From assembly GCA_964645485.1 (NCBI GenBank), contig CAZXZO010000003.1:62357-102479 (forward strand): a stretch of 40,123 nt of DNA. Reading direction: 5' to 3'. The notes below the pieces were generated by a model. It saw only the letters and a program-made list of their open reading frames with translations, was not told where the DNA came from and searched no databases. This document shows positions 1-40,123 of this stretch, one piece after another. The position numbers and the translations under genes are program-made. The first letter of the stretch is position 1. Each line of letters begins with the position of its first letter. This DNA is from an uncultured Candidatus Poseidoniales archaeon (GTDB lineage: Archaea > Thermoplasmatota > Poseidoniia > Poseidoniales > Thalassarchaeaceae).

Positions 1-23
1 GTTTGAATTTTCGTACCCGAAAA

Positions 24-57
24 CGCTCACCTTAGGAAACAAAATTATTGGTGAGCG
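24..57 (-). terminator. Possible terminator-like hairpin downstream of tRNA-Gly
   Basis: Perfect 8-bp inverted repeat CGCTCACC (24-31)/GGTGAGCG (50-57) with an 18-nt AT-rich loop, followed by TTTT on the minus strand, about 40 nt downstream of the tRNA 3' end. Confidence 0.3.
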
Positions 58-98
58 GGTCAGGTGAGCGCACCGATAAAAATCTGATAAAACCGAGG

Positions 99-169
99 TG
101 CGCTCGCCGGGATTTGAACCCGGGCGAAGAGGTTGGAAACCTCTGATGCTACCCCTACATCACGAACGC
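99..169 (-). tRNA. tRNA-Gly (anticodon TCC), no encoded CCA
   Basis: Reverse complement GCGTTCGTGATGTAGGGGTAGCATCAGAGGTTTCCAACCTCTTCGCCCGGGTTCAAATCCCGGCGAGCGCA folds as a cloverleaf: acceptor GCGTTCG/CGAGCGC, anticodon arm AGAGG-TTTCCAA-CCTCT, T-loop TTCAAAT. 71 nt, no intron. Confidence 0.95.
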
Positions 170-247
170 GTAGCCCGCCGACATACCTATCAGACTTAAC
201 CGCGTCTATGGGAGGCTTGATGTTTAGTAGCCCCCGCACCTCAAATT

Positions 248-466
248 ATGAGAGGGCGAAACTGGGTTGGAGTCGCTTTCATCTTTCTCTTTCTGCCCGT
301 TAACGTACCACTTTGGGATATCGCTTTCGAAAAACTAGATATTGATATTATGGCCGTTTTCATAACACCACTACTGTTTCTATTTGGTATATTGCTTGTA
401 TTCTATCCAAGTAGAAAGGATCGATACCAAACCATTCCATCAAACCAAATCAACGAGGAGGAGTGA
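248..466 (+). CDS. Small hypothetical membrane protein (72 aa, two hydrophobic segments)
   Basis: Two hydrophobic stretches (WVGVAFIFLFLPVNVPLW; IMAVFITPLLFLFGILLVFYP). The stop abuts the next gene's start, suggesting translational coupling. Confidence 0.6.
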   Translation: MRGRNWVGVAFIFLFLPVNVPLWDIAFEKLDIDIMAVFITPLLFLFGILLVFYPSRKDRYQTIPSNQINEEE

Positions 467-2793
467 AAATGAGGAAAATCATTGTAATTAGCCTCGTTTT
501 GGTATTTTCAACCTTTGCCTTACCACTGGCTACTGCTCAAGAAGATGTGCTTCCACCTGATGTTGATTATGAGCCAGAAATACGCATGACTACATTATTT
601 GCGTATAGCCAAGATACTCTATCTCCTGAATTCGTTGAGCGAACCGAAATGTACACTCATAATTTTGGATTTGGATTTGGTTCTGGGCCATCCAATGGGC
701 CAACTTTTACCACACCTAATTTTGTCCGTGATGCCCCAATTGGTAGCGAATCTTGGAATTTCTCACTTTGGGCAAGTGGAAGCGGCCAAGTTGATATTGA
801 CCTCTTCCTGTTCATTGATGGTACTGAATTAGACCAAGTAAATAGCGGTGGAATATCATTATCTGAAGAAAAACAACGTATTGATTTCACTGGAGGGAAT
901 TTACCAGATAACATTTCAATTGACCAAACTCTTTCAATCCGGTGGACGGTAAACAGCGGTGCTCTCCCACTCTTAGAGACTAGTGAATGCACAATCCACT
1001 GGGGCTCAATTGAAACCCCTACTAATCTAACAATCTCTGCTGGAATGTACCAAATTGATGACCCTTACCTAGAGAACGAAGGAACCCCGTTTAGAGGTGA
1101 TGGTGAGAACTATTCTCGAAGTGAGGTGGTTTGGGCGGTTCAAGCAAGGTGGGCTCTTGGTGAAGAACAGTTGGCGAAAGAAACCATAACTTTGCACGCT
1201 AGTGATGGCGGAAATGAACTAATGCTTCTACCGACAGGAGAAGGGATAAAATCTGATACTGGGATTTACCGTTGGGAAATTGAAGAATGGCATGATGGCG
1301 TGGTCATCTCTGCTCATGTGATGTGGAACGATTCTACAGGCAACCATGGGATGACCAATCAGGTGGTTGAAATGATGGACCCGAAGGGACCTAGTATCCT
1401 CAGTAGTAGCCTAAAATCGACATTATTCTTTTTGACTATTCCGCTTCTAATAGGAGTTGGAATCTGGCTAAAGGGGAGATATCACACTCTTGAAGAAAAG
1501 GGAAAGGAACTGGGTCACGGACCTCGTGAAGAAGGTGATTTAAAACGCCTAGTTCTAGCAACCACATTTTTGATTGCGGGGATTAACAACGCTCTTATCC
1601 TCTACACTTTCCACACCCGGGAGTTGGGTGCCTCTGAGGATATTGTGATTCTACATCTCTGTTTGCTGGCATTTGCGCTAGGTGTATTTGGGCTTCTTTG
1701 GGGCGCAATTGCTGATAAATTCGGTCACCGAAAGCAATTGATGGCTTTTGCAATCATTGGTTCAGCTTTACTGATGTTAACTTTCCCATTCCTGCCACTT
1801 GAGGCTTACATTTTTGCTTCAACATTACAGATTGCCCTATTTTCTGCGGTCCGAATGGCGGTTGCTGTTGGCACAGAATGGTATCCTGAACAAAAGGGTG
1901 AATTCCTTGGAGTGCTGTATGCATTCGCTTCATTTGCAGCCGCAATCGGCTCGATGTTATGCAGTAAATTGTATGTCGCTCTATTACCAACCAGTAGCAC
2001 ATTTGCGATGTTAGGAATTGTTGGAGTATCCGTACCTGCCCTACTAATGGGTGCTTACATGATTTTACAATTCAAAGGAGATGAATTTTCATGGCCTGTT
2101 TGGATGTTGAAAGGAGACAAAAAACCGGATGTTGTCAAGTTATCATTTTCGGAAAAATTGGAAATGTTTAGCGGAATGTTTCGATTTGAAAGTAAATGGG
2201 CACTTATCTGTCTGTTCGGTGTAATCCTTGTTGCAATCCCTCGAGGTGCTGTTGTTCTAACTGCTTTACGATACCTTGAGATTGTTGGCTTTGATGTAGA
2301 CTTCACCGGCCTATTAGAAGCATGGGCAGTGATTGCAGTACTCATTTTGTACGCAGTGATTGGCAAAGTTTGCGATGATCGGGGAGCACAAACGGTTCTG
2401 CTTTGGTCAGCAGCAGCATATGGAACTCTCTGGTCTATCTTCAGTATCGGTCTTCCACCTATGATTGCGGTGCTCATATTTATGGTTCCAATTTACCCGA
2501 TGCTACTAGTTTCAAATGATGCTTTGATTGCAAAATTCACAAATGAAGAAGAGAGAAATCGTGGAATTGGCATGGCAAGCCTTGTTGCGTTCTTAGGCCA
2601 ATCTATCGGAATCCTTGCTGGATTCTTCGCAATGGGATACCTCATAAGTTCTGGAAAAACAGATCTTATTGCTTACGAAACATTCTACAAAGCAAATGTG
2701 CCTCTTTGGATAATTGCAATTAGTTTCACGTATTGGCTTGCGAAGCGTATTGATAGTAACGAAAGTGTGATTGATGCTGAGATTAGTGAGTGA
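463..2793 (+). CDS. Fusion: signal peptide + ~300-aa extracytoplasmic domain + C-terminal MFS transporter
   Basis: N-terminal MRKIIVISLVLVFSTFALPLATAQE signal peptide, then an acidic soluble domain, then many TM segments with MFS motif A (WGAIADKFGHRK) and its C-half counterpart (GKVCDDRGAQ). True start is probably ATG 469 after GAGGAGG. Confidence 0.8.
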   Translation: MKMRKIIVISLVLVFSTFALPLATAQEDVLPPDVDYEPEIRMTTLFAYSQDTLSPEFVERTEMYTHNFGFGFGSGPSNGPTFTTPNFVRDAPIGSESWNFSLWASGSGQVDIDLFLFIDGTELDQVNSGGISLSEEKQRIDFTGGNLPDNISIDQTLSIRWTVNSGALPLLETSECTIHWGSIETPTNLTISAGMYQIDDPYLENEGTPFRGDGENYSRSEVVWAVQARWALGEEQLAKETITLHASDGGNELMLLPTGEGIKSDTGIYRWEIEEWHDGVVISAHVMWNDSTGNHGMTNQVVEMMDPKGPSILSSSLKSTLFFLTIPLLIGVGIWLKGRYHTLEEKGKELGHGPREEGDLKRLVLATTFLIAGINNALILYTFHTRELGASEDIVILHLCLLAFALGVFGLLWGAIADKFGHRKQLMAFAIIGSALLMLTFPFLPLEAYIFASTLQIALFSAVRMAVAVGTEWYPEQKGEFLGVLYAFASFAAAIGSMLCSKLYVALLPTSSTFAMLGIVGVSVPALLMGAYMILQFKGDEFSWPVWMLKGDKKPDVVKLSFSEKLEMFSGMFRFESKWALICLFGVILVAIPRGAVVLTALRYLEIVGFDVDFTGLLEAWAVIAVLILYAVIGKVCDDRGAQTVLLWSAAAYGTLWSIFSIGLPPMIAVLIFMVPIYPMLLVSNDALIAKFTNEEERNRGIGMASLVAFLGQSIGILAGFFAMGYLISSGKTDLIAYETFYKANVPLWIIAISFTYWLAKRIDSNESVIDAEISE

Positions 2794-2798
2794 ATCTT

Positions 2799-3494
2799 CT
2801 AGGTCAAATCAGTTTTGTGGGCTAGAGCCACATGGGTTAGTTGACCAGCAAGAATTGGTCTCCATGCATGAACTAGATACGATTGAGAATTAATAGTGAT
2901 TACATTTTTTCCTAGTACCTCAAATGATTGAGGAGCTAGACCCATCCCAAGTCCTGTTGCTTTCTGAATTGCTTCTTTCATCACCCAAATTGAGTTGGTT
3001 AGAGTTTTTGCGGCATCTGAATCATGGTCCCAAGCAGTCTCTAGTTTTTCCAATTCATTTCCTGCTGCCATAAGTGGTAGCAAATTGCGTTGCCGAGTAT
3101 TATCTAGTTCCACATCAATTCCAACAGATAATTCAGTTGGTCCGATAATTGCGATAGCTACTCCACCACTATGGGATATAGAAATTGAAATCGGCTTAGG
3201 CCCAATTAAAATTGGTCTTCGAAATTCATCCCTCTTGATTTGATAATCCTCGACAACATACCCATTCTGTTGAAGAAGATGAGCAATTAGAAAACGACCT
3301 GCAGCATGTTCTTCTGCCCGCTTTGCAACTTTGAATGATTGTGCTTCTATTGGGTCTACGAAATGGAGATGGGAAATATCTGGTATTGGGTCTGTTGCTT
3401 CGGGGGTGCGGGTGTTCATCCAAACTGCGTGGAATTGGCCATAAATATTTCCTACAAGATTTAACTGAGTAGGAATAGAGGGTGGTTTCCACAT
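2799..3494 (-). CDS. 4'-phosphopantetheinyl transferase (Sfp-type)
   Basis: Motifs HAAGRFLI, SISISHS, VGIDVE and WVMKEAIQKATGLG (WxxKEA). Lies 28 nt downstream of the type I synthase on the same strand. Confidence 0.9.
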   Translation of the reverse strand: MWKPPSIPTQLNLVGNIYGQFHAVWMNTRTPEATDPIPDISHLHFVDPIEAQSFKVAKRAEEHAAGRFLIAHLLQQNGYVVEDYQIKRDEFRRPILIGPKPISISISHSGGVAIAIIGPTELSVGIDVELDNTRQRNLLPLMAAGNELEKLETAWDHDSDAAKTLTNSIWVMKEAIQKATGLGMGLAPQSFEVLGKNVITINSQSYLVHAWRPILAGQLTHVALAHKTDLT

Positions 3495-3522
3495 TCAATT
3501 CACCAATTGGAAATTCAATTTT

Positions 3523-6500
3523 TCAATTGCGATTCAACGTAAATGAATCGTCTTCTGAAATAGGTGCCATTCCCTTCAATCGAAGGCCCTTCATTGCCAC
3601 AATCGGTTTACCATCTTGATTGACAATTAAGCAATCGTGAATACTGACTCCGTCATCTTCGCTACCTTTCCTCAAAGAACGCATTCGGAGGGAATCCGTC
3701 TTTTCGGGAACTCTAATCAATTCGAGCATCTCAATTCCAACCGGTAATGATTGCAAACCATCGATTTCCATTGCTACCATTCCAGCATTCTGGAAACAGG
3801 CTTCGATTAACATAGGTTGAGCTTCTAATGTGACATCTCCTACAGAGAATTGGTCGGTGTTTGGTAATTGATGACGAGATAATGCAATACCATCCACACC
3901 ATACATCTCACCGATACTACATCCACCCAAAATTCCACCATGTGATTGGAATCTAGGACCGTGGAAGAATCGTTGGTAAACAAAATCTGACCCAAGGGAT
4001 ACACCTCCTCTTGAAGGAGTACCAATTGATGGTAACTTCAGCAATCCTCGGTCTGCCTCTTTCTTCAGCATTCTAACTAATCCTCTGTGATGTATTCTTG
4101 GTTCACCGAATACCTCTCCAGATTTGTTGATTAAATCGGATTCCAATCTGCATTTAACCCAGACATTTTCCGCGTTTTGATGCGAGTATTCAGCAACCAA
4201 TCTCAACTTCTGTTCTTCTTTAATCAATTTAATTGGTAAACCAAAGCGAACCCCTGCAAATCCAATTACTGAGCAAGGTGGCCACAACAATTGTGCTCCT
4301 TGAGAAAACATTTCTAGAGCCATCACACCAGGATGATACGGCACATCATCAATGGCATGGTCTTGTAAGAATGGGTAATTATTGACATCTATTGTACACT
4401 CATAGGATAGCGAATCAAATGGTTCGTGTGACACAACTTTGTCAACAAAAGGGAAGCGGTTTGCATCGGCTAGTAATTCTGAAACATCTAGAGGTAACCT
4501 TTGAGGAGGCTCTCTGTCAGACCCATCATCATTCAGAACTCCGAGACTTCCAGCAAGGACAACTCTGCGTTTCCCACCTCTCATAACTTCCTCAACAAAA
4601 AGTGATACACCTTGTTCTACAGAGACAGTCTCTATGCCTGCTTGCTCAAACACGCTTGCAATTGAGCCACGAGTAGCCATTCCAACATCTTGCCAACCAG
4701 TCCACGCTAGGGCAACACCGTGAGGTTCTGAATCGGTGTGTGCGAGGCGAGACATCTCGGCATCGAGAATACAATTTGCCGCAGCATAATCGGTTTGCCC
4801 TCCATTACCAAATCTTCCCGCAATCGAGGTGAAAGCACAACAATATCGTAATTCTGTACTGTGGTCTTTGGCGGCATTGAAAAGAGATTGCCAACCATCA
4901 ATCTTGACAGACAAAACTTTGCTAAAGGTATTCCAATCCTTATCAGCAACCATCTTGGAATCTTCAATTCCCGCTCCATGAATAATTCCAGTTATCTGTG
5001 AGCACTTTTTCTTCAACTTCTTGAGAACTTTTCGAACTTGGCTACTCACTGTCACATCACATGAGTGATAAGTTACTGAATTACCACTAGATTCGATATC
5101 TAACATGGTTTTATGAATATCAATTGAACGAACAATCTCTGACCATGCATTCTCCCAATCAACGATTGTAACTTTGACAGATTTCGAATCTGTTTGCATC
5201 TGTTCTCGTAACTCTAATTTCATTTTCTGCAAAGTTTCATCTGTTGCAGTGGCTAAATTTGAAAGAGAATCGTCAAGTTTGGTTCTTCCTAGTAATGCAA
5301 AGTGGCATCCTACATCCCTATTGGCTTGTGCTAGCCCGACAATACATGCGGCAGTCACTCCTGAACCGCCCCCTGATACAATGAACACATCATCTGATTG
5401 TAGTGACTTCGGCTCAGATTCATGGGCTTCGTCATAGATGCAAACCTGCCATCTTCTACCATCCCCGTCAATTCCGATTTCACGAGGCCCCATATGCTCA
5501 ATTTCGGCGAGAATTGTTGTCGCTAATTTATCTGCATCAACCAATAGTTCGGGCGCTACATCGATTGCTCTTGCCCGGATGTTTGGCCTTTCCCTACCAT
5601 AGGATTTGACTATACCATGCGCCCCAGCACCAAGAGGATTGAAGCGATGACCGCCATTTCCATGGCGGCCATCAAGTGCTGAAATTGAACATACAATTCC
5701 GTCACTACGGTTAGCCAACTTCGCATCTATTTGTTGGAGTACCCCAAATAACCCATGGCAAACCATCTGTGTTTGTTGTTGACTAGTAACCTCTGCCCAA
5801 GCAATCCCGGCTAAGGTGGAAGGAGCAGTGTGAATAACTCCTGCAACATCTAAATCATTGATTATGTCTCCAAATTGAGTGAGATGGTCTTGATTGCCTG
5901 GATCTAATCTGATGATATCGATTTCTCCATCTTTTTCAATTTTGATGTTTGAAGTTATACTTGGGTCTAACATCAATCTAACAGCTTCTGACCCACTAGA
6001 TTCAAGTTGCTCACAAATTGCGTTTCCAAGCCCCCACGAATCGTCAGTCACAATGATGTATGAGCCAGCCATATCTATTGGATGGGCCTCAGATTCATCT
6101 GCCTCCTCAACCTCAACGACGAGGCGAGTAACAGTGCTTTCAACAGGAGTTAATTGCGGCTCTGGTTCTATTATTTCCACTTCAGGTTCAACAGGAGTTG
6201 ATTGCGGCTGTGGTTCCATTACTTCCACTTCAGGTTCATCGGGAATCTCCTCGGGTTCTTCAGGTTCTTCAGGTTCATCAGGAATCTCGGATTGCTCAGG
6301 GTCAGAGTCTGGAGTTTGCTCACTGACTGATTCATCTCCACGCATTGAAACGATGTAGGAAATCATATGTGCAAGAGTAGGATAGTCACGCAATTGGAAT
6401 GAATCATCTACAGGCAAGGAAAAGTTTTCTCGGCATTCAGCCATTATTTCCGCTTGTTTTACTGTATCAATCCCCAACTCACCTTCTAAATCTTGATCTA

Positions 6501-9500
6501 ACTCTAGGAAATCTTCTGGATAACCCGTGTGCTTTACAACGATTGAAAGGACGCCTGACTCAACATCGCTATCGTTATTCTCTATACTTGGAGAATGGTT
6601 CACCACCGGCTCTTCGGGCAGAGTAGTACTCTTGGAGACTTGCTCCTCTTGTGTGTTTTGTTGTTCATCTCCATATCCCCCCATAGCAACGATATAACTA
6701 ATCATGTGGTTCAGTGTTGGGTGTTCACGTAACTGGAATGAGTCATCAACCGGTAAGGAAAATGTTTCTCTTAAATCAGCCATTATTTCTGCCTGTTTCA
6801 CTGTGTCAATTCCTAATTCGCCCTCTAAGTCTTGGTCTAATTCAATGAAATCGGTCGGGTAACCTGTGTGCTTTGCAACAGTTTCCACAACTTGCTGTTC
6901 AAGCCCATCAGGATGGACTCCAACAGTTGGTTCGGGAACTGTCTCAGTTTCTTGAACTGGAATCGAAGACTCTTCTGTGGGTGATTCGATTTTCTCCTCT
7001 TTGATTACAATTGGCTCGGGTTCATTGGATTCGGAAGTTGTAGATTTCGCATCAATGGATGCAGGCTTTGCATCTTGCTTGGAAACTCGCCATTCACTAC
7101 CTTCAACGCCACCTATCAATGATTCATCCGGAGCAATGTAAGCGACTAATTTTCGCTCCAACAATCGTAATTCAACGTCATCACCTGCTTGCTGAATTGC
7201 CCAATTCACCACACTCTCTCTATCAACACGGTTGAGAGTTCTAGCAATTCGTTTGAACATTGTTAGAGCAATTTGGCTACCAAATCCAGCAGCATGGCGA
7301 AGCATGTATTCAACATCATATTCTCCACCTTCTGAAAGTCGGAGATTTCCTAATGAAGGGTCTGGTTGTTTGAAGTTAGCAATTGGCGGCAATCTGCCTG
7401 ATGCTAATCCATACAATCCAGTGGCATCTTCTATGCCAACACCCATCGGATGACCTGTGAATCCTTTGGTATTGGTTATGATTAAACTGTCAGCAGATTC
7501 CTTAAAAGCTCCTCTAAGTGATTCAATTTCAGCGGCTGCTGAACCTCCCCGTGGTGGAGTAAATGGTTCATGTGACATGAAAGTCGTTTTCGGAGCGATT
7601 TCATGTCTATCTATTCCCCACCGGTTTTCCATATCGGTCACAAACTCATCGAAAGTTGAGGCTACATGTTCCACATCAAGTCTAGTAGGATGGAAGGCTG
7701 AGTTACCAATGTGACCGCCCAATAACTCAGCATAAGGAATAACTCCCCTATCATCTGCATGAGATGATTTCTCAAGTACAAAGGCAGCACCACCCATACC
7801 CAGCAACATACCGTTGCGTCTGCCATCAAATGGCAACGCTACTTCTTCCACTACATTGCCCATTGAATGGGCACCTGCAGCGGCGAAGCCTGCACCAATC
7901 CATTCCATCAAATCTTCACCGGTGGAATCATCACCGCTGATTACAATAACTCTGTCACAACGACCAGAATCTAGCCAATCCTCTGCGATTGCGAAGGCTG
8001 CTGGAGTGGATGCACATGCGTTGTTAATAGCAAGATTTGGACCGCGGGCGCCTATCCATTGAGCGAACTGTGCGTGACCCATCGTCAGAATTTGAAGTAA
8101 GAATTTTCTATCGAAAGTACCGTTCTCATCAGCCCCATTATTCAGAGCGTGTCGCATGGCCATGGCTATTCCGGGAAATACCGAGGCGAACACAACCCCT
8201 GTTCTTTCACGAATTGAGTTAGGGAGATTCCACCCTCTCACTAATCTCTTACCTGCACTACTGACCTGTTCAACAGGCAATAATGGAAGTGCTGCATCTT
8301 TGAGAGCCTCCAATCCTGCGGCAAATGAAAGGGAAGTAGAAACATCCATTGCCGCCACTATTTTGGGGTCGATCCCATATTGCTTTGCCAAATCAAAGTA
8401 ACCACCAACGCCTGCTAATTGAGGTATCGTAGCAAAGGAATCACATGGTACGAATTCTGCTCTGCCATCTGTGTGCTTAACGATTCTAACCATATTTTTG
8501 TCGAGTAAACGCTGCTTGACATCATCAGGTAATTCGGTTATGAAATTCTCTCCAGCAATAATTCTCTCTAATGCATCTGGCTCAAAAATTTCATCCATAC
8601 CGGGGAGACCAAGGCTCACTCCGGTCACAACATAGGGGTTGATTCTTCTCTCTGCATGAGGATCAGAAGACACTACAACAGTACTTGCTCCTTTCACTTT
8701 TTGAGAAACAGTATATCCACTCGGGGGAGAGACTACCCATTCATTTAGGGAAACTAATGTTGTTAATTGGCTCGGGTCAGCCGGGCCTGATACAGATGCT
8801 TCAGATGCTATACTTGCTAGAAATTCGGGTAAGGCCTCATCTGAAATTCCAAGCGCTGAAAGATGGAGTTCACCTTTTATCAGACGGGATGGATAGCCGG
8901 TAATTTCTGAAATTCGGCTTGCTAGGTATCCCTCCTTGTCAACCACCTGTTGTACAACCTGGTGGCTATCACCAATTGCAATTGATTGTGATTGATTATT
9001 GTGAGATGCTTCTACTTGATTACTATCTGAGGAAGTGGATGGAAGCGGTCGAGAGCGGACTCGTAATTCTTCCATCTCTTCACTATTGATTGAACCACTG
9101 CTTCCAACTCCATTTTGTTGCCACACCTCCAAAGGCCCAGCCCTGAACCCTTCAGTGAGACGGTTTGAATCGCCTTGGTGCATTGATGGTAATCGTCCTG
9201 AAAGAGCACATACTGTTAGGGAAGATAGGAATGATGCTACTCCTCCCACCTTCGGGTGATTTGTGTTGGTAATTACCTTAGACCTTTTTTCGAGAATTTG
9301 TTCAGCGAAAAGTGCCAATGCTCGCTTAGGTCCTACCTCAATGAATAAGCGGCCACCTTGGCGATACATCTCTTCAATTTGTTGAGTCCATTCTACTGCA
9401 GATGACATCTGTGGTGCTAATTGATTCAGGATAGCATCGTGAACTGATTCACCATCTTTCAGGTTTTCAGGATAGAATTTCCCATCATAGTTTGCTGTAA

Positions 9501-12087
9501 TAGGGATTGACGGCAACGACAATTCTAATTCTTCAAGGAAGCGGTGTAGTGGCTCGTTTGCAGGTGCTACAATTCGTGAATGGAATGCGTGACTTGTCTG
9601 TAGAGTAACGCATGGAATATTCAATTCAGCAAATCGAGAAATTGCATTTTGCATTGGTTCTGTTTCTCCAGCGATGACGGCCATCATCGGGGAATTTTTA
9701 TTCGCGGCAATAATGTAACCATCAACTGAATCTATGACTTCCTGTATTTTCTCTAGTGGTGCAGAGACGCTTGCCATCAATCCCTTGTCCTTGACTTCCA
9801 CACTACCCATTTCAGTTCCCCGGGCAGCCGCAGCACGAAGTGCGTCGTGGAATTTCATGATTCCAGATACCATCAATGCGGCGTATTCACCCAAACTATG
9901 GCCAGCAACCATGTCTGGATTGATTCCGTGTTCACTTAGCAATCTGTAAATTGCTAAATCTGCTGTCAACATTGCTGGTTGAGTAAATTCAGTTTGCTTC
10001 AACTTGTTCTCAGCATCTTTTGCCTGCTGTTCTGATAGGTTATCGCGCAGAACGAACTCAGAAAGTTTCTCGCCTGCAAGAATTTCGGACATCGTGGAAT
10101 CCGCTTCATCCCATGTTTCCCCAATCACTTCAAACCTCTTTGAGAGATCTAAAGTCATGCCAACATATTGACTACCTTGACCCGGATACATTTGTACTAA
10201 TTTTGCAGTTGAGGGTAATGGACCCTGTTCAGTGATGAATACCATCTGTTTTGCTAAGAAGTCCCATTTTGTTGAATCTGAGAGATTATCACTCAGTAAC
10301 TCCATTCTCTTGGCTAATTGCCCCCAACTAGTGGCTACAATTCCGCAACGGGCTCCTTTGGCTTCAAAATCAGAGGATAAATCAGCGAGCACTGCTGAGA
10401 GTCTACGCCCTGCTGGGTCGGTGTCAAAATTTGATACAGATGATGAGAAGAGAATCGATTTAACTCGCTCAATTTCTGATGCTAATGAATCAATATCATC
10501 AGCATTTAGAAGCAAGATCCCTCCTTCAATATCCAGCAATTCCTGATGACTCATTGAAGGAGTTGCGGTTGGATCAAGAACACTTGGTGCGACAGGAATT
10601 TGTGCGCTAGAAGAGGACTGCTCCGCAAAACTATTGATGAGATTTTTGTGATGTTCGGGGTCGTATTGCTCAATGGTACAATGGAAATTTGTCCCACCAA
10701 AACCAAACGACGAAACACCCGCACGCCTAGGCCCTCTAGATTGTGGAATCGGCCAATCAGAGGAAATAGTTGGGACGAAAAATGGGATATCATTCCAGTT
10801 AACTGAAGTGTTTGGTTGTTCAAACCCGGCTGATGGAGGTAAAGTTCTGTGATGAAGTGCTAAACTTGCCTTCAACAACCCCGCCATTCCGGCAGCAGCC
10901 TTCAGATGCCCAATCTGGCTCTTCACCGAACCTACGGCAACAAAATCCCCAGCACCGCGTTCTGCAAAAACTCCAGCGAGGGTGGATAACTCAGTTGCGT
11001 CTCCAACCTTTGTGCTAGTTCCGTGAGCCTCAATCAATTCCACCGAGGACGGTGAATATCCTGCCTGTTGGTATGCGCGAACCACTGCTTGCTTTTGCCC
11101 CCGAGTTGATGGCGCAGTGATACCTTTTCCTCGACCGTCACTAGATGAGCCGATTCCTCGGATTACACTGTATATTGTATCGCCATCGGCCATTGCATCC
11201 TCCAATCGCTTGAGAACGACACAACCTGCTCCCTCCCCCATCACGAAGCCGTTAGCACGGACATCGAATGGACGAGAATGAAGTGGAGATAGGGCTCCAA
11301 TAGCACTGAATTTTGCATATGTCCCTGGGTCCATAGTACGGTCACTTGCCCCACATAGCATCAAATCAGTTTGACCTGTTTGCAACATCTGGCATGCCGA
11401 TACTAATGCTGCAAATGTCGATGCACAAGCGGCATCAGCACTGAAATTCGGGCCTTGTAAGTCGAGTAGATTTGCTACTCGCCCTGCAACAACATTTGCT
11501 AGTTCTCCAGCCATTGTATCTTCATCAATTCGAGGTGTTCCTTCAGTGATTGCATCTTTGAATTCATCACTATTGGTTGCTGGCATTCCAGCTTCAACTG
11601 CCTTCCGTGTAATTTGGTCTGCGTAAACTCGTTTACTAGACTGGACTCGGTTTTCCCCACCCAATGCATTAGCGAAAATTACCCCACAGCGAGCCTTGGG
11701 GAGTTCTAAACGGCTATTTTCGCCGATGTAACCTGCGTCCTCCAATGCTGCTGCTGAAACTTCAACAGCCCACAATTGGGTGTCATCAATTTGGGAGAGT
11801 GTTCCCGGCGGTTGTTTCCAGCGCCTCCAATTAAATTCAAAACCTTCTACAAAAGCCCCGATCTTTGAGTAGGTTTTTCCTTCTGTTGCATTACCTGGCT
11901 CACCTTCAATCCAAAAATCAGCCGGGTCCCATCTATCAGGTGGCACTTCACGAATTGCTACTTTCGCATTCAACACATTATTCCAAAACGCGTCAATATT
12001 CGGTGCATCAGGTAAAAGAGCAGCCTGACCAACAATCGCAATCGGCGCGAAAGGTTGTTGGGGAACTTCGGCCAGCTGTTCAGTCAT
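3523..12087 (-). CDS. Type I iterative fatty-acid/polyketide synthase, 2854 aa: KS-AT-(degenerate ACP)-KS-ACP-ACP-KR-DH
   Basis: KS1 DAACAST/EAHGTST/GHLKAAAG; AT GHSLGEY with HAFH; KS2 NNACAST/SHEPFT/KGFTGHPMG; two ACPs ELGIDTVKQAEI; KR SGGGSGVT and DYAAAN; DH DHAIDDVPYHP. Confidence 0.92.
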   Translation of the reverse strand: MTEQLAEVPQQPFAPIAIVGQAALLPDAPNIDAFWNNVLNAKVAIREVPPDRWDPADFWIEGEPGNATEGKTYSKIGAFVEGFEFNWRRWKQPPGTLSQIDDTQLWAVEVSAAALEDAGYIGENSRLELPKARCGVIFANALGGENRVQSSKRVYADQITRKAVEAGMPATNSDEFKDAITEGTPRIDEDTMAGELANVVAGRVANLLDLQGPNFSADAACASTFAALVSACQMLQTGQTDLMLCGASDRTMDPGTYAKFSAIGALSPLHSRPFDVRANGFVMGEGAGCVVLKRLEDAMADGDTIYSVIRGIGSSSDGRGKGITAPSTRGQKQAVVRAYQQAGYSPSSVELIEAHGTSTKVGDATELSTLAGVFAERGAGDFVAVGSVKSQIGHLKAAAGMAGLLKASLALHHRTLPPSAGFEQPNTSVNWNDIPFFVPTISSDWPIPQSRGPRRAGVSSFGFGGTNFHCTIEQYDPEHHKNLINSFAEQSSSSAQIPVAPSVLDPTATPSMSHQELLDIEGGILLLNADDIDSLASEIERVKSILFSSSVSNFDTDPAGRRLSAVLADLSSDFEAKGARCGIVATSWGQLAKRMELLSDNLSDSTKWDFLAKQMVFITEQGPLPSTAKLVQMYPGQGSQYVGMTLDLSKRFEVIGETWDEADSTMSEILAGEKLSEFVLRDNLSEQQAKDAENKLKQTEFTQPAMLTADLAIYRLLSEHGINPDMVAGHSLGEYAALMVSGIMKFHDALRAAAARGTEMGSVEVKDKGLMASVSAPLEKIQEVIDSVDGYIIAANKNSPMMAVIAGETEPMQNAISRFAELNIPCVTLQTSHAFHSRIVAPANEPLHRFLEELELSLPSIPITANYDGKFYPENLKDGESVHDAILNQLAPQMSSAVEWTQQIEEMYRQGGRLFIEVGPKRALALFAEQILEKRSKVITNTNHPKVGGVASFLSSLTVCALSGRLPSMHQGDSNRLTEGFRAGPLEVWQQNGVGSSGSINSEEMEELRVRSRPLPSTSSDSNQVEASHNNQSQSIAIGDSHQVVQQVVDKEGYLASRISEITGYPSRLIKGELHLSALGISDEALPEFLASIASEASVSGPADPSQLTTLVSLNEWVVSPPSGYTVSQKVKGASTVVVSSDPHAERRINPYVVTGVSLGLPGMDEIFEPDALERIIAGENFITELPDDVKQRLLDKNMVRIVKHTDGRAEFVPCDSFATIPQLAGVGGYFDLAKQYGIDPKIVAAMDVSTSLSFAAGLEALKDAALPLLPVEQVSSAGKRLVRGWNLPNSIRERTGVVFASVFPGIAMAMRHALNNGADENGTFDRKFLLQILTMGHAQFAQWIGARGPNLAINNACASTPAAFAIAEDWLDSGRCDRVIVISGDDSTGEDLMEWIGAGFAAAGAHSMGNVVEEVALPFDGRRNGMLLGMGGAAFVLEKSSHADDRGVIPYAELLGGHIGNSAFHPTRLDVEHVASTFDEFVTDMENRWGIDRHEIAPKTTFMSHEPFTPPRGGSAAAEIESLRGAFKESADSLIITNTKGFTGHPMGVGIEDATGLYGLASGRLPPIANFKQPDPSLGNLRLSEGGEYDVEYMLRHAAGFGSQIALTMFKRIARTLNRVDRESVVNWAIQQAGDDVELRLLERKLVAYIAPDESLIGGVEGSEWRVSKQDAKPASIDAKSTTSESNEPEPIVIKEEKIESPTEESSIPVQETETVPEPTVGVHPDGLEQQVVETVAKHTGYPTDFIELDQDLEGELGIDTVKQAEIMADLRETFSLPVDDSFQLREHPTLNHMISYIVAMGGYGDEQQNTQEEQVSKSTTLPEEPVVNHSPSIENNDSDVESGVLSIVVKHTGYPEDFLELDQDLEGELGIDTVKQAEIMAECRENFSLPVDDSFQLRDYPTLAHMISYIVSMRGDESVSEQTPDSDPEQSEIPDEPEEPEEPEEIPDEPEVEVMEPQPQSTPVEPEVEIIEPEPQLTPVESTVTRLVVEVEEADESEAHPIDMAGSYIIVTDDSWGLGNAICEQLESSGSEAVRLMLDPSITSNIKIEKDGEIDIIRLDPGNQDHLTQFGDIINDLDVAGVIHTAPSTLAGIAWAEVTSQQQTQMVCHGLFGVLQQIDAKLANRSDGIVCSISALDGRHGNGGHRFNPLGAGAHGIVKSYGRERPNIRARAIDVAPELLVDADKLATTILAEIEHMGPREIGIDGDGRRWQVCIYDEAHESEPKSLQSDDVFIVSGGGSGVTAACIVGLAQANRDVGCHFALLGRTKLDDSLSNLATATDETLQKMKLELREQMQTDSKSVKVTIVDWENAWSEIVRSIDIHKTMLDIESSGNSVTYHSCDVTVSSQVRKVLKKLKKKCSQITGIIHGAGIEDSKMVADKDWNTFSKVLSVKIDGWQSLFNAAKDHSTELRYCCAFTSIAGRFGNGGQTDYAAANCILDAEMSRLAHTDSEPHGVALAWTGWQDVGMATRGSIASVFEQAGIETVSVEQGVSLFVEEVMRGGKRRVVLAGSLGVLNDDGSDREPPQRLPLDVSELLADANRFPFVDKVVSHEPFDSLSYECTIDVNNYPFLQDHAIDDVPYHPGVMALEMFSQGAQLLWPPCSVIGFAGVRFGLPIKLIKEEQKLRLVAEYSHQNAENVWVKCRLESDLINKSGEVFGEPRIHHRGLVRMLKKEADRGLLKLPSIGTPSRGGVSLGSDFVYQRFFHGPRFQSHGGILGGCSIGEMYGVDGIALSRHQLPNTDQFSVGDVTLEAQPMLIEACFQNAGMVAMEIDGLQSLPVGIEMLELIRVPEKTDSLRMRSLRKGSEDDGVSIHDCLIVNQDGKPIVAMKGLRLKGMAPISEDDSFTLNRN
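6139..6290. repeat. In-frame tandem repeats encoding the acidic Pro/Glu linker between ACP2 and KR
   Basis: Two 48-bp units (6139-6186, 6187-6234; 4 mismatches) encode PEVEVMEPQPQSTPVE/PEVEIIEPEPQLTPVE, next to short 9-bp-type repeats encoding EPE. Confidence 0.85.
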
Positions 12088-12096
12088 ATTATCGCC

Positions 12097-12888
12097 TCAA
12101 TCTGAGATACTGTCAGGTACCATAATGCTAGAATATCCTGCGTCAACATGAATAATTTGTCCTGTGACACCTGAAGATAATGGCGAGGACAACCAAGTTG
12201 CACATCCAGCAACATCCTCCTGTGTGACATTTCTACGTAGTGGCGAGTTTCTCTCCACATGGTCAAGAATGTCGTCAAATCCAGGAATACCTCCTGCCGC
12301 TAAGGTCTTGATTGGGCCCGATGAAATTGCATTAACCCGGTGACCATCCGGACCAACATGATTTGCAAGTTCGCGAGTCCAAGCTTCCAATGCTGCTTTT
12401 GCTATACTCATCACCCCATAGTTTGGAACCCATCTCGTTGAGGCCGCATAGGTTAGTGTAATTGTTGAAGAGTTAGGGGCAAGATGTGGCAAAGCATAGC
12501 GCATCACTCTTTGTAATGAATGAGCACTGATTGTCATGGCTGTGTTCATAGGTTCATTTTCTACGAATAACACTGGTCGATCAAAACATGGACGTGGCGC
12601 AAATCCAATAGCATGAATGACAATATCTGCTTTTGCACCAGGGTTTGCATTTTGCCACTCTGTGAAAAATTCGGCTGTTAATTCATTTGTTTCAACATCA
12701 ATTGGGTAAAATGCTTCAATATTGTCTAACTTCTCTTTCAATTGAAATACTCGGCTCATAAATCGCTTCTGAAAACCAAGAATTAACTTACACCCAGCTG
12801 CTGATAATTGCTCGCAAATCGCCCATGCAATACTTTCTTCGCTAGCCACACCGAATACTAGTGCAGTTTTTCCCTTTAGTTCCAACAT
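12097..12888 (-). CDS. fabI: Enoyl-ACP reductase (FabI, NAD(P)H-dependent SDR)
   Basis: LKGKTALVFGVASEESIAWAI, NYGVMSIAKAALE (Y-x6-K), ISSGPIKTLAA. Start set at ATG 12888 (CAGGTG upstream) rather than the ORF-track 12972. Stop is 9 nt from the synthase start. Confidence 0.9.
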   Translation of the reverse strand: MLELKGKTALVFGVASEESIAWAICEQLSAAGCKLILGFQKRFMSRVFQLKEKLDNIEAFYPIDVETNELTAEFFTEWQNANPGAKADIVIHAIGFAPRPCFDRPVLFVENEPMNTAMTISAHSLQRVMRYALPHLAPNSSTITLTYAASTRWVPNYGVMSIAKAALEAWTRELANHVGPDGHRVNAISSGPIKTLAAGGIPGFDDILDHVERNSPLRRNVTQEDVAGCATWLSSPLSSGVTGQIIHVDAGYSSIMVPDSISD

Positions 12889-13041
12889 AAAAGCACCTGT
12901 TCCTACCAACATCGGTTCGCCGGCGAAGACGCCTTCAAGACCTTTGCCTACCCTGTGAGCCAAGAGCGTCATTCACGAAGGGATGTAATTATCCCAACAA
13001 TGTGCACCATACAACCTCATTTGAGTACAAATATCAAAATT

Positions 13042-13056
13042 CCGACCGTAGGTCGG
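13042..13056. promoter_or_regulatory. Perfect inverted repeat upstream of the fabI-synthase unit (candidate operator or terminator)
   Basis: CCGACC-GTA-GGTCGG, a GC-rich palindrome in the AT-rich tatD-fabI intergenic region. Confidence 0.35.
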
Positions 13057-13137
13057 GTAGAACTCTTGTTGAAATTGTGAAAAATGAAAGATTTTACAAA
13101 ACGTGTTCAAATTTAATCAAATAATGATGATGTGGTT

Positions 13138-14019
13138 TCACTCATATTCTCCATACAAAGCCTCGGGTAGATCGATATGAATGGCGCTCAATACCGCTTC
13201 TGCATCTAATCCTCTGCCAATTAGAGAAGTAGCAAGAGTTTGAGTTCTACGAGGTACGGTCTTTGGACCTAGCACTGCACCAGGTCTTCGTGGATCATCC
13301 ATGTAATCAGTTTCCATGAGGAAACCACCTTCATTTTGCCAGATAGTATCGGAAATATCCTTTATTGAATCACGACCAACTACTACTGAGGATGTCAAAC
13401 CATGTGTGAATTTTTTACTGATATTTGCTTCTGCGTGATGATGGATTGCACCAAATCTAGGGAATCCTACGTGGTCACAAATCTTAGCAATTTCACGATT
13501 GGTTTTTTCACCATTCGCGTCAAGGTGAAGTTGGACCGGGACATTTGCCTTTTTACACATTGAAAGCATTTCAATCAAAATCTCATCAGCCTGATTCAAC
13601 ACATCATCGCCAACATCCCAGTGAGGGCGTCCTATTTCACCAACTCCAACTGCTAAATTTTCTTCGCAAAATTCGATTGCTAATTCAACCGCTTGAAGGT
13701 GTAAATCATTTGATTCATCAACACCTAAGTCCGCACACTGATGAACCCAGGCAGCAGGGTGTGGGCCGAGTACAACTCGAACCCTCAAATCACATTCCAA
13801 ACGGACTTGTTTCGCCATCGCTACGGTGTCTTCGTATGCCTCTCTAATTTCTCCTACAGTATTTGGGAGATTGTCAAAATCTGGCTTGTGAACCAATACT
13901 AAATCAGTTCCACCAGCACGCTGGAAATCGGCCGCTGCATCAAGATAACGACCGACTCTATCCAAGTGGAAATGGTTGTCTAGAATTGGGCCATCCCAGT
14001 GCCCATCAACAAGAGTCAT
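13138..14019 (-). CDS. TatD-family metal-dependent hydrolase/nuclease
   Basis: DNHFHLD (HxH), VGVGEIG, VQLH and METDY motifs of the TatD amidohydrolase fold. Confidence 0.85.
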   Translation of the reverse strand: MTLVDGHWDGPILDNHFHLDRVGRYLDAAADFQRAGGTDLVLVHKPDFDNLPNTVGEIREAYEDTVAMAKQVRLECDLRVRVVLGPHPAAWVHQCADLGVDESNDLHLQAVELAIEFCEENLAVGVGEIGRPHWDVGDDVLNQADEILIEMLSMCKKANVPVQLHLDANGEKTNREIAKICDHVGFPRFGAIHHHAEANISKKFTHGLTSSVVVGRDSIKDISDTIWQNEGGFLMETDYMDDPRRPGAVLGPKTVPRRTQTLATSLIGRGLDAEAVLSAIHIDLPEALYGEYE

Positions 14020-14028
14020 TGTGGTGCC

Positions 14029-14652
14029 TCACGAATCTTCTTCATCGACTTCAAGTGCAGGCTCTTGTGGCTCGGGTTCAACTTTTTCCTCAGATTCATC
14101 GGATTTCACTAATACTTCCACGAATAGATTTTCGGCATCAAATTTAGTTCCCCAATGTGTGGCTGCCATCTCGACCAAATTTTTGTGCCTTGCTCCAAGA
14201 GCAATTCCAAGTCCATTTGAAAAGAATAGTAAATCCATATCGTGTAGTTCGTCACTAATACGAATGCACTCAAGCCGCTCATCTGATTCAAAAGCAGGAT
14301 AATATTCTGAAACTTGGTCTGTTCTAAGTGGTTGGCCAAAATCAAACGAAACCACCAGAGGGCCTTTCTCGGTACTAATGCCTTCATCGGGCCTACCTAA
14401 TCTGAGTAACATCTCACGAGCTGCGGCCCATGCGATTTCTGAATGATTGGTCCCGTGTACCACCAATCTTCCCTCTTCATCAACTAATAGTGTGGCTCGT
14501 GGATTCTTAAGAGCCAGTATCACATACTTACCACTCTTTTTGCCACCAAGGGAATTGATGACCTCTTCTGCTTCAAATGGTTGAGGTGCTGTGAACCTAA
14601 CCAACTGGTTCTCTACCCTAACTTTGACTGCACTTCGACGACCCATCTTCAC
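14029..14652 (-). CDS. Divergent TATA-box-binding-protein (TBP)-fold protein
   Basis: Two pseudo-repeats resembling TBP halves: ATLLVDEEGRLVVHGT...AWAAAREML and MDLLFFSNGLGIALGARH...VEMAATHW. The canonical YEPEQFPGL segments are absent. Acidic C-terminal tail. Confidence 0.6.
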   Translation of the reverse strand: MKMGRRSAVKVRVENQLVRFTAPQPFEAEEVINSLGGKKSGKYVILALKNPRATLLVDEEGRLVVHGTNHSEIAWAAAREMLLRLGRPDEGISTEKGPLVVSFDFGQPLRTDQVSEYYPAFESDERLECIRISDELHDMDLLFFSNGLGIALGARHKNLVEMAATHWGTKFDAENLFVEVLVKSDESEEKVEPEPQEPALEVDEEDS

Positions 14653-15431
14653 TCCTCCAACCCGTCTGCTTCAACATCTTCCACTTCTACGTTAGTCTTG
14701 AGCGTTGCGAGTATGTCTGCCATCCAATCTTGGTAAATTGGCACGATTAAAACTGGTTCTTCTTTGAGCGATGAAAGATTTGCTAGTGCTCCCCGTATTC
14801 GACCAGCAAATCTAAGATTTCTGCTCGCCTGCAAATCAGCAGTTGAGAATGATTCTGAAACTCTCCACCAAGTTGCCGCTAATCCTGCTGCTATTGCAAG
14901 TGACTCCGCCCCCTCTGATATCGGAGGTTCGCTAACTTCCCGTTGAGTTCGCTTCCAAGTTTTAGCAAAACGGCGGCGAGCAAATAATTGCAAAAACATA
15001 CGTGATAATTTCGCAGCCTCGTCAGCAGAATCTTCCAAGTAACTGAGCCAGTCCTCGTCTTCAACTCCCGGCTCTATGAAATAAGTAGGAATATTGTCTC
15101 TATCTGCTAACTTGAGTAAACGGCGAGGCTCAGGATCAGGGAATTTCGCGCCCTTGACATCTTCTAACAACTGCATGCGGATTAGCATTCTCGCCAAATC
15201 ACCTCCTCCATGTATTGCTAACATTGTTGAGGAGCCTTTTCCTGACTTCTCCATCTTTTCTTCATCTTCCCAAGATTCTCGCTCTTCTGGATGAAGCAAA
15301 AATGCAAGCCCATCCCAATCATCTCGGGGACGTAGTTTGCGCGGTAATACAACAGTGGGGATGTAAGGGAAAAATCTGATTACCCCACCTTTTGGGTCTT
15401 TCCAATCCATCGGTTTCCAAGGCCAAGACAA
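14649..15431 (-). CDS. Hypothetical protein (260 aa)
   Basis: Long ORF whose stop overlaps the start of the TBP-like gene by 4 nt. No motif recognised. Confidence 0.75.
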   Translation of the reverse strand: MSWPWKPMDWKDPKGGVIRFFPYIPTVVLPRKLRPRDDWDGLAFLLHPEERESWEDEEKMEKSGKGSSTMLAIHGGGDLARMLIRMQLLEDVKGAKFPDPEPRRLLKLADRDNIPTYFIEPGVEDEDWLSYLEDSADEAAKLSRMFLQLFARRRFAKTWKRTQREVSEPPISEGAESLAIAAGLAATWWRVSESFSTADLQASRNLRFAGRIRGALANLSSLKEEPVLIVPIYQDWMADILATLKTNVEVEDVEADGLEE

Positions 15432-15440
15432 GAGAACACC

Positions 15441-16646
15441 TCAACCTAAAATTGATGAATCCTTAGCTAAATCGTTGGTGATATTCTTCTGGTGACTCTC
15501 CAAAGTCCCACCACCGATTTCAAGCAGTTTTGCGTCACGCCATAATCTCTCAACTACATATTCTCCAACATAACCGTAACCACCCATGACTTGCATAGCA
15601 CGATCTGCAATATCCTTCGCTAGGGTTGTTGAGACCAATTTGATACCGTCAGAATCCAGACGATTACCGCTTTGTTCAACATCCATTTGTCTAGCCACAT
15701 TGTAGAGGTATGCCTCCATTCCACGCCATTCAGCAAATGATTGCCCGATGTAACGTTGTATCTGACCAAAATCTCTAATCGGCCGCCCAAATGCTTCTCT
15801 CTCGGTGGCATAACGATTCATTTCTTTGACACAGCGGCGAGCAATACCTAGACTCATCCCCGCTAAAGTAAGCCGTTCTAATTCTAGATTTCTCATCATG
15901 TGAATCATTGATTCACCACATTCCCCAACGAGACTATCAGGGCCAACCACACAGTCATCATAGACTAATTCAGCTGTGTTGGAACCACGCATTCCAGTTT
16001 TATCAACAATCTTTTGCCCAACTGAAAACCCAGGGGAATCTGCGAACACCATGAAAGTTGAAATCTCAGCTCTACCGTTTTCTTTTACTCCTGTTTTAGC
16101 ATAAGTCCAAACAACATCACATGGTGTACCTTCTTCATCAATACAGCCGTTAGTAATCCACATTTTACGGCCGTTGATTACCCAATTTCCGTCATCTCTT
16201 TGCTGAGCAGTAGTGCCCATTGACATCACATCTGTACCAACATCTGGTTCAGACATTGCCATGGCTCCTATCCACTCACCACTGCAAACTTTGGGAAGTA
16301 TCTCTTGCTTTTGAGTAGAATTACCATTTCGTGATAGGTTGTTGACAAACAACATACTATGAGCAAGATACGCCAAAGCAAATCCAGGGTCACTATAGGA
16401 TAATTCCTCGTGAACAATTGTAGCGGCTAAGGCGTCCATTCCAGCCCCACCATACTCTTCTGGAGCGGTAATTCCCAATAGCCCTAGTTCACCCATATCA
16501 CGTAATAATTGGAGATTGAACACCTCATTTCGGTCAAACTCAAGTGCTTGTGGCTCAACTTCTGAACTGACCCAGTCACGAACCATTTCTCTTAACATTG
16601 CATGTTCTTCGGTCGGATTGGCGATGTCAAGCGTCTTGTAATCCAC
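15441..16646 (-). CDS. ivd: Acyl-CoA dehydrogenase, isovaleryl-CoA dehydrogenase-like
   Basis: AMSEPDVGTD, GRKMWITNG, LELERL and LWRDAKLLEIGGGT. There is no Glu at the MCAD IYEG position, as in IVD-type enzymes. Start set at GTG 16646 (GAGGGTGA upstream), which avoids overlap with the upstream gene. Confidence 0.75.
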   Translation of the reverse strand: MDYKTLDIANPTEEHAMLREMVRDWVSSEVEPQALEFDRNEVFNLQLLRDMGELGLLGITAPEEYGGAGMDALAATIVHEELSYSDPGFALAYLAHSMLFVNNLSRNGNSTQKQEILPKVCSGEWIGAMAMSEPDVGTDVMSMGTTAQQRDDGNWVINGRKMWITNGCIDEEGTPCDVVWTYAKTGVKENGRAEISTFMVFADSPGFSVGQKIVDKTGMRGSNTAELVYDDCVVGPDSLVGECGESMIHMMRNLELERLTLAGMSLGIARRCVKEMNRYATEREAFGRPIRDFGQIQRYIGQSFAEWRGMEAYLYNVARQMDVEQSGNRLDSDGIKLVSTTLAKDIADRAMQVMGGYGYVGEYVVERLWRDAKLLEIGGGTLESHQKNITNDLAKDSSILG

Positions 16647-16675
16647 GCTCTCACCCTCATCTAATTTACGTGATC

Positions 16676-19600
16676 TCACTTGTTCTCTCGTACCCAATCC
16701 TGGAGTTGTTGCAGTGACCATCCTTGGTCAAAGTAACCTTGAATCGTTGCATCATCCCAGAATGGGAATAGACGCTTTGCTCGATCCATCTTTGAATCAC
16801 CGCCAGCAGCAGGTCCTCCACCGTAACCAGGTGGGCCACTGCTCTGTGTACCATAATCTGAGCCTCCCGTTTCTGCACGAGGTGGTCCTCTAGACATTGG
16901 AGTTACTGCTTCTCCCGGAGGCAAGTAATCTTCATCTTCGACAAAGAAATCACCCTCCTCATCGCCTTCTCTACCCATATACATCATGATTCCAACAACC
17001 AATGCTATCAGTACTACAATGATTGCAGCAATGCCACCGTACAATGCCCAGTTCGTACCAGCTTCTCCTGCACTACCCGCTTCACGAATGTGGAAGGAAG
17101 GAGATTCACCTAATTCATTACCTGATGAATCATGCAGTTTTAGCATAACAGACGAAACCGGCAGAGGGAATGCTTCAACTTGTACTCTACAAATACTGTT
17201 CATTCCTGGTTCAAAAGAAGTCCCACATGAGTAGTTGAAGTTGCTTTGTTGTCGGCCTTCTATTAGAGTGAATATCTGTAAATCTAATTCTCCAGAATCA
17301 GTACCTACATTGGTTACATCCACAAGTAATTCGAATGGCTGACCGGCCTCAGGTTGACCAGGTGAAACAATGATTTTGTTGATAACAAACTCTGCTTCCT
17401 TGTAGGTCAGTGCAAAATCACCGCCTTCAACAGCAGAACCAAATTGTCCGCCAAGAGTAACTCCATTACCCGCTGAATCTGTTCCAGTCACCCAGAACCT
17501 CAAATCAACTCCTTCAAGGTCTGATGGTAATTCATGGCCGGGCCACAAATCAATACAGTTACCAATTGCGCGATTTGGTGATGCAGACAAATCCAACTGC
17601 AAGTCTGCAGTCTGCCAAGCATCAGGGAAAGTTGAGCGATACTGGCTCCAATTCAAATCATGCTCATAATACATCCAATTGATTTGCATTGAATTTGCTA
17701 CTAATTTCTGTCTCTCTTGAATTGGGAAATTAATGTTCACACAATGAATAGTTGAGGAAGGTAAAATTCCCTCAAACTCTTCGGAGTCAGAACCTGAGGT
17801 TAATTTCCATGAACCAAACGGTACTGTAGGTGCCTCATTGTCAACTTTCACGTAGAAAGTTTTGTCATCTGTCATTGAGAAATCGTTAGCACCTGCTGGT
17901 AAGGTATTCTCACAATCAGGGTTGTTAACATCAGTTGAGTCACAGACTCTGAAAACATATCGATATTCGTTAGTTGAGAGTGCTGCTGGTATCACTAAAT
18001 CAAATGTACCATTTTCAAAACTATAGTAGAATACTTCTGTTGCAGCAGCCACATATCCACTGTTAGGCTTGTCTGATTCTCCACCCGGATAAACTGGAGT
18101 TCTAGTCAATTCAATTGTCATTGGAATCTCTGGTTGAACATCAATTCCAGACTCTAGTGCCGCCTTGAAGTAATATTCACCGTGTAATTGCAATAAGTCA
18201 CCTGGCCGAACAAAGCCGCCGTCTTGAGTGCCAACGGAGTTTGTTATGAAACCTGAAGTGTCATCAACAGTTAGGGATTCACTATCAAACTTCAAACCAG
18301 AAGAATATGCTAACAATTGGATGTAGCGACTGCTTGAAAGTTTGCTTTCACCATTCTGTGGGTCCAAGTCTTTCATGAAAACTTCAGGAGTTATCACTCC
18401 CTGAAGATTAACCACACCCCAACGCATCCTTATCGGTATATCAACTAAGAATTCTGTCTCAAAGGGGTCGATGAGAGCGGTGCCATCTGGCCTTGTAATT
18501 CTTGGACCCATTCCATCTGAATCAAAAGTCAACATATCTGCTGAACTACTGTCACTCCAAGAAGTCCCATTACGTGGTGAGAAGTAAACGATGAGGTCAT
18601 CACTGATTGCTGGATTAAGGTCGACTTTAACATAATCAACATCTCTCCAACCATTGTCGTCATTTCCTTCAACCAACAAGTGATAGACATTTCCTGCATA
18701 TACTGATTTGTTAAATTCTGTTAATGGGTTTCCACCAGCATCGCTGACATGGAATGAGTAAACTCCGGGTGGGCGAGATTGCTTCCCGATATAGGTGATC
18801 AAATCAGAAATGAATCCTTCACTTCCACCATCAACTGGGTTGCCAGAAATATCTGTTCCAGAAACGAACAAACTGGTTCGAGGGGCTGGTTCTCCATTAG
18901 GGACAGTCAAACCGGTTTGACGGTCATCAATACAATCATTTGTTGGTTGACATCCAGGATTTGAGACGAAGTAAGTTGTATTTCCATTCACATCAGTTGT
19001 ATCTGCAATAAGAGGTACAGACTGATATTCACTCAATTCAGGAATCCTGTTATTGTTAGTGTCGTGTTGTGCTTCAACCCAGAAATTCAACACGAATGAA
19101 GGTGGGGTTTCAGGAATATCTCTTACTACAACTCGGAATTTTTGATTTGCCTGAGGAGGTATCCATGTATCATCTGCAAGGTCTCTCCATTCCTGTAATC
19201 CCATTACACTGATGTTAATCAGATATGGAGAATATTGGTCAATGTACACCGTCATTGGTATTCCACAATCTAAGTCTGGTGAAAGTGAGACTGGTGGGCA
19301 ATTGGTATCCCCACCCGTATAATTGTCAAGGCGAAGTCGGTATGTGTCATTTCCTGCTGAAAGTGCTGGAATAGCAGGTTGCCAAGAAAAGTTACCACCC
19401 AAGACACCAGGAAGTCGGTCAATTTCATTCCATTGACTTATGTTTGAGTCATTTTGTAGTTCAAAGACAAGTGTGTAGGATGCTGGGTCAGGAGCGACAT
19501 CTAAGTCCTCAAATCTTACAGTTCCTTCCAAAGTCAACTCATTGTTGCTGTGGATATTTTCAAGATCTGTTTGCTCTGCATCTGCCTGATTAAAAACAGT

Positions 19601-22516
19601 CAGTGTTGTAATGGATGCATCGTTTTCAACTGCATTACCATCTACTAAATCGAACATTATCGCTGCTGGTAATCCTTCAAATCCAGAATCAGTGAATAAT
19701 GTTGCAAATAATCTTGCTGATTTTGAATCGTCCCATGCTGAATTAATTCTGAATCGCCAGGTAATCTGCTTTCCATCTGCAGTATCAGTTGCGCTTGACA
19801 AAGCCACCATCACGGAAACAAATTCTTTGCCACTTTCCGCCCAAAATGAACCATTACTTGCTGCCCAACGCAGTTCTGCTAAGCCGCTTTCCGATTCAAA
19901 TTGAAGGCTTGTGCCTGCAATTGTTGCACCTGTGCTAACATCAACCGAGTGGGTTGTGATTACTTCATAGACCTCACCAGAAGCATAGAATCCAGATATA
20001 TCTTCACTCATGTTTATTGTAGAATCATAACCATTTTCTGTTTCAATTAGTAGATTCTCTAGAATAATTCCGCCTCCATCATCAGATGTAAACATCATTG
20101 GGACCACTACTTGTCCACCCATTGGTTGGCCAAGAGCAACCCCTTGATTCAACTCTCTCGCAATTCCATTAGCGTCAGAGAGAGCCCTACTCCATGTGTA
20201 ATAGATATCTAGGTCTCTCAAATTGATGCTTGTGGCTGCCTGTGCTGTTGGATTAGAGAATTTGAAACGGAACTGAACCCATTTATTACCATAGGCATCT
20301 GTATCCCCTACTGGAACGTTGGGGTCATCTAACAATGCCTGCACTTCATTGAAAAATTCTGATAACTCCACATATGCATCAGGAGTTCTCCTTTCTTGGT
20401 CATGTGTATAACCTAGGTTTTGAGAAGAAGGGCCTGCTAAAAGTTGAATCGAAGCGTTACCGATGGCTGAATTATCCCATGATAATTCAGCGTGATTTAC
20501 TACCGCTCCCTTTGGTAAGAAGAACACTGCACCTTCTGCTTCCCCATTGATATTCATTGACAAAGTGGTATTATCTGCTCCATAATTGATGCCATCAATC
20601 ATCTGTGTCCTAAACATTTGTTGGCGTCCAAAAGAGCCAAATGCACTTTCTTCTATTCCCCATTCGATATCACCATCGCCAGCAACATCAAGTTTGATGT
20701 TTGACATAGTGTGGGCAAATCTAAGTTCCAACCAAATTGAGTAAACTGTACATTGAGCGGAATATTGTGCACCAAATGCCACTGAAGTTGATGGAGAAGC
20801 GAAATTTACCCATTGGTTATTTACTGGACTAAACTGCCCAGACTGATTACTATTAGTCATCAAAATTAGGTTCCGATTCGACGAACCGCACGAATCGTCA
20901 ATAATTGGTTTAACAGCCATTATAGGAGCACTGAACCGGTTTTTCTCCAGCATCGGAGACCAACTAGTATCATTCATCCTTGGCATATAAACAATCATTC
21001 CACCCGTGGAATCCGATGTCCATTCACCATCATTGATATACCCGCCATCATAGAAGACTCCATCAGTTGAATTGAGTCCTGAACCTACTTTTGTTCCAAG
21101 AGTGAAACTATTCATCACAGGAGTATTCATTCTATTTGCGCCGGAATTATAATTGAAACGAAGGTCAATTAATCCATACTGATCGCTATCAATATCCCAG
21201 AGTTCAATCACCTCTCCCTCCAAGCCATTCATTGATTTTCCATATGTGTCAACAACTGTTTGACCATTTGAAGAATCTAAAACATCAACGGTGAAAGACC
21301 CCGGCCCAGCCGTAGCAACTTCAACATCGAGAACTCCATATCCATTAGGGAATCCCGGATTCGGGATTGAACGTGGTGCAAATGATTTCATGATTACGTT
21401 TCCAGATTGAGGCAACGCATCACCGATTCTCAGGGAATCAATGTACCATCCAGGCATTGTGTTATTTATTGGGGTGCCCAACATCGGGTTCTTTTCTAAT
21501 ACGAACTTAAGTTTGACATATTTCCCCTCATGAGCTGAAAGGTCAAGAGCAATGTTTGCCCAGCCGTTTTGGTTGTTTGCCCACGTACTCATTCCTGATA
21601 ATACCCAAGCATCTGACGGTACTGCTAAGTTACCTTTTCCATTACAATTTGATTGAACCTTGTTAACACCTGTTCCTCTTTGAAACAATCCTTGTGTGCC
21701 TTGCTGTAATCCTGTAGTTGCGCTGATATCAATATCAACGAATTCCCATGGACTCCATCCGACTGCATCTGACGAGTTTTGAACTGCGACATAAGCACAG
21801 TCTTCGTAGTATTTGTTGCTACCCGATGCTGCCCGGTTGTAGAGACTGTGATAGGAGTTGAAGGTAGTTGCTCCCTTGGTTGGGAATACCCAAATGGGTT
21901 GAGTATCCATGGTGTATTCGAAACTGGCATCTGGTGCATCATCAGTATAATCAGGGTCATCAAAATTTGTTCCCCAGCAGAAATCCCCTGTTGCACAGCC
22001 AGATGCAGGAATATTCATCATTCCAGGAGTCTTTCTTTCCCAATTAAAAATATCAACTGGTAATCCAGGGGTCATTCCTTGACCACCTGTCTCGAAGTCA
22101 GCATTGAAACCCTTGCTAGTTAAAGCCAAAGTAGGAAGTGTGGATGAGAATGAACAATCTGCCGGATTTGGAGCGTGACAATTCGCATCGTTGTATGTGG
22201 TTAATCCGCTATTGTAGCGAGCATCCCAAATTCCACCGCCACCGGCTGGCATGAGAGATTGGTCGTATGTTGTATACTCATCGTGCATTGCAAATCCGGT
22301 TGAAACATTAACGCTAGCAGAGGTAATTGTTTCACCTTCTGGGAGTGAAATCGCCCCAGTCATGCTGTCCTTAAAATTCCCAGGATCTCTCAGTTCAACC
22401 TCAACACTTGCACTGCCATCTGAAAATGTTGTAACCGATGCTGCTGCAGCTGTGGTTGAGAGAATCATCAACCCAAGGATGAGGTAACTGGTTGCCTTCT
22501 TATTCTTGTCATTCAT
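16676..22516 (-). CDS. Very large secreted, C-terminally membrane-anchored surface protein (1946 aa)
   Basis: N-terminal signal peptide, acidic beta-rich body with several closely spaced Cys pairs, a CARDB/Ig-like segment (FELLVDVTNVGTDSG), one TM helix (WALYGGIAAIIVVLIALVVGIMMYM) and a Gly/Pro-rich cytoplasmic tail. Confidence 0.85.
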   Translation of the reverse strand: MNDKNKKATSYLILGLMILSTTAAAASVTTFSDGSASVEVELRDPGNFKDSMTGAISLPEGETITSASVNVSTGFAMHDEYTTYDQSLMPAGGGGIWDARYNSGLTTYNDANCHAPNPADCSFSSTLPTLALTSKGFNADFETGGQGMTPGLPVDIFNWERKTPGMMNIPASGCATGDFCWGTNFDDPDYTDDAPDASFEYTMDTQPIWVFPTKGATTFNSYHSLYNRAASGSNKYYEDCAYVAVQNSSDAVGWSPWEFVDIDISATTGLQQGTQGLFQRGTGVNKVQSNCNGKGNLAVPSDAWVLSGMSTWANNQNGWANIALDLSAHEGKYVKLKFVLEKNPMLGTPINNTMPGWYIDSLRIGDALPQSGNVIMKSFAPRSIPNPGFPNGYGVLDVEVATAGPGSFTVDVLDSSNGQTVVDTYGKSMNGLEGEVIELWDIDSDQYGLIDLRFNYNSGANRMNTPVMNSFTLGTKVGSGLNSTDGVFYDGGYINDGEWTSDSTGGMIVYMPRMNDTSWSPMLEKNRFSAPIMAVKPIIDDSCGSSNRNLILMTNSNQSGQFSPVNNQWVNFASPSTSVAFGAQYSAQCTVYSIWLELRFAHTMSNIKLDVAGDGDIEWGIEESAFGSFGRQQMFRTQMIDGINYGADNTTLSMNINGEAEGAVFFLPKGAVVNHAELSWDNSAIGNASIQLLAGPSSQNLGYTHDQERRTPDAYVELSEFFNEVQALLDDPNVPVGDTDAYGNKWVQFRFKFSNPTAQAATSINLRDLDIYYTWSRALSDANGIARELNQGVALGQPMGGQVVVPMMFTSDDGGGIILENLLIETENGYDSTINMSEDISGFYASGEVYEVITTHSVDVSTGATIAGTSLQFESESGLAELRWAASNGSFWAESGKEFVSVMVALSSATDTADGKQITWRFRINSAWDDSKSARLFATLFTDSGFEGLPAAIMFDLVDGNAVENDASITTLTVFNQADAEQTDLENIHSNNELTLEGTVRFEDLDVAPDPASYTLVFELQNDSNISQWNEIDRLPGVLGGNFSWQPAIPALSAGNDTYRLRLDNYTGGDTNCPPVSLSPDLDCGIPMTVYIDQYSPYLINISVMGLQEWRDLADDTWIPPQANQKFRVVVRDIPETPPSFVLNFWVEAQHDTNNNRIPELSEYQSVPLIADTTDVNGNTTYFVSNPGCQPTNDCIDDRQTGLTVPNGEPAPRTSLFVSGTDISGNPVDGGSEGFISDLITYIGKQSRPPGVYSFHVSDAGGNPLTEFNKSVYAGNVYHLLVEGNDDNGWRDVDYVKVDLNPAISDDLIVYFSPRNGTSWSDSSSADMLTFDSDGMGPRITRPDGTALIDPFETEFLVDIPIRMRWGVVNLQGVITPEVFMKDLDPQNGESKLSSSRYIQLLAYSSGLKFDSESLTVDDTSGFITNSVGTQDGGFVRPGDLLQLHGEYYFKAALESGIDVQPEIPMTIELTRTPVYPGGESDKPNSGYVAAATEVFYYSFENGTFDLVIPAALSTNEYRYVFRVCDSTDVNNPDCENTLPAGANDFSMTDDKTFYVKVDNEAPTVPFGSWKLTSGSDSEEFEGILPSSTIHCVNINFPIQERQKLVANSMQINWMYYEHDLNWSQYRSTFPDAWQTADLQLDLSASPNRAIGNCIDLWPGHELPSDLEGVDLRFWVTGTDSAGNGVTLGGQFGSAVEGGDFALTYKEAEFVINKIIVSPGQPEAGQPFELLVDVTNVGTDSGELDLQIFTLIEGRQQSNFNYSCGTSFEPGMNSICRVQVEAFPLPVSSVMLKLHDSSGNELGESPSFHIREAGSAGEAGTNWALYGGIAAIIVVLIALVVGIMMYMGREGDEEGDFFVEDEDYLPPGEAVTPMSRGPPRAETGGSDYGTQSSGPPGYGGGPAAGGDSKMDRAKRLFPFWDDATIQGYFDQGWSLQQLQDWVRENK

Positions 22517-22602
22517 GTCTATCAGTCCCGAACCGCTATGCGGTTCATGAAAGCGAGTGCCGAGTCACATTTAATCTCAATGGGCAAATGACTACGGCAA
22601 AG

Positions 22603-23283
22603 TTACTGTGAAAATGACTCTTCTCGACGTTGAGAATAGCATTTTTCCGCTAAATTTGTTAACCCACCTAAATTACCCTCATTCTCTTCAAGTCTGACAA
22701 TATTAGCCACTGTTGTAGGGTGTTTTGGCCCCAATATATCACAGAGTTCAGGACCTTTACTAACATCAAATGTGCCCAATGTTCTAGCTTCATCAATTAT
22801 CTCTTGTTTGTCTAACCCTAATAGGGGTCTAAGAATTGGCCTGTTTGAAGAGATTTCAACCGCACCGAGATTCCCCAATGTTTGACTTGATACCTGCCCA
22901 AGGTTCTCTCCGGTTAACAGGTGAGTTGCTCCAACTTCATCAGCAACCATGCAACCAAGTACATTGAACAATCTCTTCATATGAACGAAATAATCTCGAT
23001 GTGATTTCGGCTCAGTAAACATCGATAGAATTTCACCAACTGGAATGACTGTAAGTTTGTTGCAAATATTGCTACTCTTCTCACCTAAAGGCCCTTTAGA
23101 ATTTGATAAAAGTGAAAGTGTCCCAAGTGTTTTTTCTTCAGCCTCTCGTCCTGTAATTGGCTCTTGGGAGCAATGCATGGGATAAATTGTCCAGCCCGAC
23201 TGAACCATCCTAGCAACTGCAACAGGTGAGTCGATTCCACCAGACACTAGTGCTACGGCTACCTTGTCACCGTCCCCTACCAT
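22603..23283 (-). CDS. thiI: ThiI-like tRNA sulfurtransferase, PP-loop catalytic domain only
   Basis: SGGIDSPVA PP-loop, TGENLGQVSSQTL and ILRPLLGLDKQEII. Only 226 aa, with no N-terminal THUMP/NFLD region. Confidence 0.75.
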   Translation of the reverse strand: MVGDGDKVAVALVSGGIDSPVAVARMVQSGWTIYPMHCSQEPITGREAEEKTLGTLSLLSNSKGPLGEKSSNICNKLTVIPVGEILSMFTEPKSHRDYFVHMKRLFNVLGCMVADEVGATHLLTGENLGQVSSQTLGNLGAVEISSNRPILRPLLGLDKQEIIDEARTLGTFDVSKGPELCDILGPKHPTTVANIVRLEENEGNLGGLTNLAEKCYSQRREESFSQ

Positions 23284-23396
23284 GGGGGGCCGAGTCTGCT
23301 CTTACGGATGAGCACTTCTCTCACAACTTCTATTCTTTTGGTTGAGGATGAACAAGGATTGATGAGGGATGAGCAACGGCCAAGGTTACGATTACA

Positions 23397-23858
23397 ATGC
23401 CGGATGAGCCATTCACGACTGAACCAGTAGTACTAATTCAGGAAGTTTTCCCTGGGGATACGAATGCTTACAACACCCTTTTTGGCGGTAGATTGCTTTC
23501 AATAATGGATACTGCTGCAGGGATTGTCTCTAGTAAATTTGCCCACCGCGAGTTTGTGACTGTCAGCATTGATTCCCTCAAATTCAAACGTCCTGCATTC
23601 CAAGGAGATTTGATTGAGGTTACTGCACAGGTTGTTTTTACTTCAACCCATACCGCTGGTTGCTACATAATCGCTAGGCGGCTTGACCGCAGTGTTTGGG
23701 AATCAGAAGATATCTGTACTGGCTTTTTCTTTATGGTTGCAATTGATAATCAAATGAGACCAATTCCTATTCCTCAGTTAGTCCCAAAAAGTGAGGAAGA
23801 AAAGAATCTGTGGAAAGCAGCGGAATCTGCTCGTGATGCAATGAAGGCATCTGACTGA
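23397..23858 (+). CDS. Hotdog-fold acyl-CoA thioesterase (YciA-like)
   Basis: DTNAYNTLFGGRLLSIMD...VTVSIDSLKFKRP...GDLIEV signature. Confidence 0.9.
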   Translation: MPDEPFTTEPVVLIQEVFPGDTNAYNTLFGGRLLSIMDTAAGIVSSKFAHREFVTVSIDSLKFKRPAFQGDLIEVTAQVVFTSTHTAGCYIIARRLDRSVWESEDICTGFFFMVAIDNQMRPIPIPQLVPKSEEEKNLWKAAESARDAMKASD

Positions 23859-23896
23859 GCGACGGGTTCAATTCAGATGGGTTGTCCGCCATCACC

Positions 23897-24901
23897 ATGA
23901 CGGTGCTGAATGTCGCTTTCATCGGCTCACAGGAGTTCGCCAAGAGCATCGCTAAACTCAATGATACCAGAGACATTGAGAGTTACGTTTTCAAGATGGT
24001 TGAAAATGACGAAGTAAAGGTCCTCTCCCTTCTCAGGCCACTGCGCCACCCAGAAAAACTCAGACCATTACTAAGTGTCCTAAACGTCGCAAGAGCGGGC
24101 GTTGTTGAAATCTCTAAGGTTGATTCCTCAATTGGAGAAATTCTTGTCGCCTTTGGTTGCTCAGGAATCGAAAATGGACACATCATTATTCGTCCCGCTG
24201 AAGGCGAATGGGTTGACCCTGAACAAGTAAAAATGATTCAACAACAGGCAGGATTATCTTCTTGGACATTACATGAAGAACCACTTGATGAGCACCAAAT
24301 GCGAACACTACTCTTCGCTGATTTAGATAAGTTGGCAGACCATTCGAAACAACCACTCGTTATCCCAGTTGACCAATATTTCAATGTCAAGGGAGTTGGC
24401 TTAGTCGCAATTGGTTATGTTCAATCTGGTACTGTGAATAAACACGACCGACTGTTAGCCCTACCCACTGCCGAATCAGGGGTTACCCGCTCCTTACAAG
24501 TTATGGATGATGATGTTGACACAGCCATAGCTGGTGACAGAGTTGGTGTGGCAATGCGAGATTTAAGAGAAGCCGCACTTGAACGTGGGAGCATACTTGT
24601 CCATCCCGATGATGATGGTAATTACAACGGGTCGGTGATTAGGCATATGAAAAGCCAGATTGAATTAGTAAGGGCCCCATTTCAACAAAAAGAATTTGCT
24701 GTAGGCGATGTGGTTCATGCCGCAGTTGATTTGCAATTTGTTGTGGGAAGAATTGAATCGATAGAGGACAATACGATAAAGGTAAGTTGGGACCAACCAC
24801 TGTTCTTACGACAAGTTTCACAACCAAGAGTTCTTCTCAACCAACTCGATGCAAAAATGAGACTCCTTGGATTCAGCACAAATCTAACCCTGTTAGAATA
24901 A
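23897..24901 (+). CDS. Archaeal SelB-like/EF-Tu-related protein with degenerate G domain
   Basis: Domain II motifs IPVDQYFNVKGVGLVAIGYV and RSLQVMDDDVDTAIAGDRVGVA. No GxxxxGK[ST] P-loop. Start set at ATG 23897 (ORF track TTG 23882). Confidence 0.8.
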   Translation: MTVLNVAFIGSQEFAKSIAKLNDTRDIESYVFKMVENDEVKVLSLLRPLRHPEKLRPLLSVLNVARAGVVEISKVDSSIGEILVAFGCSGIENGHIIIRPAEGEWVDPEQVKMIQQQAGLSSWTLHEEPLDEHQMRTLLFADLDKLADHSKQPLVIPVDQYFNVKGVGLVAIGYVQSGTVNKHDRLLALPTAESGVTRSLQVMDDDVDTAIAGDRVGVAMRDLREAALERGSILVHPDDDGNYNGSVIRHMKSQIELVRAPFQQKEFAVGDVVHAAVDLQFVVGRIESIEDNTIKVSWDQPLFLRQVSQPRVLLNQLDAKMRLLGFSTNLTLLE

Positions 24902-25083
24902 GCAACTGTGATTCCGTATTTCACGGAGTAATTTTTACCGCACTAGGCGAACCACTCTCCAGACCGGCCTAAACGACCTCTTGTCTTGGGTAATATGTAT
25001 AAGCAGACCGCTATCCTGCTAGTTCCGGGATGCACACTAGGGCTAGGCCCTAAACGATGGATAGAGTAGAAGGGGGCAGGTGA

Positions 25084-26886
25084 TTGGAGAACGAAAAATT
25101 CGGTCCTTTGAAAATGGCAGGGGTTGATGGCCAAATCACGGCTGTTTTGACCAATGAAAACCTTCTATTGGAGCGTAGCGACCGTAAGGGAATGAGAATT
25201 GATTTGGATACCATAACCCGTATTCGTCACCACCATGTAGCCTTCACCCCACCACTAGTCACATTGTTTGGCGTACTCGCAATTCTCTCTAGTTTCAGAA
25301 TTTTCACCGGTGTGGTACAATATTATTCTTTTATTCTAGGCGCCATATCAATACTCGCTTGGTTATTGGGAAGAAGACCGGCTCTTTGCATCGATACAAA
25401 ACAGGGTGACCGCCACCTACTACACGGGCGCGACCACTTGTTGCACCGATTATACACGATACTTGACCGAATGTCTGATGGCTATACTTTGGAAGATGCA
25501 GTAATTGGGTTAGAAGAATTACAGCAGCCAGAGTTAGGCCTTCTTGGTGATATTGAAGATATTCGTCATGAGGCAGGGTCAGTTGCTATTGCAGAGGCTG
25601 AATTAAAGTTAGTTGATGTTGATGAATCTCTTGGTCAAGCCCTGGCAAAATTACATAGTAACAAAACTCTGAACTCAATGAAATCTGAACATGTACACAA
25701 ATCTACAACTTCTGCCCAAGCAACTGATAGTTCAGCATATGAGAAAGTTTGGGGTAGGGGTGAACCGGAATGGTACTCGGAAAAAGAGAAAGAAGCAACT
25801 CATACTAGTATGATGGAACGCTCCACCAAAGCATTGGCCGAACAAAGAGAGCAAAGAACTGTCACGTCCTCGAGTTACGATACCCCATTTCAATTACCTG
25901 ATTTTTCAGACCAATCAAGTTCCTCTAGAGTAACCACAGAGCCTGTTGAAAGTGTTTCCTCAACTCCAATGAATAGAGCCCATGCAGCCGCCTTAGAGGC
26001 CAGCGAAGCCAACTTTGATTCAGGTGGGTTATTCGACATGTTTGATGAGTTGGAAAGCATTAGTGATAATTCCCCAAGTTCTCCATCCAATAATGAAATT
26101 CCACCACCATCCTCACACTTGCCAGCAGTTACTCAACCAAGTTGGAAAAGGTCCCCCGACTCTAATGTTTCATCCTACACAATGTTGAGCGAGGCTGCTG
26201 GGCCAAATTTACCAGAACCAACTCGGATTGCACTTCGTTCGGACATTCCGACAAATCCCGGTTTAGTTGCATCTGCAGCAGTTAAAACTGTTGAAGAACA
26301 ACCTCCATTGCCTGAACAACTCCAAAGGTCATTTGACCAACTTAACACACCTCACCCATTAGAATCATACCCTGCTTTGAGTAGAATGCAGAAACAATAC
26401 GCTCGTGATTCAAGAATAAGAGTTAGCCGCTCTTACAGCCGAAGTCGTGGGGCACTCAAAGCAATTAGAGAATGGGTAAAGCCTGGACTAAAGAGGGTGG
26501 AAAGTGGCGGTAAGACCATCACCCGGAAAATCATTGGAGCAGGTGATGGCTACAAGGAAGTTTACGGTGATGATGATGGAAATCAAAATGATGATTTCCA
26601 AGATTCGCAACTTAATTCAACTCAAATTCTACGCTTGCGCGCTGACCAAGATTCGCAATCAGATGTTCAATCACGCTTGCGCCTGTTAACCACTAACGGT
26701 GGTGGTGCAATTGCTGATGACCTTGCAAACCGAACCTTGCGCGGAATCTCAAGTAGCAGTAAAAGCGAAGGGTTCACACTTTCAGGGATGGAATCTAAGA
26801 AAATTAACGCGCCCCAAAATTTCAACGGCATGGTTGCTAGTAATGAACCAGCCCCAAGATTTGCTGGAATGCAACGTCTTGGATAA
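25084..26886 (+). CDS. Hypothetical membrane protein with a small N-terminal domain, two TM helices and a long low-complexity region
   Basis: 600-aa ORF with a hydrophobic pair (PLVTLFGVLAILSSFRIF; YYSFILGAISILAWLL) and a Ser/Pro/Glu-rich, probably disordered remainder. Confidence 0.75.
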   Translation: MENEKFGPLKMAGVDGQITAVLTNENLLLERSDRKGMRIDLDTITRIRHHHVAFTPPLVTLFGVLAILSSFRIFTGVVQYYSFILGAISILAWLLGRRPALCIDTKQGDRHLLHGRDHLLHRLYTILDRMSDGYTLEDAVIGLEELQQPELGLLGDIEDIRHEAGSVAIAEAELKLVDVDESLGQALAKLHSNKTLNSMKSEHVHKSTTSAQATDSSAYEKVWGRGEPEWYSEKEKEATHTSMMERSTKALAEQREQRTVTSSSYDTPFQLPDFSDQSSSSRVTTEPVESVSSTPMNRAHAAALEASEANFDSGGLFDMFDELESISDNSPSSPSNNEIPPPSSHLPAVTQPSWKRSPDSNVSSYTMLSEAAGPNLPEPTRIALRSDIPTNPGLVASAAVKTVEEQPPLPEQLQRSFDQLNTPHPLESYPALSRMQKQYARDSRIRVSRSYSRSRGALKAIREWVKPGLKRVESGGKTITRKIIGAGDGYKEVYGDDDGNQNDDFQDSQLNSTQILRLRADQDSQSDVQSRLRLLTTNGGGAIADDLANRTLRGISSSSKSEGFTLSGMESKKINAPQNFNGMVASNEPAPRFAGMQRLG

Positions 26887-26905
26887 ACTGAATTCCAACC
26901 TGAAT

Positions 26906-28240
26906 TCATAGAAGATTTGGATGTTCTTCAATATACTGAATAGTAATATCTCCAGCCAAATAATCGGGTTCATCCAAAATTGCTCTATGGAGTGGAATGA
27001 CAGTTTCAACTCCAATGAGCACAGTCTCACTCAGAGCTGTTTTCATTCCAGCGATTGCATCTTCTCTTGTAGGAGCCCATACAATCATCTTGGCTAATAG
27101 GGAATCAAAGCAGCCAGGCATATCGTAACCAATATGGGCGTGTGTGTCGACTCTCACCCCAAAGCCAGCAGGGAAATGGCAGTCCCAAAGGCGCCCTGGA
27201 GAAGGCACAAAATTCACAGGATCTTCAGCATTAATTCGACATTGTATTGCATGCCCTGAAATCTCAATTTCATCTTGTGTAAAGGGCAAAGATTCGCCTG
27301 CAGCAATACGAATTCCAAGGCCAACTAAGTCATGCCCAGTAATCATCTCGGTGACTGTGTGTTCAACTTGTACCCTCGGATTAACTTCCAAAAAATAGAA
27401 CTCGCCTCTTGAATCACGTAAGAACTCAAAAGTTGCCAATCCCTTGTAACCGACTGCTTCAGCACCGGCACAAACCCGGGCACCGATTTCCTCACGCACT
27501 TCGTCGGAAAGCCATGGACCCTCCTCGAGAAGTTTCTGATGTCTTCGTTGTATGGAACAGAATCGCTCGCCAAAATGAATCGCATTTTTCCCATCCGCAA
27601 GAACTTGAAATTCAATGTGTTGTGCTCCTTCAATATATTTCTCAATAAATACTCGCTCGTCACCAAAGGCAGAACGGGCTCGCGATTGACAGAGATTTAA
27701 GGCAGAATCAAATTCACTTTCATCGTGAACAACCTGCATCCCGATTCCACCCCCACCTGCAGCAGCCTTGATGATTACAGGGTAGCCGATATCCGTTGCT
27801 ATTGTTGCCGCTTCTGAGGAATTCGTGACGGGTTCACTACTGCCCTTAGCGACAGGTAGACCAGCCTCCTCCATAGCCTTTCTAGCCTCAATCTTATCGC
27901 CAAGCAATGAAATTACATCGGATGATGGACCAATGAATGTTAATCCTTCTTCTTCACATCGGCGAACAAAATCTGCATTCTCAGCCAAGAATCCATATCC
28001 TGGATGGATTGCTTGTGCACCAATCTCTTTTGCTGCCTCAATCACTTTTTCATAATCAAGATAGGAATCTAATGGATTAGCAGAATAATTTGGTACTGCA
28101 ATATCAGAGAATCGAACAGGCAAAGAAAGGCGGTCTTCGCGTCCATGAATGATTGCCACCTCACAACCCAAAGTGCGCAGTGCTCTAGAAATTCTGAGAG
28201 CAATTTCCCCGCGGTTGGCGATGAGCACTCTCTCAAACAT
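26906..28240 (-). CDS. Biotin carboxylase subunit (AccC/PycA/MCC-alpha family)
   Basis: VLIANRGEIA, IHPGYGFLAEN, KAAAGGGGIGM, CSIQRRHQKLLEE, FLEVNPRVQVEH. No biotinyl domain is fused. Confidence 0.93.
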   Translation of the reverse strand: MFERVLIANRGEIALRISRALRTLGCEVAIIHGREDRLSLPVRFSDIAVPNYSANPLDSYLDYEKVIEAAKEIGAQAIHPGYGFLAENADFVRRCEEEGLTFIGPSSDVISLLGDKIEARKAMEEAGLPVAKGSSEPVTNSSEAATIATDIGYPVIIKAAAGGGGIGMQVVHDESEFDSALNLCQSRARSAFGDERVFIEKYIEGAQHIEFQVLADGKNAIHFGERFCSIQRRHQKLLEEGPWLSDEVREEIGARVCAGAEAVGYKGLATFEFLRDSRGEFYFLEVNPRVQVEHTVTEMITGHDLVGLGIRIAAGESLPFTQDEIEISGHAIQCRINAEDPVNFVPSPGRLWDCHFPAGFGVRVDTHAHIGYDMPGCFDSLLAKMIVWAPTREDAIAGMKTALSETVLIGVETVIPLHRAILDEPDYLAGDITIQYIEEHPNLL

Positions 28241-28293
28241 GGAATGTCACGAGGGGACCGGGTTCAATAGAATGACTATTCCTAGATACCTAT

Positions 28294-29577
28294 TCAATAG
28301 ACATCTCTGAGGTAGCGCTTTTCTTCTTTCATCATTCGCTTTTCAACAAATTCCTTTGCATCATCAGCACTCATCCCACCATGTTCCTCACAGATGTTGA
28401 TGAGAGTTTTGTGAACGTCCTTTGCCATACGATTTTTGTCACCACAGACATAGAAGTATGCCCCCCCGTCAATCCATGACCAAATTTCTTCACCATTTTC
28501 AGCCATTAAATTCTGCACATAGGTTTTGGGGATTTCTGCCATCCTTGACCATGCAAGGTCTAGGCGTGTCAAATGACCATTGTCTAACCAGTCATTCAAT
28601 TCCTCGCCATACAGATATTCATGGGTCAGGGTTCTATCACCAAAGAATAACCAATTGCGGCCCTTAGATTTGTTGAATTCTCTTTGTTCTAGGAAAGCAC
28701 GGAAAGGTGCAATACCTGTTCCGGGTCCAACCATGATAATGTCTGTATCACCATCTTTAGGTAACACGAAACTACGGGTTGGGGACATAAACATTGGAAT
28801 TGATTTCTCATTAAGAGGGGCTGAGTCTGCCATGTAAACAGTGCACAATCCTCCACGGTCTCTACCATGATGATTGTACCTAACTATCGCAACTGTCAAT
28901 TCGACTTGACCCGGATGCGCATCAAGAGATGAAGCGATTGAGTAGAGCCGAGGTTTTAATCGGTCTAAATTTGAAACAAACTCTTGTGGAGTGAAAGATA
29001 GGTTTGGCATATCTCCTAACAGGTCAATATAATCGCGGCTCCATAGGTAATCTTCCATTGCATCTGCATCATTGACTAGTGACTCCCACAATATCAGGGC
29101 TGGGTCACTCATTGCACCAACTGGTGTGAAACCTTCTGGGAAATCTTGTTCTTCGCCAGACCAATCCCATGCAACACTGTTAGAATCACTAGTTGTCGAT
29201 GCTCTGCTTCGACCGACTAAACGGACTGAAATTTTGGGACTTGTTGATGAAAACTTCATTTCGAGCCCTTGGATGAACTTCTTGCACAGCCGGTGAATCT
29301 CGTAGTGGTTTGCTAATGCATCTCCTACATTTGTCTCACCAAGATGTGTCTCAACCATTTCTTCACCTGTGAAATTGAGAAGACCTAACAAATCTGAAAC
29401 TAATTCTGCTGGATTTTCAGGAATAATACCAAGAGCATCTCCTACTTTGTACTCCAAGCCAGAATCACCAAGGTCAAACACGATATGGCGAGTTTCTTTT
29501 GTCGAGTCTGGATGAGTAATTACTCTCTTCTCAACCATTTCTCCAAGGTAAGGATTTTTGCTGCTGAATTCACTCAT
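28294..29577 (-). CDS. FAD/NADPH-binding module of a CysJ/diflavin-reductase-type flavoprotein, lacking the flavodoxin domain
   Basis: RLYSIASS, GLCT, MVGPGTGIAPFRAF, FYVCGD and C-terminal RYLRDVY. Start set at ATG 29577 (GGAGA upstream). Confidence 0.85.
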   Translation of the reverse strand: MSEFSSKNPYLGEMVEKRVITHPDSTKETRHIVFDLGDSGLEYKVGDALGIIPENPAELVSDLLGLLNFTGEEMVETHLGETNVGDALANHYEIHRLCKKFIQGLEMKFSSTSPKISVRLVGRSRASTTSDSNSVAWDWSGEEQDFPEGFTPVGAMSDPALILWESLVNDADAMEDYLWSRDYIDLLGDMPNLSFTPQEFVSNLDRLKPRLYSIASSLDAHPGQVELTVAIVRYNHHGRDRGGLCTVYMADSAPLNEKSIPMFMSPTRSFVLPKDGDTDIIMVGPGTGIAPFRAFLEQREFNKSKGRNWLFFGDRTLTHEYLYGEELNDWLDNGHLTRLDLAWSRMAEIPKTYVQNLMAENGEEIWSWIDGGAYFYVCGDKNRMAKDVHKTLINICEEHGGMSADDAKEFVEKRMMKEEKRYLRDVY

Positions 29578-29731
29578 TGCGCCATCTCCAGATGTCACTC
29601 CGCCTACGGCGGGATGACTATCCGTCAAGACAGCCGTTTATCAAGCGCGTGGCAAGGAGTTTAGTTTTGAACAAATGAAATACGACGCGTATCTAAAGCA
29701 CTCATGCACTCTCCGACTGTGTGAGCGTAGC

Positions 29732-30508
29732 ATGGTTGAAGTCAGATTCCTAGGGAGTGGTAATGCCTTTTGTCCAGACGGCAGAATGCATTCACTGGTA
29801 TTAATTGATGAGAAAATTCTCATTGATACCCCACCTACAATACTTCCTCAATTAGGGCAAGCAGGACTAAGTCCTTCTGATATCAACACAATTCTGTTCA
29901 CCCATTGGCATGGCGACCACATCTTTGGATTTCCATTTTTTATTCTTGAACGCAAGTACATATCAGACCGCGAAGGACATAATATCCTAGATGTTCATCT
30001 GCATGCTGGTGGAGACGAGAGGTTGAAGGCGCTTTCGGAAATTGCCTTCCCCGGCTCTTTGGGTGATGTGCTCCAAAATCGTGTGCGATTCCACCATTCG
30101 AAAAAGGGACAAGTTACAGGAGCTGTAGATTGGGTGTTTGAGAGATTTCCGGTTAACCACGAACCAGCAACTGAACCACATGGCTACCAATTACAACACT
30201 CATCGGGACTAACAATAATCCATTGTGGTGATTCTGGCCCTTGTGAAGAAATTGCCAAAAGATCAGAGGGTGCTGACATCGTAATAATTGAAGTTGGAGT
30301 TCCCGATGGGGTGCCAACCGGTTTTCATTTCAAGCCGTCGAGTTTATCCGAATTAGCAAAGAAAAATCCTTCAACAACTTTCCTAGCAACTCATCTTTAT
30401 ACAACAAAAGATGAAACAATTTCTGATTTACCGGAGAATGTTATCCAAATTCAAGATGGAGATGCTTTTGATTGCGGAATTGGTGGAATTATTACAATTT
30501 CCAATTGA
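29732..30508 (+). CDS. MBL-fold metallo-hydrolase, RNase Z-like
   Basis: VRFLGSG, LIDTPP, THWHGDH (HxHxDH), HCGDSGPC and late THL motifs. Start set at ATG 29732. Confidence 0.8.
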   Translation: MVEVRFLGSGNAFCPDGRMHSLVLIDEKILIDTPPTILPQLGQAGLSPSDINTILFTHWHGDHIFGFPFFILERKYISDREGHNILDVHLHAGGDERLKALSEIAFPGSLGDVLQNRVRFHHSKKGQVTGAVDWVFERFPVNHEPATEPHGYQLQHSSGLTIIHCGDSGPCEEIAKRSEGADIVIIEVGVPDGVPTGFHFKPSSLSELAKKNPSTTFLATHLYTTKDETISDLPENVIQIQDGDAFDCGIGGIITISN

Positions 30509-30988
30509 ATTATTTTTTCTGCAATGATAGAATAATATTAATTTTAATACCATCGTTTTCTTGCTTTGTGAATATGACAGCAAATTATATCCGATTCAAT
30601 AATTTTGCATGTGCTGATTTTTGAATGAACACTTTTCAATCCGAAAAATGTTACAAAATATCGCTTGAAAAATTCACTTCTTTTGATTCTCTATTGTCAA
30701 CCATTCCATTTACCTATTCAGATGATGCATCACTTACGTGGTCCGGCGACAAAATAACTAAAACACGATACATGGGCTTTGAAATAGTTATTTTTTCGCT
30801 AATTCCAATTGGAGGTTAATATACTACAATTCTATTTGACTTATGAAAAAAAATAACCCCCTGTTCTCGATTCAGCAAGTAGCCTTATTAGACCGGCACG
30901 CCTCCTCATGAATCTCCGTAACAGTTGAGATGACCACTCACAGAACAAAGACGGAGAGATAAGAGCGGAATTGAGTTGGTGTTATAAA
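30509..30988. other. AT-rich intergenic region upstream of cdc6; candidate replication origin
   Basis: 30541-30840 is about 31% GC by my count. ORB-like TTCCAATTG(G/A)A elements at 30498-30509 and 30803-30815 flank the tract, which directly precedes orc1/cdc6. Confidence 0.4.
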
Positions 30989-32227
30989 ATGGGAGAAAAT
31001 ATTTTCAACCACTTACTCGGTAATGATAGCCTATTTAAGAACCGCGATGTACTTCACCATGGCTTCACCCCAGACAATCTTCCACATCGAGAAAATGAGG
31101 TTAAAACTTTGGTGCACAACCTAGTTGAAGCACTACATGGACAGATGCCCTCCAATATGATTTTGTACGGACAACCAGGATTGGGGAAAACTGCGGTGAC
31201 TCGGTATGTCTGCAAGCAATTATTGGATCGCGGAAAAGAAATCGGGCGCAAAATCCATTCTGTTGAAGTCAATTGCTGCTCAATTGATACCAAGTATAGG
31301 GTATTGGCTAAGTTAGCAAATGATTTGGCTCCTGACAATGAAAACCTTGTGCCTTTCACAGGTTGGCCAACCGACAAAGTTCTGCAACGACTTAGACAAA
31401 ATATGGAATCACAAGGTGGAGTTCACATATTCGTATTAGACGAAATTGACCACCTTGTAAAACGTCATGGCGATGACATTCTCTATCCTCTTACTAGCCT
31501 AAATTATGAATTAAGAAATTCAAAGTGCTGTGTAATCGGAATTACAAACGATCTGCAATTCACTGAGATGCTAGATGCTCGCATTGCCTCGCGACTTGGT
31601 TCGGAAGACTTGGCTTTCCCACCTTACAACTCCAGTCAGATTGGGGATATTCTTTCCGGGCGCGCGGCCGCAGGCGTACGCGAGGGCGTACTTGAGAATG
31701 GAGTTATCAAACTCTGCTCAGCCCTAGCAGCCCAAGAGCATGGAGACGCCCGGCGGGCTCTAGATTTACTTCGAGTTGCTATTCACAAAGCTGAAGTTAT
31801 GGGAGATGGATTCGTTTCAACAGAACATGTGCGGCTAGCACAAAACCAATTACAATTTGACCAAATGACTCCAGTGATTGCTAGCCTACCGTTCCATCAG
31901 AAATTAGTGCTTTACAGTATTCTGCTCAATGAGAGTAATGGACTTACAAACGTTTCAACCGGGGAAGTATTCTCTGTATACCAAATGACGTGCACAAACG
32001 CATCGGTAACGCCACTCGTTTCGCGCTCAATTGGAAATGTGATTAAGAATCTAGACAGCCTTGGATTAATTACGGCCAAAACAACCAGTTTGGGACGCTA
32101 TGGTAGAAGCAACCGAATCAATTCTTGTATACCTCAGAACATTAATCCGATAACAATCATGACAGAGGCTGATGAAGCGATGAAACCTGTGGTAAATAGC
32201 ACATACCGCCTCCAAGCAAGGCTTTGA
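30989..32227 (+). CDS. cdc6: Orc1/Cdc6 replication initiator
   Basis: Walker A GQPGLGKT, Walker B VLDEID, sensor-2 region GDARRALDLLR and a C-terminal wHTH (SLGRYGRS). Start set at ATG 30989. Confidence 0.95.
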   Translation: MGENIFNHLLGNDSLFKNRDVLHHGFTPDNLPHRENEVKTLVHNLVEALHGQMPSNMILYGQPGLGKTAVTRYVCKQLLDRGKEIGRKIHSVEVNCCSIDTKYRVLAKLANDLAPDNENLVPFTGWPTDKVLQRLRQNMESQGGVHIFVLDEIDHLVKRHGDDILYPLTSLNYELRNSKCCVIGITNDLQFTEMLDARIASRLGSEDLAFPPYNSSQIGDILSGRAAAGVREGVLENGVIKLCSALAAQEHGDARRALDLLRVAIHKAEVMGDGFVSTEHVRLAQNQLQFDQMTPVIASLPFHQKLVLYSILLNESNGLTNVSTGEVFSVYQMTCTNASVTPLVSRSIGNVIKNLDSLGLITAKTTSLGRYGRSNRINSCIPQNINPITIMTEADEAMKPVVNSTYRLQARL

Positions 32228-32292
32228 GCAACAATATCTGAGTAATTCTTCGCTAAGAATTGTTAAGAGAGGGGCGCCGGTCGGCCGCCTTG

Positions 32293-32883
32293 ATGAGCGA
32301 CGATAGTGACGACAGCGGGAATGAGTCTGTCAGCATGATTGTAGATTGGGTAAAATCTCCTGGCAAGGCCTTTTCATCTCTAGTCTTCGGATTAGGGGTT
32401 TGGGGACTTATCCTTGGAATTGTGAACGTGGTGTGCGGAGCAGTTGTTGCAGGTGAGCGAAAAATTGTGTGGGCAGGTTACCTAACCATGGGTTATCTTT
32501 GGGATGAACCTTACTCGGAAATGGTCTACCGACCCATGTCTGATACCGTATTCCTCGCTATTGCGATTGCTGGTATTGCTTGGGGCGCTTGGGGAATTCA
32601 CCAAAAAGTAGAGGGGGGATTCCAAACTTGGATTAAAGGGGTTTTATTCCACTCAATTTGGACTAGCCTAGTTTCAGGTAATGAAGAAGGTGGAATGACA
32701 ATGACCGCGGCTGCTTGGTGCTTACTGCTAGGATTCGGATTTTACGCATACTGGTCTATCGTTCATTGGGCATGGACTGATATTGGTGTTTATGCTGTAA
32801 CTGCTCCACTGCTTGCATTTGGATTTGGATTACGCTTCCTTGCATTGGTTGATGATAGTGATAGTTTGCTATCAGAAACTTGA
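32293..32883 (+). CDS. Hypothetical multi-pass membrane protein
   Basis: About four Trp/Gly-rich hydrophobic segments. Start set at ATG 32293. Confidence 0.7.
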   Translation: MSDDSDDSGNESVSMIVDWVKSPGKAFSSLVFGLGVWGLILGIVNVVCGAVVAGERKIVWAGYLTMGYLWDEPYSEMVYRPMSDTVFLAIAIAGIAWGAWGIHQKVEGGFQTWIKGVLFHSIWTSLVSGNEEGGMTMTAAAWCLLLGFGFYAYWSIVHWAWTDIGVYAVTAPLLAFGFGLRFLALVDDSDSLLSET

Positions 32884-32911
32884 TTGGTTGACACCTTTCT
32901 TGCAACTGAAC

Positions 32912-33847
32912 TTAATGCCCTTTTCTTCGAAGTAGGGCATCCACGAATCCTTCAAAAGTTCCCAGCCAAAGTGCTAGACTCCACATCAGATAATTGCGGA
33001 AAAGAAGAGTAGAGCCTAGAATTAATGCTATTGCAATCTCTGGTTCTAGGAATCTAGAAATTGTCACTGACAGAGCCAGATATGGGATTAATAGAAAAGC
33101 AATCAACATTCCATCTGTAGAGAAATCGTGCTTAACACCACGGTATTTCCTCATTATTCTTGTATGAGCGCGAGCATCTCTTCGCCGTTTTTGAAGAAAA
33201 ATCTTGAGACTGTTTTCTGCGACGTGGTCAACCACTGCTTCTGGCTCATAGCGAATTTCTCCTCCTGATTGAATTATTTTCATTGAAACTTCCATGTCCT
33301 CTGCGTGATACCAAGTGGGGTCAAAACCACCAAGAGAAATCAGATTCTCTCTCTTGAACATTGAACATGGCCCATTAGCCAAGGTAGCGTGACGAGCACG
33401 TGATGAGTATTTCCAAGCAATTGAACGTGAACGTAATCTGCTCACTGAAGTACTACCTGTATCAAAGATGACTCTCCCGGTTACAGCATCCACGCCTTCG
33501 CTTGATGTAAACATCCTCTCAATCCAATCCGGCCTAGGACGGCAATCAATGTCAGTTATTGCAACCCATTCTCCTTTTGCGACGTTGAGTGAGTTGTTGC
33601 GACCTGCAGATAACCCCAACGGTTCTTGAGAAATGACTTGGATTGGAATTTCTTCCAACGAGATTTCTGCTGGAGTTTGCCATTTTTGCAGCAACTCATT
33701 ACTTCCATCTGTTGAGCCATCATCAACTGCGATTATCTCTAACGGCCTATATGTTTGAGCACAAAGTGCTGCCATACAGTCATCAATCCACTGAACTGCG
33801 TTGCGAACGCAAACTGTAATGCTAATTAGCGGAGAAGACACTATCAC
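32912..33847 (-). CDS. Glycosyltransferase family 2
   Basis: ISITVCVRN, EIIAVDDGSTDGS, GLSAGRN, ITDID (DxD) and EDMEVS, plus a hydrophobic C-terminus. Confidence 0.9.
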   Translation of the reverse strand: MIVSSPLISITVCVRNAVQWIDDCMAALCAQTYRPLEIIAVDDGSTDGSNELLQKWQTPAEISLEEIPIQVISQEPLGLSAGRNNSLNVAKGEWVAITDIDCRPRPDWIERMFTSSEGVDAVTGRVIFDTGSTSVSRLRSRSIAWKYSSRARHATLANGPCSMFKRENLISLGGFDPTWYHAEDMEVSMKIIQSGGEIRYEPEAVVDHVAENSLKIFLQKRRRDARAHTRIMRKYRGVKHDFSTDGMLIAFLLIPYLALSVTISRFLEPEIAIALILGSTLLFRNYLMWSLALWLGTFEGFVDALLRRKGH

Positions 33848-34860
33848 AGCTCCTTGGTGAATACGTCAAGAAGCCTGCGACAATTCTGCTTTGTTTCTTG
33901 GCTAGTTATCCGGACAACCACGCCTTTTCCTGGTTGGCCATATATTACAGCGCAACCAATTGGAGCGAGTAAATGAACAATGATAGGTGCTAAATCCTCT
34001 TCCCCATTTACCACAATAAGTGTTGGTCGGCTATTCAAGAGTGCGACCTTTGTTGCTAGTTTTAGGTCAGCAGTGATAAGACTAGGGGGATTTGAACAAG
34101 TTGACAAGTGCGGAAATAATTCTCTATCAAGATTCTCTGCTTCCGCCCAAACCTCACGCTTTGTCATACCATCAATAAACGATATATCTGGAATTTTCCC
34201 CATATCAACTAATGTTTGAACCGTTACATCACCAACTGCAATTAATTTTGGAGTTAATTCTGAAATTGATTCAATTGCCTTACGCATGGCTATTTCCGGC
34301 CTTGATTCTGGTCCTTCATGTAGAGTTCCAAATGGCTGTTTTAATTCATCATCTAATACTGCAGGCATTCTTTGGTCGAGATATATCTCAGCCTCACCCA
34401 GCCAAGGCTGGCCTTGACTATCGATTTCACCATCTCTTATCCGACTGGAAGAAATTATTTTTCCATCTGGGCCTAAAACATGTTCAGCAACAATAATACT
34501 CAGTGGTGCTAAGTCTTCACTTATTCTCAAATTATTGATTCCCTCACATGCAGATTCAGTTTCAGGGGTACACCCTATCGAATCTGCCTCTACACTAGTC
34601 GATGCTGGTCCAACTTCATTCTCTAGTAGATGAATCGATATCCTTCCATCCAAACCGTTCAAGGTAGCCCAGTCCAAAATATCTTGTTTTCTAAATTCCC
34701 AATCTAGGACTATCGGGGTTTTTTGTTTGGCCATATTATCGCTTGTCAGCCATATCTGTAACTTGTCAGATTGTTGTAAACAAATAGAGATTAAATGCTG
34801 ATGACCGGCATGAAGCCGGTCGAATGTGCCACCCAATAAACACAGCGAGTGCCGTCCCAT
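33844..34860 (-). CDS. coaD: Bifunctional phosphopantetheine adenylyltransferase / GTP-dependent dephospho-CoA kinase (DUF359)
   Basis: N-terminal GGTFDRLHAGH (HxGH) and ISSSRIR; C-terminal AVGDVT, IDGMTKR, VNGEEDLA and YGQPGKG. Start set at ATG 34860. Confidence 0.85.
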   Translation of the reverse strand: MGRHSLCLLGGTFDRLHAGHQHLISICLQQSDKLQIWLTSDNMAKQKTPIVLDWEFRKQDILDWATLNGLDGRISIHLLENEVGPASTSVEADSIGCTPETESACEGINNLRISEDLAPLSIIVAEHVLGPDGKIISSSRIRDGEIDSQGQPWLGEAEIYLDQRMPAVLDDELKQPFGTLHEGPESRPEIAMRKAIESISELTPKLIAVGDVTVQTLVDMGKIPDISFIDGMTKREVWAEAENLDRELFPHLSTCSNPPSLITADLKLATKVALLNSRPTLIVVNGEEDLAPIIVHLLAPIGCAVIYGQPGKGVVVRITSQETKQNCRRLLDVFTKEL

Positions 34861-34920
34861 TAGAGCATCTGAGAGGTTGAACCTCAATCAATCCTACGGA
34901 AAAAGAAGAGCAGAAAGGTG

Positions 34921-35190
34921 TGCCCCGAGGAGTAACGAACCGCCTCATCGCTTTTGGCTCAGAGGTTCTGACCCACCCCGGGGCGTCTGTCGGACGAGTG
35001 GGTGGTTCCAGTAGTCATTCCGCGCACAGCAGTCGTATGGAGACCTTCTCGCCCTGCCGCCATTTTGCACCGAGGTTCATTCCCCGAAGGGTCACCACGG
35101 CCTTCGAAGGCGGCGATACCCCGTACTTGGTACCGCAGTTCATCCCTCGCCGGCGAAGGCCAAGGTCCGTGCGGTGTTGCAGCCGGGGCA
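34921..35190 (-). ncRNA. Unassigned GC-rich structured RNA, ~270 nt (possibly a divergent RNase P RNA)
   Basis: 171/270 = 63% GC in a low-40s% background. The ends pair (UGCCCCGG/UCGGGGCA), there is a cUUCGg tetraloop hairpin, and a U-rich tract follows the 3' end on the minus strand. No credible ORF. Confidence 0.7.
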
Positions 35191-35241
35191 AACTTTTGGG
35201 TAAATCCACCCCTTTTGAATCCTCTTATAGGTGAAAAATGG

Positions 35242-37887
35242 TCATAATCGCCTTTGAGGAGACTCTCTTAGTCCAGAATGGTATCCACTTTTTCCCGCTG
35301 CTAATCTTGTTGATATTTCTGAGTCGCCGCTGATAATTTCAGAAGCAGTGAAGGCTGGCCAAAGTTCGCTGGGTTGCAATAACCATCCAACCATTGGATG
35401 AATTTTCCCGACAACAGGTTTTGTCCCAAGTAATATTGATTTCAAGGCATTAATAATGTCAGTCAACTCTGCAAATCCATGCAACTCTTCATCAAAATCA
35501 ACTCCTTGTAGAATCCGCTCTAAACGCGAAACAAGGTCTGAAGGACACCCTGGGTGTTCAACATCACCTATTCCAGGAATAGTATGTAACTCACCAATTG
35601 GTCGGAAAAGAGCTGCCGCCCAAGGAATTTTTTCCATAATTAGAACATCCCGTCCACCTGTCCCGTCAGTAATTGTATTGAGCAATAGTGGTGAAAATGG
35701 AGCCCACCATTCAAGGGGGAGAGTTGTGATTTCTCTAATTTCCTCAATAGTTGGAGTTCTTTCTTCTCTCACTATCGATAGTAGTGATGTCCATCCGTGG
35801 ATAAGTTGTGATGATCTCTGAGAGTCCTCAACTTTCTTGACCCAAGTATCATCTAATGCTCCTTGAGAAGACAGCCAATTTAATCCGATTAAAGCTGGAA
35901 TTATATTTGATGGCAAAGATTTCGAAATACTATTTGGCGCCCACCTCGCCAAATCATCAGTGAGTTCTGATGGTAACCATGCAACCTGTGAAAGCAGAGT
36001 GGATGTAAGCCAAGCCGAGGCTGAATCACTGAAATTATGGGAATCAATTAGAGTTCTCAATCTCAATGCTAAATCATCTTCATTGCGAATTCTTTGTACA
36101 AGGTGATTGTGGGCAGATTCCTGCCAATCATAAGGGGCTGTACCTGCAACTTCAGCTAGATATTCTATTGGAACTTCCTCTACTTGTAGCAGAGGAATCC
36201 ATTCTGAACCCAACCTTATGCCCTGTCGACGCCATAAGGCCCATCGGTTTTCTTCTGGACAAGCAATCCATGCTGCTAAAGGATCTACGGCTTCAATTCT
36301 ATCAGCCCAATCAGCATCACCCTCGGGATATCTAAGAGATGCGGCAAACATTCTCATTTCTTCGGATGATTCTTCGGTTGCATTAGGTGGTGCTGAACCG
36401 CCGGCAGCAATTTTCGCCGCTAAAACAACCTCCTGTAAACTTGAAGCAGTGGTTGGAGGATTCCAAAGTGGAGGAGGGGATGTGAAACTGGGTGGTGGCC
36501 GATGTGTCACCTTGCAAGGTAATTCAACATCTCCAGCCAATTTCAACAGGTACCAAGAGAGAGGCCTAATCGGGTCGGGCCTAAGAGTGGGGTAGGCCAG
36601 TGATTCTTCTGGCTCCCCAGATAGAATTGCTAATCTAGTTCTTGGGTCTTGAAAGATGGAGTGCAATTGTCCAGTGTCATGTTGGTCTGGAGGGTATTGC
36701 AATACTACCGGAGTTGTTTCTTGACGGGACAAAGACCAATCTATCAAAGAAAGCCAAGCCGCGGAAGATAATCCCTGAACGTCGATAATTGTGTTCTCTA
36801 CATCGGTTTTCTCGCTCCACTGACTATTGGGCCAATCTGATTGAAATCGCCTCCAAGTTGATTCTTCAACTCTGATGTTACCACTTCGTTTACGTCGTCC
36901 TTTACGTATCGCTTGGGTCAAACCCTGTAATCGGTGTCTACGTTCTGTCTGTGAGAGCCGAGGATGAGCTCGATTAATCCATGATTCAAGAATTGAAAGA
37001 GGTAAGACATCACCTTGACGTCCTAATAGTGATGCCTCTGCAATTACGAGAGCACCGCTAGAAGCCGCCGAAAGTAGGGTGGTTGTGGAAAGTCTGTCCG
37101 GCAAGATTGCACAAATTGGGCATTGTGACTGGAGTGGGGGGGCTGATTCATGTGCAGTACCAAGGGTCCAAGATTCTGATTCGCCCATCGGCATTGGAAG
37201 ATCAGGCCACCCTTCTATTGGTGGTTCACCAAACCAACTGCCAATTGCTAATTTGAGTGATTGGCGTGGGTCCAATAATCGTGCGCGAACTAATCCAATC
37301 ACAGGAGATGGTTCTACCCAATCTGACAATGAGGAAGTAGATTGGTCCCAGGTAGGTGTGGAAACTTGCTCTAAGGTTTCCAAATCATACCATCTCACTT
37401 CAGCTTCACGTGCGACTGCCCAAACATACCCGTCCTTCACCCCTTGAGTTCCACTAGAGATTGATGCTTGGTCAGATTGGCTAAAATCGGCGCTCCAAGG
37501 CATTGGAATCAGGGGGCTAGAGAGAGGTTTCGTGTAAGCAAGTAATAGTTGTGGGCCATCTTTTGCAAGTAATTTTCCAACTGCGTGTTCGGGAATTAAA
37601 TCAACCCTACTTTCGGATAATCTAGCCAACTCATCACCGATGAAAACTTGCCATCCTGCCGCTGTGAGATGTTGTTTTGCTCCTCTTTGTCCAGGCCCAG
37701 AATCTGACTGAACAAGGCCTTCTGCCCTCATTCTCTTCAATTCTGCAGACGCATGTGGCAAACGCAACCCAACGGCTTTACTACAACCTGTGACTGTTGA
37801 AGGACCATCGGACAGATGGTCCAATAACCGTCTTCGATAACTTCCTCGAATTCGGGAATAGGTCACAGAATTACCACTCTTGGCCAT
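35242..37887 (-). CDS. Hypothetical 881-aa protein with N-terminal ArsR-like winged helix-turn-helix
   Basis: RRRLLDHLSDGPSTVTGCSKAVGLRLPHASAELKRMRAEGLV resembles a wHTH. The Trp/Pro-rich remainder is unrecognised. Confidence 0.75.
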   Translation of the reverse strand: MAKSGNSVTYSRIRGSYRRRLLDHLSDGPSTVTGCSKAVGLRLPHASAELKRMRAEGLVQSDSGPGQRGAKQHLTAAGWQVFIGDELARLSESRVDLIPEHAVGKLLAKDGPQLLLAYTKPLSSPLIPMPWSADFSQSDQASISSGTQGVKDGYVWAVAREAEVRWYDLETLEQVSTPTWDQSTSSLSDWVEPSPVIGLVRARLLDPRQSLKLAIGSWFGEPPIEGWPDLPMPMGESESWTLGTAHESAPPLQSQCPICAILPDRLSTTTLLSAASSGALVIAEASLLGRQGDVLPLSILESWINRAHPRLSQTERRHRLQGLTQAIRKGRRKRSGNIRVEESTWRRFQSDWPNSQWSEKTDVENTIIDVQGLSSAAWLSLIDWSLSRQETTPVVLQYPPDQHDTGQLHSIFQDPRTRLAILSGEPEESLAYPTLRPDPIRPLSWYLLKLAGDVELPCKVTHRPPPSFTSPPPLWNPPTTASSLQEVVLAAKIAAGGSAPPNATEESSEEMRMFAASLRYPEGDADWADRIEAVDPLAAWIACPEENRWALWRRQGIRLGSEWIPLLQVEEVPIEYLAEVAGTAPYDWQESAHNHLVQRIRNEDDLALRLRTLIDSHNFSDSASAWLTSTLLSQVAWLPSELTDDLARWAPNSISKSLPSNIIPALIGLNWLSSQGALDDTWVKKVEDSQRSSQLIHGWTSLLSIVREERTPTIEEIREITTLPLEWWAPFSPLLLNTITDGTGGRDVLIMEKIPWAAALFRPIGELHTIPGIGDVEHPGCPSDLVSRLERILQGVDFDEELHGFAELTDIINALKSILLGTKPVVGKIHPMVGWLLQPSELWPAFTASEIISGDSEISTRLAAGKSGYHSGLRESPQRRL

Positions 37888-38087
37888 AAGGACATCTCCG
37901 ACACCTCAACAGGGGGCTAGTTATGCGGGGGTTGTTCGCAGTACTTCAATTGTTTCTTTAGTTACCATTCATTACACATTTCCACTGGAGAACGTTAGGT
38001 TTTACTAACTCACCGATTATTTTATTCTCTAAGCATGCAATAAATATGTCACTATCTGTAACAACTATGCGTCATCTGTGGCAACGG

Positions 38088-38093
38088 TTATAT
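38088..38093 (+). promoter_or_regulatory. Putative TATA box of the DUF3860-like gene
   Basis: TTATAT lies 86 nt upstream of ATG 38179. SD-like GGAGG (38159) and AGGTGA (38167) precede the start. Confidence 0.35.
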
Positions 38094-38178
38094 CAGTGAC
38101 AGCATTCGCTCAGGTCAGACGGTGTAAAGTCCCCTTGTGGACTTCCGTTGATTGACTCGGAGGAAAAGGTGAAAATAA

Positions 38179-38481
38179 ATGAAGACAGTTAGAATCAGAC
38201 AGAAAATTAAGGCGTTCCTCTCTGAAAGACCGCGCAACACAGCAGAAATTCTTGAGCACATCAACACTACAATGCGTCACGGCACAACAAGCCAACAACT
38301 AGGTAATGTTCTCTCCAAAGATAAAGACATCGTGAAGGTGGGGTACATCAAGAGAAGTGGAATACTTTCAGGTGGATATGATATCTGTGAGTGGGCAATT
38401 GTCGACTGGGTAAAGGACAAGCACCCAGAATGGAAACCTGGTCAACCATTTCTCCTTGACCAAGATGAACCTGGCTTCTGA
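38179..38481 (+). CDS. Small basic winged-helix protein resembling DUF3860
   Basis: RQKIKAFLSERPRNTAEILEHIN...TTSQQLGNVLSKDKDIVKVG...EW matches my recollection of the DUF3860 wHTH family. Strong SD sequence. Confidence 0.7.
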   Translation: MKTVRIRQKIKAFLSERPRNTAEILEHINTTMRHGTTSQQLGNVLSKDKDIVKVGYIKRSGILSGGYDICEWAIVDWVKDKHPEWKPGQPFLLDQDEPGF

Positions 38482-38681
38482 ATGACAAGTGTCACAACAG
38501 AATCGTAGCCATCTATTATGCCCTAGAAAGGGTAACTCGGCATTTTGGAAGACTATGATTCTATTATCAAGTTCACTCAAGAGAGAAAATCTTTCAGGTC
38601 TCCTTAAAGATCGTGCATCAAATAATTTTCAAGTGCCTGAAGGGATAATTCAGTGAACAATATTGTTCACAAGTTAAGCAA

Positions 38682-39692
38682 TCAATTCTCAAGTGATATG
38701 TCCCAATCACCAGATCGTGCAAGACTGTTCATCTTGGCACGATGTGAAAATGCATTTTGGCTATCTTCTGGTGTTCCCGAAGCCCAAGTTTGGAGTGCTG
38801 CTGCTTGTAGAGCCCTACCGTATGAATACGAAAGTTGCCACGGTGGGTTTTCTTCCATCGCATTCATCAAATTAAGATGGGCGGTGGCGTCCTCATCTGA
38901 TTGCCCGCCTGAAAGGAAAACTATCCCTGGTAAATTCTTGGGTACATTCTCATGTAAACATTTGAGGGTTAGTTGTGCCACTTCTTCTCTTGAAATTTGG
39001 TGTGTACAATCTTTTCCAGCAATTATCATATTTGGTTTTAGCAAAGCACCGGGAATGTGAACACCCTGGTCTTCGCAAGCGGCGAATGTTGCTGTTAGTA
39101 TATTTGCAGTGACAGAGTAACAACGTCCAGCGTCGTGATCTCCATCCATCAACACTTCTGGCTCGATTATTGGGACCAAACCCTGTTCTTGACAAATTGC
39201 TGAATAGCGCGCTAATGCATGCGCATTTGCAGTTATGCAAGCCTGTGAAGGGATTCCATCAGCAATCGTGATGACTGCCCGCCATTTGGCAAATCGTGCA
39301 CCCATATTGAAATATTCAATACATCTACTTCTCAATCCATCTAAACCTTCTGTGATTTTTTCTCCTTCATGATTAGCCAGTGGATGAGCACCTGTGTCAA
39401 CTTTAATGCCTGGAAGAATATCTTGAGCAATCATGTAATCGGGTATTGCAGTTCCATCGTCCATCATTTGTCTGATGGTTTCGTCAAAGAGAATAACACC
39501 ACTGACCGCAGTTTCACAACCAGATGTTGCAAACAAATTAGCACGGTAAGATCGGCGTGCCTCTTCTGATGGATCTACCCCAACCCCTTGGAGTCGGCTA
39601 CTCATTGTCCCCGTACTTTCATCGGCGGCTAGAATCCCTCGCCCAGGTGAGACCAATTTATTGGCATTTTCTTCAAGCATTTTAGTGTCCAT
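38682..39692 (-). CDS. fba: Class I fructose-bisphosphate aldolase (eukaryote/bacterial-type Schiff-base enzyme)
   Basis: GILAADESTGT, IKVDTG, RFAKWR, EPEVLMDG, LKPNM (Schiff-base Lys), FLSGGQS, SYGRALQ. Start set at ATG 39692. Confidence 0.93.
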   Translation of the reverse strand: MDTKMLEENANKLVSPGRGILAADESTGTMSSRLQGVGVDPSEEARRSYRANLFATSGCETAVSGVILFDETIRQMMDDGTAIPDYMIAQDILPGIKVDTGAHPLANHEGEKITEGLDGLRSRCIEYFNMGARFAKWRAVITIADGIPSQACITANAHALARYSAICQEQGLVPIIEPEVLMDGDHDAGRCYSVTANILTATFAACEDQGVHIPGALLKPNMIIAGKDCTHQISREEVAQLTLKCLHENVPKNLPGIVFLSGGQSDEDATAHLNLMNAMEENPPWQLSYSYGRALQAAALQTWASGTPEDSQNAFSHRAKMNSLARSGDWDISLEN

Positions 39693-39921
39693 AAGTACCA
39701 CTCATGTGACACGAGGTGGCTCGGCATTTTCAAGTCATCGCTGGCATTTGACAATCAAAATCGAAGTCATCTGCAGAGATAAAAATTGGATTAGTGTATA
39801 ATAATAATCAACCAATTTCTTTAACTATACAATCGCATTAAAGAGATTCAAGTCAGAACATGAATACTGCGCGATTGACATTCAGACGAAAAAAAATTGA
39901 AGCCGAAAAGAAGGAATTAGC

Positions 39922-40107
39922 ATGGTTGAAAGTAACTTGACATGTCCTGAGTGTAGTCACACTGAATCAATTGAAATGCCGACTAATAGCTGCCTTTTCT
40001 TCCATCAGTGTAATAATTGTAAAATTACTCTGAAACCCAAAGAAGGTGACTGTTGTGTTTTTTGCAGTTATGGAGATAAGTTGTGCCCACCAAAGGGCGG
40101 TTGCTAG
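39922..40107 (+). CDS. GDCCVxC-domain small Cys-rich protein
   Basis: LTCPECSHTESIEMP...FHQCNNC...LKPKEGDCCVFCSYGDKLCPP matches the family pattern. Confidence 0.85.
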   Translation: MVESNLTCPECSHTESIEMPTNSCLFFHQCNNCKITLKPKEGDCCVFCSYGDKLCPPKGGC

Positions 40108-40123
40108 AATTTTATTGAGGATA

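Follow-up and report, generated by a model that had tools for sequence, protein, structure and literature searches.

The window analysed here, a stretch of 40,123 nucleotides from an archaeon of the order Poseidoniales (family Thalassarchaeaceae) whose source assembly is 82% complete in 55 contigs, carries on its minus strand a compact operon of three co-oriented genes (Table 1). Open reading frame calls place them in the order FabI, a 2854-residue synthase and an Sfp-type phosphopantetheinyl transferase (PPTase), and the gaps between them, read directly, are 9 nt (FabI/synthase) and 28 nt (synthase/PPTase), with an SD-like GAGG or GGTGA inside each of the two. This layout agrees with the first-pass annotation of the window, and so does the setting, which had been described as archaeal housekeeping genes without mobility genes: Pfam scans of the window matched Cdc6/Orc1, a PPAT/DUF359 fusion and, weakly, a TBP-like protein, and found no mobility genes.

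Table 1. Genes and domains of the operon, in the direction of transcription (window coordinates; residues are those of the synthase)
Feature	Coordinates	Strand	Basis
FabI-type enoyl-ACP reductase (trans-ER)	12097..12888	-	PF13561 (adh_short_C2), 2e-66; Tyr/Lys motif; operon position
Iterative type I megasynthase, 2854 aa, KS1-MAT-(decayed ACP0)-KS2-ACP-ACP-KR-DH	3523..12087	-	Pfam, NCBIfam
KS1, PfaA-type ketosynthase, residues 15-481	10645..12045	-	PF00109, PF02801, PF16197
Malonyl-type acyltransferase, residues 633-962	9202..10191	-	PF00698 1.7e-35; TIGR00128 FabD 7e-55
Decayed carrier-like ACP0, ~residues 1050-1125, between AT and KS2	8713..8938	-	Alignment to ACP1
KS2, divergent ketosynthase, ~residues 1153-1625	7213..8631	-	PF00109 2e-14
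ACP1, residues 1731-1799	6691..6897	-	PF00550; Thr1762 codon 6802-6804 (read directly)
ACP2, ~residues 1844-1912	6352..6558	-	PF00550, second stretch; Thr1875 codon 6463-6465
Ketoreductase catalytic region, residues 2237-2467	4687..5379	-	PF08659 1.3e-26
PS-type double-hotdog dehydratase, residues 2546-2838	3574..4452	-	PF21089, PF14765
Sfp-type 4'-phosphopantetheinyl transferase, 231 aa	2799..3494	-	ACPS PF01648 3.5e-8; 4PPT_N PF17837 5.4e-7

Enzymes of the operon

The longest reading frame of FabI spans 12097-12972, and Met29 at 12888 is the likelier start since it fits the 263-residue length of most orthologues. These orthologues are publicly named FabI of Marine Group II, the catalytic Tyr/Lys motif (Tyr-x6-Lys in the FabI subfamily) lies at 12385-12453, and the gene stands directly upstream of the synthase in all of the archaeal loci compared (8/8). 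Because the best NCBIfam FabI models score the protein at 227 bits, under the equivalog cut-off of 391, its substrate is assigned from its position in the operon.

Pfam and NCBIfam searches of the synthase found a first ketosynthase (KS1), an acyltransferase (AT), a second ketosynthase (KS2), two PP-binding domains (the ACPs), a ketoreductase (KR) and a PS-type dehydratase (DH), and no thioesterase domain. With FabI and the PPTase in trans this is the full reductive set that had been claimed for the locus, and by sequence the catalytic motifs of all the operon's enzymes are intact, the ACP cofactor site being threonine and not serine. KS1 has Cys221, His355 and His394; the AT has GHSLGE (9886-9903) and HAFH (9580-9591); the KR has its glycine-rich, Ser and Tyr motifs at 5353-5379, 4813-4833 and 4774-4794, respectively; and the DH has His2577 within HxxxDxxxxP, followed by PGV.

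KS2 matches FabF structures down to 8e-23 in a PDB-sequence search, with the cysteine and both histidines aligned, and its triad (Cys1358, His1506 and His1546) is invariant across 18 family members, which also share the signatures SHE(T/P)xTPxRGG and KGFTGHPMG. A role as chain-length factor (CLF/KSQ) was considered and rejected, as Cys1358 is kept at the site where a CLF typically has Gln; by its predicted active site, KS2 is a ketosynthase.

The PPTase carries the VGIDVE and WVMKEA motifs of the Sfp type. It is found once per genome in the order, is confined to genera having the synthase (a strict co-occurrence at genus level) and lies close to the synthase wherever coordinates of both were listed. 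We conclude that it is dedicated to the synthase.

Threonine at the carrier-protein cofactor site

The two PP-binding domains of the synthase are the only ones in the genome. Both match PF00550, and both read GIDT where the canonical (D/G)xDS motif would give GIDS; the threonine of ACP1 aligns with the serine of both solved PigH ACPs (5y08). The substitution is far from private to this genome, with 142 Thr against 79 Ser at the cofactor site across the order and 241 Thr against 11 Ser in the wider family, so that, at the level of sequence, threonine at the ACP serine site proves to be a hallmark of this synthase family. At 6802 the population varies without changing the encoded Thr, and the exchange of Ser and Thr among otherwise near-identical orthologues argues that the cofactor site is functional. 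Against this, E. coli ACP with a Ser-to-Thr mutation is reportedly not modified, and the literature searched gave no precedent for threonine-linked phosphopantetheine.

A third, carrier-like stretch (ACP0) has decayed, its acceptor motif reading LGISD. It gives no Pfam match in the 2854-residue synthase and a weak PP-binding match in the relative P0125, and at the aligned place the relative P0133 has an intact PP-binding domain (DLGIDTVK).

Relatives, distribution and origin

The first-pass annotation knew of no enzyme with this architecture. The layout is, in fact, that of the "Type R" pfa-like secondary-lipid synthase cluster catalogued in 2011 (Shulse & Allen, PLoS One 6:e20146, PMC3098273), with examples in Koribacter, Solibacter, Elusimicrobium and Roseiflexus, which is itself biochemically uncharacterised. 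Type R consists of a single pfaA homologue with the order KS-MAT-second KS ("CLF")-tandem ACPs-KR, followed by a PPTase gene (PMC3098273). Pfam and PDB-sequence searches find the same order in the archaeal synthase, plus a DH, and the PPTase begins 28 nt past the synthase stop; judged by domain and gene order, then, the archaeal operon matches bacterial Type R, and what is new lies in its variant features rather than in the core layout. A search of species-representative genomes gives at least 596 stretches that match the KS2 signatures, and the 80 listed loci that have them are all bacterial, including MAGs of Korobacteraceae and Bryobacteraceae. In a comparison drawn from relatives' loci, with the four named Type R strains left out, KS2 shows 42-50% identity to other members of the family, with which it clusters apart from KS1. 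One such locus (L030) has the order synthase-ACC-PPTase, as described for Koribacter.

Several features nevertheless set the Poseidoniales operon apart from bacterial Type R. The host is an archaeon; the ACPs number two instead of three to six; the carrier domain that separates AT from KS2 has degenerated; and FabI lies immediately upstream, being adjacent only in the archaeal locus of the comparison. The position labelled "CLF" by Shulse & Allen is occupied by KS2, and its retained cysteine is common to the whole family. Of the 84 loci whose gene context was compared (80 bacterial loci from the genome collection and 4 from protein look-up), 71 have an acyl-CoA-dehydrogenase gene upstream of the synthase and 52 an ACC/biotin-carboxylase gene downstream. 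The window has an acyl-CoA dehydrogenase of its own (15441-16721), which we rejected as an orthologue of the bacterial-cluster gene given an identity of only ~29%.

The best NCBIfam match of the synthase is PfaA (TIGR02813), at 838.4 bits against a cut-off of 1010.1. The archaeal protein shares with PfaA of the bacterial and thraustochytrid pfaABCDE systems the order KS-MAT-tandem ACP-KR-DH and a separate Sfp-type PPTase, but has an extra KS between AT and ACPs, and its linked enoyl reductase is the SDR-type FabI in place of the flavin-dependent PfaD of PUFA synthases. No PfaB, PfaC or PfaD partner was seen, the synthase query having a single match in the genome, and synthesis of PUFA is not expected since there is no FabA-type isomerising dehydratase. 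Enediyne PKSE (KS-AT-ACP-KR-DH-PPTase, with a polyene product) and the HglE-type heterocyst-glycolipid synthases are alike in being iterative type I KS-AT-ACP-KR-DH systems, but are not known to have a second KS or a linked enoyl reductase. In three relatives (L111, L112 and L129) the PPTase forms the C-terminal part of the synthase, a fusion also seen in PKSE. A proposed archaeal route to fatty acids also exists in Sulfolobus acidocaldarius, as an ACP-independent synthase complex (bioRxiv 10.1101/2024.07.05.601840); that complex is CoA-based and built of discrete thiolase/DUF35, SDR and MaoC enzymes with no ACP or PPTase, whereas the Poseidoniales system is a single megasynthase that depends on both.

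The survey of the order that the first-pass annotation had proposed finds the synthase in 133 of 201 Poseidoniales genomes (98/99, 32/99 and 2/2 by sampled family) and PlsC-family acyltransferases in 201 of 201. Nearly all orthologous matches listed lack internal stops, a single TAA appearing in two fragmented assemblies. Both synthase and PPTase are missing from six streamlined genera, represented by 68 sampled genomes that include a one-contig genome (G027), which points to a dispensable product. The order FabI-synthase-PPTase is conserved across all three families, as are the neighbouring genes for TatD, the TBP-like protein, hyp260, a 1946-residue protein and ThiI, and a closed genome (G003) has the operon near genes for thermosome, Hsp70 and HMG-CoA synthase. 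The junction that links the synthase, FabI, TatD and TBP-like genes is spanned by contigs built from further public sequencing runs. Misassembly or misbinning is refuted by this cross-family synteny, the closed genome and the bridging contigs; the suspicion of a chimeric contig can be laid aside, and residence in the archaeal chromosome is as stable as had been supposed.

The idea that the synthase is bacterially derived, in contrast, was not borne out: the family is also present in other Thermoplasmatota and in Heimdall/Asgard contigs, and the AU test does not reject the grouping of all 21 archaeal rows in one clade (p=0.52). The Poseidoniales sequences form one clade with 100% support, and their sister group shifts with taxon sampling between the bacterial-context representatives P0131, P0133 and P0155, taken together, and an Acidobacteriota-type clade, in trees whose rooting on the paralogous KS1 relies on a very long branch. 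The attempt to infer a donor failed on this instability, and we claim neither donor nor direction.

Function of the product

We put at roughly 70% the probability that the operon is functional and vertically inherited in this Thalassarchaeaceae archaeon and encodes an iterative acyl-chain synthase of Type R, carrier-protein-dependent and fully reducing, with an accessory product; what it builds, to judge from its enzymes, is most likely fatty-acyl chains. In the mechanism that we propose, each step of which is read from domains and motifs, the PPTase would use CoA to arm both tandem ACPs, ACP1 on Thr1762 and ACP2 on Thr1875, where the canonical residue is serine, and the HAFH-type AT would load malonyl units from malonyl-CoA, for whose supply the genome offers three candidate carboxyltransferases and a biotin carboxylase outside the operon. 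KS1 and KS2, both Cys-His-His, would perform the decarboxylative condensations, probably divided by chain-length range or between priming and elongation, and KR and DH in cis with FabI in trans would complete each reductive cycle, giving a saturated or largely saturated straight acyl-ACP. As the synthase lacks a thioesterase domain, the finished chain must be released in trans, by an acyltransferase or a hotdog thioesterase. The product would be an accessory lipid building block and not an indispensable one, since losses of the operon, PPTase included, extend to entire genera.

As to the use of these chains, one possible destination is ester-linked or "mixed" phospholipids, with PlsC-type acyltransferases transferring them from acyl-ACP to glycerol-3-phosphate backbones, though we hold this to be rather doubtful. 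The ubiquity of PlsC-family genes, three of them in the source genome, speaks for it, as does a 555-residue acyltransferase paralogue (G000:C14, L024:421-2088) found only in synthase-bearing genera: 11 genera have both, 3 the synthase only, 6 neither and none the paralogue only. Co-loss may represent a single event in one streamlined clade, however, which leaves this association weak. Genome studies credit these archaea with a gene for G3P dehydrogenase and with none for G1P dehydrogenase (PMC6461757; PMC7852524), in line with this use. Against it, the six genera without synthase and PPTase still keep their PlsC-type genes, so that a role in the core membrane cannot be general, and the earlier suggestion of hybrid or ester core lipids is doubtful on that account. 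PlsY was not found in the 82%-complete source genome.

Slightly less probable is a specialised secondary lipid or polyketide, with FabI acting only at some cycles, such as a long-chain hydroxy or partly unsaturated chain or the alkyl moiety of a glycolipid, pigment or hydrocarbon. Its case lies in the company the synthase keeps: it is related to "secondary lipid" synthases, with PfaA as its best NCBIfam match, the survey that defined Type R also covers heterocyst-glycolipid and phenolic-lipid synthases (PMC3098273), and such clusters are classed as T1PKS by genome-mining tools (PMC10304266). The operon's dispensability in several genera fits as well, and tandem ACPs with two KSs are typical of product-specialised iterative systems. 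Yet the operon has no linked FabA-type dehydratase/isomerase, PfaC or PfaD partner, type III PKS, sulfotransferase/TE or glycosyltransferase, and the tightly coupled FabI points to full reduction.

An essential role as the source of octanoyl-ACP from which LipB and LipA make lipoate, comparable to that of mitochondrial FAS, is improbable: the genome encodes both enzymes above cut-off (99.7 and 366 bits, respectively) and its only ACPs are in the synthase, but LipB occurs in 88 of 91 Poseidoniales genomes, including every sampled genome of the six synthase-less genera, and does not depend on the synthase, so we rejected lipoate supply as the operon's rationale. Least credible of all is the view that the operon was created by misassembly or misbinning, or that it is a relic in decay whose Thr ACPs cannot be activated; for this view the 55-contig, incomplete source assembly and the missing canonical serine of both ACPs might be cited, and against it stand the synteny, closed genome and bridging contigs, the nearly stop-free orthologues, the conserved catalytic residues, a dedicated PPTase kept wherever the synthase is, the synonymous variant at 6802 and the dominance of Thr across the whole family.

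Archaea are said to lack type I and II fatty-acid synthases and, nearly always, ACP and its synthase (reviews; bioRxiv 10.1101/2024.07.05.601840). A genome-mining survey counts T1PKS clusters in marine archaeal genomes and assigns terpene clusters to Thermoplasmatota (PMC10304266), and within the literature searched the major Marine Group II genome papers make no mention of the synthase operon; for the same group, Villanueva et al. reportedly noted "bacterial-like fatty acid genes" in 2017. By contrast with the general view, most Marine Group II archaea carry in their chromosomes, as a conserved trait, a complete reducing synthase that is ACP-dependent and comes with a PPTase and a FabI of its own. 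A bolder reading, which we think unlikely, is that a large unstudied family has carriers with Thr-linked phosphopantetheine, armed by dedicated PPTases, and carries out archaeal de novo ACP-dependent fatty-acid synthesis for ester-linked lipids. The family in question spans Poseidoniales, other Thermoplasmatota, Heimdall/Asgard archaea and many bacteria. Were this reading true, some of the most abundant archaea of the ocean would possess their own machinery for making bacterial-type acyl lipids, as would relatives of the eukaryotic ancestor. The three-gene unit is a concrete, expressible candidate that bears both on the "mixed membrane" idea for these uncultured archaea and on whether a carrier protein can hold its cofactor on threonine, and the six genera from which the operon has been lost naturally provide a built-in comparison for environmental lipidomics.

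Organization of the operon and its synthase

ORF calling places three co-oriented reading frames, all on the minus strand, in 2799-12972 of the window, and the 9- and 28-nt gaps described in the first-pass annotation were found when the spacers were read directly, each of the two holding a Shine-Dalgarno-like GAGG or GGTGA. The first gene product matches a dozen NCBIfam FabI models, every score lying below the equivalog cut-off. Because most of its orthologues (in public records, FabI of Marine Group II archaea) are 263 aa long, it probably starts at Met29 (position 12888), the start first proposed. Convergent with the PPTase gene, on the plus strand at 463-2793, is a gene for an MFS transporter of 776 aa that has a long extension at its N-terminus. 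An MFS gene also adjoins the operon in two related genera and on a 3.0-Mb contig carrying a related operon, and is absent from that place in the second family.

Genes of the operon (window positions) and domains of the megasynthase (residues)
Feature	Position	Length	Strand	Evidence or remark
FabI-type SDR	12097-12972	291 aa (longest ORF)	minus	PF13561 at 2e-66
Megasynthase	3523-12087	2854 aa	minus	begins 9 nt past FabI stop
Sfp-type PPTase	2799-3494	231 aa	minus	PF01648 + PF17837; begins 28 nt past synthase stop
KS1	residues 15-481		minus	Cys221, His355, His394
AT, malonyl-type	residues 633-962		minus	GHSLGE + HAFH
ACP0	residues about 1050-1125		minus	between AT and KS2; aligns to ACP1
KS2	residues about 1153-1625		minus	FabF-structure alignment; Cys + both His
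ACP1 (PP-binding)	residues 1731-1799		minus	Pfam
ACP2 (PP-binding)	residues about 1844-1912		minus	Pfam
KR region	residues 2237-2467		minus	Gly-rich motif, Ser, Tyr
DH, PS-type double-hotdog	residues 2546-2838		minus	His2577

The second ketosynthase, KS2, is divergent in sequence, and a Pfam match to its C-terminal half is barely present. It is nevertheless predicted to be a ketosynthase and not a chain-length factor, since its Cys and both His align with those of FabF structures (at up to 8e-23) and show no variation across 18 aligned family members. The preceding segment, ACP0, reads LGISD in the window's synthase, where no Pfam model matched it, and aligns to an intact PP-binding domain in the same place in the family representative P0133 (which reads DLGIDTVK). 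This alignment and the one to ACP1 point to a two-module ancestral layout for the family, KS1-AT-ACP0 followed by KS2-ACPn-KR-DH, and ACP0 appears to have decayed in the archaeal clade. Contigs of two marine runs (X4 and X5) have 15 other letters in place of 72 nt at 6190-6263, within the acidic, Pro/Glu-rich linker that follows ACP2; this low-complexity spacer is polymorphic in length.

The genome encodes no PP-binding domains besides the two tandem carriers. Both share the motif LGIDTVKQAEIM, whose Thr (codons 6802-6804 and 6463-6465 by direct reading) occupies, in alignment with the two solved PigH ACPs (5y08), the position of the Ser that bears the cofactor. Among orthologues in the order the count at this site is 142 Thr to 79 Ser, the rest of the motif being nearly identical, and the wider family has 241 Thr against 11 Ser among 50%-identity representatives. 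In contigs of another run, position 6802 shows a population variant whose codon still encodes Thr. Together these indicate that Thr is a hallmark of the family and not a lesion of the window's gene, and the free exchange of Ser and Thr argues that the site is functional. A literature search found no report of threonine-linked phosphopantetheine.

Residence in the Poseidoniales

The source assembly, in which the window is C3:62357-102479, consists of 55 contigs totalling 1.94 Mb and is 82% complete. Other genes of the window encode Cdc6/Orc1, a PPAT/DUF359 fusion, a class I aldolase and a weak TBP-like protein. Pfam scans of the window revealed no mobility genes, and the closest named synthase orthologues come from MAGs labelled 'Candidatus Thalassarchaeaceae', 'Poseidoniales' and 'Marine Group II euryarchaeote'. 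A survey of Poseidoniales MAGs, as first suggested, sampled 201 genomes of the order and recovered the synthase in 133 (98/99, 32/99 and 2/2 by family); nearly all of the listed matches are stop-free, a single TAA occurring in two, both from fragmented assemblies. The order FabI-synthase-PPTase is kept in all three families, as are the neighbouring genes for TatD, the TBP-like protein, hyp260, ThiI, a protein of 1946 aa and a 4HBT thioesterase (23397-23858), and the one-contig genome G003 has the same gene order and neighbours with thermosome, Hsp70 and HMG-CoA synthase genes close by. A chimeric assembly is excluded for the operon by this order-wide presence, by the synteny in three families including G003, and by contigs from other public runs that bridge 11276-15845; the earlier picture of a synthase stably resident among archaeal genes thus stands. 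PPTase-family genes occur once per genome, only in synthase-bearing genera, and near the synthase wherever coordinates of both are listed.

The 1946-aa ORF (16676-22516, minus strand) has no Pfam match; its synteny near the operon extends through the three families and to the 3.0-Mb contig (locus L029), where it lies next to the related operon. The 207-aa TBP-like protein (14029-14652, minus strand), whose TBP match is sub-threshold (PF00352, 2.7e-4), adjoins TatD order-wide. The second large family has an extra 376-aa gene between TatD and FabI, also lacking a Pfam match (L013:18827-19957 in G003), which the window does not have.

Relatives and origin of the synthase

The first-pass annotation knew of no characterised enzyme with this architecture. 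All members are indeed biochemically uncharacterised, but the layout is already catalogued as the 'Type R' secondary-lipid synthase cluster, with one pfaA homologue, KS-MAT-CLF-ACP(3-6)-KR, and a PPTase gene after it; its hosts are Koribacter, Solibacter, Elusimicrobium and Roseiflexus, its product is unknown, and Koribacter has an ACC gene separating synthase and PPTase (Shulse and Allen 2011, PMC3098273). A KS2 query against 1.8 billion cluster representatives returned 523 clusters at E<=1e-30. Species-representative genomes hold at least 596 KS2-type stretches; the 80 loci listed are all bacterial, mostly Acidobacteriota (including Korobacteraceae and Bryobacteraceae), with Actinomycetota, Rhodothermota, Bacteroidota, Calditrichota, Binatota and Verrucomicrobiota also represented.

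We compared 84 relatives' loci, these 80 from the genome collection and four retrieved through protein look-up, of which one (L029) is archaeal. Upstream of the synthase, 71/84 have an acyl-CoA-dehydrogenase gene, where the window's operon has FabI instead; an ACC or biotin-carboxylase gene lies downstream in 52/84, and FabI adjoins the synthase only in the archaeal locus. It is plausible that bacteria can borrow a type II FabI, while an archaeon without one must carry its own. The bacterial gene between synthase and PPTase (about 52/84 loci) encodes a single-chain, eukaryote-like acetyl-CoA carboxylase, that at L030:15631-21219 being BC-BCCP-ACC_central-CT in 1862 aa.

At least seven further families of the Thermoplasmatota also have KS2-type synthases (in 16/16 and 8/9 sampled genomes, for example), in contexts that vary among ACC downstream, PPTase plus biotin carboxylase, and FabI upstream. 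Family representatives labelled Asgard group and Heimdallarchaeota were found as well, and the Heimdall contig (L129) also encodes Pcc1 and an archaeal/eukaryotic-type S15. In some family members the PPTase is fused to the synthase C-terminus (L129:1-8605 on Heimdallarchaeota contig WJIK01000017.1, and loci L111 and L112). In KS2 trees the Poseidoniales, together with the syntenic 3.0-Mb-contig sequence, form one clade with 100% support, inside which two well-supported groups split, a branching consistent with vertical descent. The synthase had been called bacterially derived; because the sister group of this clade shifts with taxon sampling, and an AU test does not reject a single clade of all 21 archaeal rows (p=0.52), such a derivation is possible but not established.

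Probable product, candidate partner enzymes and dispensability

Archaea are said to lack FAS I, FAS II and, nearly always, ACP (2024 preprint, bioRxiv 10.1101/2024.07.05.601840). In marine archaeal genomes, a genome-mining survey found T1PKS to be the second-largest class of clusters (PMC10304266), and one survey (PMC9902471) recorded transcripts of polyketide synthases from Thermoplasmatota MAGs. The synthase goes unmentioned in the Marine Group II genome papers searched.

As first read, the domain set and FabI are predicted to provide a full reductive cycle on malonyl units. Because of this cycle, and because the operon has no linked FabA-type isomerase, PfaC or PfaD, the simplest product would be a saturated or mostly saturated acyl-ACP. 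The synthase contains no thioesterase domain, and off-loading may be carried out by candidate PlsC-type acyltransferases, encoded in 201/201 genomes of the order (three in the window's own), or by the syntenic 4HBT thioesterase. By genus, a 555-aa PlsC paralogue and the synthase occur together in 11, the synthase only in 3, neither in 6 and the paralogue alone in 0; the genomes being related, this co-occurrence is a lead and not a test. Divergent beside this acyltransferase gene (L024:421-2088, on contig C14 of the window's genome) is a gene matching the CD36 family, a eukaryotic-type lipid scavenger/transfer family (PF01130, 1.9e-12; L024:2149-3432).

The same genome encodes LipA and a bacterial-type LipB (octanoyl-ACP:protein octanoyltransferase; C13:21827-22336, above the curated cut-off), and LipB is present in 88/91 genomes of the order. 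A role of the synthase as octanoyl-ACP supplier to LipB is unsupported, since all the sampled genera that have neither an ACP-bearing synthase nor a PPTase carry LipB just the same. Six genera of the window's own family lack the synthase (68 genomes of 1.2-1.7 Mb, including the single-contig G027) and, in a 90-genome sample, the PPTase too, which indicates from gene content that the product is dispensable for the Poseidoniales lifestyle.

What the first reader, a model, noticed from the sequence alone, without database searches (positions are those of the whole stretch)
6340..6895. Both carrier domains have Thr, not Ser, at the phosphopantetheine site
Seen: ACP1 and ACP2 both read ELGIDTVKQAEI. 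The Thr codons are ACA at 6802-6804 (T1762) and 6463-6465 (T1875), while neighbouring synonymous codons differ between the copies, and no Ser is adjacent. Established: PPTases modify the invariant Ser of the (L)G(I/L)DS motif. Inference: because KS, AT and a dedicated PPTase are intact and no Ser-ACP is visible in the cluster, the simplest reading is Thr-linked phosphopantetheinylation by an adapted PPTase, a non-canonical modification. Alternatives are inactive ACPs or a trans-acting Ser-ACP elsewhere. I have an unverified recollection of GIDTVKQ in uncharacterised bacterial synthases, so it may mark a wider family.
Basis: partly seen in the sequence, partly recalled or inferred. Interest (0 to 1): 0.85.

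Follow-up and report, generated by a model that had tools for sequence, protein, structure and literature searches.

The report
Threonine-type acyl carrier domains
Both carrier domains of a giant fatty-acid/polyketide synthase in a marine archaeon have threonine where textbook carriers have the serine that holds the cofactor arm; this is the norm in a large enzyme family that includes CexF, a bacterial pigment synthase tied to its product by gene deletion, so an undescribed threonine-linked cofactor attachment is likely and easy to test.

Summary
Observation confirmed: T1762 and T1875 (both ACA) sit at the phosphopantetheine position, at the start of helix II of an ACP fold. The host is a Marine Group II archaeon (Poseidoniales); the operon is fabI - synthase - PPTase.

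Thr is the family norm: 985 of 1,046 carrier copies (59 Ser, 2 other). Forty synthases with a fused PPTase have only Thr carriers. A single-contig relative has no other ACP and one PPTase. ACP and PPTase are both missing from the same six genera. Two Poseidoniales lineages switched to Ser independently (AU p=0.007).

New here: CexF, the celluxanthene synthase of Clostridium thermocellum, whose deletion abolishes the pigment (PMC12144888), belongs to this family and has Thr in all three carriers; the paper does not mention it. Its cluster also has a Ser-ACP, so this is not proof.

Best reading: Thr-linked phosphopantetheine (~0.68), with no direct chemical evidence. E. coli ACP S36T is not modified. 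A PPTase adaptation to Thr was not found in the sequences.

The scan reported this Thr motif before on many other genomes; a word search found no earlier CexF link.

The parts
6679..6903 (-). ACP1 (residues 1729-1803), Thr1762 at the cofactor site (codon 6802-6804)
6340..6564 (-). ACP2 (residues 1842-1916), Thr1875 at the cofactor site (codon 6463-6465)
3523..12087 (-). 2854-aa iterative type I synthase KS1-AT-[degenerate ACP0]-KS2-ACP1-ACP2-KR-DH; no thioesterase
   Evidence: best NCBIfam hit TIGR02813 PfaA, 838 bits, under the 1010 cut-off
10645..12045 (-). KS1 with Cys221-His355-His394
9202..10191 (-). AT with catalytic Ser731 and the HAFH (malonyl-type) motif
8728..8940 (-). Degenerate ACP-like domain (ACP0), no conserved Ser/Thr at the site; not seen in the bacterial relatives inspected
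7228..8640 (-). KS2 (called CLF by Shulse and Allen) with intact Cys1358-His1506-His1546; family signature domain
4648..5400 (-). KR with NADPH-binding motif and Tyr2434
3574..4452 (-). PKS-type DH (His2577; Glu2762 at the usual Asp position)
2799..3494 (-). Sfp/EntD-type PPTase (His108, Asp127, Glu129, Trp170, Lys173, Glu174, Lys178); the only PPTase found in the genome
12097..12972 (-). FabI-like enoyl reductase, 9 nt upstream of the synthase

Best explanation
The two domains are working acyl carriers whose phosphopantetheine arm is attached to a threonine hydroxyl. The neighbouring PPTase transfers the arm from CoA to T1762 and T1875 (inferred). The AT loads malonyl, KS1/KS2 condense, and KR, DH and the separate FabI reduce, giving a mostly saturated acyl chain iteratively (inferred from intact active sites; the product is unknown). 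Thr is the ancestral state of the family and can be replaced by Ser. The carrier seems built around the extra methyl group, with Val at +1 and Gln at +3 (correlation shown, cause inferred). A possible reason for keeping Thr is insulation from the housekeeping ACP machinery, which does not modify Thr in E. coli. Most Ser switches seen are in archaea, which lack that machinery (speculative).
For: (1) 985 Thr, 59 Ser, 1 Ala, 1 Gly among 1,046 carrier copies. Samples chosen by KS2, blind to the site, gave 234 Thr, 1 Ala, 0 Ser and 322 Thr, 15 Ser, 3 other, with 115 of 124 proteins all-Thr. (2) dN/dS of ACP1+2 is 0.02-0.05, like KS (0.03-0.04); ACP0 0.08-0.12, linker 0.22-0.28, PPTase 0.14-0.15. 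(3) A PPTase lies directly downstream in 53 of 53 testable Poseidoniales loci, with catalytic residues invariant in 52 Thr-type PPTases. (4) Of 56 synthases with a fused PPTase, 40 have only Thr carriers. (5) The single-contig 2.06-Mb genome G003 has three Thr carriers, no other ACP and one adjacent PPTase. No type II ACP in 151 genomes. The same six genera (126 genomes) lack both ACP and PPTase. (6) Two all-Ser clades nest among Thr orthologues in the same operon; one origin is rejected at p-AU 0.007. (7) CexF of C. thermocellum has Thr in all three carriers (T1624, T1732, T1863), nests in the family, and its deletion abolishes celluxanthenes (PMC12144888). (8) Modelled PPTase-ACP1 complex: score 0.93, best control 0.02 (mark reached by 58 of 80 solved and 2 of 110 mismatched pairs; runs agree in at least 98% of contacts; partner pLDDT at least 91), with T1762 and PPTase E129, W170, E174 in the interface. 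This probably reflects likeness to solved Sfp-type/carrier complexes and says nothing about chemistry.
Against: No mass spectrum, assay or structure shows the linkage. E. coli ACP S36T cannot be modified and is non-functional (PMC3340395). No Thr-specific PPTase residue was found. The cex cluster also encodes a stand-alone Ser-ACP (CexB), and bacteria have their own AcpP. The cexF deletion may be polar on cexG and, from primer positions, may clip the end of cexE. The window's own genome is only 82% complete. The product of the archaeal synthase is unknown.
Confidence: 0.68

Rival explanations
1. The Thr domains are unmodified scaffolds or docking modules, and a Ser carrier encoded elsewhere carries the chain in trans; the PPTase primes that carrier.
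For: S36T blocks modification in E. coli. The cex cluster has the Ser-ACP CexB. Bacteria have AcpP. A few family members keep one or two Ser copies among Thr copies. One of 401 Poseidoniales bins has a stand-alone ACP (G173).
Against: No other ACP in G003 (single contig) or the own genome by Pfam, TIGR00517 or a family HMM, nor among 151 genomes. The G173 ACP lies at a contig end among gene fragments and looks bacterial, probably contamination (my reading). PPTase and synthase are lost together. 40 fused-PPTase synthases are Thr-only. No ACP gene in four bacterial loci.
Confidence: 0.12
2. The synthase works without covalent priming: the Thr domains bind CoA or acyl-CoA non-covalently (or carry an O-acyl ester), and the PPTase has a changed role.
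For: ACP-independent fatty acid synthesis has been proposed for archaea (own knowledge). KS2 is unusual. The region around the site is almost invariant, which could reflect a ligand-binding surface.
Against: PPTase Mg/catalytic residues are intact. Thr exchanges almost only with Ser, and whole clades run on canonical Ser in the same operon. Tandem copies of up to 8 match carrier-throughput logic. I know no precedent for this mode.
Confidence: 0.1
3. Thr carriers are primed only slowly or partly; in mixed proteins the Ser copies do most of the work, and all-Thr enzymes run at low occupancy.
For: A secondary alcohol is a poorer nucleophile (chemistry). Ser has been regained several times, sometimes in only some copies.
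Against: Thr is one base change from Ser yet stays fixed in 94% of copies across phyla, including single-carrier proteins. This rival still implies a Thr linkage.
Confidence: 0.07
4. The gene is decaying, or the Thr codons are read or edited as Ser.
For: Only that every characterised carrier uses Ser.
Against: Open frame, intact active sites and dN/dS 0.02-0.05. All four Thr codons occur at the site across archaea and many bacterial phyla.
Confidence: 0.03

Closest known systems
CexF/CexG, celluxanthene iterative PKS and PPTase of Clostridium (Acetivibrio) thermocellum (PMC12144888); the 'Type T' cluster of Shulse and Allen 2011 (PMC3098273)
   Same: Order KS-AT-KS-ACPn-KR-DH with a PPTase gene directly downstream; all carriers read GIDTVKQ; KS2 has the same Cys-His-His and signature; 31-33% identity over KS-AT and KS2-ACP; nests in the family tree. 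The type-strain protein ABN51376 also has three Thr carriers.
   Different: CexF makes an arylpolyene (no enoyl reductase in the cluster) and works with two KAS III, a ligase, a hydrolase and a Ser-ACP. The archaeal operon has FabI, none of those genes, two carriers and an extra degenerate ACP. The paper's text does not mention Thr.
'Type R' secondary lipid synthase cluster (Shulse and Allen 2011, PMC3098273)
   Same: Single pfaA homologue KS-MAT-'CLF'-ACPn-KR followed by a PPTase gene, sometimes with an ACC gene between, as in locus L140. Relatives found here include Chloroflexi and Terriglobales.
   Different: Described only in bacteria, with 3-6 ACPs, no DH noted and the second KS called a CLF. 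The paper mentions neither threonine nor archaea; product unknown. The named reference proteins could not be fetched.
PfaA tandem ACPs and PfaE PPTase of PUFA synthases (TIGR02813)
   Same: KS-MAT, tandem carriers, KR, dedicated Sfp-type PPTase; best NCBIfam hit.
   Different: Below the cut-off (838 vs 1010). PfaA carriers have Ser (own knowledge). Here KS2 and DH are in the same chain, and FabI stands where PfaD would.
Canonical ACP/PCP with serine-linked 4'-phosphopantetheine (E. coli AcpP Ser36; PigH)
   Same: Fold, helix II position and the preceding Gly-x-Asp.
   Different: Thr at the site; in E. coli AcpP the same change abolishes modification (PMC3340395).

Membership tests
Acyl carrier protein domain (PF00550) | Profile match and helical-bundle ACP fold | tested here: met
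   39.5 and 31.3 bits, cut-off 20.8; model pLDDT 85, TM 0.75-0.81 to solved ACPs
Acyl carrier protein domain (PF00550) | Invariant Ser at the start of helix II | tested here: not met
   Thr1762 and Thr1875
Acyl carrier protein domain (PF00550) | Covalent phosphopantetheine and acyl-thioester carriage | not testable with these tools
   needs mass spectrometry
CexF-like / Type T iterative PKS family | KS-AT-KS-ACPn-KR-DH in one chain with a downstream PPTase | tested here: met
CexF-like / Type T iterative PKS family | Shared KS2 clade and carrier motif | tested here: met
   CexF nests among family KS2 domains; same motifs
cex (celluxanthene) gene cluster | Accessory genes cexA-E (two KAS III, Ser-ACP, ligase, hydrolase) | tested here: not met
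   the window has fabI and tatD upstream and an MFS gene beyond the PPTase
Type R secondary lipid synthase | One gene KS-MAT-second KS fold-tandem ACP-KR plus downstream PPTase | tested here: met
Type R secondary lipid synthase | 3-6 ACPs and a CLF (non-catalytic) second KS | tested here: not met
   two carriers here (1-8 in relatives); KS2 keeps Cys-His-His
Type R secondary lipid synthase | KS1 clade with the Koribacter, Solibacter, Roseiflexus and Elusimicrobium proteins | not testable with these tools
   accessions seen in the supplement, sequences not retrievable
PfaA (TIGR02813) | Score over the curated cut-off; PfaB/C/D partners | tested here: not met
   838 vs 1010 bits; no pfaB/C/D beside it
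Sfp/EntD-type PPTase (2799-3494) | S-H, G-x-D-x-E and W-x-x-K-E-x-x-x-K motifs | tested here: met

The most novel reading that the evidence does not exclude
A whole family of iterative synthases, spread across archaea (Poseidoniales, other Thermoplasmatota, Heimdallarchaeota) and many bacterial phyla and including CexF, attaches 4'-phosphopantetheine to threonine. This would be a natural linkage I found no report of, and could form a carrier/PPTase pair orthogonal to the serine-based housekeeping system.
Probability: 0.65. Interest if true: 0.88.

Novelty: new variant of a known kind. Interest (0 to 1): 0.8.

Why it matters
Serine is treated as the only attachment site for phosphopantetheine, and Ser-to-Thr is used as a standard inactivating mutation. 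A natural Thr linkage would overturn that rule, and annotation that scores such carriers as dead would need correcting for a family with at least 524 clusters at 50% identity (KS2 hits at E<=1e-30). It could give a carrier/PPTase pair that host enzymes do not touch. It also decides whether abundant marine Group II archaea have a working ACP-dependent route to acyl chains, since these are the only carriers found in their genomes. The CexF link moves the test from uncultured archaea to a cultured organism with genetics and a visible yellow readout.

Tried and rejected
Hidden Ser carrier in the chain: ACP0 has Asp 25, Glu 14, Ser 11, others 17 at the site in 67 orthologues and is more relaxed in dN/dS; rejected. 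Alternative conserved Ser inside the carriers: none. Stand-alone ACP: weak hits in G003 and G014 were an antisense frame, an unrelated ORF and a ferritin-like protein; short homologues were Poseidoniales fragments with Thr. Thr-specific PPTase residue: Q177, M142, R88 and R92 are enriched in Thr-type Poseidoniales but are not kept in fused Thr-type PPTases, and R88 persists in one Ser clade; no diagnostic residue. Carboxyltransferase genes (3 per genome) occur equally in genomes with and without the synthase, so they say nothing specific. Searches used the carrier as query and favour Thr, so I repeated the count with KS2 as query. In the KS2-only tree four Ser rows dropped out through a motif-picking slip; the two-origin result rests. 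Two scripts had regex errors, corrected.
Full report
Observation. The finding lies in ORF 3523-12087 (minus strand, 2854 aa). Both carrier domains read ELGIDTVKQAEI, with T1762 (ACA, 6802-6804) and T1875 (ACA, 6463-6465); 30 of the 59 residues shared by the two copies use different codons. The Thr is in register with the cofactor serine: it aligns with the Ser of both carriers of the solved PigH doublet, and in an AlphaFold model (pLDDT 85) it is the first residue of helix II of a fold matching type II ACPs at TM about 0.8.

Anatomy. The chain is KS1-AT-ACP0-KS2-ACP1-ACP2-KR-DH. Both KS domains keep Cys-His-His, the AT has its Ser and a malonyl-type motif, and KR and DH keep their catalytic Tyr and His across 45 orthologues. 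It has no conserved hydroxyl residue at the site and was not seen in the bacterial relatives inspected. FabI lies upstream and an Sfp/EntD-type PPTase downstream. The closest loci are Poseidoniales, Thalassarchaeaceae. The PPTase follows the synthase in 53 of 53 testable loci and FabI precedes it in 52 of 53.

Spread of Thr. In 79 Poseidoniales loci there are 183 Thr and 8 Ser copies, with all four Thr codons used. Because carrier queries favour Thr, I resampled by KS2. A mostly actinobacterial set gave 234 Thr, 1 Ala and no Ser. Representatives at 50% identity gave 322 Thr, 15 Ser and 3 degenerate copies; 115 of 124 informative proteins are all-Thr. Pooled, 985 of 1,046 distinct copies have Thr and 59 have Ser. 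Thr copies have Gln at +3 in 984 of 985 and Val at +1 in 967; Ser copies vary more (Gln 48 of 59, Ile at +1 in 36). The Ser copies come from few lineages, so this is a pattern, not a statistical test.

Are the carriers alive? Between the window and three close relatives, dN/dS is 0.02-0.05 for ACP1+2, 0.03-0.04 for the KS domains, 0.08-0.12 for ACP0, 0.22-0.28 for a linker and 0.14-0.15 for the PPTase. PPTase catalytic residues are invariant in 52 Thr-type loci. Among longer relatives, 56 carry a fused PPTase and 40 of those have only Thr carriers; named examples include Thermoplasmatota, Asgard archaea and a Bradymonadaceae bacterium.

Is there a Ser carrier in trans? The own genome (82% complete) shows only these two carriers and one PPTase. 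G003, a single 2.06-Mb contig rated 96% complete, has three Thr carriers in the synthase, no other ACP and one adjacent PPTase. No type II ACP was found in 151 Poseidoniales genomes at least 85% complete. In a 401-genome sample, 20 genera have both ACP and PPTase and the same six genera (126 genomes) have neither. One bin has a stand-alone Ser-ACP at a contig end; it looks bacterial and I read it as contamination.

Ser and Thr exchange. A KS tree rooted on bacteria makes Thr ancestral. Two Poseidoniales clades have Ser in all carriers, with different motifs, and a single origin is rejected (p-AU 0.007). They keep the operon's PPTase. Other Ser cases are Heimdallarchaeota, Thermoplasmatota, a fragment that groups with Thermoplasmatota and one unassigned, probably bacterial protein. 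That most switches are archaeal fits the idea that Thr insulates the carrier from housekeeping ACP enzymes in bacteria; this is speculation on few events.

A member with a known product. Earlier scan notes pointed to Shulse and Allen 2011 (Type R). Its supplement lists a C. thermocellum gene of the same architecture, called Type T. I identified it as CexF, the celluxanthene synthase; the mutant made to delete it lacks the yellow pigment (PMC12144888). Using a published primer I fetched the locus; gene sizes match the paper's table, three primers match, CexG is identical to the C. thermocellum entry, and CexF differs at 3 residues from the type-strain protein ABN51376. All three CexF carriers have Thr (T1624, T1732, T1863) and the chain has no Ser carrier motif. 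CexF is 31-33% identical to the window synthase over KS-AT and KS2-ACP, shares the KS2 signature and nests in the family. The paper's model uses the cis carriers but does not mention Thr. Caveats: the cluster has a stand-alone Ser-ACP (CexB); from primer positions the deletion removes the start of cexF, may clip the last codons of cexE and could be polar on cexG.

Complex model. The window PPTase with ACP1, CoA and Mg scored 0.93 against a best control of 0.02 (mark reached by 58 of 80 solved and 2 of 110 mismatched pairs; at least 98% contact agreement; partner pLDDT at least 91). T1762 and PPTase E129, W170 and E174 are in the interface. Solved Sfp-type/carrier complexes exist, so this probably shows likeness, not chemistry.

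Mechanism and rivals. Most likely (0.68) the PPTase puts phosphopantetheine on the Thr hydroxyl and the synthase runs an iterative, FabI-completed elongation. Shown here: the residue, its position, its conservation, the linkage to an intact PPTase, no other carrier found, and exchange with Ser. Inferred: the covalent bond, activity and product. Against it, E. coli ACP S36T cannot be modified (PMC3340395). Rivals: a trans Ser carrier (0.12), a non-covalent or other role (0.10), weak partial priming (0.07), decay or recoding (0.03).

Novelty. I found no paper reporting natural Thr phosphopantetheinylation in the library searched, which omits most subscription journals. The architecture is known (Types R and T, CexF); the Thr site appears undescribed. 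This scan has reported the Thr motif on many other genomes, and one later check put the claim at 58 in 100; those notes are not independent evidence. The words celluxanthene and CexF occurred in no earlier finding. Verdict: new variant of a known kind, interest 0.8.

Noticed in passing
window 7228-8640: The second KS, called a chain-length factor in the 2011 survey, keeps Cys-His-His in all archaeal orthologues checked and in CexF: two apparently active KS domains share one AT, KR and DH.
   Followed up: partly
L140:6304-8004, L146:1-624, L147:5297-6928, L148:5282-6946: In four of four bacterial loci inspected an acyl-CoA dehydrogenase-like gene lies directly upstream of the synthase, where Poseidoniales have fabI; P0108 has a PF03060 (FabK-like) hit in the chain. 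These may be three solutions for the enoyl-reduction step.
   Followed up: no
Poseidoniales genera g4, g6, g7, g9, g12, g13: Six genera of the window's family (126 genomes searched) show neither carrier nor PPTase, while 178 of 199 genomes of the large sister family have the carriers; a natural contrast for lipid comparisons.
   Followed up: partly
P0395, P0392 (Heimdallarchaeum, 3-Mb contigs): Self-priming synthases with carriers in the order Ser-Thr-Ser; only the Thr copy keeps Gln at +3. A natural within-protein control.
   Followed up: partly
P0363 (L143:2640-12215): All-Ser member with an extra carrier between KS1 and AT and a fused PPTase, beside bactofilin and phytoene-synthase-like genes; the one probably bacterial all-Ser case.
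   Followed up: partly
window 463-2793: MFS transporter with a long N-terminal extension, tail to tail with the PPTase; conserved there only in the closest relatives.
   Followed up: partly
window 15441-16721, 23397-23858, 26906-28240: An acyl-CoA dehydrogenase, a hotdog thioesterase and a biotin carboxylase lie 3-15 kb upstream of the synthase; any link is untested.
   Followed up: no
window 16676-22516: 1946-aa ORF with no Pfam hit at E<=0.01.
   Followed up: no
window 14029-14652: Divergent TBP-like protein (Pfam 21.2 bits, under the cut-off) between tatD and an unknown gene.
   Followed up: no
L084 (G146:C24): One Poseidoniales bin has a second 2356-aa protein with two carrier domains, separate from the Thr synthase, on a contig of higher GC.
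   Followed up: no
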